A DNA stretch of 64,000 nt from Macrostomum lignano (Eukaryota), in the NCBI GenBank assembly GCA_002269645.1, contig NIVC01000092.1, forward strand, positions 434,001-498,000. The letters are read 5' to 3'. The notes under the pieces are model-generated. The model worked only from the letters and a program-made list of their open reading frames with translations, was not told where the DNA came from and did not search any database. The position numbers and the translations under genes were made by a program. Shown here piece by piece: positions 1 to 64,000 of the stretch. Numbering within the stretch: position 1 is the stretch's first letter; every line of letters starts with the position of its first letter.

Positions 1-690
1 AATCTCCCTACAAAACTGTTTCAGAATCTCCCTACAAAACTGTTTCAGAATCTCCCTACAGACTGTTTCAGAATCTCCCTACAAAACTGTTTCAGAATCT
101 CCCTACAAACTGTTTCAGAATCTCCCTACAAACTGTTTCAGAATCTCCCTACAAACTGTTTCAGAATCTCCCTACAAAACTGTTTCAGAATCTCCCTACA
201 AAACTGTTTCAGAATGGCCCTACAAAACTGTTTCAGAATGGCCCTACAAAACTGTTTCAGAATGGCCCTACAAAACTGTTTCAGAATGGCCCTACAAAAC
301 TGTTTCAGAATGGCCCTACAAAACTGTTTCAGAATGGCCCTACAAAACTGTTTCAGAATGGCCCTACAAAACTGTTTCAGAATCTCCCTACAAAACTGTT
401 TCAGAATGGCCCTACAAAACTGTTTCAGAATGGCCCTATAAAACTGTTTCAGAATGGCCCTACAAAACTGTTTCAGAATCTCCCTACAAAACTGTTTCAG
501 AATGGCCCTACAAAACTGTTTCAGAATGGCCCTATAAAACTTTCAGAATGGCCCTACAAAACTGTTTCAGAATCTCCCTACAAAACTGTTTCAGAATGGC
601 CCTACAAAACTGTTTTAGAATGGCCCTACAAAACTGTTTCAGAATGGCCCAACAAAACTGTTTCAGAATCACAAAACTGTTTCAGAAACG
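1..690. repeat. 24-bp minisatellite (aatggccctacaaaactgtttcag / aatctccc variant) filling macoilin intron 2
   Basis: Direct tandem array. The MALQNCFR ORF is only its 8-codon periodicity. Confidence 0.97.
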
Positions 691-719
691 TGTTTCAGCA
701 CACTCATAGAAAGGCTCAC

Positions 720-3700
720 CTGAATTCCAGACGAACTGCACCCACACGTAGGTGCTGGCCAAGAAGAACAACCAGTGCACGGGAACAAAAAGATACAAGA
801 TGACATCTGATGTGAGACCGAGGCATAAAAAGAACAGCAGGAACATAATACCCTGGTAGCGATAGGAGTCATGGAGGGAGCGCAGCAGGAGCCAACAGGG
901 CCACAGATATTCGAAGCGGAATTCCAATAGAAAGTCGAGCATAAGTACGCCGGCCCATATCAGCAGGAACTTCAGGTATAGCAGGACACTGTTGGTGAGG
1001 TTAAAATCAATAATTTTAACATTTATTGACAACTAGAGCATAAAACTAATACTCGTAGTTCTTTTTATAGGACAGAGACAAAGATAAATTAGTCTGCTAT
1101 AATTATAATTATAAGTTATATAAGTTATAATTCATTCTACCTTGCAATTTATCTTCATTCCAAAGTATACAGTTTTAGATTTTTAATAAAAATATTGATA
1201 CTTCCAGTTGAATATGAATAGTTACTAATAAAAAATATATTTAAATTGCATAGTATTTAAGTTAAAGGAAACAAGATGCCACCAGCTTCTAGCATAGGTT
1301 TTTTCTAGTGTCTATAGCATATAATTCTTGTATGTAGAATGCTAGGCATGCTTGGGCGCAACCTAGGGATTCAATTAATGATTATACTAATAATTTTTAT
1401 TCTTTGATTAAATATAAAACAATAACATTTTAATATTTAACTTTATTATTAGAATTTTTAAATTATAGGTAATTAGCCTATTATTGTTTTCTACCTATTA
1501 GATTTTAAAGATTAAAAGCAAATTAAATTAAATTAACTTATTATGGCTATTAAATGACTTTTTATTGGTATCCTTGTTTATTTAGTTATTTTCAATGTCT
1601 ATCAAAATATTTTTCTATTATCTATAAACAAACATGTGCAGCACCCAGTCGACCTGGCTGATCTAGCTGGCAAGGGGCCTAACCAAAGTAGATTGCAAAA
1701 CACATATGTAATACTAATTAAATGACAGAAGCATTTAGCCTTAATAATATAGGCATAGTTACTCCTGCCATTTACCCAAAAGTACATTAGTTTTTGCTTA
1801 GGTTTCTTTTATGGGTAAGTCACATTTTTGGTCAAAATTAAATTGCATGGCCAGTATAAATCAGGGAGTTGCACATATATAGTAGGGCTCCTTGGATATT
1901 GCATAATGATGTAATTACTAATAACTAAAATATTTACTGATTTGGCTAGTTTTAGTTTGTTTTAATATACCAAAATATTCAATATAAATATTGTGTACAC
2001 CAATTTCTATTTTTGAACTCTTGTTTCTCTGTGGACTGCTCCTATTTTTGGCCCAAGAATTGACTTTTGTTTCAGTCCCATAATTGGCTCCTAGCCTTGT
2101 GTAAATTACTAGGACAATAGATAATTAAGGTTAGCAGAGACATCACCCTAATTGAGCTCAGTTATCATGAGCAGATTAGAATATTGAATACTAGAACAAG
2201 TCTTAGCATTGAAGTCCAAAGTTATTGTATTGTATTCTAACAGACTATGCTAGTAAGGGCACAGGAAGCCAAATACATATTTTACACCAAAAAAGAAGCC
2301 AAATACATTACACACACTTTTTTGTAGAGGTCGGACGAGCAGAAAATTTTGGTCGGGCGTGAAATTTCGTGAAATTTTCAAAGTCAGGCGTGATCGTGAA
2401 TTTATATTTGCATACACGTATTTTGAGCTCGTAAGTTACAAGTGTTGAAAATAACAAAACAAGAAAAGAAATATTTATAAATTGATAATAGCTACTCGGT
2501 AATGTTGTCAAGTCAACAAATTTAAAATTTATTACTCTTTTACACATTTGTGTTCACATATTTTGGTAAACCAAGTAGAAAAGTTATACTTCTAATAAAA
2601 ATGTAATAAAGTGGAAATTCATGACTGTCATGAATGGGTTTCAAAGAAATAACAATCGTGAAAAAAATGGTCATGAATTCACAAAATTGTGATCACGATT
2701 GTGATCACGTCTGACGCCTACTTTTTTGTTAACTATTTTAATGTTAAGGTCTATTTTTAATGTTAAGCCTGTTGTAGCTCTTTTGTATACTAAGTAATTA
2801 ATTTTGCTAATTATATCATTAACCATTGATTGTAAGGTATATTTGCTAATTATTAATTTTTAATAACTAATATAAACCTTTAGAGTCAAGCAATTGTCTC
2901 AGTCATTTAATCATAACTTTAATTGGTGGTAGCAAACTACCTTTTGCATCATATAATTTTTTATAACACTCTTTGGCTGGTACAATATAATAGTATAGCC
3001 TTAGGCCTAGTTTGATGCAATTATTGCAATAGAAATTATTTTAGGATATTAGTCATCAGAAATAGAGATACCTATTATTCAGCAGTCTAAGAGTTTGACA
3101 TTAGTTAGCTCATTTAATTTCAACCAGACATTGAGTCATTATCAGTTAAGAGTTTAGAGGAAAATTAGCCTGTTATTAAACAAAGAACTAGTGAAAAATT
3201 TAGCCCAATAGAATTCTAGAATCTTAGTGAGACTGCTGAGACAAATAGCCCAAGGAACTCTAGACATCTAGCAAGACATTTGGCCAATTTTAAATCTGTG
3301 TTCATCTACATAGTCACAGTCTGCTATTCATTAATAACAAATTATAGATGCATGGAATTAGTAATGCCTAAAGGCTAGGTGGTCAAATACCTAGATACTA
3401 AAATATTTATTTATAAAAATAATTATTTTAAGAAATTCTAATCTAGGCCAGTAAAAGAATAGACTATTTAATAAATCACAAGAAAAAAGAACACTATTAG
3501 AAGGAAACCCTATTGGAATAAATGTTGAAAACCCATGGATACACTCTTAAGAAAAGAGTCAAACTATTTTATCGCGCTTTGGGATTATTAGAAATGTTTC
3601 AAAAGAAAGCAGTTTTGTCAAAATCAAAATTTCCTAACTTTCCAAAATCAAAATTAAAATTTTGATTATGGCCTCTGAAATTGGCGCCCAGCTAGCCTCT

Positions 3701-6700
3701 TGGTCAGTTTTAGGAAGGCCCAGAAATTGCACGGAGCCAAGTCACTGGTAATGATGTCAAAGAGGTACTTAGTGCCACTAGAACCAAAGCAGCACAAGAA
3801 CTCCTACAAACCCACTCCTGGCACTGCTCCTCAATGAGCTGATGGGACACCCAATGAGCTGTGATCTTATTGAGCCCTAGCTGCTCATGCAGGATGGTAA
3901 AAGTACTGCCCTCAGATATGTCAAGTGTCTGGCTCAGCATAGCAACAGAAATATTAAAAGATATTAGAAAAATTTTGAAGGTGCCTTAGGCACTGTTTGC
4001 AGTTTTACAAATTTTTCCTATAGGGAAAAGAAGTAAAACATATTGAAACATATACTAATGAAGATATTTAGCCTTGGGTCTATTACAATTTTTATCATTA
4101 ATAATAAGATATTTCTAGACATTATAACTCTGATATTAGCTATATAACAAAGATGGCTCTATCATAAATTTTGATAGCACTTTTAGTAACAAAGAAAGAA
4201 TACATTTATAGACAAAAAATAAGACTTTTATTAGATTTAGAATATAAATGCAATATCCAATTGACTTATTCAATTTGTCTAAGTAATAGGGTAGCTAAAG
4301 GGATGCATGCAAATTTGGCAACAAACAAATTTGGTAATAGAAATTTAACATGGACAAATTCAACAACAATCTAGGCAAATTTGGCAACATGTCTTTTTAT
4401 AGCTAAAGACAAGTTAATTTGCTTTACTAAAATTTGTCTGTCAATGTTTATAAATGTAAAATAATAGCCGCAAAAGCATGTTAAAATAATGGAAAAGTGT
4501 GTTGTTAAATTGGATATCCTGTGTATTTGAGAATGTAATATATATATAGTGCATAGCCATAGGGGCCACTTGACATTTTTTATTTTGTCATTTTTCTTTG
4601 CATGCCAGGATGGAATTCTTGCTTGGGGGTAGGAAAGGCAGTGCTTATCCCCACGGTACCGTAGGAATAATTTCTGTCTTATTCCAACGGTACCGTGCGA
4701 ATAATTTTCTGCTTATCCGCACGGCACACTGACGAGATAGCTGCCCTATCTTCTACATATGCCGTGCAAATAATTTTCTGCTTATCCATAATATGAATAT
4801 GAATCATGCGAATTCACATGAGTAGTAAAATTCTACGGAAGCGGCAATGGACTATATAAATCACGGCGAGATCAGATTAGACTTTGCTAAAAATTTAAAT
4901 AATAAACAATTCTTAGAGTTAATTTAATTTAAATCATTTTTTACTACACAAAAAAAATCTTACTCATAGAAAAAATCTTTATTTCTTTAGAACAAATGTT
5001 CAAGCCAAGTTATGTTGTTATACTGCACTCAAATCGTATGTACTAAACTTCCCACAACACGGCATATGTAGAAGATAGGGCAGCTATCTCGTCAGTGTGC
5101 CGTGCGGATAAGCAGAAAATTATTCGCACGGCATATGTAGAAGATAGGGCAGCTATCTCGTCAGTGTGCCGTGCGGATAAGCAGATAATTATTCGCACGG
5201 TACCGTTGGAATAAGACAGAAATTATTCCTACGGTACCGTGGGGATAAGCACTGCCGGTAGGAAAACGTGCACGCACATTTTTGGAGCAGGGCGCAAGCG
5301 CGCACGCCAGCTGTAAAAAAGTCATAATGCAGATCATGGCGGGCCTATGCGCTAAAAAATGAAATTTCTAGTTTTTCAATTCTTACGCCGACGTAAATTA
5401 GAAAGTTGTACTTTAAGTGTAAAGTAGCTTGAACACTATAATTTTTTTAAAGAAAATATTCTTTACAAATTATAGAGTTTTACTAAACTTTAAAGTAATT
5501 GTTTTTGCTAAAAACTATTATTCTTTGTTTTACTTTTGTTTAAAAATTTACAGCATAAAAACAACTTTCCAGACTATGAAAAGTAGGAGAACTTGAGCGC
5601 GCAAACACTACATGGCACATAACCATGTTAAATGCATGTAAAAGTCAAATCCTGTCTGTGATTCTGCGGCAAACAGCTTCTTTGCAAGCGCATACGATGG
5701 AGCGCGCACACACCTTTAAGAGAGCGCAAGTAGGCTCATTTTCAGCATGCAAGCGCACACAAATTTGTCATTTGACAAGTGCGCACAAACGCGTAACAAC
5801 TTTTGTGCAAGAATTCCATCCTGGTTTGCATGGCATATTCTTGTGAATCCCTTTCTTTGACATTGTAACCAATAGAAAGACCTTATTAGGCATATAAGAA
5901 AATTGTTTTTCTTGTTTTTTCCAAGTCTTAAAGGTTTTTCAAAAACCTTTAACCTTAATCTTATTAGGAATAAGATTTTAAATTTCAACATTGTTGGCTC
6001 ATTAGCTGCTTTTTATAGTAAACCATGCTACCAATAATAGCAAAAAAGTATATAAATCTAAGAGGTAAAAATGCAGCTTATATATAGGCCATGACTAGGC
6101 CTATTTCTATTATATTATATATATATATATAAGTCTTTTCCAAGAAATTATTGTTAATTTAGGGTTGGGCAATCTTGTAATAAGCAAAAAGTGCCTATTC
6201 ATTGCCTTGCTTAATTGCCTATATATAAGCTGCATTTTTACCTCTTAGATTTATATAATTTTTTGCTAATATTGGTAGCATGGTTTACTATTAAAAGCAG
6301 CTAATGAGCCAACAATGTTGAAATTTAAAATCTTATTCCTAATCTTAATATTTTGCTAGGCTTAATGCTACTAAAACAAGAATTTTATTTAGGCTTATTG
6401 CATTAAATTTATATTAAATCTAGACTGAAAATAAAATTTACACTGAACTCATGCCTACAGCACTAAAATCTTGCATGCGGGAAATTGTTTGTCATTGATT
6501 GAGAACTGGACTTGCTTGCCCCTTGGCAAAATCACCTATGACCTAGACCTAATTTTTTAGTTATTCGACAATCGCAAACTATGAAAATTGAAGAAATTGC
6601 AAAAAAATCTTACCCAGAGTTCGAAGACTCTACAAACTTGCTTCGTCTACTCGATCTTCCACGCTTCGCCATATCAATTTGTGGTATACGGCGTCGAAAA

Positions 6701-6708
6701 TGCATCAT
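720..6708 (-). CDS. MACO1: Macoilin (TMEM57), 5' part: exon 1 6614-6708, exon 2 720-988; gene continues left of the window
   Basis: Exon 2 encodes LLYLKFLLIWAGVLMLDFLLEFRFEYLWPCWLLLRSLHDSYRYQG...FFLASTYVWVQFVW, the recognisable macoilin N-terminal TM region. Exon 1 (MMHFRRRIPQIDMAKRGRSSRRSKFVESSNS) ends GG|GTAAG and joins in phase to cag|T GTC CTG. Exon 2 ends G|GTGAG. Confidence 0.93.
2325..2720. mobile_element. hAT-type MITE
   Basis: Imperfect TIRs tagaggtcggacg / cgtctgacgccta with TAG...CTA ends; exact 8-bp TSD cttttttg at 2317-2324 and 2721-2728. Confidence 0.8.
3680..3945 (-). mobile_element. Internally deleted mariner transposase relic
   Basis: ILHEQLGLNKITAHWVSHQL resembles the mariner WVPHEL region. 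In another frame, FDIITSDLAPCNFWAFLKLTKRLAGRQF resembles the YSPDLAPSDF..F..LK..L.G..F C-terminus. Confidence 0.82.
4637..5256. mobile_element. Mutator-like MITE with long TIRs
   Basis: ggcagtgcttatccc...gggataagcactgcc with TIRs of about 150 bp; exact 9-bp TSD ggtaggaaa at 4628-4636 and 5257-5265. Confidence 0.88.
5963..6343. mobile_element. Foldback/Mutator-like MITE
   Basis: Inverted repeats of about 125 bp (attaggaataagatttt...aaaatcttattcctaat); 9-bp flanks cttaatctt / cttaatatt differ by one base. Confidence 0.72.
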
Positions 6709-7168
6709 TAGCAATTATTAAATTTCTAGATAAATAACAGAAAATAAGCAACCGCGTACTTTTTAATTTTTTCAGATATAACAAAAATTCTAAACATTTT
6801 CCATTAACATTACGCTTATTGTTAATAATGACTAAATGCGGTAACTAATTTCTACTTCCTGCAACAAATAAATATGCTAGCAATCAAGTGAAGTTTGATG
6901 ACAGATGTTACCGAAGTTTCACAGTCGGTGGCAATATAATTCGTGCGATATATGTTAATAACTTTATCATACCTTAATAGACGTTCCTTTAAATTAATAG
7001 TAATTTTACCAATTTAAATTAATAGTTGCGGTCTTGCGGAACAGGGCCAGATGGACAGCTGCCCCTTGCTATAAAGATAGAGGGCGCACACGGTGTATAT
7101 GGGCTTCAGCTCTCATCTCTATATATCATGTAATTTGCTCGACTGCCAGCAATTGGGTCGTGAACATG

Positions 7169-7797
7169 GGGGCATCACAAACCCGAAAAATCACAACTCC
7201 GAAAAGCGCTTTCCATCATAAACCCGAAATATCATAAACCCGAAATATCACAATTAAAAAACCCGAAATATCATAACTCCGAAATTGATGGCAACACACA
7301 TCATAAACCCGAAAAATCACAACTCCGAAAAACAAAATAGCAACACGCATCATAAACCCAAAATATCATAGCTCCGAAATTGCTAGCAACGCACATCAAA
7401 CCCGAAAAATCACAAACCCGAAATATCATAACTCCGAAAGTTCTAGCAATGTCCAACACTAGTTTGGTTTTCTGGGTTATGATCTATTTCGGGTTTGTGA
7501 TATTTCTGGTTTATGATGGGCAATGCTATTTTGGTTTTCGGAGTTGTGATTTTTCGGGTGTATGATACATGTATTTCGGGTTTATGATGTGTGTTGCTAT
7601 TAATTTCGGGTTTATGATATTTCGGGTTATGATAGGCGTTGCTATTTTGTTTTTCGGAGTTATGATATTTCGGGTTTGTGATATTTCGGGTTTGTGATAT
7701 TTCGGGTTTGTGATATTTCGGGTTTATGATATTTCGGGTTTATGAGGATGGGAAATGCTTTCAGAGTTTTGATTTTTCGGGTTTATGATGGCGACCC
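7169..7797. mobile_element. Foldback MITE with internally repetitive arms (cataaacccgaaatat)
   Basis: The left and right halves are inverted arrays; exact 9-bp TSD gtgaacatg at 7160-7168 and 7798-7806. Confidence 0.82.
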
Positions 7798-8499
7798 GTG
7801 AACATGTGTAGGGTAGGGAAAGGTCATAGACACAGATATGTTCTCAAAGGTATCAAGGAAGGCACCAAAGTAACACAAAACTCATATCTGCTTCACGTTT
7901 ATGGAAGCTCAAATTGACGTGTCTGTAGCGCTAAAATAATTACCACTCAAATCTTGACTGTTGCGCGAAAAAGGCGTTCCCGAAAAAGTGAATTTTTTAT
8001 AGTGATTGAAAATTTAAATGATTCTTCCGGCCCTTATTTTAAAAGTGTTCCGCGGTTAAGAGACTCTAGAAATTGAGTCTCTTAACAGTGTCAGAGAAAG
8101 TTCTAATCACACTATTTTGTGCCTCACCGGCCTAACGACGCATTAATCGATTTTTCATGTTAAATTGGTCTGTCACTTGAAAAAACGTTTAAAATAATGA
8201 AAAGACACAAAACATTGTTAAGAGACCCAATCACACTGTTTTAGTGTTGAAAATCGTGAAATTGATTCGTGCATAGACCATTTAAGCACGCAAAATCGAT
8301 GTATGAATCCTACATTTTTCGGCGAAAAGTTGCCTTCAAAACATTTACCATAGATTTCGAGTGTAGCGTCCTATATATGTTACTTGAGTAGTCCTTTGCG
8401 TATTACATGTACATTTACTATGTACGAGTACACATGTAGTGTGGCATTACATGTACAATGTATACAACTGTATTGCAGTTTTTTTACACCTGCCCTAAC

Positions 8500-8770
8500 A
8501 AGCAGATGTGCAACCGACAGCTCACCGACAGCTATCGCGCGGCGCACCTGAAGACTGCGTACGGCTGTTCAGTCCAAGGACTGGGGGATCGCCACACACA
8601 CCCTCAATTGCCCCCCAGCTAATAATGTTGGCACCCATTTTACAACTGGATAACTCAAGCAATGTGGAGTTGTCTTACTCCAGGACACAAGTTGTTCCGG
8701 TGGGATCAGGAATCGAACCCACCACCTTTCAGTAGTGGGTCCGACACTCTAAACACTAGTCCACTAACCT
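8500..8770 (-). mobile_element. tRNA-derived SINE, copy 1
   Basis: Homologous to copies at 32.35 kb and 39.38 kb; tRNA-like head with B-box (ggttcgattcc on the minus strand) and a tgtgtcctggagtaagac core. Confidence 0.8.
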
Positions 8771-9414
8771 GAAATTGCATAGTATTACATGTAGAATGTA
8801 CCTTTAAGAAAAAATAAATTATGATTTACAATATGGTTTTCCATTTACACTGTACATGTACGAGCGTACATTTAAATTCTTACAATTAACAGAAAAACGT
8901 TTTAAATATATTCTACTTTGTCTTAATTGTCTGTCGTAGAACGTCATTAAAAAGAGAATTTTTTAGGGACAAACCAATGCAAACTGCATGGTAATAAGGT
9001 GCTAAAAAGTTGTTGCGGGTTCAATCTTCCTTTTCACATTCAGGATTAAACTTGAGTACCGCTGTTTTTAGCAATTGTTAGTTGCGAACAGCAATTGGCA
9101 CCTGCTTCTTATGTTGCTTAAAGATTTTGGCTTTTTTAAAAGGCGCGAACGCAATAAGATTATAGAGGTCCAAAAAGACCGCTTGGCAACTTCTATTGAA
9201 TGAATTTTGAGGGGGAGGTGATAAAGATTCTCAGGTAAACCAGGTGTAAAAAAATATCTGTGCTTATAATTGTAGTTCTTAGATACAGCAGCACAGCTGG
9301 AAACTGCGAATAAAACAGACTGCCGTTGGTTGTGAACAATCAATTAGAAGATTATAATTTTCTCTGAGCACAGTCAGGTGGTCTCAACAAAACATTAGAG
9401 GATGTCGGCGATAG

Positions 9415-9930
9415 CGAGATTCTGTGAGATGAGATTCGGTAAGTTGAGATTCGGTGAGATGAGATTCAGTGAGATGAGATTCGGTGAGATTCGGTGAGAT
9501 GAGATTCGGTAAGGTGAGATTCGGTGAGATGAGATTCGGTAAGGTGAGACTTGGTGAGATGAGATTCGGTGAGATTCGATTTGGTAAGGTGAGACTTGGT
9601 GAGATGAGATTCGGTAAGGTAAGATTTGGTGGGATGAGATTCGATGAGATGAGATTCGGTGAGTTGAGATTCGGTGAGGTGAGATTCAGTGAGATGAGAT
9701 TCGGTGAGATTCGATTCGGTAAGGTGAGATTCGGTGAGATGAGATTCGGTAAGGTGAGATTCGGTGAGATGAGATTCGGTAAGATGAGATTCGGTAAGAT
9801 GAGATTCGGTGAGATTCGATTTGGTAAGGTGAGATTTGGTGAGATGAGATTCGGTGAGATGAGATTCGGTAAAGGTGAGATTCGGTAAGGTGAGATTCGG
9901 TAAGGTGAGATTCAGTGAGATGAGCTTTGT
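9415..9930. repeat. 15-bp minisatellite (gagatgagattcggt)
   Basis: Direct tandem array; explains the MRFGE and TESHL ORFs. Confidence 0.95.
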
Positions 9931-10574
9931 CGATATGAGATTTGAGTAAGCGAGGAGTAGAGTGCAATATATCGATTCTCCCAAGTCAGTACTCCTTTCT
10001 AGATGACGAATCAAAAGTTTAAAGCAGCTGAACTTGCAGCTTCTACGAGCGTATTGGCTATAACTCTATATATTCTCTAACCTTATGACGTCATAACCAA
10101 ACTGGCAGTCTTCCCAATGATGCTGAGGTGAAAATAGCTCGAGTTTTAAAAGTGTGAAAAATTCTGCACAATCAAGTCCTGTCTGGTGTTGAGTTTTTTT
10201 CTCAAAATTAGCAAAACACCCCCAGGCGATGTGCAGGCAAATGCATGGGATAATTTTGAGTCTTTTTGTTCCCCTTACCCGAAGTGAGGCCTGATTTATG
10301 ACTTGCTAAAAGTCTCAATTATATTAGAAAGGTATGCAAGAAGGCCTGTGAGAACTGCTGCAACCTACCTGAGCTCAGCTCACGGGTCTGACTTGCAGGA
10401 AAAATTTATAACTTTTCTGATTTGTCTATCGACGACAGCCTGGCCAGACATAATTACTGCATGCTCGATTACAGTGAGGTGATTTTCTAATTAACACCTT
10501 GCCTTTTTCTTATCGTGCTCTGCTTTTTGTGCTGGTCCTCAATTTATGTACGAGTCTGCTTGTCCAAATGCTGC

Positions 10575-11500
10575 GGCTCTGACAGTGCTTCTCAGTATTC
10601 ATCTCTTTGCATATTCACCGAATGTCCGCTCATCATTCCCCCCAATCCACCCACCCATTAATCCACCCAACACTCCACCCCTCTATCCACCCATCTGACA
10701 GTGCTTCTCAGTATTCATCTCTTTGCATATTCACCGGATGTCCGCTCATCATTCCCCCCAATCCACCCACCCATTAATCCACCCAACACTCCACCCCCTC
10801 TATCCACCCATCTATCCACCCATCTATCCACCCATCTGACAGTGCTTCTCAGTATTCATCTCTGCATATTCACCGGATGTCCGCTCATCATTCCCCCCAA
10901 TCCACCCACCCATCAATCCGCCCAACACTCCATCCATCTACCCACCCATCTATCCACCCATCTATCCACTCAACACTCCATCCATCTATCCACCCATCAA
11001 TCCGCCCAAAACTCCATCCATCTATCCACCCATCTATCCACCCATCCATCCACCCAACTATCTACCCTATCTACCAATCTATCCACCTATCTACCCATCT
11101 ATCCACCCAACTATCTACCAATCTATCCACCCAACTATCTACCCATCTATCCACCCATCTGTCCACCCATCCACCCAACTATCTACCCTATCCACCAATC
11201 TATCCACCTAATTATCTACCAGTCTATCCACTCAACTATCTACCCGTCTATCCACCCAACTATCTACCCATCTATCCACCCAACTATCTATCCAGCTATC
11301 CACCTATCTATCCACCCATCCACCCAACTATCCACCCATCTATCCTCCCATCTATCTACCCATCTATCCACCCAACTATCCACTCATCTATCCACTCAAC
11401 TATCCACCCATCTATCCACCCATCTATCCACTCATCTATCCACTCATCCACCTATCTATCCACCCATCTATCCACCCATCCACCCAACTATCCACCCATA
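10575..11500. repeat. (atccacccatct)-type simple repeat preceded by two full and one partial copy of a ~120-bp unit
   Basis: ctgacagtgcttctcagtattcatctc recurs near 10578, 10695 and 10836. Confidence 0.9.
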
Positions 11501-11878
11501 AACAGACATATATTTATAGATTGATTAATAATGTAATAAATAATCGAAGTCAATTTGAAATCAAGCTGTAAATTTGAATTTCAAATTGAAGCATATATTA
11601 ACAAAACAAAATTCCACGCAAAATTTTAACTACTGCAAGCGTACATGTACATGTCAGTAAATTTATTAGATGTGTCAAGTGGCTCTAACGTAATACAAAT
11701 ATTAAATATTTATTTTGAAAAAGAAACATAACATAGATACAACACGGAGAGTAGCAAAAAAGAAGCAAATGGATTTTCAATTGTACTACTAATAGCTAAG
11801 TAGTGCAAAGGGACATTTTTCTCTCTAACGGAATCAGTCTTTGAGTAGCTAATAATGGCAATTGAGATGCTGAATCAA

Positions 11879-14800
11879 TTAGAATTTCCTTTGTTCCAGG
11901 TGCGACTGCCACTGGTGATAATAGGGGCCGCTGTAGGGCAGCCCCATCTGTTGGTGATGGTTGCCATAGTAACTCGGCCAGAACTGGCCGAACGAGTCGG
12001 CGGCAGCTGCGGCAGCGGCAGCGGCGGCAGCAGCGGAGGCTGAGGCCGTTGATGAGGCTTCCCGCTTCATTGCCACAACCCGAAGCGATTGGCTCTGGTC
12101 TGCTGCCTTGCTGGGGCTCCTCGCTTCCGGCAGGGCTTCGGCCTGCTTGCCGCTGCTGCTGTCGCTGTTCTTGGCGGCCGCGGCTGCTGCGGCGGCTGCT
12201 GCTGCGGCGGCGGCCACCACGGCGCTGTGACTGATCTTCTTGGAGCCTCTGCGAACGCAGGTAGAAAAGAGGTGCGTAACTTATTGCAGGTTGTAAATTG
12301 CAAGCGTGAAATAGATTGACTGTTGGATAGTTAGGTGAGTAGGCTGCGGGTAGTAAGTTGACTATTAATACACTGTAGAAATATTAAATGATAGAGTAGA
12401 TGAAAGCGTAAATTGTTGACATCTTGAGTAGATAGATTTGTAGATAGATAGACAGATAAGTATGTAGGTAGGCTGGTTGGTAGACAGGTAGCTAAGCAGG
12501 AACGTAGGTGAGTAGAGGTTGGGGTTGGGTTAGATGAGGTACATGTAGAATCGTAGATAGTGAGGTAAGGTTGGTAGGTTCGCGTAGGTAGATAGAGGTA
12601 GGTAGTTAGAGATAGGTAAGCAGGTAGGTAGGTAGATAGTTAGGTAAGGTAGGTAGATAGGTAGGTAGTTAGATACTCGTAGGTAAGGTAGGTGGGTAGA
12701 TACATATGTAGGTAGGTAGGTAGCTAAGCAAGCAGGCAGTTAGGTAGGTAGAGAGGTAGTTTTAGAAACAGATAGCGCAGTCAGCTAATTGAGCGAGTAT
12801 GAAACCAGACTTAAAAACATGTAACCAGCCAGGTGCAGACCTTTTGCCGGTGACCCGGAAGCCCTTAGCGAACGGGTTGCAGTCGATCTTCAGCTGGGTG
12901 ATGCGCTGGTTCTGATAGGCGGTCACGGCAATGAACTCAGCCAGGGGGAAGTCGAAGCTGCCGTAGGCGACGAACCGGGAGGGCAGCCAGGCGGACTCCT
13001 CGATCTCGGCCACGTACAGCCGCGGCCGGTACTTGTGCATGCTGTTCAGGATGATCTGCGGGTGGCATTTTTTGGATTAGCACTTAAAATTCGTCGGTTT
13101 GCTCACTTCTCCAGATGAGTTGGAATTTCGGGATTTGGGATTGATTTGGGATTTGACGATTTGTTTGAGGATTTGGGATTTGAGGATTTAGGTTTTGAGG
13201 ATTTATGATTTGGGGATTTGGGATTTGAAGATTGGGATTTTAGTATTTAGGATATGAGGATTTGGAATTTGAGGATTGGGGATTTGAGAATTTGGGATTT
13301 GAGGATTTAGGATTCGAGGATTTGTGATTTGAGGATTCGGGATTTAAGAATTTTGGGAGTTGAGGATTCGGGATTTGAGGATTTATGATTTGTGGATTTG
13401 GGATTTCAGGATTCGGGATTTTTGAACTCGGGTTTTGAGGATTTTGGATTTGAGGATTTGGGATTTAAGGAGTTGGGATTTGAGCATTCATGGGTATTGG
13501 ATTTGAGGATTTGGGGTTTGAGGATTTGGGATTTTAGGATGTGGGATTTGAGGATTTAGGATTCGAAGATTTTGGATTTGAGGAGTTGGGATTCAAGGAG
13601 TTGAGATTTAAGCATTTTGGGGGTATTGGATTTGAGGATTTGGGGTTTGAGGATTTGGGATTTTAGGATATGGGATTTGAGGATTAGGGATTTGAGGATT
13701 AGGGATTTGAGGATTTGGGATTTGAGGATTTGGGATTTAAGGATTTGGGAATTGAGGATTTGGGATTTGAGGATTTGGGATTTGAGGATTTGGGATTTGA
13801 GGAGTTGGGATTTGAGGAGTTGGGATTTGAGGATTTGGGATTTGAGGATTTGGGATTTGGGGATTTGGGATTTTAGGACATGGGATCTGAGGATTAGGGA
13901 TTTTAGGACATGGGATTTGAGGATTTAGGATTTGAGAATTTTGGGATCAATGTAATCAACAAATCGAGATCCGAGTTTTGATATTTGTGCATCCAACTGA
14001 ACTCACGTGACCGTGTGGATCCATGCCATTATTAGTGAGCTTCATCCTGAGGAAGCTGACCGGCTGCTTGAGCCAGTGCGCCCCGCTGGCGGGCGAGTCC
14101 GGATGCATGAAGCAGCGGTGCGCCGGCGCCGGCTCGCCTTTGCCCACCACCAGCCAGCGGCTGCTCTGGAACTTCCAGCGACAGTCGGCCACGGGCTCAA
14201 CAGTGAGGTACACGCAGTAGCGCTTGTCCGGCTCCAGGCCGTTCAGCCGCAGCTTCAGCGATGGGAACATCCGCCTGCCCGACTTGGTGATGATCATCTC
14301 GGTGCCCACTGCGGCGAACGCCTCCCACAGGCGGCTGTCCTCCAGCTCGGCGTTCACCTCCGGCCCGAGACGGCGCAGAGGCGGCGCCGGCGGCGGCTGC
14401 AGCGGCGACTGCGGAGACGGCGACTGCTGGGGTAGCCAGGCGGGATGAGCTTGAGGATGGTGCTGCTGATGATGAGGCTGATGGGGATGCTGGTACTGCT
14501 GATGATGGTTCTGAAGCTGATCCTGCTGCTGCGGAGGAGGATGCGGATATGGCACCGGCGGCTGCGGCGAAGTGTCCTCGTCCGGGACAGCGGCGGCTGC
14601 AGGATCTGAAAGGTGATGCGATTGTCAAATGTTGCCACTTTGATTGTCACCTGCTGTCACTGTGATTATCACCTGCTGTCATTGTGATTGTCTTTTTTGT
14701 CACTGTGATTGTCAACTGCTGTCATTGTGATTGTCATCTGCTGTCATTGTGATTATTATCTGCTGTCATTGTGATTATCACCTGCTGTCATTGTGATTAT

Positions 14801-16969
14801 TATCTGCTGTCATTTTAATTGTCTTTTTTGTCACTGTGATTGTCAACTGCTGTCATTGTGATTATTATCTGCTGTCATTTTAATTGTCTTTTTTGTCACT
14901 GTGATTGTCAACTGCTGTCATTGTGATTATTATCTGCTGTCATTTTAATTGTCTTTTTTGTCACTGTGATTGTCAACTGCTGTCATTGTGATTATTATCT
15001 GCTGTCATTTTAATTGTCTTTTTTGTCACTGTGATTGTCAACTGCTGTCACTGTGATTGTCAACTGCTGTCATTGTGATTGTCAACTGCTGTCATTGTGA
15101 TTGTTACCTGCTGTCATTGTGATAGTCATCTGCTGTCATTGTGATTGCCATTTGCTGTCGTTGTGACTGCCATCTGCTGTCATGGTGATGGTCAACTGCT
15201 TGAAGCAATGGCTAATAAGATGACCAGACCAAGAAAACGGAATCCAATGACCAAATGACCCAATAACCACACTCAATGACCTAGTAAAAATGATCTGAGA
15301 AAAATCCCAATACAAGAATGTCAACCGCTGCAAAGAATCTTTGCCTACAAATTGCAGAGCACAAAATCAAATTACCGCCATCTGAATGCAGAAAATTGGC
15401 ATCTAGCCGCAATAAATAACAAATTTACCTCATATAGAATTCAATGTGCAATGCCATATTAGGAGAAGCTAAGCATCAATTATGCTGTGAGAAGCATTAG
15501 CGACCTTGGGATTAGTGAGTAAGATTCAGCAGGGGTCTATATAGGATCAAGGTCCTAAGGGATGATAGGCTGAGATAGGCTGAGATAGGCTGAACGAAAT
15601 TATAACAAATTTTGTTACAGGGGCTCATGAAGGAAAAAGAAGAATTACTGTTTCAAGCGTTCGGAGGGCATGCTTTGCCAGTCTAGCCATATATCTAATA
15701 TGCCACCACATCTGCAGATAGAATCACCAAGCTTTCTCTCCCTTGACCTGAGAATTTCCCTCAGATGATTCTTTGGCAAAATGAAATTAAATATACAATA
15801 AAATCATTAAAAAATAACTTAAACTTAAAGTTTCGTTAGAATTGACAATTCAGATTTGGTTAAACTAAATTAATATGTACACATTGCCAATTCAGTGCCA
15901 ATGTACATTACGCCACTGGGTGTGGGCCAACTGATAAGAAATATGAAGATGAGAAAGAGGAGATGGGGGGCTTGAAGATTTCACGGACTTGTTGAAACTC
16001 TTACAATTAGTTAAAATGGATGGCCCCTAATTATTAATCTAGCCTATGAAGTACGCGATATCTGTATGTTAGTTTGTCTTTTGGTTTATCTATAAACCGA
16101 TTGGGTCAACCTAATCTAACAAGTATAGATACATGAGGTAACAAGACATCGTATTGTATATGCGCACATTATTTTGAGTTTGAGTTATAAATGAAAACTA
16201 AATATACAACACTGCAGAACTGCAGGGGGAGACAATAAAGACTCAAATATATAGTTTTAGCCCATGTAATCACTCAAACCGAAATCCATCTTAGTTGTGG
16301 CTTGGGGCTGGCGCCACTTGGTGCTGGCGCCACTTGGTGCTGGCGCCACTTGGTGCTGGCGCCACTTGGTGCTGGCGCCACTTGGTGCTGGCGCCACTTG
16401 GTGCTGGCGCCACTTGGTGCTGGCGCCACTTGGTGCTGGCGCCACTTGGTGCTGGCGCCACTTGGTGCTGGCGCCACTTGGTGCTGGCGCCACTTGGTGC
16501 TGGCGCCACTTGGTGCTGGCGCCACTTGGTGCTGACTGACGCCTCTCGTTGTCGGTCCTCGTTGGCCCCCCGCCCCCCCCCCCCCAAAGACGCGCCCCCA
16601 GCGCAATAAAACACGCCCCTGAACAGGCAAAAGTATTACTAATTCGTAGTTTTTTGGCTTGGACTTTTAATTTTTAACACTGGCCTAGTTGATAGATGAA
16701 CAGTTAAAAATATCTAAGTCAAATTTACGCAACTGTAACTTACCTTGAAATCCGAAGCTGCTGTTGTTGTCATTATCATTATTATTATAGCTCTGATAAC
16801 AATAGGCCGCGGCAGTGGCTGCTGGCATCGACAAATTACTGCCGACGTCATTGAAGCAGTCACTGTAGTGCTGCTGCTGCTGCTGTTGCTGCGCGACATC
16901 AGCTAGATGATGCTGAGGATGATGCATTAGACGGCTACTCCAGCTGCCTGGATCGCAAGCTCCGTACAT
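11879..16969 (-). CDS. T-box transcription factor, 4 exons (16744-16969, 14007-14605, 12841-13055, 11879-12248), ~469 aa; Tbx6/Doc-like by motif inspection
   Basis: Complete T-box: [23 protein letters not shown]...[28 protein letters not shown]|[11 protein letters not shown]...[27 protein letters not shown]. All three introns are GT-AG with matching phases (1, 0, 2). Confidence 0.93.
12430..12760. repeat. (gtag/gata)n-type simple repeat in T-box intron 3
   Basis: Seen directly. Confidence 0.85.
13125..13945. repeat. ~15-bp degenerate minisatellite (gaggatttgggattt) filling T-box intron 2
   Basis: Seen directly; source of the WDLRI ORF. Confidence 0.93.
14640..15190. repeat. ctgctgtcattgtgatt-type minisatellite next to the T-box exon 2 acceptor
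   Basis: Seen directly. Confidence 0.9.
16307..16534. repeat. Perfect 16-bp tandem array (gctggcgccacttggt x ~14) in T-box intron 1
   Basis: No variant units; the 16-aa periodic ORFs equal 3 units. Confidence 0.97.
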
Positions 16970-17996
16970 GCTGGTTGCTGAGCTCAGTACAAACAGATCA
17001 AAGTCAATCGCTTCAATTAGTCCTCTTTAACTTTCACTACTTTTCACAGACCGCGATAGAAGCGCCCGGATTAAATATCATTAGATAGGCCTGGCGGTGC
17101 CTTGAGAGGGGTCGCGGGTCTTAGAGTCAGCGCTAAGAGAGAGGAATGTGGGGGGTTGGGCCGGCCACTCGTCTCCTATTGGCTGGGAGGGCTGCGCTTG
17201 CCCCACTACCCAAGCCCAGCCCCACACATCCCGACTGTTTCACTGTGTCGCTAATTCCTGCCAGAGGCCATGGAGCTTCACAAGTTGGCTTAGTTAGACT
17301 GGGACTCTCAGACTCTCAGCAGAGCAGAGCAGACAGGCAGAACAGTCAAGTCAACCACAAACCGTTTCAACCCGACAAAGGCTATCCGCTAATACCCGCA
17401 GTCCTGCTAATGGCTATTAAAAGCCGATATTTGCAAAAAATGACGATTCTAAATGAAAAGAAAATTTAAGAAATGTGCGATGACGCCAGTGAATATTATT
17501 GCATTTTACTCTAAAACTATATAGGCCGTCGGAAAGATCAAAGACCGTTTAGGGGCCGGCTTAAATGCCTAAATATAACAAACCAACCGCTCTCAGTCAG
17601 TTGCTTTTGTTTTACGTATTAGCAATGCAGTAGCATCGTATATGTTCTTATTCATTCGAATCGACGGTTTAGGGTCAAAGTTTGAGTCGAGCTTTTAGTG
17701 ATAGAGTCGCACTCGCAGAGAAGTTCAAATCAAAGCAATAAGTTGTTAAGGTACCGTTAATGTATATCTTATCTATTTATTTAGATTAAGTCGCAGACTC
17801 AATTAAGTTTCTTTGAGGACAGTTTGGTGGGCGCTTTGGAGTCGCTATGGGGCGCTTCTGCCCTGCACGGCGAATAAACGACTTCCATAGGATTGCGAGT
17901 ATTGACGGTCCCACATGGCTACCTGGCTAGTGATGACCTGTCTATAGGATTAGATGGCGCTAAAAAGGATTAAACGGCACCTAAGAGAGATTAGAT

Positions 17997-18975
17997 GGAA
18001 CCGAAGAGGGACGCCGAAGAGGGATTAGATGACGCCGAAGAGGGATTAGATGACGCCGAAGAGAGATTAGATGTCTCCGAAGAGGGATTAGATGGCGGCG
18101 GCGCTGAAGAGGGATTAGATGGCGCCGAAGAGGGATTAGATATCGCCGAAGAGGGATTAGATATCGCCGAAGAGGGACTAGATATCGCCGAAGAGGGATT
18201 AGATATCGCCGAAGAGGGATTAGATATCGCCGAAGAGGGATTAGATATCACCAGAGAGGGATTAGATATGGCCGAAGAGAGATTAGATATCGCCGAAGAG
18301 GGATTAGATATCGCCGAAGAGGGATTAGATATCACCAGAGAGGGATTAGATATGGCCGAAGAGAGATTAGATATCGCCGAAGAGGGATTAGATATCGCCG
18401 AAGACGGACTAGATATCGCCGAAGAGGGACTAGATATCGCCGAAGAGGGATTAGATATCGCCGAAGAGGGATTAGATATCGCCGAAGAGGGATTAGATAT
18501 CACCAGAGAGGGATTAGATATGGCCGAAGAGGGATTAGATATCGCCGAAGAGGGATTAGATATCGCCGAAGACGGACTAGATATCGCCGAAGAGGGACTA
18601 GATATCGCCGAAGAGGGATTAGATATCGCCGAAGAGGGATTAGATATCGCCAGAGAGGGATTAGATATGGCCGAAGAGAGATTAGATATCGCCGAAGAGG
18701 GATTAGATATCGCCGAAGAGGGACTAGATATCGCCGAAGAGGGATTAGATATGGCCGAAGACGGACTAGATATCGCCGAAGAGGGATTAGATATCGCCGA
18801 AGAGGGACTAGATATGGCCGAAGAGGGATTAGAAGTCGCCAGAGAGGGATTAGATATGGCCGAAGAGAGATTAGATATCGCCGAAGAGGGATTAGATATC
18901 GCCGAAGACGGACTAGATATCGCCGAAGAGGGATTAGAAGTCGCCGAAGAGGGACTAGAAAGCGCCGAAAGAGAT
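17997..18975. repeat. 21-bp minisatellite (gaagagggattagatatcgcc)
   Basis: Tandem array; the EEGLDIA ORF reflects the stop-free unit. Confidence 0.93.
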
Positions 18976-19774
18976 TAGAGGCGCCGCTATAATGGTAATC
19001 CATAGTATGAGACTATTCATTCTTCGAGTGCATGCAGTGTAAATGGAATTCCCATAAAGTCAGTTTGATCCAATTACAGTCTCTGTATCACTAAGGCAAA
19101 TTTTATATGTTTATACGGGATATTCGGAATATGTAGGCAACGCAACACTGCAAGGTACATTTGAGTCAGTGCAGAGGAGGTGTCAGCAATGCATGCAGGT
19201 TTATAAAATTGGCAAACAAACAAAACCCGAACACAATTGAATCGACACACACGAACTCAGAATTTGCCCGGAGACCAAACAATTCTTTATATGTTGAATA
19301 TAGTAAGGCATTGTGGCTCTTCACGCCTCTCTTGGCTTTCAAACTCTGTACATCACAGACAGGCAGTTTAGCTCAGCTCAGTGCGCAGTTTCCGTACACA
19401 AGGCAGCGCCCTGCAGCTATTTAAGCGATGCTTTGGTTTTTCATTCATTTAGCAATCTTCCAAGGTTCCAGCCTTGCGTAAGTCGGGCATGAGTCTGGAT
19501 TCATGACCTTCATGCAGTTCTTCACGCACCCGCTTGCTGCGGGGCATTTTGAATTGTAGAAATGCCATCATCAGCTTTATTGATTGAATTTCATTCATAT
19601 TTTGGCTGTGATTCTATCATAAGGTGTTGGCTGGGGTTTGGGCTAAGCAAATCTTTGCTGATCGCTATATATTTGAGCTCTCAAGTCGTATAACCAATGT
19701 TTATCTACATCTCACTCATGACTCTCACACCAAATCTTACCCATTTGACTCTCTCATACTGCACTTTGAATCTC

Positions 19775-20060
19775 TCTCACACTTTGAATCTCTCACACTC
19801 TCACTTTGAATCTCTCACACTCTCACTTTGAATCTCTCACACTCTCACTTTGAATCTCTCACACTCCCACTTTGAATCTCTCACACTCTCACTTTGAATC
19901 TCTCACACTCTCACTTTAACTCTCTCACACTCTCACTTTAACTCTCTCACACTCTCACTTTAAATATCTCACACTCTCACACTAAATCTCACACTCTCAC
20001 CCTAAATCTCGCACTCCCACCATAAATCTCACAATCTCACCCTAAATCTCACTCATTTTA
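19775..20060. repeat. ~20-bp repeat (tctcacactctcactttgaa), decaying rightwards
   Basis: Seen directly. Confidence 0.85.
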
Positions 20061-20596
20061 AATCTCACCCATAATATCAGTCTATCGCACGCTCAATCTC
20101 ACTCTCCGACTCTCAAATCCCACTCTACTTCTCACTCCCCCAACAAATCTCGCTCTGAATTTCACTCAAATCTTACCCTACACAGTCATTCTTACTATAT
20201 TAAATCAACATCCTTTCGCCAAACGGCATATTATCAAAGATGTTTTTACCACCAAACGAATGTTTCCTAGAAATTCAATTTGAAAACGAAAATGTGCTAA
20301 ATAGGGGCCTGCAGTGCGCAAACACAAGCTGATGCTGCAACTATTATTTATAACTCGAATAGCAATGGAAAAGCCAAAGTTTTTTACCTACACTATAATT
20401 ATCTAGAAACATGACTCACCTATCTCAGTTAGCACCTTTCACCTGTTCTGTCAGTCAGCTTACTGATATCATTGATTTTTTTTGCTATAACTAACCTTTT
20501 TAAGTCTCAGTTTTATTAGAAAACAATGCTGCTGCCTCAGGCTTTGATTTTAATGGGGGTGAGACTGGGCTGGGGTGACACTGAAAGAGATGGGTG

Positions 20597-22556
20597 AGAC
20601 TGGGGTGAGACTGGGGTGAGACTGGGGGTGAGACTGGGGAGAGACTGGGGGAGAGACTGGGTTGAGAAATGGGGAGAGACTGGGGTGAGAAATGGGGGAG
20701 AGACTGGGGAGAGACTGGGGGAGAGACTGGGTTGAGAAATGGGGAGAGACTGGGTTGAGAAATGGGGAGAGACTGGGGGAGAGACTGGGTTGAGAAATGG
20801 GGAGAGACTGGGTTGAGAAATGGGGAGAGACTGGGGTGAGAAATGGGGGAGAGACTGGGGAGAGAATGGGGGAGAGTGGGGGAGAGACTGGGGAGAGACT
20901 GGGGTGAGACTGGGGTGAGACTGGGGAGAGACTGGGGGAGAGACTGGGTTGAGAAATGGGGGAGAGACTGGGGAGAGAATGGGGGAGAGTGGGGGAGAGA
21001 CTGGGGAGAGACTGGGGTGAGACTGGGGTGAGACTGGGGAGAGACTGGGGGAGAGACTGGGTTGAGAAATGGGGGAGAGACTGGGGAGAGAATGGGGGAG
21101 AGTGGGGGAGAGACTGGGGAGAGACTGGGGTGAGACTGGGGTGAGACTGGGGAGAGACTGGGGAGAGACTGGGGGAGAGACTGGGGAGAGACTGGGGGAG
21201 AGACTGGGTTGAGAAATGGGGAGAGACTGGGTTGAGAAATGGGGAGAGACTGGGGGAGAGACTGGGTTGAGAAATGGGGAGAGACTGGGTTGAGAAATGG
21301 GGAGAGACTGGGGTGAGAAATGGGGGAGAGACTGGGGAGAGAATGGGGGAGAGTGGGGGAGAGACTGGGGAGAGACTGGGGTGAGACTGGGGTGAGACTG
21401 GGGAGAGACTGGGGGAGAGACTGGGTTGAGAAATGGGGGAGAGACTGGGGAGAGAATGGGGGAGAGTGGGGGAGAGACTGGGGAGAGACTGGGGTGAGAA
21501 ATGGGGGAGAGACTGGGGAGAGAATGGGGGAGAGTGGGGGAGAGACTGGGGAGAGACTGGGGTGAGACTGGGGTGAGACTGGGGTGAGACTGGGGAGAGA
21601 CTGGGGGAGAGACTGGGTTGAGAAATGGGGGAGAGACTGGGGAGAGACTGGGGTGAGACTGGGGTGAGACTGGGGAGAGACTGGGGGAGAGACTGGGTTG
21701 AGAAATGGGGGAGAGACTGGGGTGAGAAATGGGGGAGAGACTGGGGTGAGAAATGAAGGAGAGACTAGGGTGAGAGTGGGGTGAGACTGGGGAGAGACTG
21801 GGGGAGAGACTGGGTTGAGAAATGGGGAGAGACTGGGGTGAGAAATGGGGGAGAGACTGGGGAGAGACTGGGGGAGAGACTGGGTTGAGAAATGGGGAGA
21901 GACTGGGTTGAGAAATGGGGAGAGACTGGGGTGAGAAATGGGGGAGAGACTGGGGAGAGAATGGGGGAGAGTGGGGGAGAGACTGGGGAGAGACTGGGGT
22001 GAGACTGGGGTGAGACTGGGGAGACACTGGGGGAGAGACTGGGTTGAGAAATGGGGGAGAGACTGGGGAGAGACTGGGGTGAGACTGGGGTGAGACTGGG
22101 GAGAGACTGGGGGAGAGACTGGGTTGAGAAATGGGGGAGAGACTGGGGTGAGAAATGAAGGAGAGACTAGGGTGAGAATGGGGGAGAGTGGGGGAGAGAC
22201 TGGGGAGAGACTGGGAAGAGACTGGGAAGAGACTGGGGTGAGACTGGGGGAGAGACTGTGGCAGAGACTGGGGTGAGACTGGGGTGAGACTGGAGAGAAA
22301 CTTGCGCAGAGACTGGGGGAGAGACTGGGGGAGAGACTGGGGGAGAGACTGGGGGAGAGACTGGGGAGAGACTGGGGAGAGACTGGGAGAGAGACTGGGA
22401 GAGGGAGAGAGACTGGTAGAGACTGGGAGAGACTGGGAGAGACTGGGAGAGAGACTGGGAGAGACTGGGAGAGACTGGGAGAGAGACTGGGAGAGACTGT
22501 GGGACAGACTGGGAGAGACTGTGGGACAGACTGGGAGAGACTGGGAGAGACACTGG
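20597..22556. repeat. Purine-rich gagactgggg-type satellite with block duplications
   Basis: Seen directly; the 704-aa S/P/L ORF is its reverse complement. Confidence 0.95.
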
Positions 22557-23159
22557 GGACTTACTGGAGGAGAAGGAGGTTGATAAGACCTAGATTTCAC
22601 TTGCCAAAATGTTGCAAGCATCTTGGGGCCCTCACTGCATGTGATCGTCACTCGTCAGCTGCTGTTCATTGCTCAGCGTCAGCATGATGAATGAGTGAGA
22701 GTGACGGAACTGAGCAGTCGCATTGAGTGCCATATCCGGCCACTCAGCGATGGCTGCGGTGAACTCTGAGGGAATCGGCGGCAACTCAGCCTCCGGGTTT
22801 GTGTCCAGTGAAAACAAAATTAATTGCTGCTATTCAGCAAAGCGGCTGCCAAATGGAGACTGGCATCACACTTTTAGCTTCCCGATGTTGATCTGCGCAA
22901 CCTGGCAATTTAGGAGACGCGCAAGCGGTTGCACGGAGACAACACAGGACTGCAGATGTTCAAAATTTATTAATACTCTTGACTTAGTTGGGTAGTAATG
23001 GCGTCATTATTACTCATTTGATTTGCAATATTTTACGAAATTTTATACGTACATGCGTTGGCTTCTACTTGCGGTAGTGCAGATAGACATTTTCGTTTTA
23101 TTTAAAAGCTTCAATACAATGGCTTTGTTGAGCTCAATTTACAGTACACAGTACTGAGG

Positions 23160-23830
23160 AGAAAGAGGGGAGAGGCGAGAGGAGAAAGGAGAGAGGAGAG
23201 AGGAGAGAGGAGAGAGGAGAGAGGAGCGAGGAGAGAGGATAGAGAAGAGAGGAGCGAGGAGCGAGGAGAGAGGATAGAGAAGAGAGGAGCGAGGAGCGAG
23301 GAGAGAGGAGAGAGTAGAGAGTAGAGAGAGAGGAGAGAGGAGAGAGGAGAGAGGAGAGAGGAGAGAGGAGAGAGGAGAGAGAGAGAGGAGAGAGGAGAGA
23401 GGAGAGAGGAGAGAGAGAGAGAGAGGGAGAGAGGAGAGAGGAGAGAGGAGAGAGGAGAGAGGAGAGAGGAGAGAGGAGAGAGGAGAGAGGAGAGAGAGAG
23501 GAGAGAGGAGAGAGGAGAGAGGAGAGAGGAGAGAGGAGAGAGGAGAGAGGAGAGAGGAGAGAGGAGAGAGGAGAGAGGAGAGAGGAGAGAGGAGAGAGGA
23601 GAGAGGAGAGAGGAGAGAGGAGAGAGGAGAGAGGAGAGAGGAGAGAGGAGAGAGGAGAGAGGAGAGAGGAGAGAGGAGAGAGTAGAGAGGAGAGAGGAGA
23701 GAGGAGAGAGGAGAGAGGAGAGAGGAGAGAGTAGAGAGGAGAGAGTAGAGAGGAGAGAGGAGAGAGGAGAGAGGAGAGAAAACAGAGATTGGAGAAAATA
23801 GAGATTGGAGAAAATAGAGATTGGAGAGAA
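23160..23830. repeat. (agagg)n simple repeat
   Basis: Seen directly. Confidence 0.97.
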
Positions 23831-24485
23831 GAGGTGAAGGGGTAGGCCAATTCGGATTAGAATAGCAAAGAATACAAATCCTAACTGATTTCAATCAACA
23901 GTGCCACATACTACGAAACACCCATTTTAGAAAAACATCTATCTCCGCTTTTTATAGTTTTCCTTGTTATAAACATTTATAAATGCATACAAGCATTGTG
24001 GTACAGCTGATTCGGTTTGATAATTCCACTGAAGTTTGATATACCAGTTTATTAGTTATTTACCATCAGCCGGAAATATAGTACATCAAAAGATAAAAAT
24101 ATGTTTTGTACATTAAGACCTTCGTATACTCCTATTGTTCGTATTCTTATTCGAAATATCACAGGCTTCTGTTTAAATATACGAAGGGAAATGTGCGTCT
24201 TGAAGAAACGAAGTTCTCCTTTTATTTTTCGATATAAACATCTCAAACAGATATTTTTAGAAATTATACAAACACTTTTGCGCGCCACTACAGAATAAAA
24301 CTTTCCGAAAATAAAACTTCACAGAAAAAATATAGTTCGAAGAGGACAATGGTCAGATGCTCAGCCAATGGAAGGCTTAGCAGTTGCTGCAACGTATTTT
24401 TAGGTATTTAGGTATGTTTACTGTGCAATCTTAGGAAATTCTCTGTAAATGTGCATGACTAAGTTCCTAATTACAACTTATTGCT

Positions 24486-24507
24486 GTGGAAAATCCGCGG
24501 AATTTCC
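24486..24507 (+). promoter_or_regulatory. Conserved paired GGAWAATCC / GGAATTTCC motif upstream of DSL gene A
   Basis: gtggaaaatccgcggaatttcc recurs as gtggataatccgtggaatttcc at 37532-37553 upstream of paralog D. The kappaB-like reading is inference. Confidence 0.4.
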
Positions 24508-24591
24508 TTTCTAATTTCCTTATATACAAAGTTTCAATACAAACCCAACCCCAAAGCAGTTTAGGACTGTTCAATTCGAAGAAATTACAGC

Positions 24592-27285
24592 ATGGATTCT
24601 AAATTTTACTTTAGTATTCTCAGTTATCTGTTGGCATTGAATCATTTCCTATCGGTAAGATTCTGGAGAACTTTGTCACTGTGTCTATCTTACTCAACAA
24701 TTCTATAATTTCTCACTACACTTTCAACAGGTAGTGCAAGCAGCCGGCTACCTGCAGATTAAGTTCAACCGGTACACCAATCATGACGGCCGTGTCGAGG
24801 ACGGCAGTCTCTGCGACCCGTTCGGTGCCACCTATGTTGGCGATAACTGCGACCCCGTGTTCCGGCTGAGGGTCAACAAGGGGGGAGGAGGAGGGTGAGT
24901 GAGGGTTTCAATCTGCAGTCCATATTTCCTATTGCTGAGATCAGATGATTACCACGGCCTCATCTCTCTGCAGCGGTAATCTGCACGACTATCAGCAACC
25001 GGGCGTCTATGACAACCAAAACGCCATCGACTTTGGATCGAAGTTCGGCAGCGTCCCGAATCCTGTGCCGATCGCAATGAACTTCCCTAATCCGGTAAGA
25101 CTGTACTCATGAGGGAGAGGAGACTACTCACGAACCGCTCTCGGAGCCCTTGAGTGATTCTTCATTCTGCAGCACAATATTCTAATAAACTGTTTGCTAC
25201 CAAATTTCGCAAACCGCTTTAGGGACACGCGTACGTCAAAGTCGATGTAGTGGATAAAGACTCGTTTCCACCAGACGACCCGATGAGCAAATTCACCGCC
25301 TCGCTGCCTCTCATTGCCGACAATGTCAGGAGAGACATGGAGCTGATCAGTCCGGCTCGACATCACCGACTATCCATAACTCACTGGTTCACCTGCTACA
25401 CGAATTTCTACGGACAGGATTGCAACACCTATTGTGTAGCTCAGAACGACGATGTGAATGGTCATTATACCTGCGACTCGAATGGCAGAAGAGTGTGCAT
25501 GATTGGTAAGAGCATCTGGTGATGGCTTGTTCTACTACAGCAAGCAGTAATGCATGGCGGAATCGTTTAATCAGAGACTTGTTTGTAACAAATGAACTGC
25601 AGGTTGGACGGGAGCCGACTGTACTCAGCCGGACCTCTGCATCCCGAGTCCGTGTCTCAACGGAGCTACTTGCTCCAATGTCGGAGGAGTCGCCAGCTGC
25701 TCCTGTCCGTCGGGCTTCACTGGTAGCCGATGCGAGACCGATATCGACGAGTGCAAGGCCGTCGACTCGCCCTGTCTGAACAACGCTACGTGTGAGAACA
25801 CGATTGGCAGTTTCCACTGCAAGTGCTCACTCAGCTTCACTGGTGAACGCTGTGAGACCGACGTGAACGAGTGCGAGAGCAAGACGTCAGTGTGCCTAAA
25901 CAACGGCACCTGTGAAAATACGTTCGGCGGTTTCATCTGCAGCTGTCCGCCGGGTCTGACTGGGCACCGGTGCGAGCTCGATGTGGACGAGTGTGCAAAC
26001 GGGACATCAGCTTGTGCGAACGGTGGTACCTGCGTGAATGTGTTTGGTAATTACACCTGCCAATGCGACTCCGGATTCACTGGCACTCTTTGCGAAGAAG
26101 ACGTCGACGAGTGCGCAGAGTCGCCATGCGTGAACGGAGGAACTTGCGAGAATCGATTCGGAAGCTTCGAGTGCATCTGTCCTTCTGGATTTGCTGGAAG
26201 AGTGTGCGACAAAGACGAGGACGAGTGCTTGAGGAGTCCTTGCTCGAATGGCGGTAGCTGTGTGAACACCTTCGGTAACTTTAGTTGTTTGTGTTCGGCA
26301 GGATTTACTGGCAGTTTGTGCGATGAAGATATCGACGAGTGCCTAATGTCACCTTGCTTCAATGAGAGCACCTGCGTAAACACTATCGGAAACTTCACCT
26401 GTCAGTGCCCCCCAGGATTCGAAGGTAGACTCTGCGATAAAGACGTCGACGAATGCTCGGAGTCTCCGCCAAAGTGCCGCAACGGCGGAAACTGCACGAA
26501 CACGCTTGGGAGCTTCCGTTGTACCTGTCCGACTGGACTGACCGGAGGTCACTGCGAGCAGGACATCGACGAGTGCAAGCTGGCCGCCCCGCCGTGTCGA
26601 AACAACGGAAGCTGTCAGAACAGCTTTGGCGGATTTTCCTGCCGTTGCAGACCAGCGTTTAGTGGCAGACACTGTGAGATTCGCGCTGAGGCCTCGGTTG
26701 GGTCAACGACTGGTGAAGTCTGGAAGCTTCCTGTTTTCATTGGAATTCCAGTTGCAGCACTCGCCGTTGTCTCCATTGTCATCGTCGTTATCTGTAAAAG
26801 GAAATCGAGGTAAGAGACGACGAGCTGCAATATAAATTTGGCGAATTGAATTCAACATAAATCTAACCCTGAAGAATGCAATTTATCGCCTGACATTAAA
26901 ACGCCATTCCAGTCGCAGAAGCTGCAGTGGTAGCGGGAGCGTCAGAAGCACTGATGCTGCAAGCAATGATTATTATAACACTCATGTCGAATTCGGGTAG
27001 GTTCAATAATCCGGTAGTTTCCTCTTCATCAAGTATGGTGAATAGCAAATATATTGCGCTAAACCATAACTGATCTTCCTTGTTCTTGTCTGCAGCTCGA
27101 CTGAAGAGCCAACTAAAGAGCCAACTGAAGACCCAACTGAAGACCCAACTGAAGACCCAACTGAAGACCCAACTGAAGACCCAACTGAAGACCCAACTGA
27201 AGACCCAACTGAAGACGACTACACCATCGCAGACAAAGCGGAGACACTCGAAAATGACTATTCAACTATAACCCTTTACGAGTAG
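24592..27285 (+). CDS. DSL-EGF gene A (Delta/Serrate-like type I membrane protein, 9 EGF, ~700 aa). Exons 24592-24654, 24731-24894, 24974-25094, 25223-25505, 25603-26809, 26913/26919-26996, 27096-27285
   Basis: Signal peptide, MNNL/C2-like GYLQIKFNRYTNHDGR..CD, DSL CYTNFYGQDCNTYC...GHYTCDSNG...C..GWTGADC, Ca-binding EGFs, TM, Tyr-rich tail. All junctions are GT-AG and in phase. Confidence 0.9.
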
Positions 27286-28833
27286 ACTAGTGCCGACTTA
27301 TATATATCATTATGTCCATTTGTCAAGTCTTGATCAGAGATATTAAGGTAACTAGATGTCACCCAGAACTAAAATTGTGAAGAAATTGAGCGTCTGTTTC
27401 GTTTTTATGTCAATTCCTTTTCTTTCCTCGCGGGTTTTAGCCTCAAGATGGGATGCTACCGTACCTTCATCTACCCCTATCTTCATAACCCCTAAAGCAC
27501 TGGATGTGAGATCCCCTGATCTTCACAAGCCCTATATATCATAACCCATAATTTTTACAACCCATAAATTTCATAAACCCGAAAGATCGTTACTGCAAAA
27601 TTTCAGAGCAAGCATTTCGTTTCCCCTAATCTTAACTTTTCTTAAATTTCACTTTCATCGTGAGCTATGATTATCAGGGTTTATGAATTTAGAGCTTGTG
27701 TGGCCCCTCTCCGGAGCGATTTAAAATTTTACCATTGCAATGGCAATCGCAATCGGCAGATACGAGCGTAGTTAGCAGATACTTAAGCTAAAAAAATGAT
27801 ACCTAAGATGGCACTTTGTCTGTGAGCGTATGAGCTAGGCTGAAGTCTCAATTGCTAGCCAAGTCTCTAACTTCATCAACTTTCTTTAAATTTTTTTGTT
27901 CATAATGCTTCTCGTTTTATCCAGCATGTAAATATTTTTGCTTTGTAATATTCAGATATAAAAATCAGCCTTACCTTCTTCTTTAAGATTTCTGGGATTT
28001 CTGTATGGCTCTGTAAATATATGCTGTTGTTTTTAATGAGTCAAATTGATTTTCCATAGATTTTGGCTTCTCCTAGACACCGGTTTCTACGTATTATTAG
28101 GTATTTCTACGATGCACTGTGCCGCCATGGTGACACAATGCAGTCAAACAAAATCGACACACATACAGTACCAGTGTATAGTCCTTGGAAATGTTTCAAG
28201 ATGCCAAAATCATTGGATGCGGCCAGTCTAGAAGGTAATTTGAATTGGGCACTGGCACCTGAGCTAGTGTCATTAAAGGGGTGCCCAAAGGTCAGCCTAA
28301 CCCGAAAGGGTCAGCCAAAATTTCTCTGCAAAAAAACATTCGCATTGCCGAAGAAATCGCATATACCTGGATGATGATGGATGATTAATAAGTTGAACTC
28401 TGTGACAAATCATCATTATGAGGTTTTGGGACAGTCTTTAGCTTTAATGTACAGCTAGCTATACATATATTGACAATGTTACCTCGGTATGCTTTGAGCA
28501 AAAGACGAAAGCAGACGATGGAAAGGCAGGTGAGTGTGGACAAGAGTTTCCGTCAGAATTAAAAATAGTGCTGCTATTAAAAAAGGCTGAGGAATCTCTA
28601 AAATGATTGCAAACAAAAAACAGTGTAAATGTAACGCAGAATAAGAAAATCCGACGCGGGGCTTACGCTGCCGAGTTTCTCGTAAACTGCAAGTTAAGAG
28701 TAACTACTCTTTTACTAAGGCAGCGGCCCAAAATATGTGCTTGTGCCGAAGTGAGATTGGTAAAAGATTAAAACGGCATCATAATATTTTTACTCATAAC
28801 ATTCATTTTTATTCCCATTCAGCCGTCAAGAAT

Positions 28834-30163
28834 TCAATTACTCGCATTCTTTTTGCGGTAAAACACAACGGTAGCAATTACAATAACTAGCGATACTAAC
28901 GCAATTAAAACTGTGCCTTTGAGGATAGTATTCATCGCTCATGCTGAGACCCCGTTTGCACACTCGTCCACATCGAGCTCGCACCGGTGCCCAGTCAGAC
29001 CCGGCGGACAGCTGCAGTTGAAGCCGCCGAACGTATTTTCACAGGTGCCGTTGTTTAGGCACACTGACGTCTTGCTCTCGCACTCGTTCACGTCGGTCTC
29101 ACAGCGTTCACCAGTGAAGCCGAGTGAGCACTTGCAGCGGAAACTGCCAATCGTGTTCTCACAGGTAGCGTTGTTCAGGCAGGGCGAGTCGACGGCCTTG
29201 CACTCGTCGATATCAGTCTCGCATCGGCTACCAGTGAAGCCCGACGGACAGGAGCAGCTGGCGACTCCTCCGACATTGGAGCAGGTGGCTCCGTTGAGAC
29301 ACGGACTCGGGTTGCAGAGGTCCGGCTGAGTACAGTCAGCTCCCGTCCAACCTGCAGTTTTTTTATTTCAGGATTTTTTATTATTAAGAGGCTGTGTACC
29401 TTTTTTATTTAAGATTCCTATTTTACTCACGTGACGTTTATGATCCAAGAAAAGCTACATAGTAACTAATGGTCATTCGGTCACGGACCATATGATTGGT
29501 ATTGCCTACCATTCATAGATTTTAATTTTTTTTGATTGCTTACCTGTCAGGCAAACCTTGGCTCCCTCCGAGCTGCAGTTGTAGTGGGTCTTGACTTTGT
29601 CATCCTGAGTTACACACAGCGTGTTGCAGTCAAGTCCATAGTAGTTTGCATTGCAGCTGTACCAGTACTCCAGAGACAGTTTGTGCTTCACTGGCCTTCT
29701 GACCAATTTGAGTTTTCTCTTGACTTTGTCGGCTCGAGCCACCAGCGTCGCTGAGAAGGAGTCTATCGGATCGTCCGACGTAACTGGATCCTTGTCGACC
29801 ACTGACACCTCAATGTGAATGGATCCCTGCTTAAAATTTAGTATTCATTGCGCGTTCTGTTTCAGGTGCTATCGCGATGAAACTTGTGAGTCAGTGAGTC
29901 AGATCTGGCTCATATTACCCTAGATTCAAGTCTAGAAATAGTTTTCACTGTCTGTTAAATGCTGCTCAGAGAACTCACCCTCCCGGCACGAATCGATCGG
30001 CCACGAGTCGGAACTTCGGGTCGCATTTGTCAAAGTGATCGCAGCGGCTCCTGTCCTGACCCCGGCTGTCATCGTTGATGTAGGACAGAAACCGCAGCGT
30101 CATGTAGCCGTTGCCATTGGCTACCCCTACGCCAGCTAGCAACAGGAGCAGCGACAGCTTCAT
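28834..30163 (-). pseudogene. DSL-EGF paralog B: exons 29979-30163, 29544-29826, 29351 down to 28939; lacks the 121-nt exon; TGA at 28939-28941 precedes an in-frame TM segment
   Basis: The head is homologous to gene C and EGF1-3 are near-identical to gene A. Exon 1 (phase 2) cannot join the DSL exon (phase 0) in frame. Confidence 0.78.
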
Positions 30164-30359
30164 AGTTGAGAATTATTTTTCGATTACTTTCTTCACTCTC
30201 TTGTAGAGAAGTCGATAAAGCTTATTTTTACAGTTTAGGTGTTATTATTGGCAGATTTTTCTGCTTATCTTTCAACGTTTTCCGCTTTTTTATTTTTTAT
30301 TAATTTCAACTGTGCTTCGCATTGCTTAAATTGGCACTGAAATTTCGTTTCGTTTAAAA

Positions 30360-30771
30360 GCGTTAGTATCGCTAGTTATTGTAATTGCTACCGTTGTGTT
30401 TTACCTCAAAAAGAATGCGAGTAAGTGAATTATTGACGGCTGAATGGGAATAAAAATGAATGTTATGAGTAAAAATATTATGATGCCGTTTTAATCTTTT
30501 ACCAATCTCACTTCGGCACAACCACATATTTTGGGCCGCTGCCTTAGTAAAAGAGTAGTTACTCTTAATTTGCAGTTTACGAGAGCCTCGGCAGCGTAAG
30601 CCCCGCGTCGGATTTTCTTATTCTGCGTTACATTTACACTGTTTTTTGTTTGCAATCATTTTAGAGATTCCTCAGCCTTTTTTAATAGCAGCACTATTGT
30701 TAATTCTGACGGAAACTCTTGTCCACACTCACCTGCCTTTCCATCGTCTGCTTTCGTCTTTTGCTCAAAGC
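30360..30771 (+). repeat. 412-bp inverted duplicate of 28491-28902, carrying an orphan TM-exon end and a 20-nt tail exon
   Basis: Near-identical reverse complement, read directly. Confidence 0.92.
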
Positions 30772-31854
30772 CGTTTAAAATTTTCGAAATCATGCCGAAT
30801 AAATAATTTTCTGCAGACAGCGATACAGCAATATTCAGATTGATCGATAATTTCTACCTTTTTTACTGCTATTTCTGTAGTTATGAGTTCCAATTTTAGA
30901 TTTCGTACTAGCAATCAGAGGTGTAGGGTGCGTGCATCCTCCCCTAATGTATTCATTATGAACCTTTTTCACGTAAATAAAGTCTAAGGATGCATAAATG
31001 AAATATTTATCTTGTTATCTTGTTTCGATTGATTACGAGCTATTGTTTAAGACCAAAACCAAAAAAATCGTTAGAACTTGACAAATGTTTGCACTAAAAA
31101 CTATTTTCATTTTTGAAAGCTGCTCTCGTTAACTTGCAAATAGGGGCCGCAGAACGGAGTGGGGGCAGTCAAAGTCTATCACGTCCCGACACATGAAGTC
31201 GATTTACCACTGACAAATAGAAAAATCATGGAGAACACAAACTATTTTTAACCATATACTCGTACTTATGATTGAAGCCTTATGAAAATGAAATCCACAA
31301 GTTGAAGGCGTGGAAGGTGAGGCAAGATTTATTTTCTTGGAAATCTTTTCAGAGTACAAAATTTTACTTAGAAATCTTTCTTTTGTTTTTAAAAATGACG
31401 GTCAGCATTAAAGACAATATATAGATTGAGTCAAGATAGTTCGAGGCGTGAGTGCATCGTAAATGTACTTCGTAAGAGGCCATACACACTCGTAATTAGT
31501 TATTTATAAGCCATAGTTCTTAATAATAATGTACATTCGGCTATTCCTATTTTTTCATTGTACAGACGTACCATATATAGACTCTATAATTTAAGACATC
31601 AGATAAAATAGATGACGAAAACTGCAAACTCGAAATAATTGCACTGTCATAGTTGACGCTACTCAACTTATAACTGTCACATTCGGAACAGAAATAGAAC
31701 TGATGAAAATAACGATATAAAAATAGATAAAATATGACGCGTATTTAAGTGCAATTTCTTAAATGAAATACTCGACAAGAAGCAGAGTTATTATTTTTCT
31801 CTGCTAGAATTATCGTGGCTAATACGAACTACAATTAATCAATAGTTCTCCACT

Positions 31855-34752
31855 ATGATTTGCCAGCTATTTTTGTTGCTAATTGGCGCAAGCGTCGTCA
31901 ATAGCAACGGCTACATGACGCTGCGGTTTCTGTCCTACATCAACCATGACAGCCGGTGTCAGGACGGGACATACTGCGATCCCTTCGGCCTGACGTACGT
32001 CGGAGACAAGTGCGACCCGCAACTCAGACTGATGGCCGACCGATCTGTGCCTGGAGGGTAAGTTTACTGAGCAGTTTTAAACAAACAAGCAGCTCATTTC
32101 AACCATATTATTTAAACAAACAAACAAAACATCACCCACTGATTTCGTACAGAAACGGCCTGTTCGACTATCAGCAGCTTAGTGTTTACTGGGACACGGA
32201 GACCATCAATTTCGGAAGCCGATTCGGAGAAATCAGCAATCCTGTGATCATCGCGATGAACTTTCAAAACCACGTAAGATACGCTCACAAGTTTTGTTGG
32301 AAAGTCGGCAAAAGTGACATTATTCTAGATAAATATTGAGTTAGCAGATGGGCAGATGTGCAACCGATAGCTCAGCCGCAGCTCAAGGCTGCGTACGGCT
32401 GTTCATTCCAAGGAATGGGGGTCGCTGGCACCCATTTTACAGTTGGGTGAACTGAAGCAATACAGAGTTAAGTGTCTTGCTCAAGGACACAAATTGTTCC
32501 AGTGGGATCGAGAATCGAACCCCCGACCTTTAAGTCGACAGTCCGACGCTCTAACCTCTAGGCTACAACCTCTCTCTGCTAGGCTACACCCCACTCTCTG
32601 CTAGGCTACACCCCCTCTCTGCTAGGCTACACCCCCTCTCTGCTAGGCTACAACCCCTCTCTGCTAGGCTACAACCCCAATAAAAAACAAAAACAAAGCA
32701 GAAACTAAAGCTACGAGCGTAAAACTAAAACTAAAACAGAAGCTAAAAAGAGCTGATTCCCAGCCTCATTCGGGTCTCATCGCAATCCTTAGTCACGTCG
32801 AGGCAGACGCGTATTTAATAAAGCAAATCCCCCAATCAACACCAAATATTATCCAGGGGCACATTTACGTCACAGTATTGGCGGTAGACAAGGATCCCAC
32901 TCCTCCGGACGATCCAATGGACACATTCTCTGCGGCGCTGGTGGCTCGAGCCGACAAAGTCAAGAGAAGAGTCGAAATGCTCAGTCAGCCAACAAACCAC
33001 AAACTGTCCATTGAGTACTGGTACAGCTGCCATGCAAACTACTACGGACTTGACTGCAACACGTTCTGCCAACCACAGAATGACAACGTCAGGGGCCACT
33101 ACAGCTGCAGCTCGGAGGGAGCTAAGATGTGCTTCACAGGTACCCAGCGATCATTTTATATAAATTCCAATAGTTTTTTATATTAATGTGAACTAAAAAG
33201 ACAATTCGTCATCGAAAAATAAAATAAATGAACTGCAGGTTGGACGGGAGCCGACTGCACCCAGCCGGACCCCTGCAACCCGAGTCCGTGTCTCAACGGA
33301 GCTACTTGCTCCAATGTCGGAGGAGTCGCCAGCTGCTCCTGTCCGTCGGGCTTCACTGGTAGCCGATGCGAGACCGATATCGACGAGTGCAAGGCCGTCG
33401 ACTCGCCCTGTCTGAACAACGCTACGTGTGAGAACACGATTGGCAGTTTCCACTGCAAGTGCTCACTCAGCTTCACTGGCGAACGCTGTGAGACCGACGT
33501 GAACGAGTGCGACCGAGAGACGTCAGTGTGTCTCAACCATGGTACCTGTAAAAATACGTTCGGCGGCTTTAAATGCAGCTGTCCGCCGGGTCTGACTGGG
33601 CACCGGTGCGAGCTCGATGTGGACGAGTGTGCAAACGGGACATCAGTGTGTGCGAACGGTGGTACCTGCGTGAATATGTTTGGTAATTACACCTGCCAGT
33701 GCGACTCTGGATTCACTGGCACTCTTTGCGAAGAAGACGTCGACGAGTGCACAGAGTCGCCATGCGTGAATGGAGGAACATGCGAGAATCGATTCGGAAG
33801 CTTCGAGTGCATCTGTCCTTCTGGATTTGCTGGAAGAGTGTGTGACAAAGACGAGGACGAGTGCTTGAGGAGTCCTTGCTCGAATGGCGGTAGCTGTGTG
33901 AACACCTTCGGAAACTTTACTTGTTTGTGTTCGGCAGGATTTACTGGCAGTTTGTGCGATGAAGATATCGATGAGTGCCTAATGGCACCTTGCTTCAATG
34001 AGAGCACCTGCGTAAACACTATCGGAAACTTCACCTGTCAGTGCCCCCCAGGATTCGAAGGTAGACTCTGCGATGAAGACGTCGATGAATGCTCGGAGTC
34101 TCCGCCAAAGTGTCGCAACGGCGGAAACTGCACGAACACGGTTGGGAGCTTCCGTTGTACCTGCCCGACTGGACTGACCGGACGTCACTGCGAGCAGGAC
34201 ATCGACGAGTGCAAGCTGGCCGCCCCGCCGTGTCGAAACAACGGAAGCTGTCAGAACAGCTTTGGCGGATTTTCCTGCCGTTGCGGACCAGCGTTCAGAG
34301 GCAGACACTGTGAGATTCGCTCTGAGGCCTCGGTTGGGTCAACGACTGAGGAGCCCTCGAAACTTCTCGTTTATATTCTAATTGGAGTTGGAGTACTCTT
34401 AATTGGCGCTGCTTCTGTTGCTGCTGGCATTGCTTTCTACAGAATTAGAAGAAGGTAAAAACAATTTTAATAACGTATGAAAATAAATTTTATCACAAAC
34501 AGTGCTGATGGGATTGCATTTACTAAATTATCCGCAGCGGCAGAAGCAATATCTCTGGAGCTGAGAACAATGAGACCGTATCTGACTGCGCTGCTGTCGA
34601 ACAGGGGTAAGGAAAACATTTCTGCAACTTTCTTCTTTCGGGAATCCGAATGTTGACTGAGATTGATTTTTTAAAAATTATTCTATTCTAATTTCAGGCT
34701 GAGTAACCCTGCCTACATGAGCACTTCAGAGATCGGCTTGCAAGAAAACTAA
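31855..34752 (+). CDS. DSL-EGF gene C (9 EGF, TM, NPAY tail, ~648 aa). Exons 31855-32057, 32153-32273, 32857-33139, 33239-34454, 34538-34606, 34698-34752
   Basis: Same architecture as A with identical 121-nt and 283-nt exon sizes; all junctions in phase. Confidence 0.9.
32347..32680 (-). mobile_element. tRNA-derived SINE, copy 2, in gene C intron 2, with a tandemly amplified head
   Basis: Homologous to the 8.5 kb and 39.4 kb copies; ctaggctac...ctctctg repeated about 5-6 times at 32560-32680. Confidence 0.82.
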
Positions 34753-35458
34753 CAAAATTCTTGCCAATTGCGTGACTAGGTGCAAACTGCCTGTTACTTT
34801 GCATGTTGCTAATGTTGAAGAAGACGTTGTTATGAAGACATAGCCATGTAGCATGTAGCAAGTAAATTTCTGCATCCAAAGGCCATTCCTAAAGGGCAGA
34901 TGCGTTCGTATTTTTCTATATACTGAACTTTTGATCATACTAGATTATGTACACCTGTAAATTTAATATTTTAATTTTAACATTGGTTTTGTTCGTTATC
35001 ATCCAAATTTTGTTTTAATTGCATCGTTTTAAACATTTCTCAAAGTTTCCAATCCTTATTATGTCTGTAAAGTTTCAACACGAACAAGTTTTAAACGCGA
35101 AATGAAGTATAAGTTCGCTGTCATCTTGCCCTTTTGGTTCACTAATCCTTGCAACTACGAGTAGAATTACAACTGCTGTAGGGGCTTTAGCACCAGGTGG
35201 CGAGAGGCCTCATAGTTGTTGCCAGCCAGTTAGAGGAGCCGTGGTTCCCTTTGCCCCTTGCTAAGCCTCCAAAATTTGAGCATTTTTCATAATTTTTCTG
35301 CATTATCGTACGCCGCGCCCCCTCCAGGTGAACCTTGGCCTATACGGCCTGAACGCACTGGCTACACTACTGATCCTTTTATGAATTTTTTGAACAATGC
35401 TTTTTAAACCAGTATTTGACAGAGTATTTTAAAATGGCTGAATTTTAACTACAGTATT

Positions 35459-35731
35459 TGACTGACTGACTGACTGACTGACTGACTGACTGACTGACTG
35501 ACTGACTGACTGACTGACTGACTGACTGACTGACTGACTGACTGACTGACTGACTGACTGACTGACTGACTGACTGACTGACTGACTGACTGACTGACTG
35601 ACTGACTGACTGACTGACTGACTGACTGACTGACTGACTGACTGACTGACTGACTGACTGACTGACTGACTGACTGACTGACTGACTGACTGACTGACTG
35701 ACTGACTGACTGACTGACTGACTGACTGACT
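35459..35731. repeat. (GACT)n microsatellite
   Basis: Perfect tetranucleotide array. Confidence 0.99.
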
Positions 35732-36396
35732 TGTTGATTAAAGATCGAAGCTCAATACCATTTTAGTCTTTTATTAAACAGAAAAAATACCGAACTCATT
35801 TTGAAAAAGAGCACTTGGAACCAAACTGAGAAGAAATGATCAGATGGGATAGCTAAGTTAGGAATTAATGACTTTTTTAATTTTAGCTCGTAATGTTTTG
35901 GTGATTATTTTCTGTTGAAATTAAATTAAAATCCAAAGTCCTTAAAGAGCATATGATTTCGGAGGAAAGAATACAGAAAGAAAAAAATCAGAAAAAACGA
36001 AGTGGAGAGTATGGTACAAAAGGCAGCTCACTAAGCCACGTGCCATTAAACTGAAGTTCTATTTTAAAACTGTCAGGCTCTAAAATAGATCTCTATTTAG
36101 ACAATAGACTCCCAACATTTGGAAATTCCACGAGCTTCTTCATAAAAAATCGTACCTGCATCTGTGCATGGTTACGTACATACCGTATGTACATAATTTG
36201 TACATAGTATACGAGCGTAATTGCGTACATTACAGAATTTGATAAAAATAGGATAACTGTGAATGATCCAGTAAAGTAACTCGTACTAAAAATGAGTTCG
36301 TCTGTTTATTTAAGTACTAAAACTCATATTTACACGCGGCAATGAGAGCTTACGCAGGAATACAGAATTTCTCGCTTCGTCAAATACTTGTCAAGC

Positions 36397-36741
36397 ATGA
36401 TATTAAAATTGCTTCTTTGTTATTGCATACTGGCACTGACGCCGTATCTAAAGGTAAGAATGTTATTTAGAACCCATGACAGATTTCTACGTTGGTGGCC
36501 CTTGGCGAATTGGATACAATTCTGACGCATAGGCACAACTAGACACATTAATGGTCTGATTGACATGTATTCATTACCTTTTATTGCTCATTCCTGACCG
36601 GTCCGTCCGCCTTTCATCTGACCATAACAACAGACCAAAAGCCGCTTAATTCCAGTTTTTTATATTTTCAGCAATCAGAATAACACACACAAAATTTCGT
36701 CGCGCTTTACTGATAGCTGATGCGAGACCGAAGTGGACGAG
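36397..36741 (+). pseudogene. DSL-EGF relic F: signal-peptide exon 36397-36453 plus a 36-nt EGF scrap at 36706-36741
   Basis: MILKLLLCYCILALTPYLK|GTAAG resembles gene A exon 1. The EGF scrap matches 30/36 nt of gene A EGF1-2 and carries a CGA>TGA change. Confidence 0.55.
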
Positions 36742-37248
36742 AAGAGAGTCAAAAGGAGAGAGGAGAAAGAGAGGAGAGAGGAGAGCGAAGAGACTAGAGA
36801 TTAGATGGGATAAGTGACAGCGAGGGCAACTTCTGAATAAAAATAGCGAAAGTGTAAATCCTAATAACCGATTTTACTCACCTGAGCCACATTATACAAA
36901 ACAGCTATTTTTTGAAGAAACAATTTTCATTAGTTTCCTAATGTTAGCCGATGCGAATATTTATTCGTTACGCTTTACTTATTATTTAAATATCCAAGGT
37001 TTCTATTCAGAAGAGAATTATTGTTTATCCCAAGTTGCATTCGTAAAAATAGAATATGATGCTTAAAAAGCAAACCTTCTCTTTAATCTTTTTAGTTGGC
37101 TGTACGTATCCAAGTACTATGGACTCACTGCAGTCCTCGGCAGACTTTCTGTTTACTAATTTGATATACATATTTTTTGAAATTCTACAAATGCTTTTGT
37201 GCCCCCGAGTTGCAATAACAATGAACACTTGACAGGGTTCATTTACAG

Positions 37249-37416
37249 CAGGGTTTGGCAAACTTTGCCTCGCGGGCCCCATGCGACCCGCCAAGCCTCT
37301 CTATCCGGCCCTCGGGTCCTTTGAAAGGTTTGTGTCTCTTCTCATCTCTCTTCTCTGTAATCTTGTCTCTCCTCTTTGGCCCGCAGCCATTATGGTAAGA
37401 AGTTTGCCCACCCCAG
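37249..37416. mobile_element. Probable short hAT-type MITE
   Basis: Termini cagggtttggcaaac / gtttgcccaccccag; the TSD is imperfect. Confidence 0.5.
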
Positions 37417-37603
37417 ATTATACAGCCTGAGGACAATATATGTTTTATATTTAGACATGTTGCGCAATATTGTGCAATGTGTCTTGACGTACTTAGTTCC
37501 TTATTAATGTCTCACATCAATCAGTATTGCCGTGGATAATCCGTGGAATTTCCATTCACACTAGCGCCAAATAGGCGGCTGCTCAATTCGAAACAACCTC
37601 ACC

Positions 37604-38721
37604 ATGGCTTCTAAATTGCCTTTCGGCATTCTCAAATGCCTGTTGGCATTGACTTATTTCCTCAGTTAAGGGAATTCTGTAGTTAAGTGTGCTTAGCTAG
37701 CTAGGACCAAGCATACTTTAACTTGACTAGTCCGCTAGGGGCTGGAGCATGTTCCAGTGCTCCGTAGCAAGCTATATCCGAAACATGCTCCCAGTGTAAA
37801 CCAATGAAAACTGCGCATATGGGGTTGCAGCAAATTTATAATTGTTATAGTTGTAGCAAAATTATAATAGGCTATAAAGCCAATAATCAGTCCCCAACTC
37901 CCCTCTCCACATTAGGAATAGGACTAAGTAAATAAGGATAGGCCTAGGTTAGGCCTATTAATGTTTTATCAATGTCAGGAGAGACATGGAGCTGATCAGT
38001 CCGGCTCGGCATCACCGACAATCCATAACTCACTGGTTCACTTGCTACACGAATTTCTACGGACAGGATTGCAACACCTATTGTGTAGCTCAGAACGACG
38101 ATGTGAATGGTCATTATACCTGCGACTCGAATGGCAGAAGAGTGTGCATGATTGGTAAGAGCATCTGGTGATGGCTTGTTTTATTAAAGCAAGCAGTAAT
38201 ACAGAACGGAGTTCTTTACGTCTGTGTTGCAGGATTTACTGGCAGCTGTGCAATGAAGATATCGACGAGTGCTGATGTCACCTTGCTCTAATGAGAGCAC
38301 TTGTGTGAACACTATCGGAAACTTCACCTGTCAGTGTCGGTTGGGTCTCCGGCTGAGGCGCCCTTGAAACTGCCAGTAATAATCGTCTCCGCAGTCTTGG
38401 GAGCAGCGATTATCGCTGTTATAATTGCGCTTCTTGTTTATCAAAGAATGAACAGGTAAGTAAATACTGATTAAGGAAGTTGATTTCAGAAGTACTAATA
38501 AATACGGTGGTTACTATAGATTCAATTTATTGATTAAATGGCTGCAAAACACATTTTCAGTAGCAGATGCACTGCTGGCAACGACTATAATGAAAGCAGG
38601 TAAGAATGTGTCAGTTGTTGCATTCCGGAGTCTATAAGTTTGACCATTGCCTCTTCCATAAATGAATTTCAATTACAGATTCGATAACGAAGCATACGCA
38701 GCATTTACTGCTCTGAGTTGA
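37604..38721 (+). pseudogene. DSL-EGF paralog D: exon-1 relic 37604-37665, 5'-truncated DSL exon 37970-38154, collapsed EGF+TM exon 38233-38455, tail exons 38561-38599 and 38679-38721
   Basis: The DSL exon and following intron are nearly identical to gene A. The single EGF remnant has two 1-nt deletions and most EGFs are deleted. Confidence 0.82.
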
Positions 38722-39376
38722 ACACTTAACAGGACAGGAAATGTCCCTTGCCAATGTCCTCCGGAGTTTGAAGATATTTATTCATAAGATATATCAGAAA
38801 ATTTAATTAATTTCGGAGGATGCATGTGATACTCGTATTTTTCACATGCATGCCACGCCATGTACATATACTTGCTCCGAATCTTCTATGTAGATGCGCC
38901 ATGTAACAACATCATCATTTAAATATAGCTAACTGTACACGAGTATTAAGCACTGTTGCATTGTCCTGCAACTGCAAAAAATGCCATTTTCTGTTGTTTG
39001 GATTGAAACGATTTGGTCGCTTGTAATTATCATAAAGCAAATTTTAAATATGTAGCTCGTATTGCTGATATATTAAAAGTTCCACACTGCCTTCTTGTCG
39101 CTCGTACCAGATTTTTAACAGAGGTGCTTTAAATAACTCACTAGACTAGAGCATCAAAAATTTGAAATTTTTTTTCAAACTTTGACTTGAGTCTAATAAT
39201 TAAGGTTATATATATGTATAGCATTTTTTATTCAGTTGAATATTTCATCGTACGCGAATGTCTAGCTCTATTTAACTATTATACATATCCACATTTCAAT
39301 GTTGCATTTGTTACACCGACTCCTAATTCATATTACTCATAAATATAATGCGGAGGTTGTGGGTTCTGGCTAAGTA

Positions 39377-39665
39377 GGGGGTTGTGACCTAGTGGGTAGA
39401 GCGTCGGACTCACGGCTGAAAGGTCGGGGGTTCGATTCTCGACCCACACGGAACAATTTGTGTCCTTGAGAAAGACACTTAACCCTGCATTGCTTCAGTT
39501 CACACAGCCGTAAAATTGGTGCCACCATTGGCTGGGGTAATTGAGGGTAGATATCGTATGTGGGTGGCGACCCCCCCCCCCCAGTCTTTGAAATGAACAG
39601 CCGTACGCAGCCTTCAGATGCGCTGCGCAATAGCTGCGACTGAGCTGTCGGTTGCACATCTGCCT
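39377..39665 (+). mobile_element. tRNA-derived SINE, copy 3 (most complete)
   Basis: A-box-like cctagtgggtagagc, B-box ggttcgattc, then tgtgtccttgagaaagacacttaaccc (CORE-like). Confidence 0.85.
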
Positions 39666-40420
39666 ATTCGGGCGGGTGTCATCAATTGCTAGTTATTATT
39701 ATGCATTTGGGTCCGTAGTTATAGTTTTTTAATTGTGGATTAACTCTACATTCTAGTTATAAAATAATTATCAGGATGCAATATAGGAGAGTAAAGTACA
39801 TAGATTTGCATTATTTGCAGCTGCTGTTCGTGAGTTCCGCGTTGTAATCAATCACAAATTTACGTACCTAGCTAATTTTAATTAGCAGCAGACGACTCAA
39901 TAAACAACTAAATATATCCGTTGGATTTAAATTAACCAGACTTCAATTTATTTTCTCACAAGTTCGGAATTAAGGAAACTGATCTGTAGCGATTAAATTG
40001 TATCAATAAAGGTTTCTAACCAATAAATCACGAGAATTCAGAACGGTAATTGCATGTATGCTCAAGATACTACAATGTACTAGGATAAAGGTGGTCTGAC
40101 GCATCCATTGCATCCATGATCAACGTTGTGATTAACTTGTACGTTAGAAATTTGGGAAGTTATTAATTTATCATGGTTCGATTAGCTATACAGAAAAATA
40201 AAGCAAATTTTTAATACTATAATATTTAGATGGATAAGTGTGCCAATTTATAGCAAAATACGTTTTCACATGATATACAAAGTGGGTTGCATTTACAGGG
40301 ATGCTTATTAATACTGGAATAAGTTGAGAATATGCCAGGAGAGTCTCGAGTTCAGAAAAAAGTCGCAATTGGTCAAAAACCTGAGATCAGATGTAGCCTT
40401 CTCTGAGGCAGCTGGCGACA

Positions 40421-43394
40421 TCAATACCTCATCGGTTTGAATGTAGAATCGCTGTCAATGTAAAAGGTGACGCTTCTGAGTCGACAAATTACCTTCGATT
40501 ACTAAATGAAAGAAATCAATGCTTACTCCGTATTGTATGTATGATTGTCCACCATATCCGGCTCGACTGTACTGCCTCGACGTGACCTGCTAATTACGAT
40601 GTTAAGAAAGTTAGGTTTATCTGTTTACGGCCTTAAAGAATGTTAACAGAATGTTCAGTGTTAATACCTGACTGCCTGTGAAATACGTTCGCTGTTCGTG
40701 ATGCCGACGACAGTCAGTATGACCGCTACGATCAGAATGACACCACCGACAGTTGCTAAGGCAATGATGAGGGTCTGCTGATTCGGCTCCGCAGGTTTCT
40801 CTGCTGTCTCGCAAAGTCGTCCGCTGAATCCATCGGGACACTGGCATCTGTAGCTGCCGAATTCGTTCACGCAGGTGCTGCCGCTCGCACAGTCGGACCT
40901 GCCCTCGCACTCGTCTACATCGATCTCGCATCGGCTACCTGTTAATCCCACGGCACAGATGCAGTTGAATCCGCCGAAGGTGTTCAGGCAGGTGCCGCCG
41001 ATGCCGCAAGGTGAGGCCGATATCTTGCACTCGTCAGCGTCTGCCTCGCAGCGACTGCCGGTAAAGTTTCCTGGACAGAGACAACTGAACCCGCCGAATG
41101 TGTTTTGACAAGTGCCTCCGTTCAGGCACAGCGAAGTCCCATTCTCACACTCATTCACATCTGCCTCACAGCGGGCGCCTGTGAAGTTTGACGGACAACT
41201 GCAGTTGAATCCGCCGATGGTGTTCAGACAGGTGCCTCCATTCTGACACGGGAAAGTGCCTGAAGCACACTCGTTCACGTCGGAGCCGCAGAGGCTGCCA
41301 GTAAAGCCCGAAGGACAGCTACAGTTGAATCCGCCAAAGGTGTTAATACAGGTACCTCCGTTCAGACAGAGTGAAGTTCCGGTGTCGCACTCGTTCACGT
41401 CAGTCTCACAAAGACTGCCATTAAAGTTAGGGGGACAACTGCAGTTGAATCCACCGAGGGTGTTCAGACAGGTGCCTCCATTCTGACACGGGAAAGTGCC
41501 TGAAGCACACTCGTTCACGTCGGAGCCGCAGAGGCTGCCAGTAAAGCCCGAAGGACAGCTACAGTTGAATCTGCCAAAGGTGTTAATACAGGTACCTCCG
41601 TTCAGACAGAGTGAAGTTCCGGTGTCGCACTCGTTCACGTCAGTCTCACAAAGACTGCCATTAAAGTTAGGGGGACAACTGCAGTTGAATCCGCCAAAAG
41701 TGTTGATGCAGGTGCCATTGTTCTGGCACGGTGGAATGTCTAGAGCGCATTCGTTCAAATCCTCACAACGACTGCCAGTAGAGTTTTCCGGGCAGACACA
41801 ATCGAATCCTCCATAGGTGTTTAGGCACGTTCCTCCATTCGAGCAGGTCGGCAGATCAAGTTCGCATTCGTTGACATCCGTCTCGCAGCGGCTTCCGTTG
41901 AAGTTTGGCGTGCAGGTGCAGTTGGCAATGTTGCCGACATTGGAACAGGTGCCTCCGTTGTAGCACGGGCTTTCGAGACACGGAATCAGTCGGGTGCAGT
42001 TGGTGCCCATCCAGCCTGTAAACGTATTACAAGTAAAAATGCAAACATTTCAGCAGCAGTCAACAAACTAAAAGACACATATTAGTAGTGACCTCGAAGC
42101 TCACCTGACATGCAAACTTTGTTGCCATTAGAATCGCAGGTATAGTGGCCTGTAGAGTCATTGCGAGGCTTGCAAAGTGTGTTACAGTCCAGTCCGTAGT
42201 AATGGCTGTGGCAGGTGTACCAATAGGTAATTGATAGCCTGTGGTGCCTCGGAGAACTGTAGATGTCCATGTTTCTCCTTACTGAGTCAGCCCGAGCCGG
42301 TAGACTTGCGTAGAAATGGTCCATATGGTCGTCGTAAAATTCGTCTTTGTCCATCGCGACAACCGTTATTTGTATGCTGCCCTGTTAATGTTAAAAATGT
42401 AAAGATGCGGCGTTCTGGTCACAGATATATTGTACTGCAGTTAGCTATACAAACTAAAAGTACAAAGATTGCATACCGGATTCCAGTAGGGCATGTCTAT
42501 AACCACTGGATTGGCAATTTCACCGAACCTGCCGCCGAAGTTGACAATGTCCAAATCCCCATAGTATCCAGCTTGACCGTAGTTAAATAGATTGTTCCTT
42601 TGGGGAAGAATTTCAATTGGCAATCGTTAACTCAAGGTAAATTCAATAACTCTCCCCCTTGAGCCAGTGAAATCCTAATAAATTCTTCACGGAAATCCCT
42701 AGGGAATGCCTTAGGAATGCCTTGGGAATCTCAGCATTCTACATTTATCGATGGCATCTCAGCAATTCCAAGTCTTTTTTCAAGTCTTAGCAACCCCCCC
42801 CCCCAAAAAAAATGAGCTATATAATCTCAGCAAACTATCGAGGCACAGCTAAATTTTTCCAATCCACATTTATTAAACAAAGCATCCCATCATATTTAAT
42901 TTATAGTGCTTGTTGGTTTAGTTGCCAAAAACAAATTCAAACAGGGTCTTTTTAACATTACACCGATGGATGGATGGTTAGCACGTCTGTCGGATTGCTG
43001 TAGGGAGCAAAAGCACAAGCAGAACTTATTAATCTACCGTGAACATCTCTTTCTAAAGGCCCTCGTCAGCAGCAATAATTTACCCTCCAGCGTTGGTCCT
43101 GTCAGCAAAGAGTTGGAATTTCGGATCGCAGGCTGACTCTCTCCAGGAAAAGAAGGTGTCGCAGTACGTCCCGTCCGAGGCTCTGCTGTCATGATTATAG
43201 TAGGTGTGGAATTGTACACGCATGTACCCCGTACCGCCGACCTGTAGCAGATTGCGATTAAGGAAAGGAAATATTGAAATAGAAATTTTTGCCACACTTT
43301 TTGTTTGCAAAATAATTTGCGAGTAACTTACTGTTCCACACAAATGAACGATTAAAAGAGCGACCGTCGATGAGATTGAAGTTAAACGGCACAT
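40421..43394 (-). CDS. DSL-EGF gene E (10 EGF, TM, ~690 aa). Exons 43332-43394, 43084-43241, 42477-42597, 42105-42381, 40668-42015, 40527-40586, last exon 40421-40451/40475
   Basis: Signal exon of 63 nt and a 121-nt exon as in A; [46 protein letters not shown]; phases consistent. The last exon boundary is uncertain. Confidence 0.88.
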
Positions 43395-43894
43395 TTTGTT
43401 AAACTTGAGGAATTTTTTTTCAAACAGAGCCTTACGAGCCTTACTGTTTTATAGCCAATACTAGGACACATTCACTGGTACCTTTGTGTGCTTGTAGGGG
43501 GTCCACTTTAGCTCAGGTGCTATCTAGTGTATATTTTTAAGAAGCTTGTTTATCTACAAAATCTATTTATTTGGACTTTACCATCAACGAGTAGATGCAG
43601 TAAATCTATTTATGGATATGCAGCATCAACTATATCAGCTTAACTGGACACTTTTTGATGAGTTTGAACAAGAAAAGAAAAAACATCCTTGTGCCTTGCG
43701 TTTTTATTGCACAGAGATGCGTTTTTATTGTCGATTGCATATATAGAATAAATTGACTGTTACCTAGTGCAAACTGTGCACCAGCTGACTTGTGCAACAT
43801 TCTGTAAACATTGAATACAATTGAAAAGGTACCTGTGCATCTGAACTTGTTTTCATGTAGCATGTAGTCTAAAATTTTCCATCTTAGAAGATAA

Positions 43895-46390
43895 GAGATG
43901 CTCAGTGAGAGATGCTCAGTGAGAGATGCTCAGTGAGAGATGTTCAGTGAGAGATGCTCAGTGAGAGATGTTCAGTGAGAGATGCTCAGTGAGAGATGCT
44001 CAGTGAGAGATGCTCAGTGAGAGATGCTCAGTGAGAGATGCTCAGTGAGAGATGCTCAGTGAGAGATGCTCAGTGAGAGATGCTCAGTGAGAGATGCTCA
44101 GTGAGAGATGCTTAGTGAGAGATGCTCAGTGAGAGATACTCAGTGAGAGATGCTCAGTGAGAGATGCTCAGTGAGAGATGCTCAGTGAGAGATGCTCAGT
44201 GAGAGATGCTCAGTGAGAGATGCTCAGTGAGAGATGCTCAGTGAGAGATGCTCAGTGAGAGATGCTCAGTGAGAGATGCTCAGTGAGAGATGCTCAGTGA
44301 GAGATGCTAAGTGAGAGATGCTCAGTGAGAGATGCTCAGTGAGAGATGCTCAGTGAGAGATGCTCAGAATGAGATGATCAGTGAGAGATGTTCAGTGAGA
44401 GATGCTTAATGAGAGATGCTCAGTGAGAGATGCTCAGTGAGAGATGCTCAGTGAGAGATGCTCAGAGTGAGATGATCAGTGAGAGATGTTCAGTGAGAGA
44501 TGCTTAATGAGAGATGCTCAGTGAGAGATGCTCAGTGAGAGATGCTCAGTGAGAGATGCTCAGTGAGAGATGCTCAGTGAGAGATGCTCAGTGAGAGATG
44601 CTCAGTGAGAGATGCTCAGTGAGAGATGCTCAGTGAGAGATGCTAAGTGAGAGATGCTCAGTGAGAGATGCTCAGTGAGAGATGCTCAGTGAGAGATGCT
44701 TAGTGAGAGATGCTCAGTGAGAGATGCTCAGTGAGAGATGCTCAGTGAGAGATGCTCAGTGAGAGATGCTCAGTGAGAGATGCTCAGTGAGAGATGCTCA
44801 GTGAGAGATGCTCAGTGAGAGATGCTCAGTGAGAGATGCTCAGTGAGAAATGCTCAGTGAGAGATGCTCAGTGAGAGATGCTCAGTGAGAGATGCTCAGT
44901 GAGAGATGCTCAGTGAGAGATGCTCAGTGAGAGATGCTAAGTGAGAGATGCTCAGTGAGAGATGCTCAGTGAGAGATGCTCAGTGAGAGATGCTCAGTGA
45001 GAGATGCTCAGTGAGAGATGTTCAGTGAGAGATGCTTAATGAGAGATGCTCAGTGAGAGATGCTCAGTGAGAGATGCTCAGTGAGAGATGCTCAGAGTGA
45101 GATGATCAGTGAGAGATGTTCAGTGAGAGATGCTTAATGAGAGATGCTCAGTGAGAGATGCTCAGTGAGAGATGCTCAGTGAGAGATGCTCAGTGAGAGA
45201 TGCTCAGTGAGAGATGCTCAGTGAGAGATGCTCAGTGAGAGATGCTCAGTGAGAGATGCTCAGTGAGAGATGCTCAGTGAGAGATGCTAAGTGAGAGATG
45301 CTCAGTGAGAGATGCTCAGTGAGAGATGCTCAGTGAGAGATGCTCAGAGTGAGATGATCAGTGAGAGATGTTCAGTGAGAGATGCTTAATGAGAGATGCT
45401 CAGTGAGAGATGCTCAGTGAGAGATGCTCAGTGAGAGATGCTCAGAGTGAGATGATCAGTGAGAGATGTTCAGTGAGAGATGCTTAATGAGAGATGCTCA
45501 GTGAGAGATGCTCAGTGAGAGATGCTCAGTGAGAGATGCTCAGTGAGAGATGCTCAGTGAGAGATGCTCAGTGAGAGATGCTCAGTGAGAGATGCTCAGT
45601 GAGAGATGCTCAGTGAGAGATGCTCAGTGAGAGATGCTCAGTGAGAGATGCTCAGTGAGAGATGCTCAGTGAGAGATGCTCAGTGAGAGATGCTCAGTGA
45701 GAGATGCTCAGTGAGAGATGCTCAGTGAGAGATGCTTAGTGAGAGATGCTCAGTGAGAGATGCTCAGTGAGAGATGCTCAGTGAGAGATGCTCAGTGAGA
45801 GATGCTCAGTGAGAGATGCTCAGTGAGAGATGCTCAGTGAGAGATGCTCAGTGAGAGATGCTCAGTGAGAGATGCTTAGTGAGAGATGCTCAGTGAGAGA
45901 TGCTCAGTGAGAGATGCTCAGTGAGAGATGTTCAGTGAGAGATGCTCAGTGAGAGATGCTCAGTTAGAGATGCTAAGTGAGAGATGCTCAGTGAGAGATG
46001 CTCAGTGAGAGATGCTCAGTGAGAGATGCTCAGAGTGAGATGATCAGTGAGAGATGTTCAGTGAGAGATGCTTAATGAGAGATGCTCAGTGAGAGATGCT
46101 CAGTGAGAGATGCTCAGTGAGAGATGCTCAGAGTGAGATGATCAGTGAGAGATGTTCAGTGAGAGATGCTTAATTAGAGATGCTCAGTGAGAGATGCTCA
46201 GTGAGAGATGCTCAGTGAGAGATGCTCAGTGAGAGATGCTCAGTGAGAGATGCTCAGTGAGAGATGCTCAGTGAGAGATGCTCAGTGAGAGATGCTCAGT
46301 GAGAGATGCTTAATGAGAGATGCTCAGTGAGAGATGTTCAGTGAGAGATGCTTAATTGGAGATGCTCAGTGACGGACGCTCAGTGAGAGA
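43895..46390. repeat. 14-bp satellite (gagatgctcagtga), ~2.5 kb, with a recurrent variant cassette
   Basis: Seen directly. Confidence 0.98.
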
Positions 46391-46419
46391 TGACCCGGGG
46401 CAGATGAGAGTGGAAAGGA

Positions 46420-47080
46420 GCAGGAAAAGAAAATGAGAGATGAGAGAAGAGAGGAGACGTGGGAGATGGGAGATGGGAAGAGAAAAGACAAGTGAGAAGA
46501 GAATGAAGGAGAAAATGGAAGAAGAGAAAGAGGGGAGAGAGGAGATAAGAAATAAGATAGTGGAGAGAGAAGAGGGGAGAAAAGAGAGGGAAGAGAGAAG
46601 AGAGGAGAGAAGAGGAGGAGAAGAGGGAGAGAAGAGGGGAGAGGACAGGAGAAAAGAGGGGGAGAAAAGGGGAGAGAAGAGGAGGAGAAGAGGGGAGAGA
46701 AGAGGGGAGAGAAGAGAAGGAGAAGAGGGGAGAGAAGAGGGGAGAGAAGAGGAGGAGAAGAGGGGAGAGAAGAGGGGAGAAGAGGGAAGAGAAGAGGGGA
46801 GAGAAGAGGGGAGAGAAGAGGAGGAGAAGAGGGGAGAGAAGAGGAGGAGAAAAGGGGAGAGAAGAGGGGAGAAGAGGGAAGAGAAGAGGGGAGAGAAGAG
46901 GGGAGAGAAGAGGGGAGAAGAGGGAAGAGAAGAGGGGAGAGAAGAGGGGGAGAAAAGGGGAGAGAAGAGGGGAGAGAAGAGGAGGAGAAGAGGAGGAGAA
47001 GAGGGGAGAGAAGAGGGGAGAGAAGAGGGGAGAGGAAAGAGGGAGAGAAGAGAGGAGAAATGAGAAGAGAGAAGAGGGAA
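46420..47080. repeat. Purine-rich (gagaagaggg)n repeat
   Basis: Seen directly. Confidence 0.93.
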
Positions 47081-47411
47081 GAGCTTTTCAGCTTTTAGCT
47101 GCCGAGCTCTCTTTATTCCTAGTTCAGAAAGTGCAAGTGTGAACCTGTTGGGCTCAGCAAGTTTGCCGCTGTAGAAAGCAAAGGCTGTCACCAACTGCTG
47201 TCGGAGTTGTGGAACACTGGACGGGATGTGTCGATGAACGTCAGCATGGCTCTTAAGCGGAAGAGCGAATTGGATATGAGCTATTGCAATGTCCACACCT
47301 GACGGCAACGACTGCTATGAATGGACAGAAAGAGTAACAGTCGCTCAGCATGCTTACCGGTTGTTCATTGCAAGGCTGCAATAATAACTTCACAAAAGCC
47401 CATATATACTG

Positions 47412-47767
47412 AGAGACAGGGGCGCTCACCAAGAGACGGGGGCGCCCACCAAGAGACGGGGCGCCCACCAAGAGACGGGGCGCCCACCAAGAGACGGAGG
47501 CGCCCACCAAGAGACAGTGGTGCCCACCAAGAGACGGGGGCGCCCACCAAGAGACGGGGCGCCCACCAAGAGACGGGGCGCCCACCAAGAGACGGGGGCG
47601 CCCACCAAGAGACAGTGGTGCCCACCAAGAGACGGGGGCGCCCACCAGAGACAGGGGCGCCCACCAGGAGACAGGGGCGCCCACCAGGAGACAGGGGCGC
47701 CCACCAAAAGACAGTGGCGCCCACCAAGGGACAGGGGCACCCACCAAGAGACGGGGGCGCCCACCAA
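47412..47767. repeat. 19-20 bp minisatellite (gggcgcccaccaagagacg)
   Basis: Seen directly. Confidence 0.93.
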
Positions 47768-48794
47768 AAAATCAAATTTTGGTGTCCCTTAGTTTTGCGG
47801 CGTCTCCAATTAAAACCCTCTGCATCTCGCCTCTTTGGACCGCCCTGCAGCTATAAGTACATGTACGCCATTGACTGGCTCCACCAGGAAACATGCATGG
47901 CATGGATGGCACCGGCGCATGTACATAATAAAGAGAAATTCCATGCCTTCGACGCTCGTAAAAAGCTACAGACAATCAGATGATTCATTCATGTATCAAT
48001 AGAAGATATCAAATTCGTTCTAGCGTTGACTGTCAGATTTAAATTATGTACTTCATGGAATGTCTCCGACGAAAGAATATGTTATCCCCCACCGTTTTAT
48101 TTATTTGGGCCGTATACGACCTGAGAATGCGTATATTGGCCGAGGTAAAAGCCAATAAATTGCTCCTAATTATTATTACCCCATTTTTCACAATTCTGCA
48201 AAACAAACTAATCTCGGAATCAAATTTCGTTACTTGCCTACTGAAATTTTCACTACAAGAGTAGTGTGTAGCGACTATATTGCAGTTTTTATTTCATTTG
48301 CCTAATGATTTTCTGCTTAGGCTCAATTTTGGCCGTAACAGCGTTGGCGCGCTTGTATGTGTGCTCAGGAGGCAGAGGAATGGGCAGAATTGGCTCAGCG
48401 CTGGTGTGTGAGACGATGTCATCCGGTGGGCCAGCCTTGCGAATATTTATTAATTTAAGGGTCTGCAGATGCAGTTCATCGCTAATTTCGATTAGTGACT
48501 CTTTTTAAAAAATCAAAACTCCCAAATCTTGCCCTGTCCATCCTCTGCAGACACCGCAGCTAAAGAAAAGCAGCGCCCACGGCAAAATTGTTAAAGCAAA
48601 GCAATGAAAATGCGCTCGCAGTCTCCAACCTTCATCTGGAACTGCCCCACCCAGCTTAGCACTGACAGCGCTATAGCATGGCGTGATATTATCTGGCAAA
48701 GAGAAAAACTGTTTTGAGTTCGTAATCACACCATACTGGCCTCTCGAACCACCCAACTCCACCGAAGTCTCCGAGACAATAAACAATAAACAAT

Positions 48795-49250
48795 AAAGAG
48801 AGGGAGAAGGGGGGAGAGAAAAGGGGAGAGAAGAGCGGGAGAAGAGAAGAGAGAAGAGGGGAGAGAAGAGGGGAGAGAAGAGAAGAGAGAAGAGGGGAGA
48901 GAAGAGGGGAGACGAGGGGAGAGAAGAGCGGAAGAAGAGGGGAGAGGAAAGAGGGAGAGAAGAGAGGAGAGAAGAGGGGGGAGAAGAGAAGAGAGAAGAG
49001 GGGAGAGAAGAGGGGAGAAGAGAGGAGAGGAAAGAGGGAGAGAAGAGAAGAGAGTTGAGGGGGAGAAGAGGGCAGAAGAGAGGAGAGGAAAGAGGGAGAG
49101 AAGAGAAGAGAGAAGAGGGGGGAGAAGAGGGGAGAAGAGAGGAGAGGAAAGAGGGAGAGAAGAGAAGAGAGAAGAGGGGAGAGAAGAGGGGAGAAGAGAG
49201 GAGAGGAAAGAGGGAGAGAAGAGAAGAGAGAAGAGGGGGGAGAAGAACCC
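48795..49250. repeat. Purine-rich simple repeat
   Basis: Seen directly. Confidence 0.92.
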
Positions 49251-49436
49251 AAAAGAAGACACAAGAGCAGCATTGGCATGAAAGGGGATGCGCGGAAGCA
49301 ACCCCAAACCCAAACCGCAGAGTCAACTGAGCGAGACGCCAATAAAAGGGACGACGGCGCAGAGGCTAAAGCCCACCCCACCTGGCCACCACCCCACGCA
49401 CGCAGAGCCAAGCACCCTCGGCCTCCACACACAGCG

Positions 49437-49527
49437 AGTTCGGAGAGTGGAAGCAGTTCAGAAAGTGGAAGCAGTTCAGAGAGTGGAAGCAGTTCAGAGA
49501 GTGGAAGCAGTTCAGAAAGTGGAAGCA
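49437..49527. repeat. 18-bp repeat x5 (gagagtggaagcagttca)
   Basis: Seen directly. Confidence 0.85.
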
Positions 49528-51376
49528 TTTTAGTGAGCAGTTGATTGACAGGAATTGGAGCAGATATGCAAGCTTAAAGAATTGGAGAAGCGCAGCTCAC
49601 ATCAGAGCGGAAAAAGCAGCCACCTCTACTCGTCCCGACCGCAGCCACCCAAGCAGCCCAGCTCCAGACCAGCCGGCCTCAATGCCCAAAAAGGACAATA
49701 ACGAAGCTGAAGTTTGAGGGCCGAGCTAGCAGCATGCGAACGCGTGGCACAGAAGAGACTCGCAGCAAATGCTTTGGGGAGGGGGTTCAAAGCATCCATT
49801 GCTTTGCATTGTGCCTCACACTCACAATAGGGCTTTTAGAGGCCATTGTGTTTAAAAGTCTTTCTGTCATGTAAGCAGAAGATAATAGGAAAATGAAACC
49901 TTGTTATACTGCTGTTGAGAATTGAAGGATTCTATAGTCCCAGATAGAATAGATATAAAATATATAGAGCCCTCAGATTTCGCATTTTGCTGCCGCTTCG
50001 GCGACACTAAGCTCTCTTGCGTAGCCTCTCTGCAATAATATTTTACACAAGCCAAACTTATTTTCATTCTCTTCTGGATGAGACTGGGTGAGAGAGTAAA
50101 AAAGAAGGTAGAAGGCGCGAGAGAGAACCAGGCTTAATGAGAGAATCGATCGACTCAAGATTAAAATTTCGATTATTGAAATTGGCTGTTAATGGCCACG
50201 CCCAGATCCTGAGCACCTACAAGTGCACCATACTGGACCCAAGCCCAAATGCATAGGGTGTACATGCCTGTCGATTAGAAAGTTCAGGGCACCCTGTGTG
50301 AGCGTGTGTATGAGTGAGTGCCTGCTTACAGTATTGAGATGTTTGCATGTGCTCAGGAGTCAACGGAATGGGCAGAATCGCCGTCAGCGCTGGCTGAGGC
50401 ACGATGTCGCAGAAGGCGTTGCGCCCGGGTGCGTGCAGCCCTCGTGCGAATATTTATTAACTTAAGAGTCTGCAGATGCATTTCATCATCTCTAATTTTG
50501 ATGGGTAACGCGTTTTATAGAAACCCCAGCTTCTTAAATTTGTCCTGTAGACACTGCATCTAAAGAAGAGCAGCTGCAGGATTATCGCGCTGCGAGTGCT
50601 AAGAGAAAACTGCTTTGAGTTCGCCAACAAACCCAACACTGGTCTCTTGAATCACCCAACCGCGCGCTGTGCCTCAGAGACAATAAAACCGTGAGTCTGG
50701 CTAGATTGAAACTCTAATCCAGCTCACTACTCAAACAGCATTCAAAGCATTCAATCAAACAGCAAGACCGAGCACAGCATTGTTCATTGTCCCCGGCAAC
50801 CGCAGAGGCTGCTCAACGCTCGCCTGTAGACTGCAGAAAGGCTGGCAGAACGAAGTGCAGGCCTGAGAATAGCAATAATTAGCTACTGCTTGAGGTTGAG
50901 CCGGCCTCTCTAAACACGCTCCCTACGGCGAGTTCAGCACATTTTTTTTTCTTTGGCAAAGCAAACAGTAATTAAACCATTCTATCACATTACTAAATAG
51001 ACGAACTCAAACAATGCACTATTTCAATAAATCCGGGCAAAAGGCATTGCTTGACAACTAATTCAACTACAATGACTGCTATTGTTATTTATTATTTAAA
51101 TTCTTAATAAAAAACTGAAAGTAAAATAGGCTTATGAGCTAAAGCTCTCGGAGATTTCGACTTTGTCAGTATATTGAAAATCGTATTGAATAGCTGATAT
51201 CCTGCACTCCTAGTCATTCTTCGATAGACTTGAGAGCAAATTTTGGTAAATGATTTTGTTTACCTGTAGTGCACTCTGGGCATTCGTGTTAATTCTCGGC
51301 ACTTAAAAATCAAGTACAAAAATTTAAGATAAAAAAAAATAAATTACCTGCTCGCAAGTAAGAGAACTTTCGTTTT

Positions 51377-54300
51377 TTACACAAAATTACTGTGGTTATT
51401 TGCTTGATATTTTCGAAGTCTCGTCATCAGCCAATCGAGAAGATTTGCTCTCTTCATCTCCAGCTTCTTAAATATTTCCAGAAACTGCTCCGGACTCGAA
51501 GAATAAAAAACGGCAACCAGCAGCTCCTGCTCATCTGAGTCCTCTCTCTCAACCACATCCCGGATCCAGTCCTGAGCGCGAGCTTCTCGATCAGTCCGCA
51601 GCTCGAGCCGCAGAGCCCACAGCAGAGCGTCAAAATTAATGTAGAAATAGTTACTGCCTGACAACCGGAGGGGAAAGCACGTCCTCAGAGCTCCTGCCAA
51701 GAATTCGAGTTTCGGTCGCTGGTCAAACCGATAGCAGAACTTCCACGCTGAGTCGCGGCTCCTCAGATGCCGCATCACGAACTCCTCAGTCGCTTCAGTC
51801 GCCGACTTCTCACGAGACCAAGCGATGCCTCTGCTCACCGAGTGACTTGAGCACAAGCTCACGACTCTCTCTGCAGTTCCTCGTTCGCCGAACTTCAGAC
51901 AAGCCAGCGCTCTAAGAGCCTCCCGTGCTGAGAGGGCGCAGTCTGGCAGCCTGGCAATCAGCTTTGTGAGCGACTCCTGAGATCGCGGGCTGCAGTCACT
52001 GCAAGAGAGACGCACCAGACACTCTCTCACCACGTCGTAGATCTGATAGTACTCGAGAGCACTGGACTTCGTCAGGGGCAGCGGACTCATATTCGGCAGG
52101 ATTTGGAACGGGTGGAAGTAGAATGTGCCTGAGTCGCTCACAGGTCTGAGACTGCCGATGAACTGCTGCAGCAGTTGGGGCAGCTGATCGATTACTGTTC
52201 TCAGTTTGCTCATGATGCCGTCCGAATGCTGCTCCACTCTCTCCTTGTCCGCACCCTTGAGGTAGATGGCCGCATCGCTGAGAAAGAAATGATCCATGAT
52301 GCGACCCCGAGATCGGTCAGGTGTGTCAGGTGTTTGTCTGTCCTGCTCTCGGCTCTTCTCCACACAGTCGAGCAGCATCTGCAGCGACTGTCTCGTGAGA
52401 CTCACGAGGTTCTCCTTCTTCCACTGCTCGACCGGCGTCTCGTCCACCATTCGGAAGGTGATGGTCTTCACGTGGTAGGACTTCAAGCCTTGCTGATTGA
52501 AGCCATCCTTGTCACAGATGACCTTCTTGACCAGGTACTTGAGTGTGACGAACAGCTGACCTTGCAGGGTAGAGAGACTTCGCAGCATCCGGTTCTCCAG
52601 AAAGCTGGTGCTCACGCGGAGCTCTTCGCCTTCCCTGTCTGGAGAGGCTGCGTGCACCACGTGGCAGGGCGATGAGGCAGAGGTGAGCACCTTCCGGAGG
52701 GCCTCTAAGACGGGATGGGGGATGTTGGAGACGCGGTTTGGCAGCAGCGGCGCGATGGGCGGGTAGCGGCAGAGACGGCATGCGGAGACATTGTCCAGTG
52801 CTGGCCTCAGTGTGAATCCGGGTGTTGCAAAAGCAGGATTGGAGGCTGTAAAAACGAATCGGTTACAAATACATTTAATACACCGTTTTTTTATGGCCAT
52901 GTCCATCGTCTACGTGAGATGAGACATGGCCATAGACTATGGAATTTAATACATGATTATATCGTGTTACAATGGTCGGTTGGCAATTATGGTATGAGCG
53001 TAGTGTGCTTCGCCACTCATAAAAATTAATCATTGTCTACCTACATATTGACATATTGTCTCATGAATGTATTTATAGTAGCCTTAAATAATGACTTCGA
53101 AGCGTTGAATAATGAGCGTACAGCATGGGACCATGCATATAGCGATAATTTCTTCACCAATGCTTTGCACACAGAAAGAAAACGTCTACACTGCCAGAAT
53201 CTCTCGAAATCACAACAGAACTAACAGAACACTCCCCAAAAGAGAACTCACCGAATCCTGAGCACTGAATGTGCCCGTTCACCAACTCATGCTGCTCCGG
53301 AGCTCCATCGCACTCGCACAGGCCTCTCTGGTGGTATTCTCGACCGGGAATCAACTGCATCACATCAATGTCGGAATTGGGGTCAGTTCTGCCGTCCAGT
53401 GTCGTCAGGCTGTTGCCCCAGCCTTCTGAGTAGCTGCCGACGACAAAAAATAAGTCATCATTGTTTGGTCCACTTCTTATAATCTGCTGCAGGGCATCAG
53501 CAGCTGCGCTCTGCAATGCGGCTCGGGATTCGGTGAAGCCTGACTGCTCCAGTGCTGAGTGCAGCTGCTCGCTCAGCTCTGATTCGATCAGACTGCATCT
53601 TAAATGTCAGTTGTTTTGTAAAAACATGCACTTTTAGAAGGGTTAATTGACTTATTTATGTAGCTTAGGGTAGCACTCCAGCAACAGTGCATGAACTGAT
53701 TGTAAGCAGTTTGTCCACAATGCTGTACGATAGCTAACGCAAAATTCTCTGAATTATGTGAGTAGTTTGAAAAGAAAGGGTTGACGCAGGGATGAAAATT
53801 TTAGATTCAGAGCCCTGGAGGTGCGGCAGGCCGGAGGTGGGTGCATAGGGTGAGCGTCAGCATTTTGCAAGCTTTCACATTCCACTATTCGCATACTGCT
53901 CCTACTTTTAAATTGCCTCTTTCAATTAAAACACGTAAAAAACTAAACGAAAAAAGTTACGAGTCGTAGCAAGAATCAAGCCAAAAATAAAAAGAAAAAA
54001 TCTCATGATTTAAACTCACCGAAATTCTGATTCCTTCGATGGTTCTTCCAAAACAGATGTTTTTTCAGCTACCCCCTGACTAGCAATTTGTTGAAGATTG
54101 ACGTCAGCTAGTGCTTTGATAAGTAAGCTTACAACTTGGTGGTGACCATTCTGTGATGCAATGTAGAGAGGTGAAAAACCATGAACATTTACTGGAAGAT
54201 TGACGTCAGCTTGTGCTTTGATGAGTGAGCTCACAACTTGGTGGTAACCAAACTTTGATGCAACGTAGAGAGGGGACTCGCCACTGTTTCGTTGAAGGTT

Positions 54301-56961
54301 GACGTCAGCTTGTGCTTTGATGAGTGAGCTCACAACCTGGTGGTGACCATTCTGTGATGCAATGTAAAGAGGTGAAGAGCCATGAACATTTTCTTGAAGA
54401 TTGATGTCAGCTTGTGCTTTGATGAGTGAGCTCACAACCTGGTGGTGACCATTCTGTGATGCAATCCAGAGAGATGAAGAGCCATGAAGATTTTGTTGAA
54501 GATTGACGTCAGCTTGTGCTTTGATGAGTGAACTAACAACTTGGTGGTGACCTTTACATGATGCCATGTAGAGAGGTGACTCGCCAGTGTTTCGTTGAAA
54601 ATTGACGTCAGCTTGCGCTTTGATGAGTGAGCTCACAACTTGGTGTTGGCCATTCTGTGATGCAGCGTTGAGAGGTGAGTCGCCAGTGTTTCGTTGAAGA
54701 TTGACGTCAGCTTGTGCTTTAATAAGTATGCTTACAACTTGGTGTTGACCATTCTGTGATGCCATGTAGAGAGGTGAAGAGCCATGAACATTTTCTTGAA
54801 GATTAACGTCTGCTCGGGCTTTGATAAGCGTGCTCATAACTTGGTGGTGACCATTCTGTGATGCAATGTAGAGAGGTGACTCGCCAGTGTTTCGTTGAAG
54901 ATTGACATCAGCTTGTGCTTTGATGAGTAAGCTCACAACTTGGTGGTGACCAAAATGTGATGCAATGTAGAGAGGTGACTCGCCATGAACATTTTCTTGA
55001 AGATTGACGTCAGCTTGTGCTTTGATGAGTGAGCTCACAATCTGGTGGTGACCATTATGTGATGCAATGTAGAGAGGTGAAGAGCCATGAAGATTTTGTT
55101 GAAGATCGACGTGAGCTTGTGCTTTGATGAGTGAGCTTACAACTTGGTAGTGACCATTCTGTGATGCAATCCAGAGAGGTGAAGAACCACAAACATTTTC
55201 TTGAAGGTTGACGTCGGCTTGTGCTTCGATGAGTGAGCTCACAACCTGGTGGTGACTATTCTGTGATGCAATATAGAGAGGTGAAGAGGCATGAACGTTT
55301 TGAAGATTGACGTCAGCTTGTGCTCTGATGAGTGAGCTCACAACTTGGTGGTGACCAAAATGTGATGCAATGTAGAGAGGTGACTCGCCAGTGTTTCGTT
55401 TAAGATTGACGTCAGCTTGTGCTTTGATAAGTGTGCTCACAACTTGGTGGTGACCATTCTGTGATGCAATGTAGAGAGGTGACTCGCCAGTGTTTACTTG
55501 AAGATTGACGTAGGCTTGTGCTTTGATGAGTGAGCTCACAAATTGGTATTGGCCATTATGTGATGCCATGTAGAGAGGTGAGCAGCCATCGACTTCTTGA
55601 AGATTGACGTCAGCTTGTGCTTTGATAAGTGTGCTCACAACTTGGTGGTGACCATTCTGTGATGCAATGTAGAGAGGTGACTCGCCAGAGTTTTCTTGAA
55701 GATTGACGTCAGCTTGTGCTTTGATGAGTAAGCTCACAACTTGGTGATGACCATTTTGTGATGCAATGTAGAGAGGTGAAGAGCCATGAACATTTTCTTG
55801 AAGATTGACGTCAGCTTGTGCTTTGATGAGTGCGCGTACAACTTGGTGGTGACCAAAATGTGATGCAACGTAGAGAGGTGACTCGCCAGTGTTTCGTTGA
55901 AAATTGACGTCAACTTGTGCTTCGATGAGTGAGCTTACAACTTGATGGTGACCATTTTGTGATGCAATGTAGAGAGGTGAAGAGCCATGAACATTTTCTT
56001 GAAGATTGACGTCAGCTTGTGCTTTGATGAGTGAGCTCACAACTTGGTGGTGACCATTTTGTGATGCAATGTAGAGAGGTGAAGAGCCATGAACATTTTC
56101 TTGAAGATTTACGTCAGCTTGTGCTTTTATGAGTAAGCTCACAACCTGGTGGTGACCATACTGTGATGCAGTATATAGAGGTGACTCGCCAGTGTTTCTT
56201 TGAAGATTGACGTCAGCTTGTGCTTTGATGAGTGCGCGTATAACTTGGTGACCATTCTGTGATGCAATGTAGAGAGGTGACTCGCCAGTGTTTCGTTGAA
56301 GATTGACGTCAACTTGTGCTTCGATGAGTAAGCTCACAACTTGATGGTGACCATTTTGTGATGCAATGTAGAGAGGTGAAGAGCCATGAACATTTTCTTG
56401 AAGATTGACGTCGGCTTGTGCTTTGATGAGTGAGCTCACAACTTGGTGGTGACCATTTTGTGATGCCATGTAGAGAGGTGAGCAGCCATCGACTTCTTGA
56501 AGATTGACGTCAGCTTGTGCTTTGATGAGTGAGCTCACAACCTGGTGGTGACCATACTGTGATGCAGTATATAGAGGTGACTCGCCAGTGTTTCGTTGAA
56601 GATTGACGTCAGCTTGTGCTTTGATGAGTGCGCGTACAACTTGGTGGTGACCAAAATGTGATGCAATGTAGAGAGGTGACTCGCCAGTGTTTTGTTGAAG
56701 ATTGACGTCAGCTCGGGTTTGAATGAACAATTTGACAATTTTGACTTTGCCCATTTCACATGCAAAGTGAAGCGGTGAGAATGTCATCTCATTGATGCTG
56801 AACAGCCTATTAACGTTAGAAGGATTCTGTAGGTATCGCAAATTTTTTCTTGTGTTTCCGAACCGAATGTCTCTCAGGATCTCCGGTTCAGTTTCATCAA
56901 GGCCGAAGTTCTGCATCAAAACTGCTGCAATCGCTGTTAAGATTCTCCAAAGAGCTTCCAT
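51377..56961 (-). CDS. Ankyrin-repeat / Mab-21 (cGAS-like receptor, cGLR) fusion protein, ~1583 aa. Exons 54020-56961, 53252-53592, 51377-52845
   Basis: Exon 1 holds 27 ANK repeats and ends TTT CG|GTGAGT. Exon 2 starts after ctgac...atgcag|T CTG ATC (phase 2 matches), encodes GSYSEG...SDID and ends TTC G|GTGAG. Exon 3 starts ttacag|CC TCC (phase 1 matches) and encodes LDNVSA, CHVV..LRVSTSFLE..LKY...LKSYHVKT...W...DHFF. Confidence 0.85.
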
Positions 56962-57519
56962 TTCGGCTCGGTATCGGTGCTGTGGAATGCGGAGAGCGCC
57001 GCATTCTGCTGCAACTCGTATTTACCTATTTTAGCTCATTCGCGTCACAATTGTCTGCAATTGTCTACCATTGGCGGCGCTGCCACCGTCCAATTGAAAG
57101 TAATGAGGTTTTGGCGCAGTTACAGAATTTTTAGGAGGAGGGCTGTTCCTTAATGAGCTGCTGCACATCATTTTAATGACGCTGGTTTACTGCAATGTGA
57201 ATGTCTGTTAAGTGCCACTTTCATTTGGCCAGAAAACGAGTATTTTTTTCTGATGAGCAGTTTTTTAGAAGCTAGCTATGAATATTAACAAAAGAGAGCG
57301 ACTTCCGATACTTCCGAAGCACGCTTCCGATTCTGTGTAAATGTCTGTCTAAATGTGTTTAGGCAAAATTGTATGTTAAACACGCTGGAAGGAGCCAAAC
57401 AAAGCAAAGCAGTTGCGAAAAAGCAGGCCGCGGCCGAGAAAGCGGATCCCAACCCTAATGAAGGGAAGGGGAAGGACAAAAAGCATGGAAAGCAGAGTTA
57501 AGTGGATGCAGCCTGCAGC

Positions 57520-57900
57520 TGCGAAGCCATGAAAGAAGTGAAGCGTCGCTGGCGGCGCGACAGCGAAGAGCTGGCAGAAAAGTAGCGGAGAACAGCGTCT
57601 GATCTCCAGCAGCCAAGGGCCCGAATGTCCGATTCTGACAAGCCGATTTGATGGCACGCCGGATGCTGTAGCTGGAGAAACCCGCAGCTGGAATGCCGCA
57701 CGTTGATGAAACTACCTTGCTGAGAGCTCGCCTCCGCGGCGTAGCCAAAGAGCGGCGTCCTTGAGTCCCTGGCTGGTGACAGGTGCAGGTGTCACAATCT
57801 AGTGCAGAGCGGTGACTCTTCGAACAGGTGGCAGAAGGACGACATGCGGCATCGACCCGAACTGGTTGGCCTTTTGAAGGACCAGCTTCCAGCAGCCAGA
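57520..57900 (-). mobile_element. Degenerate tyrosine-recombinase fragment of a DIRS/Ngaro-like (or Crypton-like) element; GC-rich relic spans about 57250-58390
   Basis: Across frameshifts: VTAL, TPLF, FSSYSIRRA (HSxR motif region) and GLSESDIRALGCWRSDAVLRYF (LGRW.S....Y motif). Confidence 0.75.
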
Positions 57901-58964
57901 TGAAGCCGACAGGCAGGCCTGCGAGACAGAGCGGCTGCCGCGAGCCTACAGGAAGTCGACGTTTGGCGCCGCGGAGGGCCAGCTGCACAAAGTCTTTCGC
58001 TGGGTCGGGGGCGCCGGTGGATTGGTGCAGAAACGAGACGGCGTGGACGTAGGATCATGGTGCGCGTGTAGCGGCAGAGCAGGTCACCGTCAGCTGGAGA
58101 TGAAGGGGGCGGCCTGTGCTAACACAGAAGGCTTCCTAGGAGCGCAGCTGGCTGAAGCAGGATCGCCAGTTCGCCGCCAGGCCGAGGCGGCACAGGTGTC
58201 CGACGGACACCGCACGGGGGGCGGGCGGCGTCCCCGGAGGGCGAGGACGATCTTGCAAAAGGAGGCAAAATCAAGAAGCAGCAGAGAGCTCAAGCAGGTA
58301 AATCAGTAATCACGAGCATACGAATCTTGAACTGACGACGGTCGATGATCCTGGGGTCCAGCAGCTTTCAAAAGTTAAAAAAATATGAAGTATTTAGGTC
58401 TAAATCAGTCAATCGTCCATGACACCTTGTCTTTTGGACGAATGGGTGGCCTATCTTGTCTCATGCTGTTTGTCTGTTAAATTAAAATCTATTGGTTTGA
58501 AATCGACAGCGCATGACCAAGACCGTCACTGCTCTTACTTGGCTTAAATTGAGAAGAAAATATATAAACCATTCTTTCGATATTGCTATTGGAATGGGTC
58601 AAGGGTAGTATATGGGGTAGGTGAGCAGGAAATAGTCCCCCAATCTGGGTCACAGTTAAATGGTGCGCCGAAATGTGTCGCCGAAATGACTGTCGCCGAA
58701 GTGACTGTCGCCGAAGTGACTTGTCGCCGAAGTGATTTGTAATTCTGTACATACTGTACATGAAGCCCGATTTACTTGTATATCTGATCCTTTTTGGTCT
58801 ACCAGCTCCCCATAGGCGTAGGAACGGGGGGGGGGGACAGTGGGGCCATGGCCCCCCACTTTTTAAAATGGGGGGGGGCAGTAATGTTATCTGGCCCCTC
58901 CACAATTTAAATGTAAAATGTAGACTTCTTGCTTATTTTTGGTTTTTGCTGCTTTTGCATGAAG

Positions 58965-59120
58965 AATGCGTTTTGCTGCAGGGCGACAAAAACGAGCGCC
59001 TGCAGCGCCAAAATGAGTGCCTGCGGCGCTAAAATTGGTGCCTGCGGCGCGAAAATGAGTTCCTGCGGCGCTAAAATGAGTTCCTGCGGCGCTAAAATGA
59101 GTGCAACCTGCGGCGCTACA
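58965..59120. repeat. 21-bp repeat (cctgcggcgctaaaatgagt-like)
   Basis: Seen directly. Confidence 0.8.
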
Positions 59121-59511
59121 AATGTGTGCCTGCCGCACTTTATAAAATGAGTGCTGACAAGATGGATTCTGAAAATAATGAGCTAACGTACCATGCAAGT
59201 CTCAGGATATTTTTCCGCAAATTATCGCGGTGGAGGCAGTGACCTACTAAAAGTAACACATCTGGGAATTCTACTAAGTAAATTCTTAGTTTTTTCTTAG
59301 GCTTACGAGTAATCCTGTCTGGCCGGCATTTAAAAGAAAATGAAACTCGACCACTCCGCCACAACCACAGCTACCCTCACACTGAGCTTGAGGAAGTCAG
59401 CAGCCCGAGCTCCCACTGCACCAACAGTTTGTTCTAATCGACTTTGACTCCCGGAAATTCAGGCACTGATTCAAACGCAAGCAGAGAATAATTTTAATTT
59501 TTCCTCACTGG

Positions 59512-60013
59512 GGGCCTTTTCATATTGCTTGTTCTGGTTCCAGAACCAGAACCAATTTGTGAAGTATAACTTTTTGTCTCCATAATTAGAGGGAGATACG
59601 TGCTATAAAGTTTTTATTATTGAATGACAATCGCCAAGAAGAAAGTAAAAAATCGTGCAAAGTGAGGCTGTTAAGGCAGTCAAATATTAACAGAGTTTAA
59701 TAGTTATACTGCTGTTTTTCTTGGAATTCCGAACCGATTCTGGTCCAGGCCCAGGGCCTTTTTATATTACCAATTCCAGAACCAGAATCGGTTCGGAATT
59801 CCAAGAAAAACAGAAGTATAACTATTAAACTCTGTTAATATTTGACTGCCTTAACAACCTAACTTAGCACAAATTTTCATTTTCTTCTTGGCGATTGTCA
59901 TTGAATAATAAAAACGTTATAGCACGTATCTCCCTCTAGTTATGGAGACAAAAAGTTATACTTCACAAATTGGTTCTGGTTCTGGAACCAGAGCAACCAA
60001 TATGAAAAGGCCC
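59512..60013. mobile_element. Foldback MITE with ~230-bp inverted arms and GGGCC termini
   Basis: gggccttttcatatt...aatatgaaaaggccc; the arms are reverse-complementary. Flanks show only a tentative actg duplication. Confidence 0.8.
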
Positions 60014-60392
60014 ACTGTCAGTCTCAGAGTCAATTATCCTTCCAACAACCTCTAAGCCCTCCTATATAGTTATATGCTTTTATGATTTATATTTTCATAA
60101 TGCCAAAAACCAAAATCCATTTATTATTTTTATCATGTTTTCATAAAGCCATGTACAATCATATATTCATATTATATTATTGAATATTGTTTTAAAATTA
60201 AAGCATTAATTTTCAACCTTTTTTCAGGCAACCCTGATTTATTCAATTGCATCATTTTTAATACTTGTAGCACCTTTTATTATCAATATAATGCATCATT
60301 AAGTTTTTGTTTATTATTTATTGGTGTTGCGACCCAAAAATGGTCACACAACCCCACTGATGGTTGCAACCCACAGGTTGACTGGTTGAGAA

Positions 60393-60706
60393 GGCAATGG
60401 CTAGAGTTCCGGCACTGGAACCTATTTTCTAATGGCTATGGATCTGGCTGTGCCATTATATTTATAATATAGTTAGGAAATTATATTTTCCTTTCTACAG
60501 GTGGGTGGCTGATATTGACTAATTGAGATTTTGTTCTAGATAAGATTCAGGATAATATGATAAGATTCAAAATGAGATACTTCTAATGTTCAGTTTAGAC
60601 TTAAGAGATGTTCTTACTAGTCTTTTTATATGCTTCTATAATATGGCACTGCTGGATCCATAGCTGTTAGAAAATGGGTTCCAATGCTGGAACTCTAGCC
60701 ATTACC
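60393..60706. mobile_element. MITE-like inverted repeat (~70-bp arms)
   Basis: ggcaatggctagagttcc...ggaactctagccattacc; a 12-bp direct repeat actggttgagaa lies nearby on both sides. Confidence 0.62.
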
Positions 60707-62133
60707 CATTACTGGTTGAGAACTAGTTTCAAAGTATAGATAGGGCCTAAAAAGAAGAAAATCAGTAAAACTGAAATAGACTAATATTATTAATTCTATC
60801 TATACAACTATAGTATAGATATGACATTGAATCTGATGGTTTGGAGAAAAAATGTATAATTATATAAATTATAGATTAAATTGAATAGGCCTAATAATAG
60901 TGTAAGTTGTTAGTTATAATATGGAATAGTTGTATTATGTTAAAGCATTTTAGTGATTTCATTATACAAGAATAATGAATTGTTTTTTCTAATCTAAGCC
61001 TAAGCCCTAAGGCATAATGTAGGCTTAATATTTTATTTACTATTAATACAAATTAGCAAAGCAAAAATGCAAATTAAGAATAATTAATTAATTATTATTA
61101 TATAAAGTTAAAACTTAGTAAATAATAGTAATGAGCATTGGTTATGTAATATTTCTTACCAATAAAAATTTGGGGCTTACTTACAAGCCCTATAGTAAAT
61201 AAAATCTTGTTAGGGCCTATAAATATAATATAAAATAAATTTAAGTTATGTAACCTTTAATTTTTGCTTTGAAATATAATTTCTTTCTAAAGTAATAGGT
61301 GGTATATAGCCCCCCACTCCCAAATTTTACATAGGCCTATATACTAAAAAAATTCTAGTATACAACAGGCCCAAAAAATGGTTGGCATAATGTATCTGAT
61401 ATATGGAATAATCTACCAGAAAATTGTACCACAGAGCCGCCTCTATAGCTGTTAGTATTGGTGTACAAATGACCAAATGTCATAATGTAAAAAAGGGTTT
61501 TGTAGTGTTGCAATACAAAAAAGGTCCTTTAATGTTGCAATGCAAAAAAGGTCCTTTATTGTCATATCTTTTTTTGATATTGTCTGACATATATTCTAGA
61601 TCATGACTAAGTTTGTTTTTTGGCATACATTTGAATTTTTAGTGAAGGGGGTTATTTTTTCTAGCATACCATTATATAATAGATTTGAGGATATAGATAT
61701 AGCCATAGGCGTAGCACTAACTATGGCATAGTAGATCTATAACAACTATAAATAAAAAAAATTAATATTAGTAAATATAGTGTAGAAATATATTACTAAT
61801 ATTATTAGGCCTAAGAATATTCCTAAATAAGAAAAACTATACTAATAATATTGTGCCACCAGTGATGATGCTAATAATGAGGCATTGTGCATAGATATAG
61901 AAGAAATGTACAACTTAGAAAGGTTTACTAAGTCATTTTAACATTTAATTCTATTTTATATTATAGCCTATTTTGTATTAAAATTTTTAAATGTAAATAG
62001 AATATACATCTCAAAAAGTAAATTTGTTTTGTTTTTTTATTCCAACTTTTATTAGGATTGAATAATTAAATATAGAAGTTCTACATAGCTAATTTATATG
62101 CAAATTTATCTTTGTTTAAAGCTATAGAATAAT

Positions 62134-63090
62134 AAAGTAGCAGTTGACCCAAATGAAGGTCCCATAGGCCAAGTAGCAGTTGACCCAAATGAGGGACCTG
62201 TAGTTCAGGTAGCAGTTGACTCAAATGAAGGACATGTAGGTCAGGTAGCAGTTGACCCAAATGAAGAATATGCAAGTCAGGTAGCAGTTGACCCAAATGA
62301 AGGACCTGTAGGTCAGGTAGCAGTTAACCCAAATGAAGGTCCTGTAGGTCAGGTAGCAGTTGACCCAAATGAAGAATATGCAAGTCAGGTAGCAGTTGAC
62401 CCAAATGAAGGACCTGTAGGTTAAGTAGCAGTTGACCTAAATGAAGGACCTGTAGGTCAGGTAGCAGTTAACCCAAATGAAGGTCCTGTAGGTCAGGTAG
62501 CAGTTGACCCAAATGAAGGAGTTGTAGGTCAGGTAGCAGTTGACCCAAATGAAGGAGTTGTAGGTCAGGTAGCAGTTGACCCAAATGAAGGAACTGTATG
62601 TCAGGTAGCAGTTGACCCAAATGAAGGACCTGAAGGTTAAGTAGCAGTTGACCTAAATGAAGAACCTGTAGGTCAGGTAGCAGTTAACCCAAATGAAGGT
62701 CCTGTAGGTCAGGTAGCAGTTGACCCAAATGAAGGCGTTGTAGGTCAGGTAGCAGTTGACCCAAATGAAGGACCTGTAGACCGTCAGGTAGCAGTTGACC
62801 CAAATGAAGGAACTGTATGTCAGGTAGCAGTTGACCCAAATGAAGGAACTGTATGTCAGATAGCAGTTGACCCAAATGAAGGACCTGTAGACCGTCAGGT
62901 AGCAATGACCCAAATAAAGGACCTATAGGTCAGGTAGCAGGTAACCCAAATGAAGGAACTGTATGTCAGGTAGCAGTTGACCCAAATGAAGGAACTGTAG
63001 ACCTTCAGGTAGCAATTGACCCAAATAAAGGACCTATAGGTCAGGTAGCAGTTAACCCAAATGAAGGAGTTGTAGTTCAAGTCGCAGTGC
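62134..63090. repeat. 36-bp minisatellite (ggtcaggtagcagttgacccaaatgaaggacctgta)
   Basis: About 26 tandem units, seen directly. Confidence 0.95.
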
Positions 63091-64000
63091 CCCATTAAGA
63101 AACCTTAGTTAACTCTGTAATTTGTAGCAGGTTCGTTTGTGTATTAAGTTGTGGCCCAGTTTAACCTATCACTTTACTTTATTTATTATAATTAGCTAGG
63201 TATTTTTATTTGATTTAGTACTACTGTATTACACAGTGTTTCCATGGGACTGTTCGCTCACTTATGCGAGACTAATTTTATTGGAACGTATTTTATTGTA
63301 CTATAATTTGTATAGTCCGGTCATACATGCGCAACTTCTGAAATTACGCTGGCCGTGCGACTTAGTTTTCGATAAAAAATGCGACTTACCTATGAAAGAG
63401 CCAAGCAAAAACTTTAGGTAAACGGCAGGAGTAACTATGACCATAATTTAAAGCTAATTGCCTCGCCAGCTAATTAGTGCTGCGTGCAGATTTCGCGTTT
63501 TTATAACAGCTAATCAGTATGTCATCTAGTGGCGGCATGAAGCAATTAGTAAATTGTCAGTACAGTGTAGTGAGCATACTACAAAAGTCATGATTCATGA
63601 ATGTCCAGAAGTAAGTGAAGAGAATACAGTGTGACCTATAGCTCAAGAACGATTTGCTAGACGATTTGGCATGGAAGATGAGAGCCCTGATTCAGATGGC
63701 TCATCAGATGCAGAATACGAATCCAGTAGAGATACAAGCTGTGAAAACCCACAGATTTTTAAACCACTGAATTCTAATTCCCGGAACTATTTTTGCATAG
63801 ATTCTAAATTTGAAGTCATGCTCAAACAAAAACTTGTTAACAGTTAGGAAAAAGGCAAAGATGGGAGTAATGCATGTTAAACTAAGATTTGAGGCCTTTG
63901 CAAATTCTCTCCATTCCTCAATCTTCTCATCCTCTTTTTCTTTTCTCTCTCATCCCTTATCCCTTCTCTCTTTCCTCTCCTCTCCTATCTCTTCTGTCTC

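What the first reader, a model, noticed from the sequence alone, without database searches (positions are those of the whole stretch)
51377..56961. Hidden spliced fusion: 27 ankyrin repeats joined to an apparently active cGAS-like (cGLR/Mab-21) nucleotidyltransferase
Seen: three separate ORFs in the track join through two GT-AG introns with exact phase agreement (CG|T and G|CC) into one ~1583-aa reading frame. The enzyme half keeps GS..EG, the DID pair and a third Asp (LDNVSA), plus the Mab-21 lobe motifs and a long helical C-terminal extension. Known: cGAS/cGLR enzymes use GS plus three acidic residues to make cyclic dinucleotide messengers when activated. Inference: this is a pattern-recognition receptor in which a large repeat solenoid serves as the sensing or autoinhibitory module, in place of direct nucleic-acid sensing. 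I cannot tell whether this architecture is already catalogued.
Basis: partly seen in the sequence, partly recalled or inferred. Interest (0 to 1): 0.92.

Follow-up and report, generated by a model that had tools for sequence, protein, structure and literature searches.

The report
Flatworm ankyrin-repeat cGAS-like receptor gene
This is a real three-exon gene of the flatworm Macrostomum lignano that joins 27 ankyrin repeats to a cGAS-like enzyme with an intact-looking active site, but it belongs to a large flatworm family whose ankyrin-enzyme design was already catalogued in 2023, and nobody yet knows what these proteins sense or make.

Summary
On the minus strand, three ORFs join through two GTGAGT…AG introns into one open frame of 1583 aa. 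It is 1585 aa if an equally in-frame acceptor 6 nt upstream is used, which close homologs favour.

The product has a short hydrophobic N-terminus, 27 ankyrin repeats and a linker. These are followed by a divergent cGLR/Mab-21 nucleotidyltransferase and a ~277-aa C-terminal domain with no recognisable fold relative.

The G-S, D-I-D and third-Asp columns are invariant or nearly so in 15 relatives down to 35% identity. They align with the catalytic motifs of mollusc cGLRs.

The window is Macrostomum lignano. The gene is one of dozens of paralogous ANK–cGLR genes there, several supported by RNA-seq-derived models.

Li et al. 2023 already list ANK–cGLR fusions, including these flatworm proteins. 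They purified five relatives without the ANK array, and none is among their 15 named active enzymes.

The receptor reading, with ANK as sensor or autoinhibitor, is plausible but untested. Product, ligand and downstream receptor are unknown.

Verdict: a new, mis-annotated member of a known kind, of moderate interest.

The parts
54020..56961 (-). Exon 1: start codon (56961-56959), N-terminal segment of 55 aa whose first ~20 residues are hydrophobic, 27 ankyrin repeats, acidic linker ending ...EEPSKESEF + CG of a split Arg codon
   Evidence: The N-terminus resembles the annotated N-termini of full-length paralogs P0009, P0021 and P0056. An in-frame stop lies 21 codons upstream of the ATG.
54082..56796 (-). 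Ankyrin array: 27 repeats, alternating 33- and 34-aa units (201-nt super-repeat)
   Evidence: Pfam Ank_2 E = 5e-81. Repeat table. TRF 54087-56713, period 99 x 26.2 and 201 x 13.1, 83% matches. Variation is concentrated in the hairpin and helix-1 columns. Framework dN/dS is 0.23.
53593..54019 (-). Intron 1 (GTGAGT...GCAG, 427 nt). The alternative acceptor at 53599|53598 makes it 421 nt. The stop of the unspliced ANK ORF (TGA 54018-54016) lies inside the donor GGTGAGT.
53252..53592 (-). Exon 2: N-lobe of the nucleotidyltransferase. G52-S53 = 53438-53433; D74-I-D76 = 53372-53364. May start at 53598 (adds Cys-Ser).
   Evidence: There is no in-frame ATG before residue 78, and an SL-donated AUG is out of frame.
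52846..53251 (-). Intron 2 (GTGAGT...TTTTTACAG, 406 nt), phase 1 (G|CC)
   Evidence: The position is conserved in L001, L002 and L003.
52211..52845 (-). Exon 3, first part: rest of the cGLR core. Third catalytic Asp D131 = 52795-52793. The Mab-21_C (PF20266) match is at 52546-52352. Also carries the ...M-x-HFF... motif equivalent to cGLR 'CPNYF'.
   Evidence: Pfam 25.4 bits against a cut-off of 24.1. Profile against PDB: 8gjy cGLR1 E = 1.6e-7, mouse cGAS E = 4.7e-7. hhalign against mollusc cGLRs: 99.4%, E = 2.4e-21.
51377..52210 (-). Exon 3, second part: family-specific C-terminal domain (~277 aa, mostly helical with a small sheet) and stop codon TAA (51379-51377)
   Evidence: AF2 pLDDT 80.6, pTM 0.77. 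No PDB fold match, best E = 0.9. No Pfam match. Conserved in all paralogs.

Best explanation
The region is a single protein-coding gene of Macrostomum lignano. It is one paralog of a large, apparently macrostomid-specific family of ankyrin-repeat cGAS-like receptors (ANK-cGLRs).

Shown:
- Three exons splice into a product of 1583 or 1585 aa.
- The product consists of a hydrophobic N-terminus, 27 ANK repeats, a linker, a divergent Pol-beta/Mab-21 nucleotidyltransferase with G-S, D-x-D and a third Asp, the Mab-21 C-lobe, and a private C-terminal domain.
- The catalytic columns are conserved across the family.
- The ANK framework is under purifying selection, while the canonical binding-surface positions vary.

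Inferred:
- The enzyme is catalytically competent and makes a nucleotide second messenger.
- The ANK solenoid, probably together with the C-terminal domain, binds a protein or other non-nucleic-acid ligand, or holds the enzyme off until that ligand is engaged.
- Paralog and repeat diversification supplies different specificities.

The product, the ligand and the downstream receptor are unknown.
For: Gene structure:
- Only the cis-spliced mRNA can encode a complete active site. The first in-frame Met of the enzyme frame is residue 78, after G52-S53 and D74-I-D76. The M. lignano spliced leader's AUG (PMC8629364) is out of frame at both acceptors.

Family:
- Every named hit in three homology searches and the cluster look-up is M. 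lignano; the one exception is an unnamed metagenome fragment, P0207. Many hits carry Ank plus Mab-21_C.
- The BOX15_Mlig models derive from an RNA-seq-guided transcriptome with boundaries cut at trans-splice and poly(A) sites (PMC5730564). They include fusions of 871-1575 aa.

Enzyme:
- PF20266 matches above its cut-off.
- The family profile hits solved cGLR1 8gjy (E = 1.6e-7) and cGAS.
- hhalign gives 99.4% against mollusc cGLRs and puts D131 on their third-Asp strand.
- The N-lobe aligns GS..EG..SDxDxM with the mollusc motif (E = 1e-4).
- G52, S53, D74 and D76 are invariant, and D131 is present in 14 of 15 sequences down to 35% identity.
- The AF2 secondary structure puts the residues just before G-S (48-51), the D-I-D motif and D131 on strands (48-51, 74-79, 129-134).
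- The top Foldseek hits are cGAS, MAB21L1, MB21D2 and MiD49.

ANK as the recognition module:
- Variation is confined to the hairpin and helix-1 columns.
- dN/dS is 0.23 in the framework and about 1.5 in the variable columns.
- The core has an acidic pI of 5.6, the lowest in the family. By Li et al.'s pI argument this speaks against nucleic-acid binding.
Against: - There is no transcript evidence for this particular locus.
- The Pfam Mab-21 N-terminal model (PF03281) does not match.
- The N-lobe profile alignment is only 57% probability.
- The AF2 model of the NTase core has low confidence, pLDDT 40-55, so active-site geometry could not be checked.
- Li et al. purified five M. lignano relatives (NTase plus C-terminal domain, no ANK). 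None is among their 15 named active enzymes, although only nucleic-acid ligands were offered.
- Other flatworms lack cGAS and STING. I could not test whether M. lignano has a STING or another receptor.
- The dN/dS contrast uses columns chosen because they vary.
- One paralog (P0022) has His at the third Asp.
Confidence: 0.6

Rival explanations
1. The Mab-21 half is a catalytically silent scaffold, like MAB21L1 or MiD49/51. The protein is then an ANK-based adaptor with no second-messenger output.
For: - No activity is reported for five purified relatives.
- PF03281 is not matched.
- A 10-residue family-specific insertion sits between G-S and D-x-D.
- MAB21L1 and MiD49 are among the Foldseek hits.
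- STING is absent from other flatworms.
Against: - G-S, D-x-D and the third Asp are invariant or nearly so across paralogs down to 35% identity, while most other columns have diverged. That is not expected if catalysis were lost.
- Li et al. say Mab21L1/2/3 lack a predicted functional active site (legend of their Figure 1A), yet they placed M. lignano relatives of this family in their cGLR domain table and biochemical screen.
Confidence: 0.2
2. The enzyme is a conventional nucleic-acid-activated cGLR. The ANK array only localises or oligomerises it, or recruits partners, and is not the sensor.
For: - All cGLR ligands identified so far are dsDNA or dsRNA (PMC9980059).
- Most family cores have a basic pI of 7-9.
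- A conserved hydrophobic N-terminus hints at membrane targeting.
Against: - This gene's core is acidic (pI 5.6).
- Relatives offered dsDNA or dsRNA were not among the named active enzymes.
- ANK variation maps to the binding surface.
Confidence: 0.15
3. These are two separate products: an ANK-only protein ending at its own stop (54016), and an independently transcribed or SL trans-spliced Mab-21 protein.
For: - The unspliced ORF ends at a TGA inside the donor, so intron retention would give a 981-aa ANK-only protein.
It has no ANK within 8 kb upstream.
- 30-39% of M. lignano genes are trans-spliced.
Against: - Exon 2 has no in-frame ATG before the G-S and D-x-D motifs, and the SL AUG is out of frame at both acceptors.
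- The homolog models P0002, P0035 and P0013 cross the same junction.
- Transcript-derived paralog models are fusions.
Confidence: 0.05

Closest known systems
Macrostomum lignano ANK-cGLR paralogs, e.g. PAA93879.1 (BOX15_Mlig007069g1, 1575 aa), PAA61028.1 (1146 aa), P0006, P0009, P0015, P0021
   Same: They share the domain order: hydrophobic N-terminus, ANK array, linker, NTase with GS..EGWGN..SDIDV and a third Asp, Mab-21_C, and the same private C-terminal domain. They also share the position of the second intron. Identity in the enzyme half is 45-86%.
   Different: - This copy has an unusually long and uniform ANK array: 27 repeats with 83% mean nucleotide identity.
- Its core has the most acidic pI in the set.
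- No intact model of it exists in the protein collection. Its locus model, A0A1I8HSG3, is truncated and merged with a Delta-like gene.
ANK-cGLR fusions catalogued by Li et al. 2023 (PMC9980059), e.g. in the coral Stylophora pistillata
   Same: A cGLR nucleotidyltransferase core fused to ankyrin repeats and proposed to mediate protein or ligand interaction.
   Different: The coral proteins belong to other cGLR clades. I did not compare them directly. Nothing is known about the function of either group.
Characterised cGLRs: human and mouse cGAS, Drosophila cGLR1, oyster and coral cGLR1 (PDB 8gjy)
   Same: The Mab-21 C-lobe is homologous (E = 1.6e-7 to 4.7e-7), and the catalytic G-S / D-x-D / D pattern is shared.
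   Different: - Those enzymes are single-domain proteins activated directly by dsDNA or dsRNA.
- Here the N-lobe is highly divergent. It has a shorter D-x-D to Asp spacing (55 residues), a 10-residue insertion after G-S..EG, and conserved His/Cys columns.
- The flatworm protein also has an ANK array and an extra C-terminal domain.
Catalytically inactive Mab-21 proteins (MAB21L1, MiD49/MiD51)
   Same: The fold family is the same by Foldseek.
   Different: Li et al. state that Mab21L1/2/3 lack a predicted functional active site; for MiD49/51 I did not check the catalytic residues here. The flatworm family keeps the G-S, D-x-D and third-Asp columns.
Fungal and other STAND/NLR-type receptors with highly internally conserved ANK, TPR or WD repeats (recalled from memory, not tested here)
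   Same: A long array of near-identical repeats, with variation focused on binding-surface positions, attached to a signalling domain.
   Different: The signalling module here is a nucleotidyltransferase, not an NTPase switch. Repeat-number polymorphism has not been examined.

Membership tests
cGLR / Mab-21 nucleotidyltransferases | Mab-21 C-terminal helical lobe (PF20266) | tested here: met
   Pfam 25.4 bits against a cut-off of 24.1. The family profile hits 8gjy cGLR1 at E = 1.6e-7 and mouse cGAS at E = 4.7e-7. hhalign gives 99.4% against mollusc cGLRs.
cGLR / Mab-21 nucleotidyltransferases | Pol-beta NTase motif G-S ... [DE]-x-[DE] on the N-lobe | tested here: met
   G52, S53, D74 and D76 are invariant in 15 family sequences. 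They align with mollusc GS-x-SEG...SDMDMM, but only at E = 1e-4 and 57% probability. The S53-D74 spacing is 20 residues, longer than usual.
cGLR / Mab-21 nucleotidyltransferases | Third catalytic acidic residue on a later beta-strand | tested here: met
   D131 is present in 14 of 15 sequences. hhalign aligns it with the Asp of mollusc 'EIDIAFSF'. A strand is predicted at 129-134.
cGLR / Mab-21 nucleotidyltransferases | Match to the Pfam Mab-21 N-terminal/core model (PF03281) | tested here: not met
   No hit at E <= 1 on the enzyme half, or at E <= 10 on the N-lobe alone. The N-lobe is too divergent for that model.
cGLR / Mab-21 nucleotidyltransferases | Bilobal cGAS-like fold with the three acidic residues converging on the active site | tested here: inconclusive
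   The top Foldseek hits are cGAS 5vdq (E = 6.5e-3, prob 1.0, TM 0.45), MAB21L1 and MB21D2.
cGLR / Mab-21 nucleotidyltransferases | Synthesis of a cyclic di- or oligonucleotide on ligand binding | not testable with these tools
   Five relatives were purified by Li et al. without the ANK array. None is named among their 15 active enzymes.
cGLR-STING pathway | A STING or other cyclic-nucleotide receptor in the same genome | not testable with these tools
Planarians and schistosomes lack STING. M. lignano is not in Li et al. Table S5.
Ankyrin-repeat proteins | Tandem 33-residue ANK repeats | tested here: met
   Ank_2 E = 5e-81 and Ank E = 3e-75 on the first 400 aa. 27 units were listed.
M. lignano ANK-cGLR family as catalogued in Li et al. 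2023 | Same signature and architecture as the catalogued accessions (PAA86972, PAA45980, PAA57558, PAA93208, PAA68676) | tested here: met
   These accessions align over the whole core at 35-39% identity with the same invariant columns. Ank_2 hits on PAA86972, PAA45980 and PAA68676 (and other M. lignano PAA entries) are listed in their Table S2.

The most novel reading that the evidence does not exclude
The flatworm ANK-cGLRs may be a lineage-specific, rapidly diversifying receptor repertoire.

- Long arrays of near-identical ankyrin repeats would generate new binding specificities for non-nucleic-acid, probably protein, ligands. They would do so by unequal recombination and by substitutions focused on the binding surface.
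- Ligand binding would switch on a cGAS-like enzyme.
- The enzyme's second messenger would act through a receptor other than canonical STING, possibly involving the private C-terminal domain of unknown fold.

This would be a repeat-based, NLR-like recognition logic coupled to nucleotide signalling, in a phylum otherwise thought to have lost the pathway.
Probability: 0.2. Interest if true: 0.75.

Novelty: new member of a known kind. Interest (0 to 1): 0.4.

Why it matters
cGLRs are a major but mostly uncharacterised family of animal innate immune sensors, and for most of them the ligand is unknown. ANK-cGLR fusions are the clearest candidates for sensors of something other than nucleic acid, yet none has been characterised.

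M. lignano is a transgenic, RNAi-amenable laboratory flatworm. It stands out in a phylum where planarians and schistosomes lack cGAS and STING. Its dozens of ANK-cGLR genes therefore offer a tractable system for three questions: what a repeat-coupled cGLR senses, what it makes, and what reads the signal.

For genome annotation, this locus shows that the current public model is wrong. It lacks the ANK exon and the G-S/D-x-D part of exon 2, and it is merged with a Delta-like neighbour.

Tried and rejected
1. My first family alignment (A1) kept the ANK columns. This was a planning error. That search could not show whether distant relatives exist outside Macrostomum, although it did reveal further long M. 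lignano fusions.
2. A single-sequence search against PDB found cGAS only at E ~0.02, over 65 residues.
3. Pfam on the isolated N-lobe gave only a non-significant poly(A)-polymerase palm hint (E = 0.23). The C-terminal domain gave nothing.
4. Foldseek of the confidently modelled C-terminal domain found no significant structural relative. The best E was 0.9, with generic TPR-like helical proteins.
5. A bacterial promoter/terminator scan is meaningless for this eukaryotic gene and is disregarded.
6. I considered an SL trans-spliced, stand-alone enzyme and rejected it on reading-frame grounds.
7. I looked for a second family member in the window and found none.
8. I could not test for STING in M. 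lignano.
9. The metagenome relative L003 has its own ATG. It also has an upstream acceptor in the same phase as window intron 1, so it does not show whether ANK-less forms exist.


Full report
**Observation**

Reading the sequence and joining the exons by script gives the following:
- exon 1: 56961-54020
- intron 1: GTGAGT...GCAG, 427 nt
- exon 2: 53592-53252
- intron 2: GTGAGT...TTTTTACAG, 406 nt
- exon 3: 52845-51377

The split codons are CG|T (Arg) and G|CC (Ala). The product is 1583 aa with no internal stop. Reading through either intron meets stops within about 20 codons. The stop of the unspliced ANK ORF lies inside the donor GGTGAGT.

A second acceptor 6 nt upstream (TTTAAG|ATGCAG|TCTG) is also in frame and adds Cys-Ser, giving 1585 aa. 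The close homolog models P0002, P0035, P0036 and P0039 carry exactly these residues, and the L001 paralogs use the equivalent upstream site. The acceptor therefore remains ambiguous, with homology favouring the upstream one. The start codon is supported by an in-frame stop 21 codons upstream and by similarity of the first ~20 residues to the annotated N-termini of full-length paralogs.

**Source organism and family**

Every named protein found with the enzyme half is from the flatworm Macrostomum lignano. So are all hits of an ANK-free family profile, and all eight long fusion representatives I looked up. The only exception in any search is one unnamed metagenome fragment, P0207.

The window itself is M. 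lignano. The public model A0A1I8HSG3 (P0112) matches window 43289-40488 and 30811-28942 at 99.6-100%, and matches the last exon of this gene at 93%. That model is chimeric. It begins at the Met just after D-I-D, so it lacks the ANK exon and the G-S and D-x-D motifs, and it runs on into a neighbouring Delta-like gene.

Many family members carry Ank plus Mab-21_C in one protein. These include models of 871 to 1575 aa from the NIVC01 annotation. That annotation was derived from a genome-guided RNA-seq transcriptome, with gene boundaries cut at trans-splice and poly(A) sites (PMC5730564). The fusion is thus transcript-supported in paralogs, though not directly for this locus.

Paralogous loci show the same exon layout and the same second-intron position (L001, L002 and the metagenome contig L003). 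The closest NIVC01 paralog, P0001, is a 5'-partial model with no ANK array within 8 kb upstream. A near-identical model from the other annotation (P0035) does include an ANK end and a linker.

**Could the enzyme half be expressed alone?**

Exon 2 has no in-frame ATG before residue 78 of the enzyme half. That is after G52-S53 and D74-I-D76. The M. lignano spliced leader ends in ATG (PMC8629364), but that ATG is out of frame at both candidate acceptors and gives peptides of 32-34 aa. Only the cis-spliced fusion encodes a complete active site. An ANK-only isoform produced by intron retention remains possible.

**The enzyme half**

- Pfam recognises only the Mab-21 C-terminal lobe, just above threshold: PF20266, 25.4 against 24.1 bits. 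The Mab-21 core model PF03281 does not match.
- An ANK-free profile of 15 family sequences hits the solved invertebrate cGLR1 8gjy (E = 1.6e-7) and mouse cGAS (E = 4.7e-7). The match runs through the C-lobe only.
- A profile-profile comparison with seven mollusc cGLRs from Li et al.'s screen gives 99.4% probability (E = 2.4e-21). The alignment starts exactly at A-L-D131-N-V-S-A, opposite the mollusc E-I-D-I-A-F-S-F strand.
- The N-lobe aligned separately puts GSYSEG...SDIDVM on GSKSEG...SDMDMM, with a family-specific 10-residue insertion. Support is modest: E = 1e-4, 57% probability.
- In the 15-sequence alignment, which reaches down to 35% identity, G52, S53, D74 and D76 are invariant and D131 is present in 14. 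P0022 has His there.
- The AF2 model of the enzyme half has a poorly resolved core (pLDDT 40-55). Its predicted strands cover residues 48-51 just before G-S, the D-I-D motif (74-79) and D131 (129-134). Its only meaningful Foldseek hits are cGAS, MAB21L1, MB21D2 and MiD49.

Active-site geometry could not be checked.

**The ANK array**

There are 27 repeats, in alternating 33- and 34-aa units. TRF reports period 99 x 26.2 and a 201-nt super-repeat x 13.1. Mean nucleotide identity between units is 83%.

Variable positions lie in the beta-hairpin/loop and on helix 1. From general knowledge of ankyrin repeats, these form the canonical binding surface. The framework is almost invariant. A Nei-Gojobori estimate gives dN/dS of 0.23 for framework columns and about 1.5 for the variable columns. 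The second figure is inflated because I chose those columns for their variability. The array is clearly a maintained coding sequence, and its pattern fits a binding module.

**The C-terminal domain**

The last ~277 residues are conserved in all paralogs. They fold confidently in AF2 (pLDDT 80.6, pTM 0.77). They have no Pfam match and no significant PDB fold match (best E = 0.9). The function of this domain is unknown.

**Comparison with the literature**

Li et al. 2023 (PMC9980059) report that 87% of cGLRs are single-domain and that some carry TPR or ankyrin modules, and they describe coral ANK-cGLRs. Their domain table lists Ank_2 on M. lignano accessions of this family. Their biochemical screen included five M. 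lignano constructs (#89-93) without the ANK array. The 'active enzyme' field is empty for all five. They also note that most platyhelminths have no cGLR other than Mab21-like proteins. Planarians and schistosomes lack both cGAS and STING. The architecture is therefore catalogued, but its function is uncharacterised.

**Mechanism**

The best-supported reading is an ANK-coupled cGLR whose enzyme is competent, with a conserved catalytic triad. The ANK array, and perhaps the C-terminal domain, would provide recognition or autoinhibition. The acidic core of this copy (pI 5.6, the lowest of the family) argues weakly against direct nucleic-acid binding.

The rivals are:
- an inactive scaffold;
- a conventional nucleic-acid sensor with ANK serving only for localisation;
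- two separate products.

The first two cannot be excluded without biochemistry. The third is unlikely on reading-frame and homology grounds.

**Verdict**

This is a new, mis-annotated member of a known, catalogued kind. Interest is moderate, because the family is biologically unexplored and sits in a tractable model animal.

Noticed in passing
window 24700-43300, both strands: A cluster of Delta-like/EGF-repeat genes. The tblastn hits of P0112 fall at 24725-26747 (+), 28942-30811 (-), 31867-34344 (+), 37971-38156 (+) and 40488-43289 (-). The public model A0A1I8HSG3 wrongly merges this cGLR gene's last exon with these genes.
   Followed up: partly
window 53333-53269 (exon 2) and 52771-52661 (exon 3), minus strand: Family-conserved His/Cys columns lie between and just after the catalytic motifs: H87, C92, C94, H107, C139, C174 and H175 of the enzyme half. 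H87, C139 and H175 are invariant in 15 sequences. This could be a structural zinc site that differs in position from the cGAS zinc thumb.
   Followed up: no
window 56961-56902, minus strand: The hydrophobic N-terminus MEALWRILTAIAAVLMQNFG is shared in character with paralog N-termini (P0009 MGFLQRLFSAVAACCL..., P0021, P0056). It may be a membrane anchor or lipidation segment.
   Followed up: no
window 51380-52210, minus strand: The C-terminal ~277-aa domain is modelled confidently (pLDDT 80.6). It has no Pfam match and no PDB fold relative. It appears to be a private domain of the flatworm family.
   Followed up: yes
L001 (NIVC01001606.1) 6001-25445: This locus holds two tandem ANK-cGLR gene copies plus a partial third on the other strand. 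The annotated 871-aa model P0009 seems stitched from exon 1 of one copy and later exons of the other.
   Followed up: partly
L002 (NIVC01001460.1) 1-8000: The closest NIVC01 paralog, P0001 (86% aa, 88-90% nt), has no ANK array within 8 kb upstream. DNA homology to the window begins only 109 nt before the exon-2 acceptor. It may be a truncated duplicate, or it may have a very long intron.
   Followed up: partly
L003 (JGI metagenome 3300040801, contig Ga0450804_4230032): An environmental relative at 40-58% identity has the same two-exon enzyme half and the same C-terminal domain. An acceptor just upstream of its ATG is in the same phase as window intron 1. The family therefore exists beyond the M. 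lignano reference genome.
   Followed up: partly
window 20592-23779, 43894-47083, 48796-49246: Long purine-rich micro- and minisatellites cause the strong GC skew seen in the composition profile. Examples are a 14-mer x 178 at 43894-46392 and an 11-mer x 173 at 20592-22559. Other arrays lie at 6-687, 9416-9942, 13143-13947, 18012-18979 and 62137-63088.
   Followed up: no
window 49583-49786 and L002 12307-12507, 14067-14268: A ~200-nt element downstream of the gene is shared with L002 at 88-89% identity, in opposite relative orientation, and is present twice in L002. It is probably a dispersed repeat.
   Followed up: no
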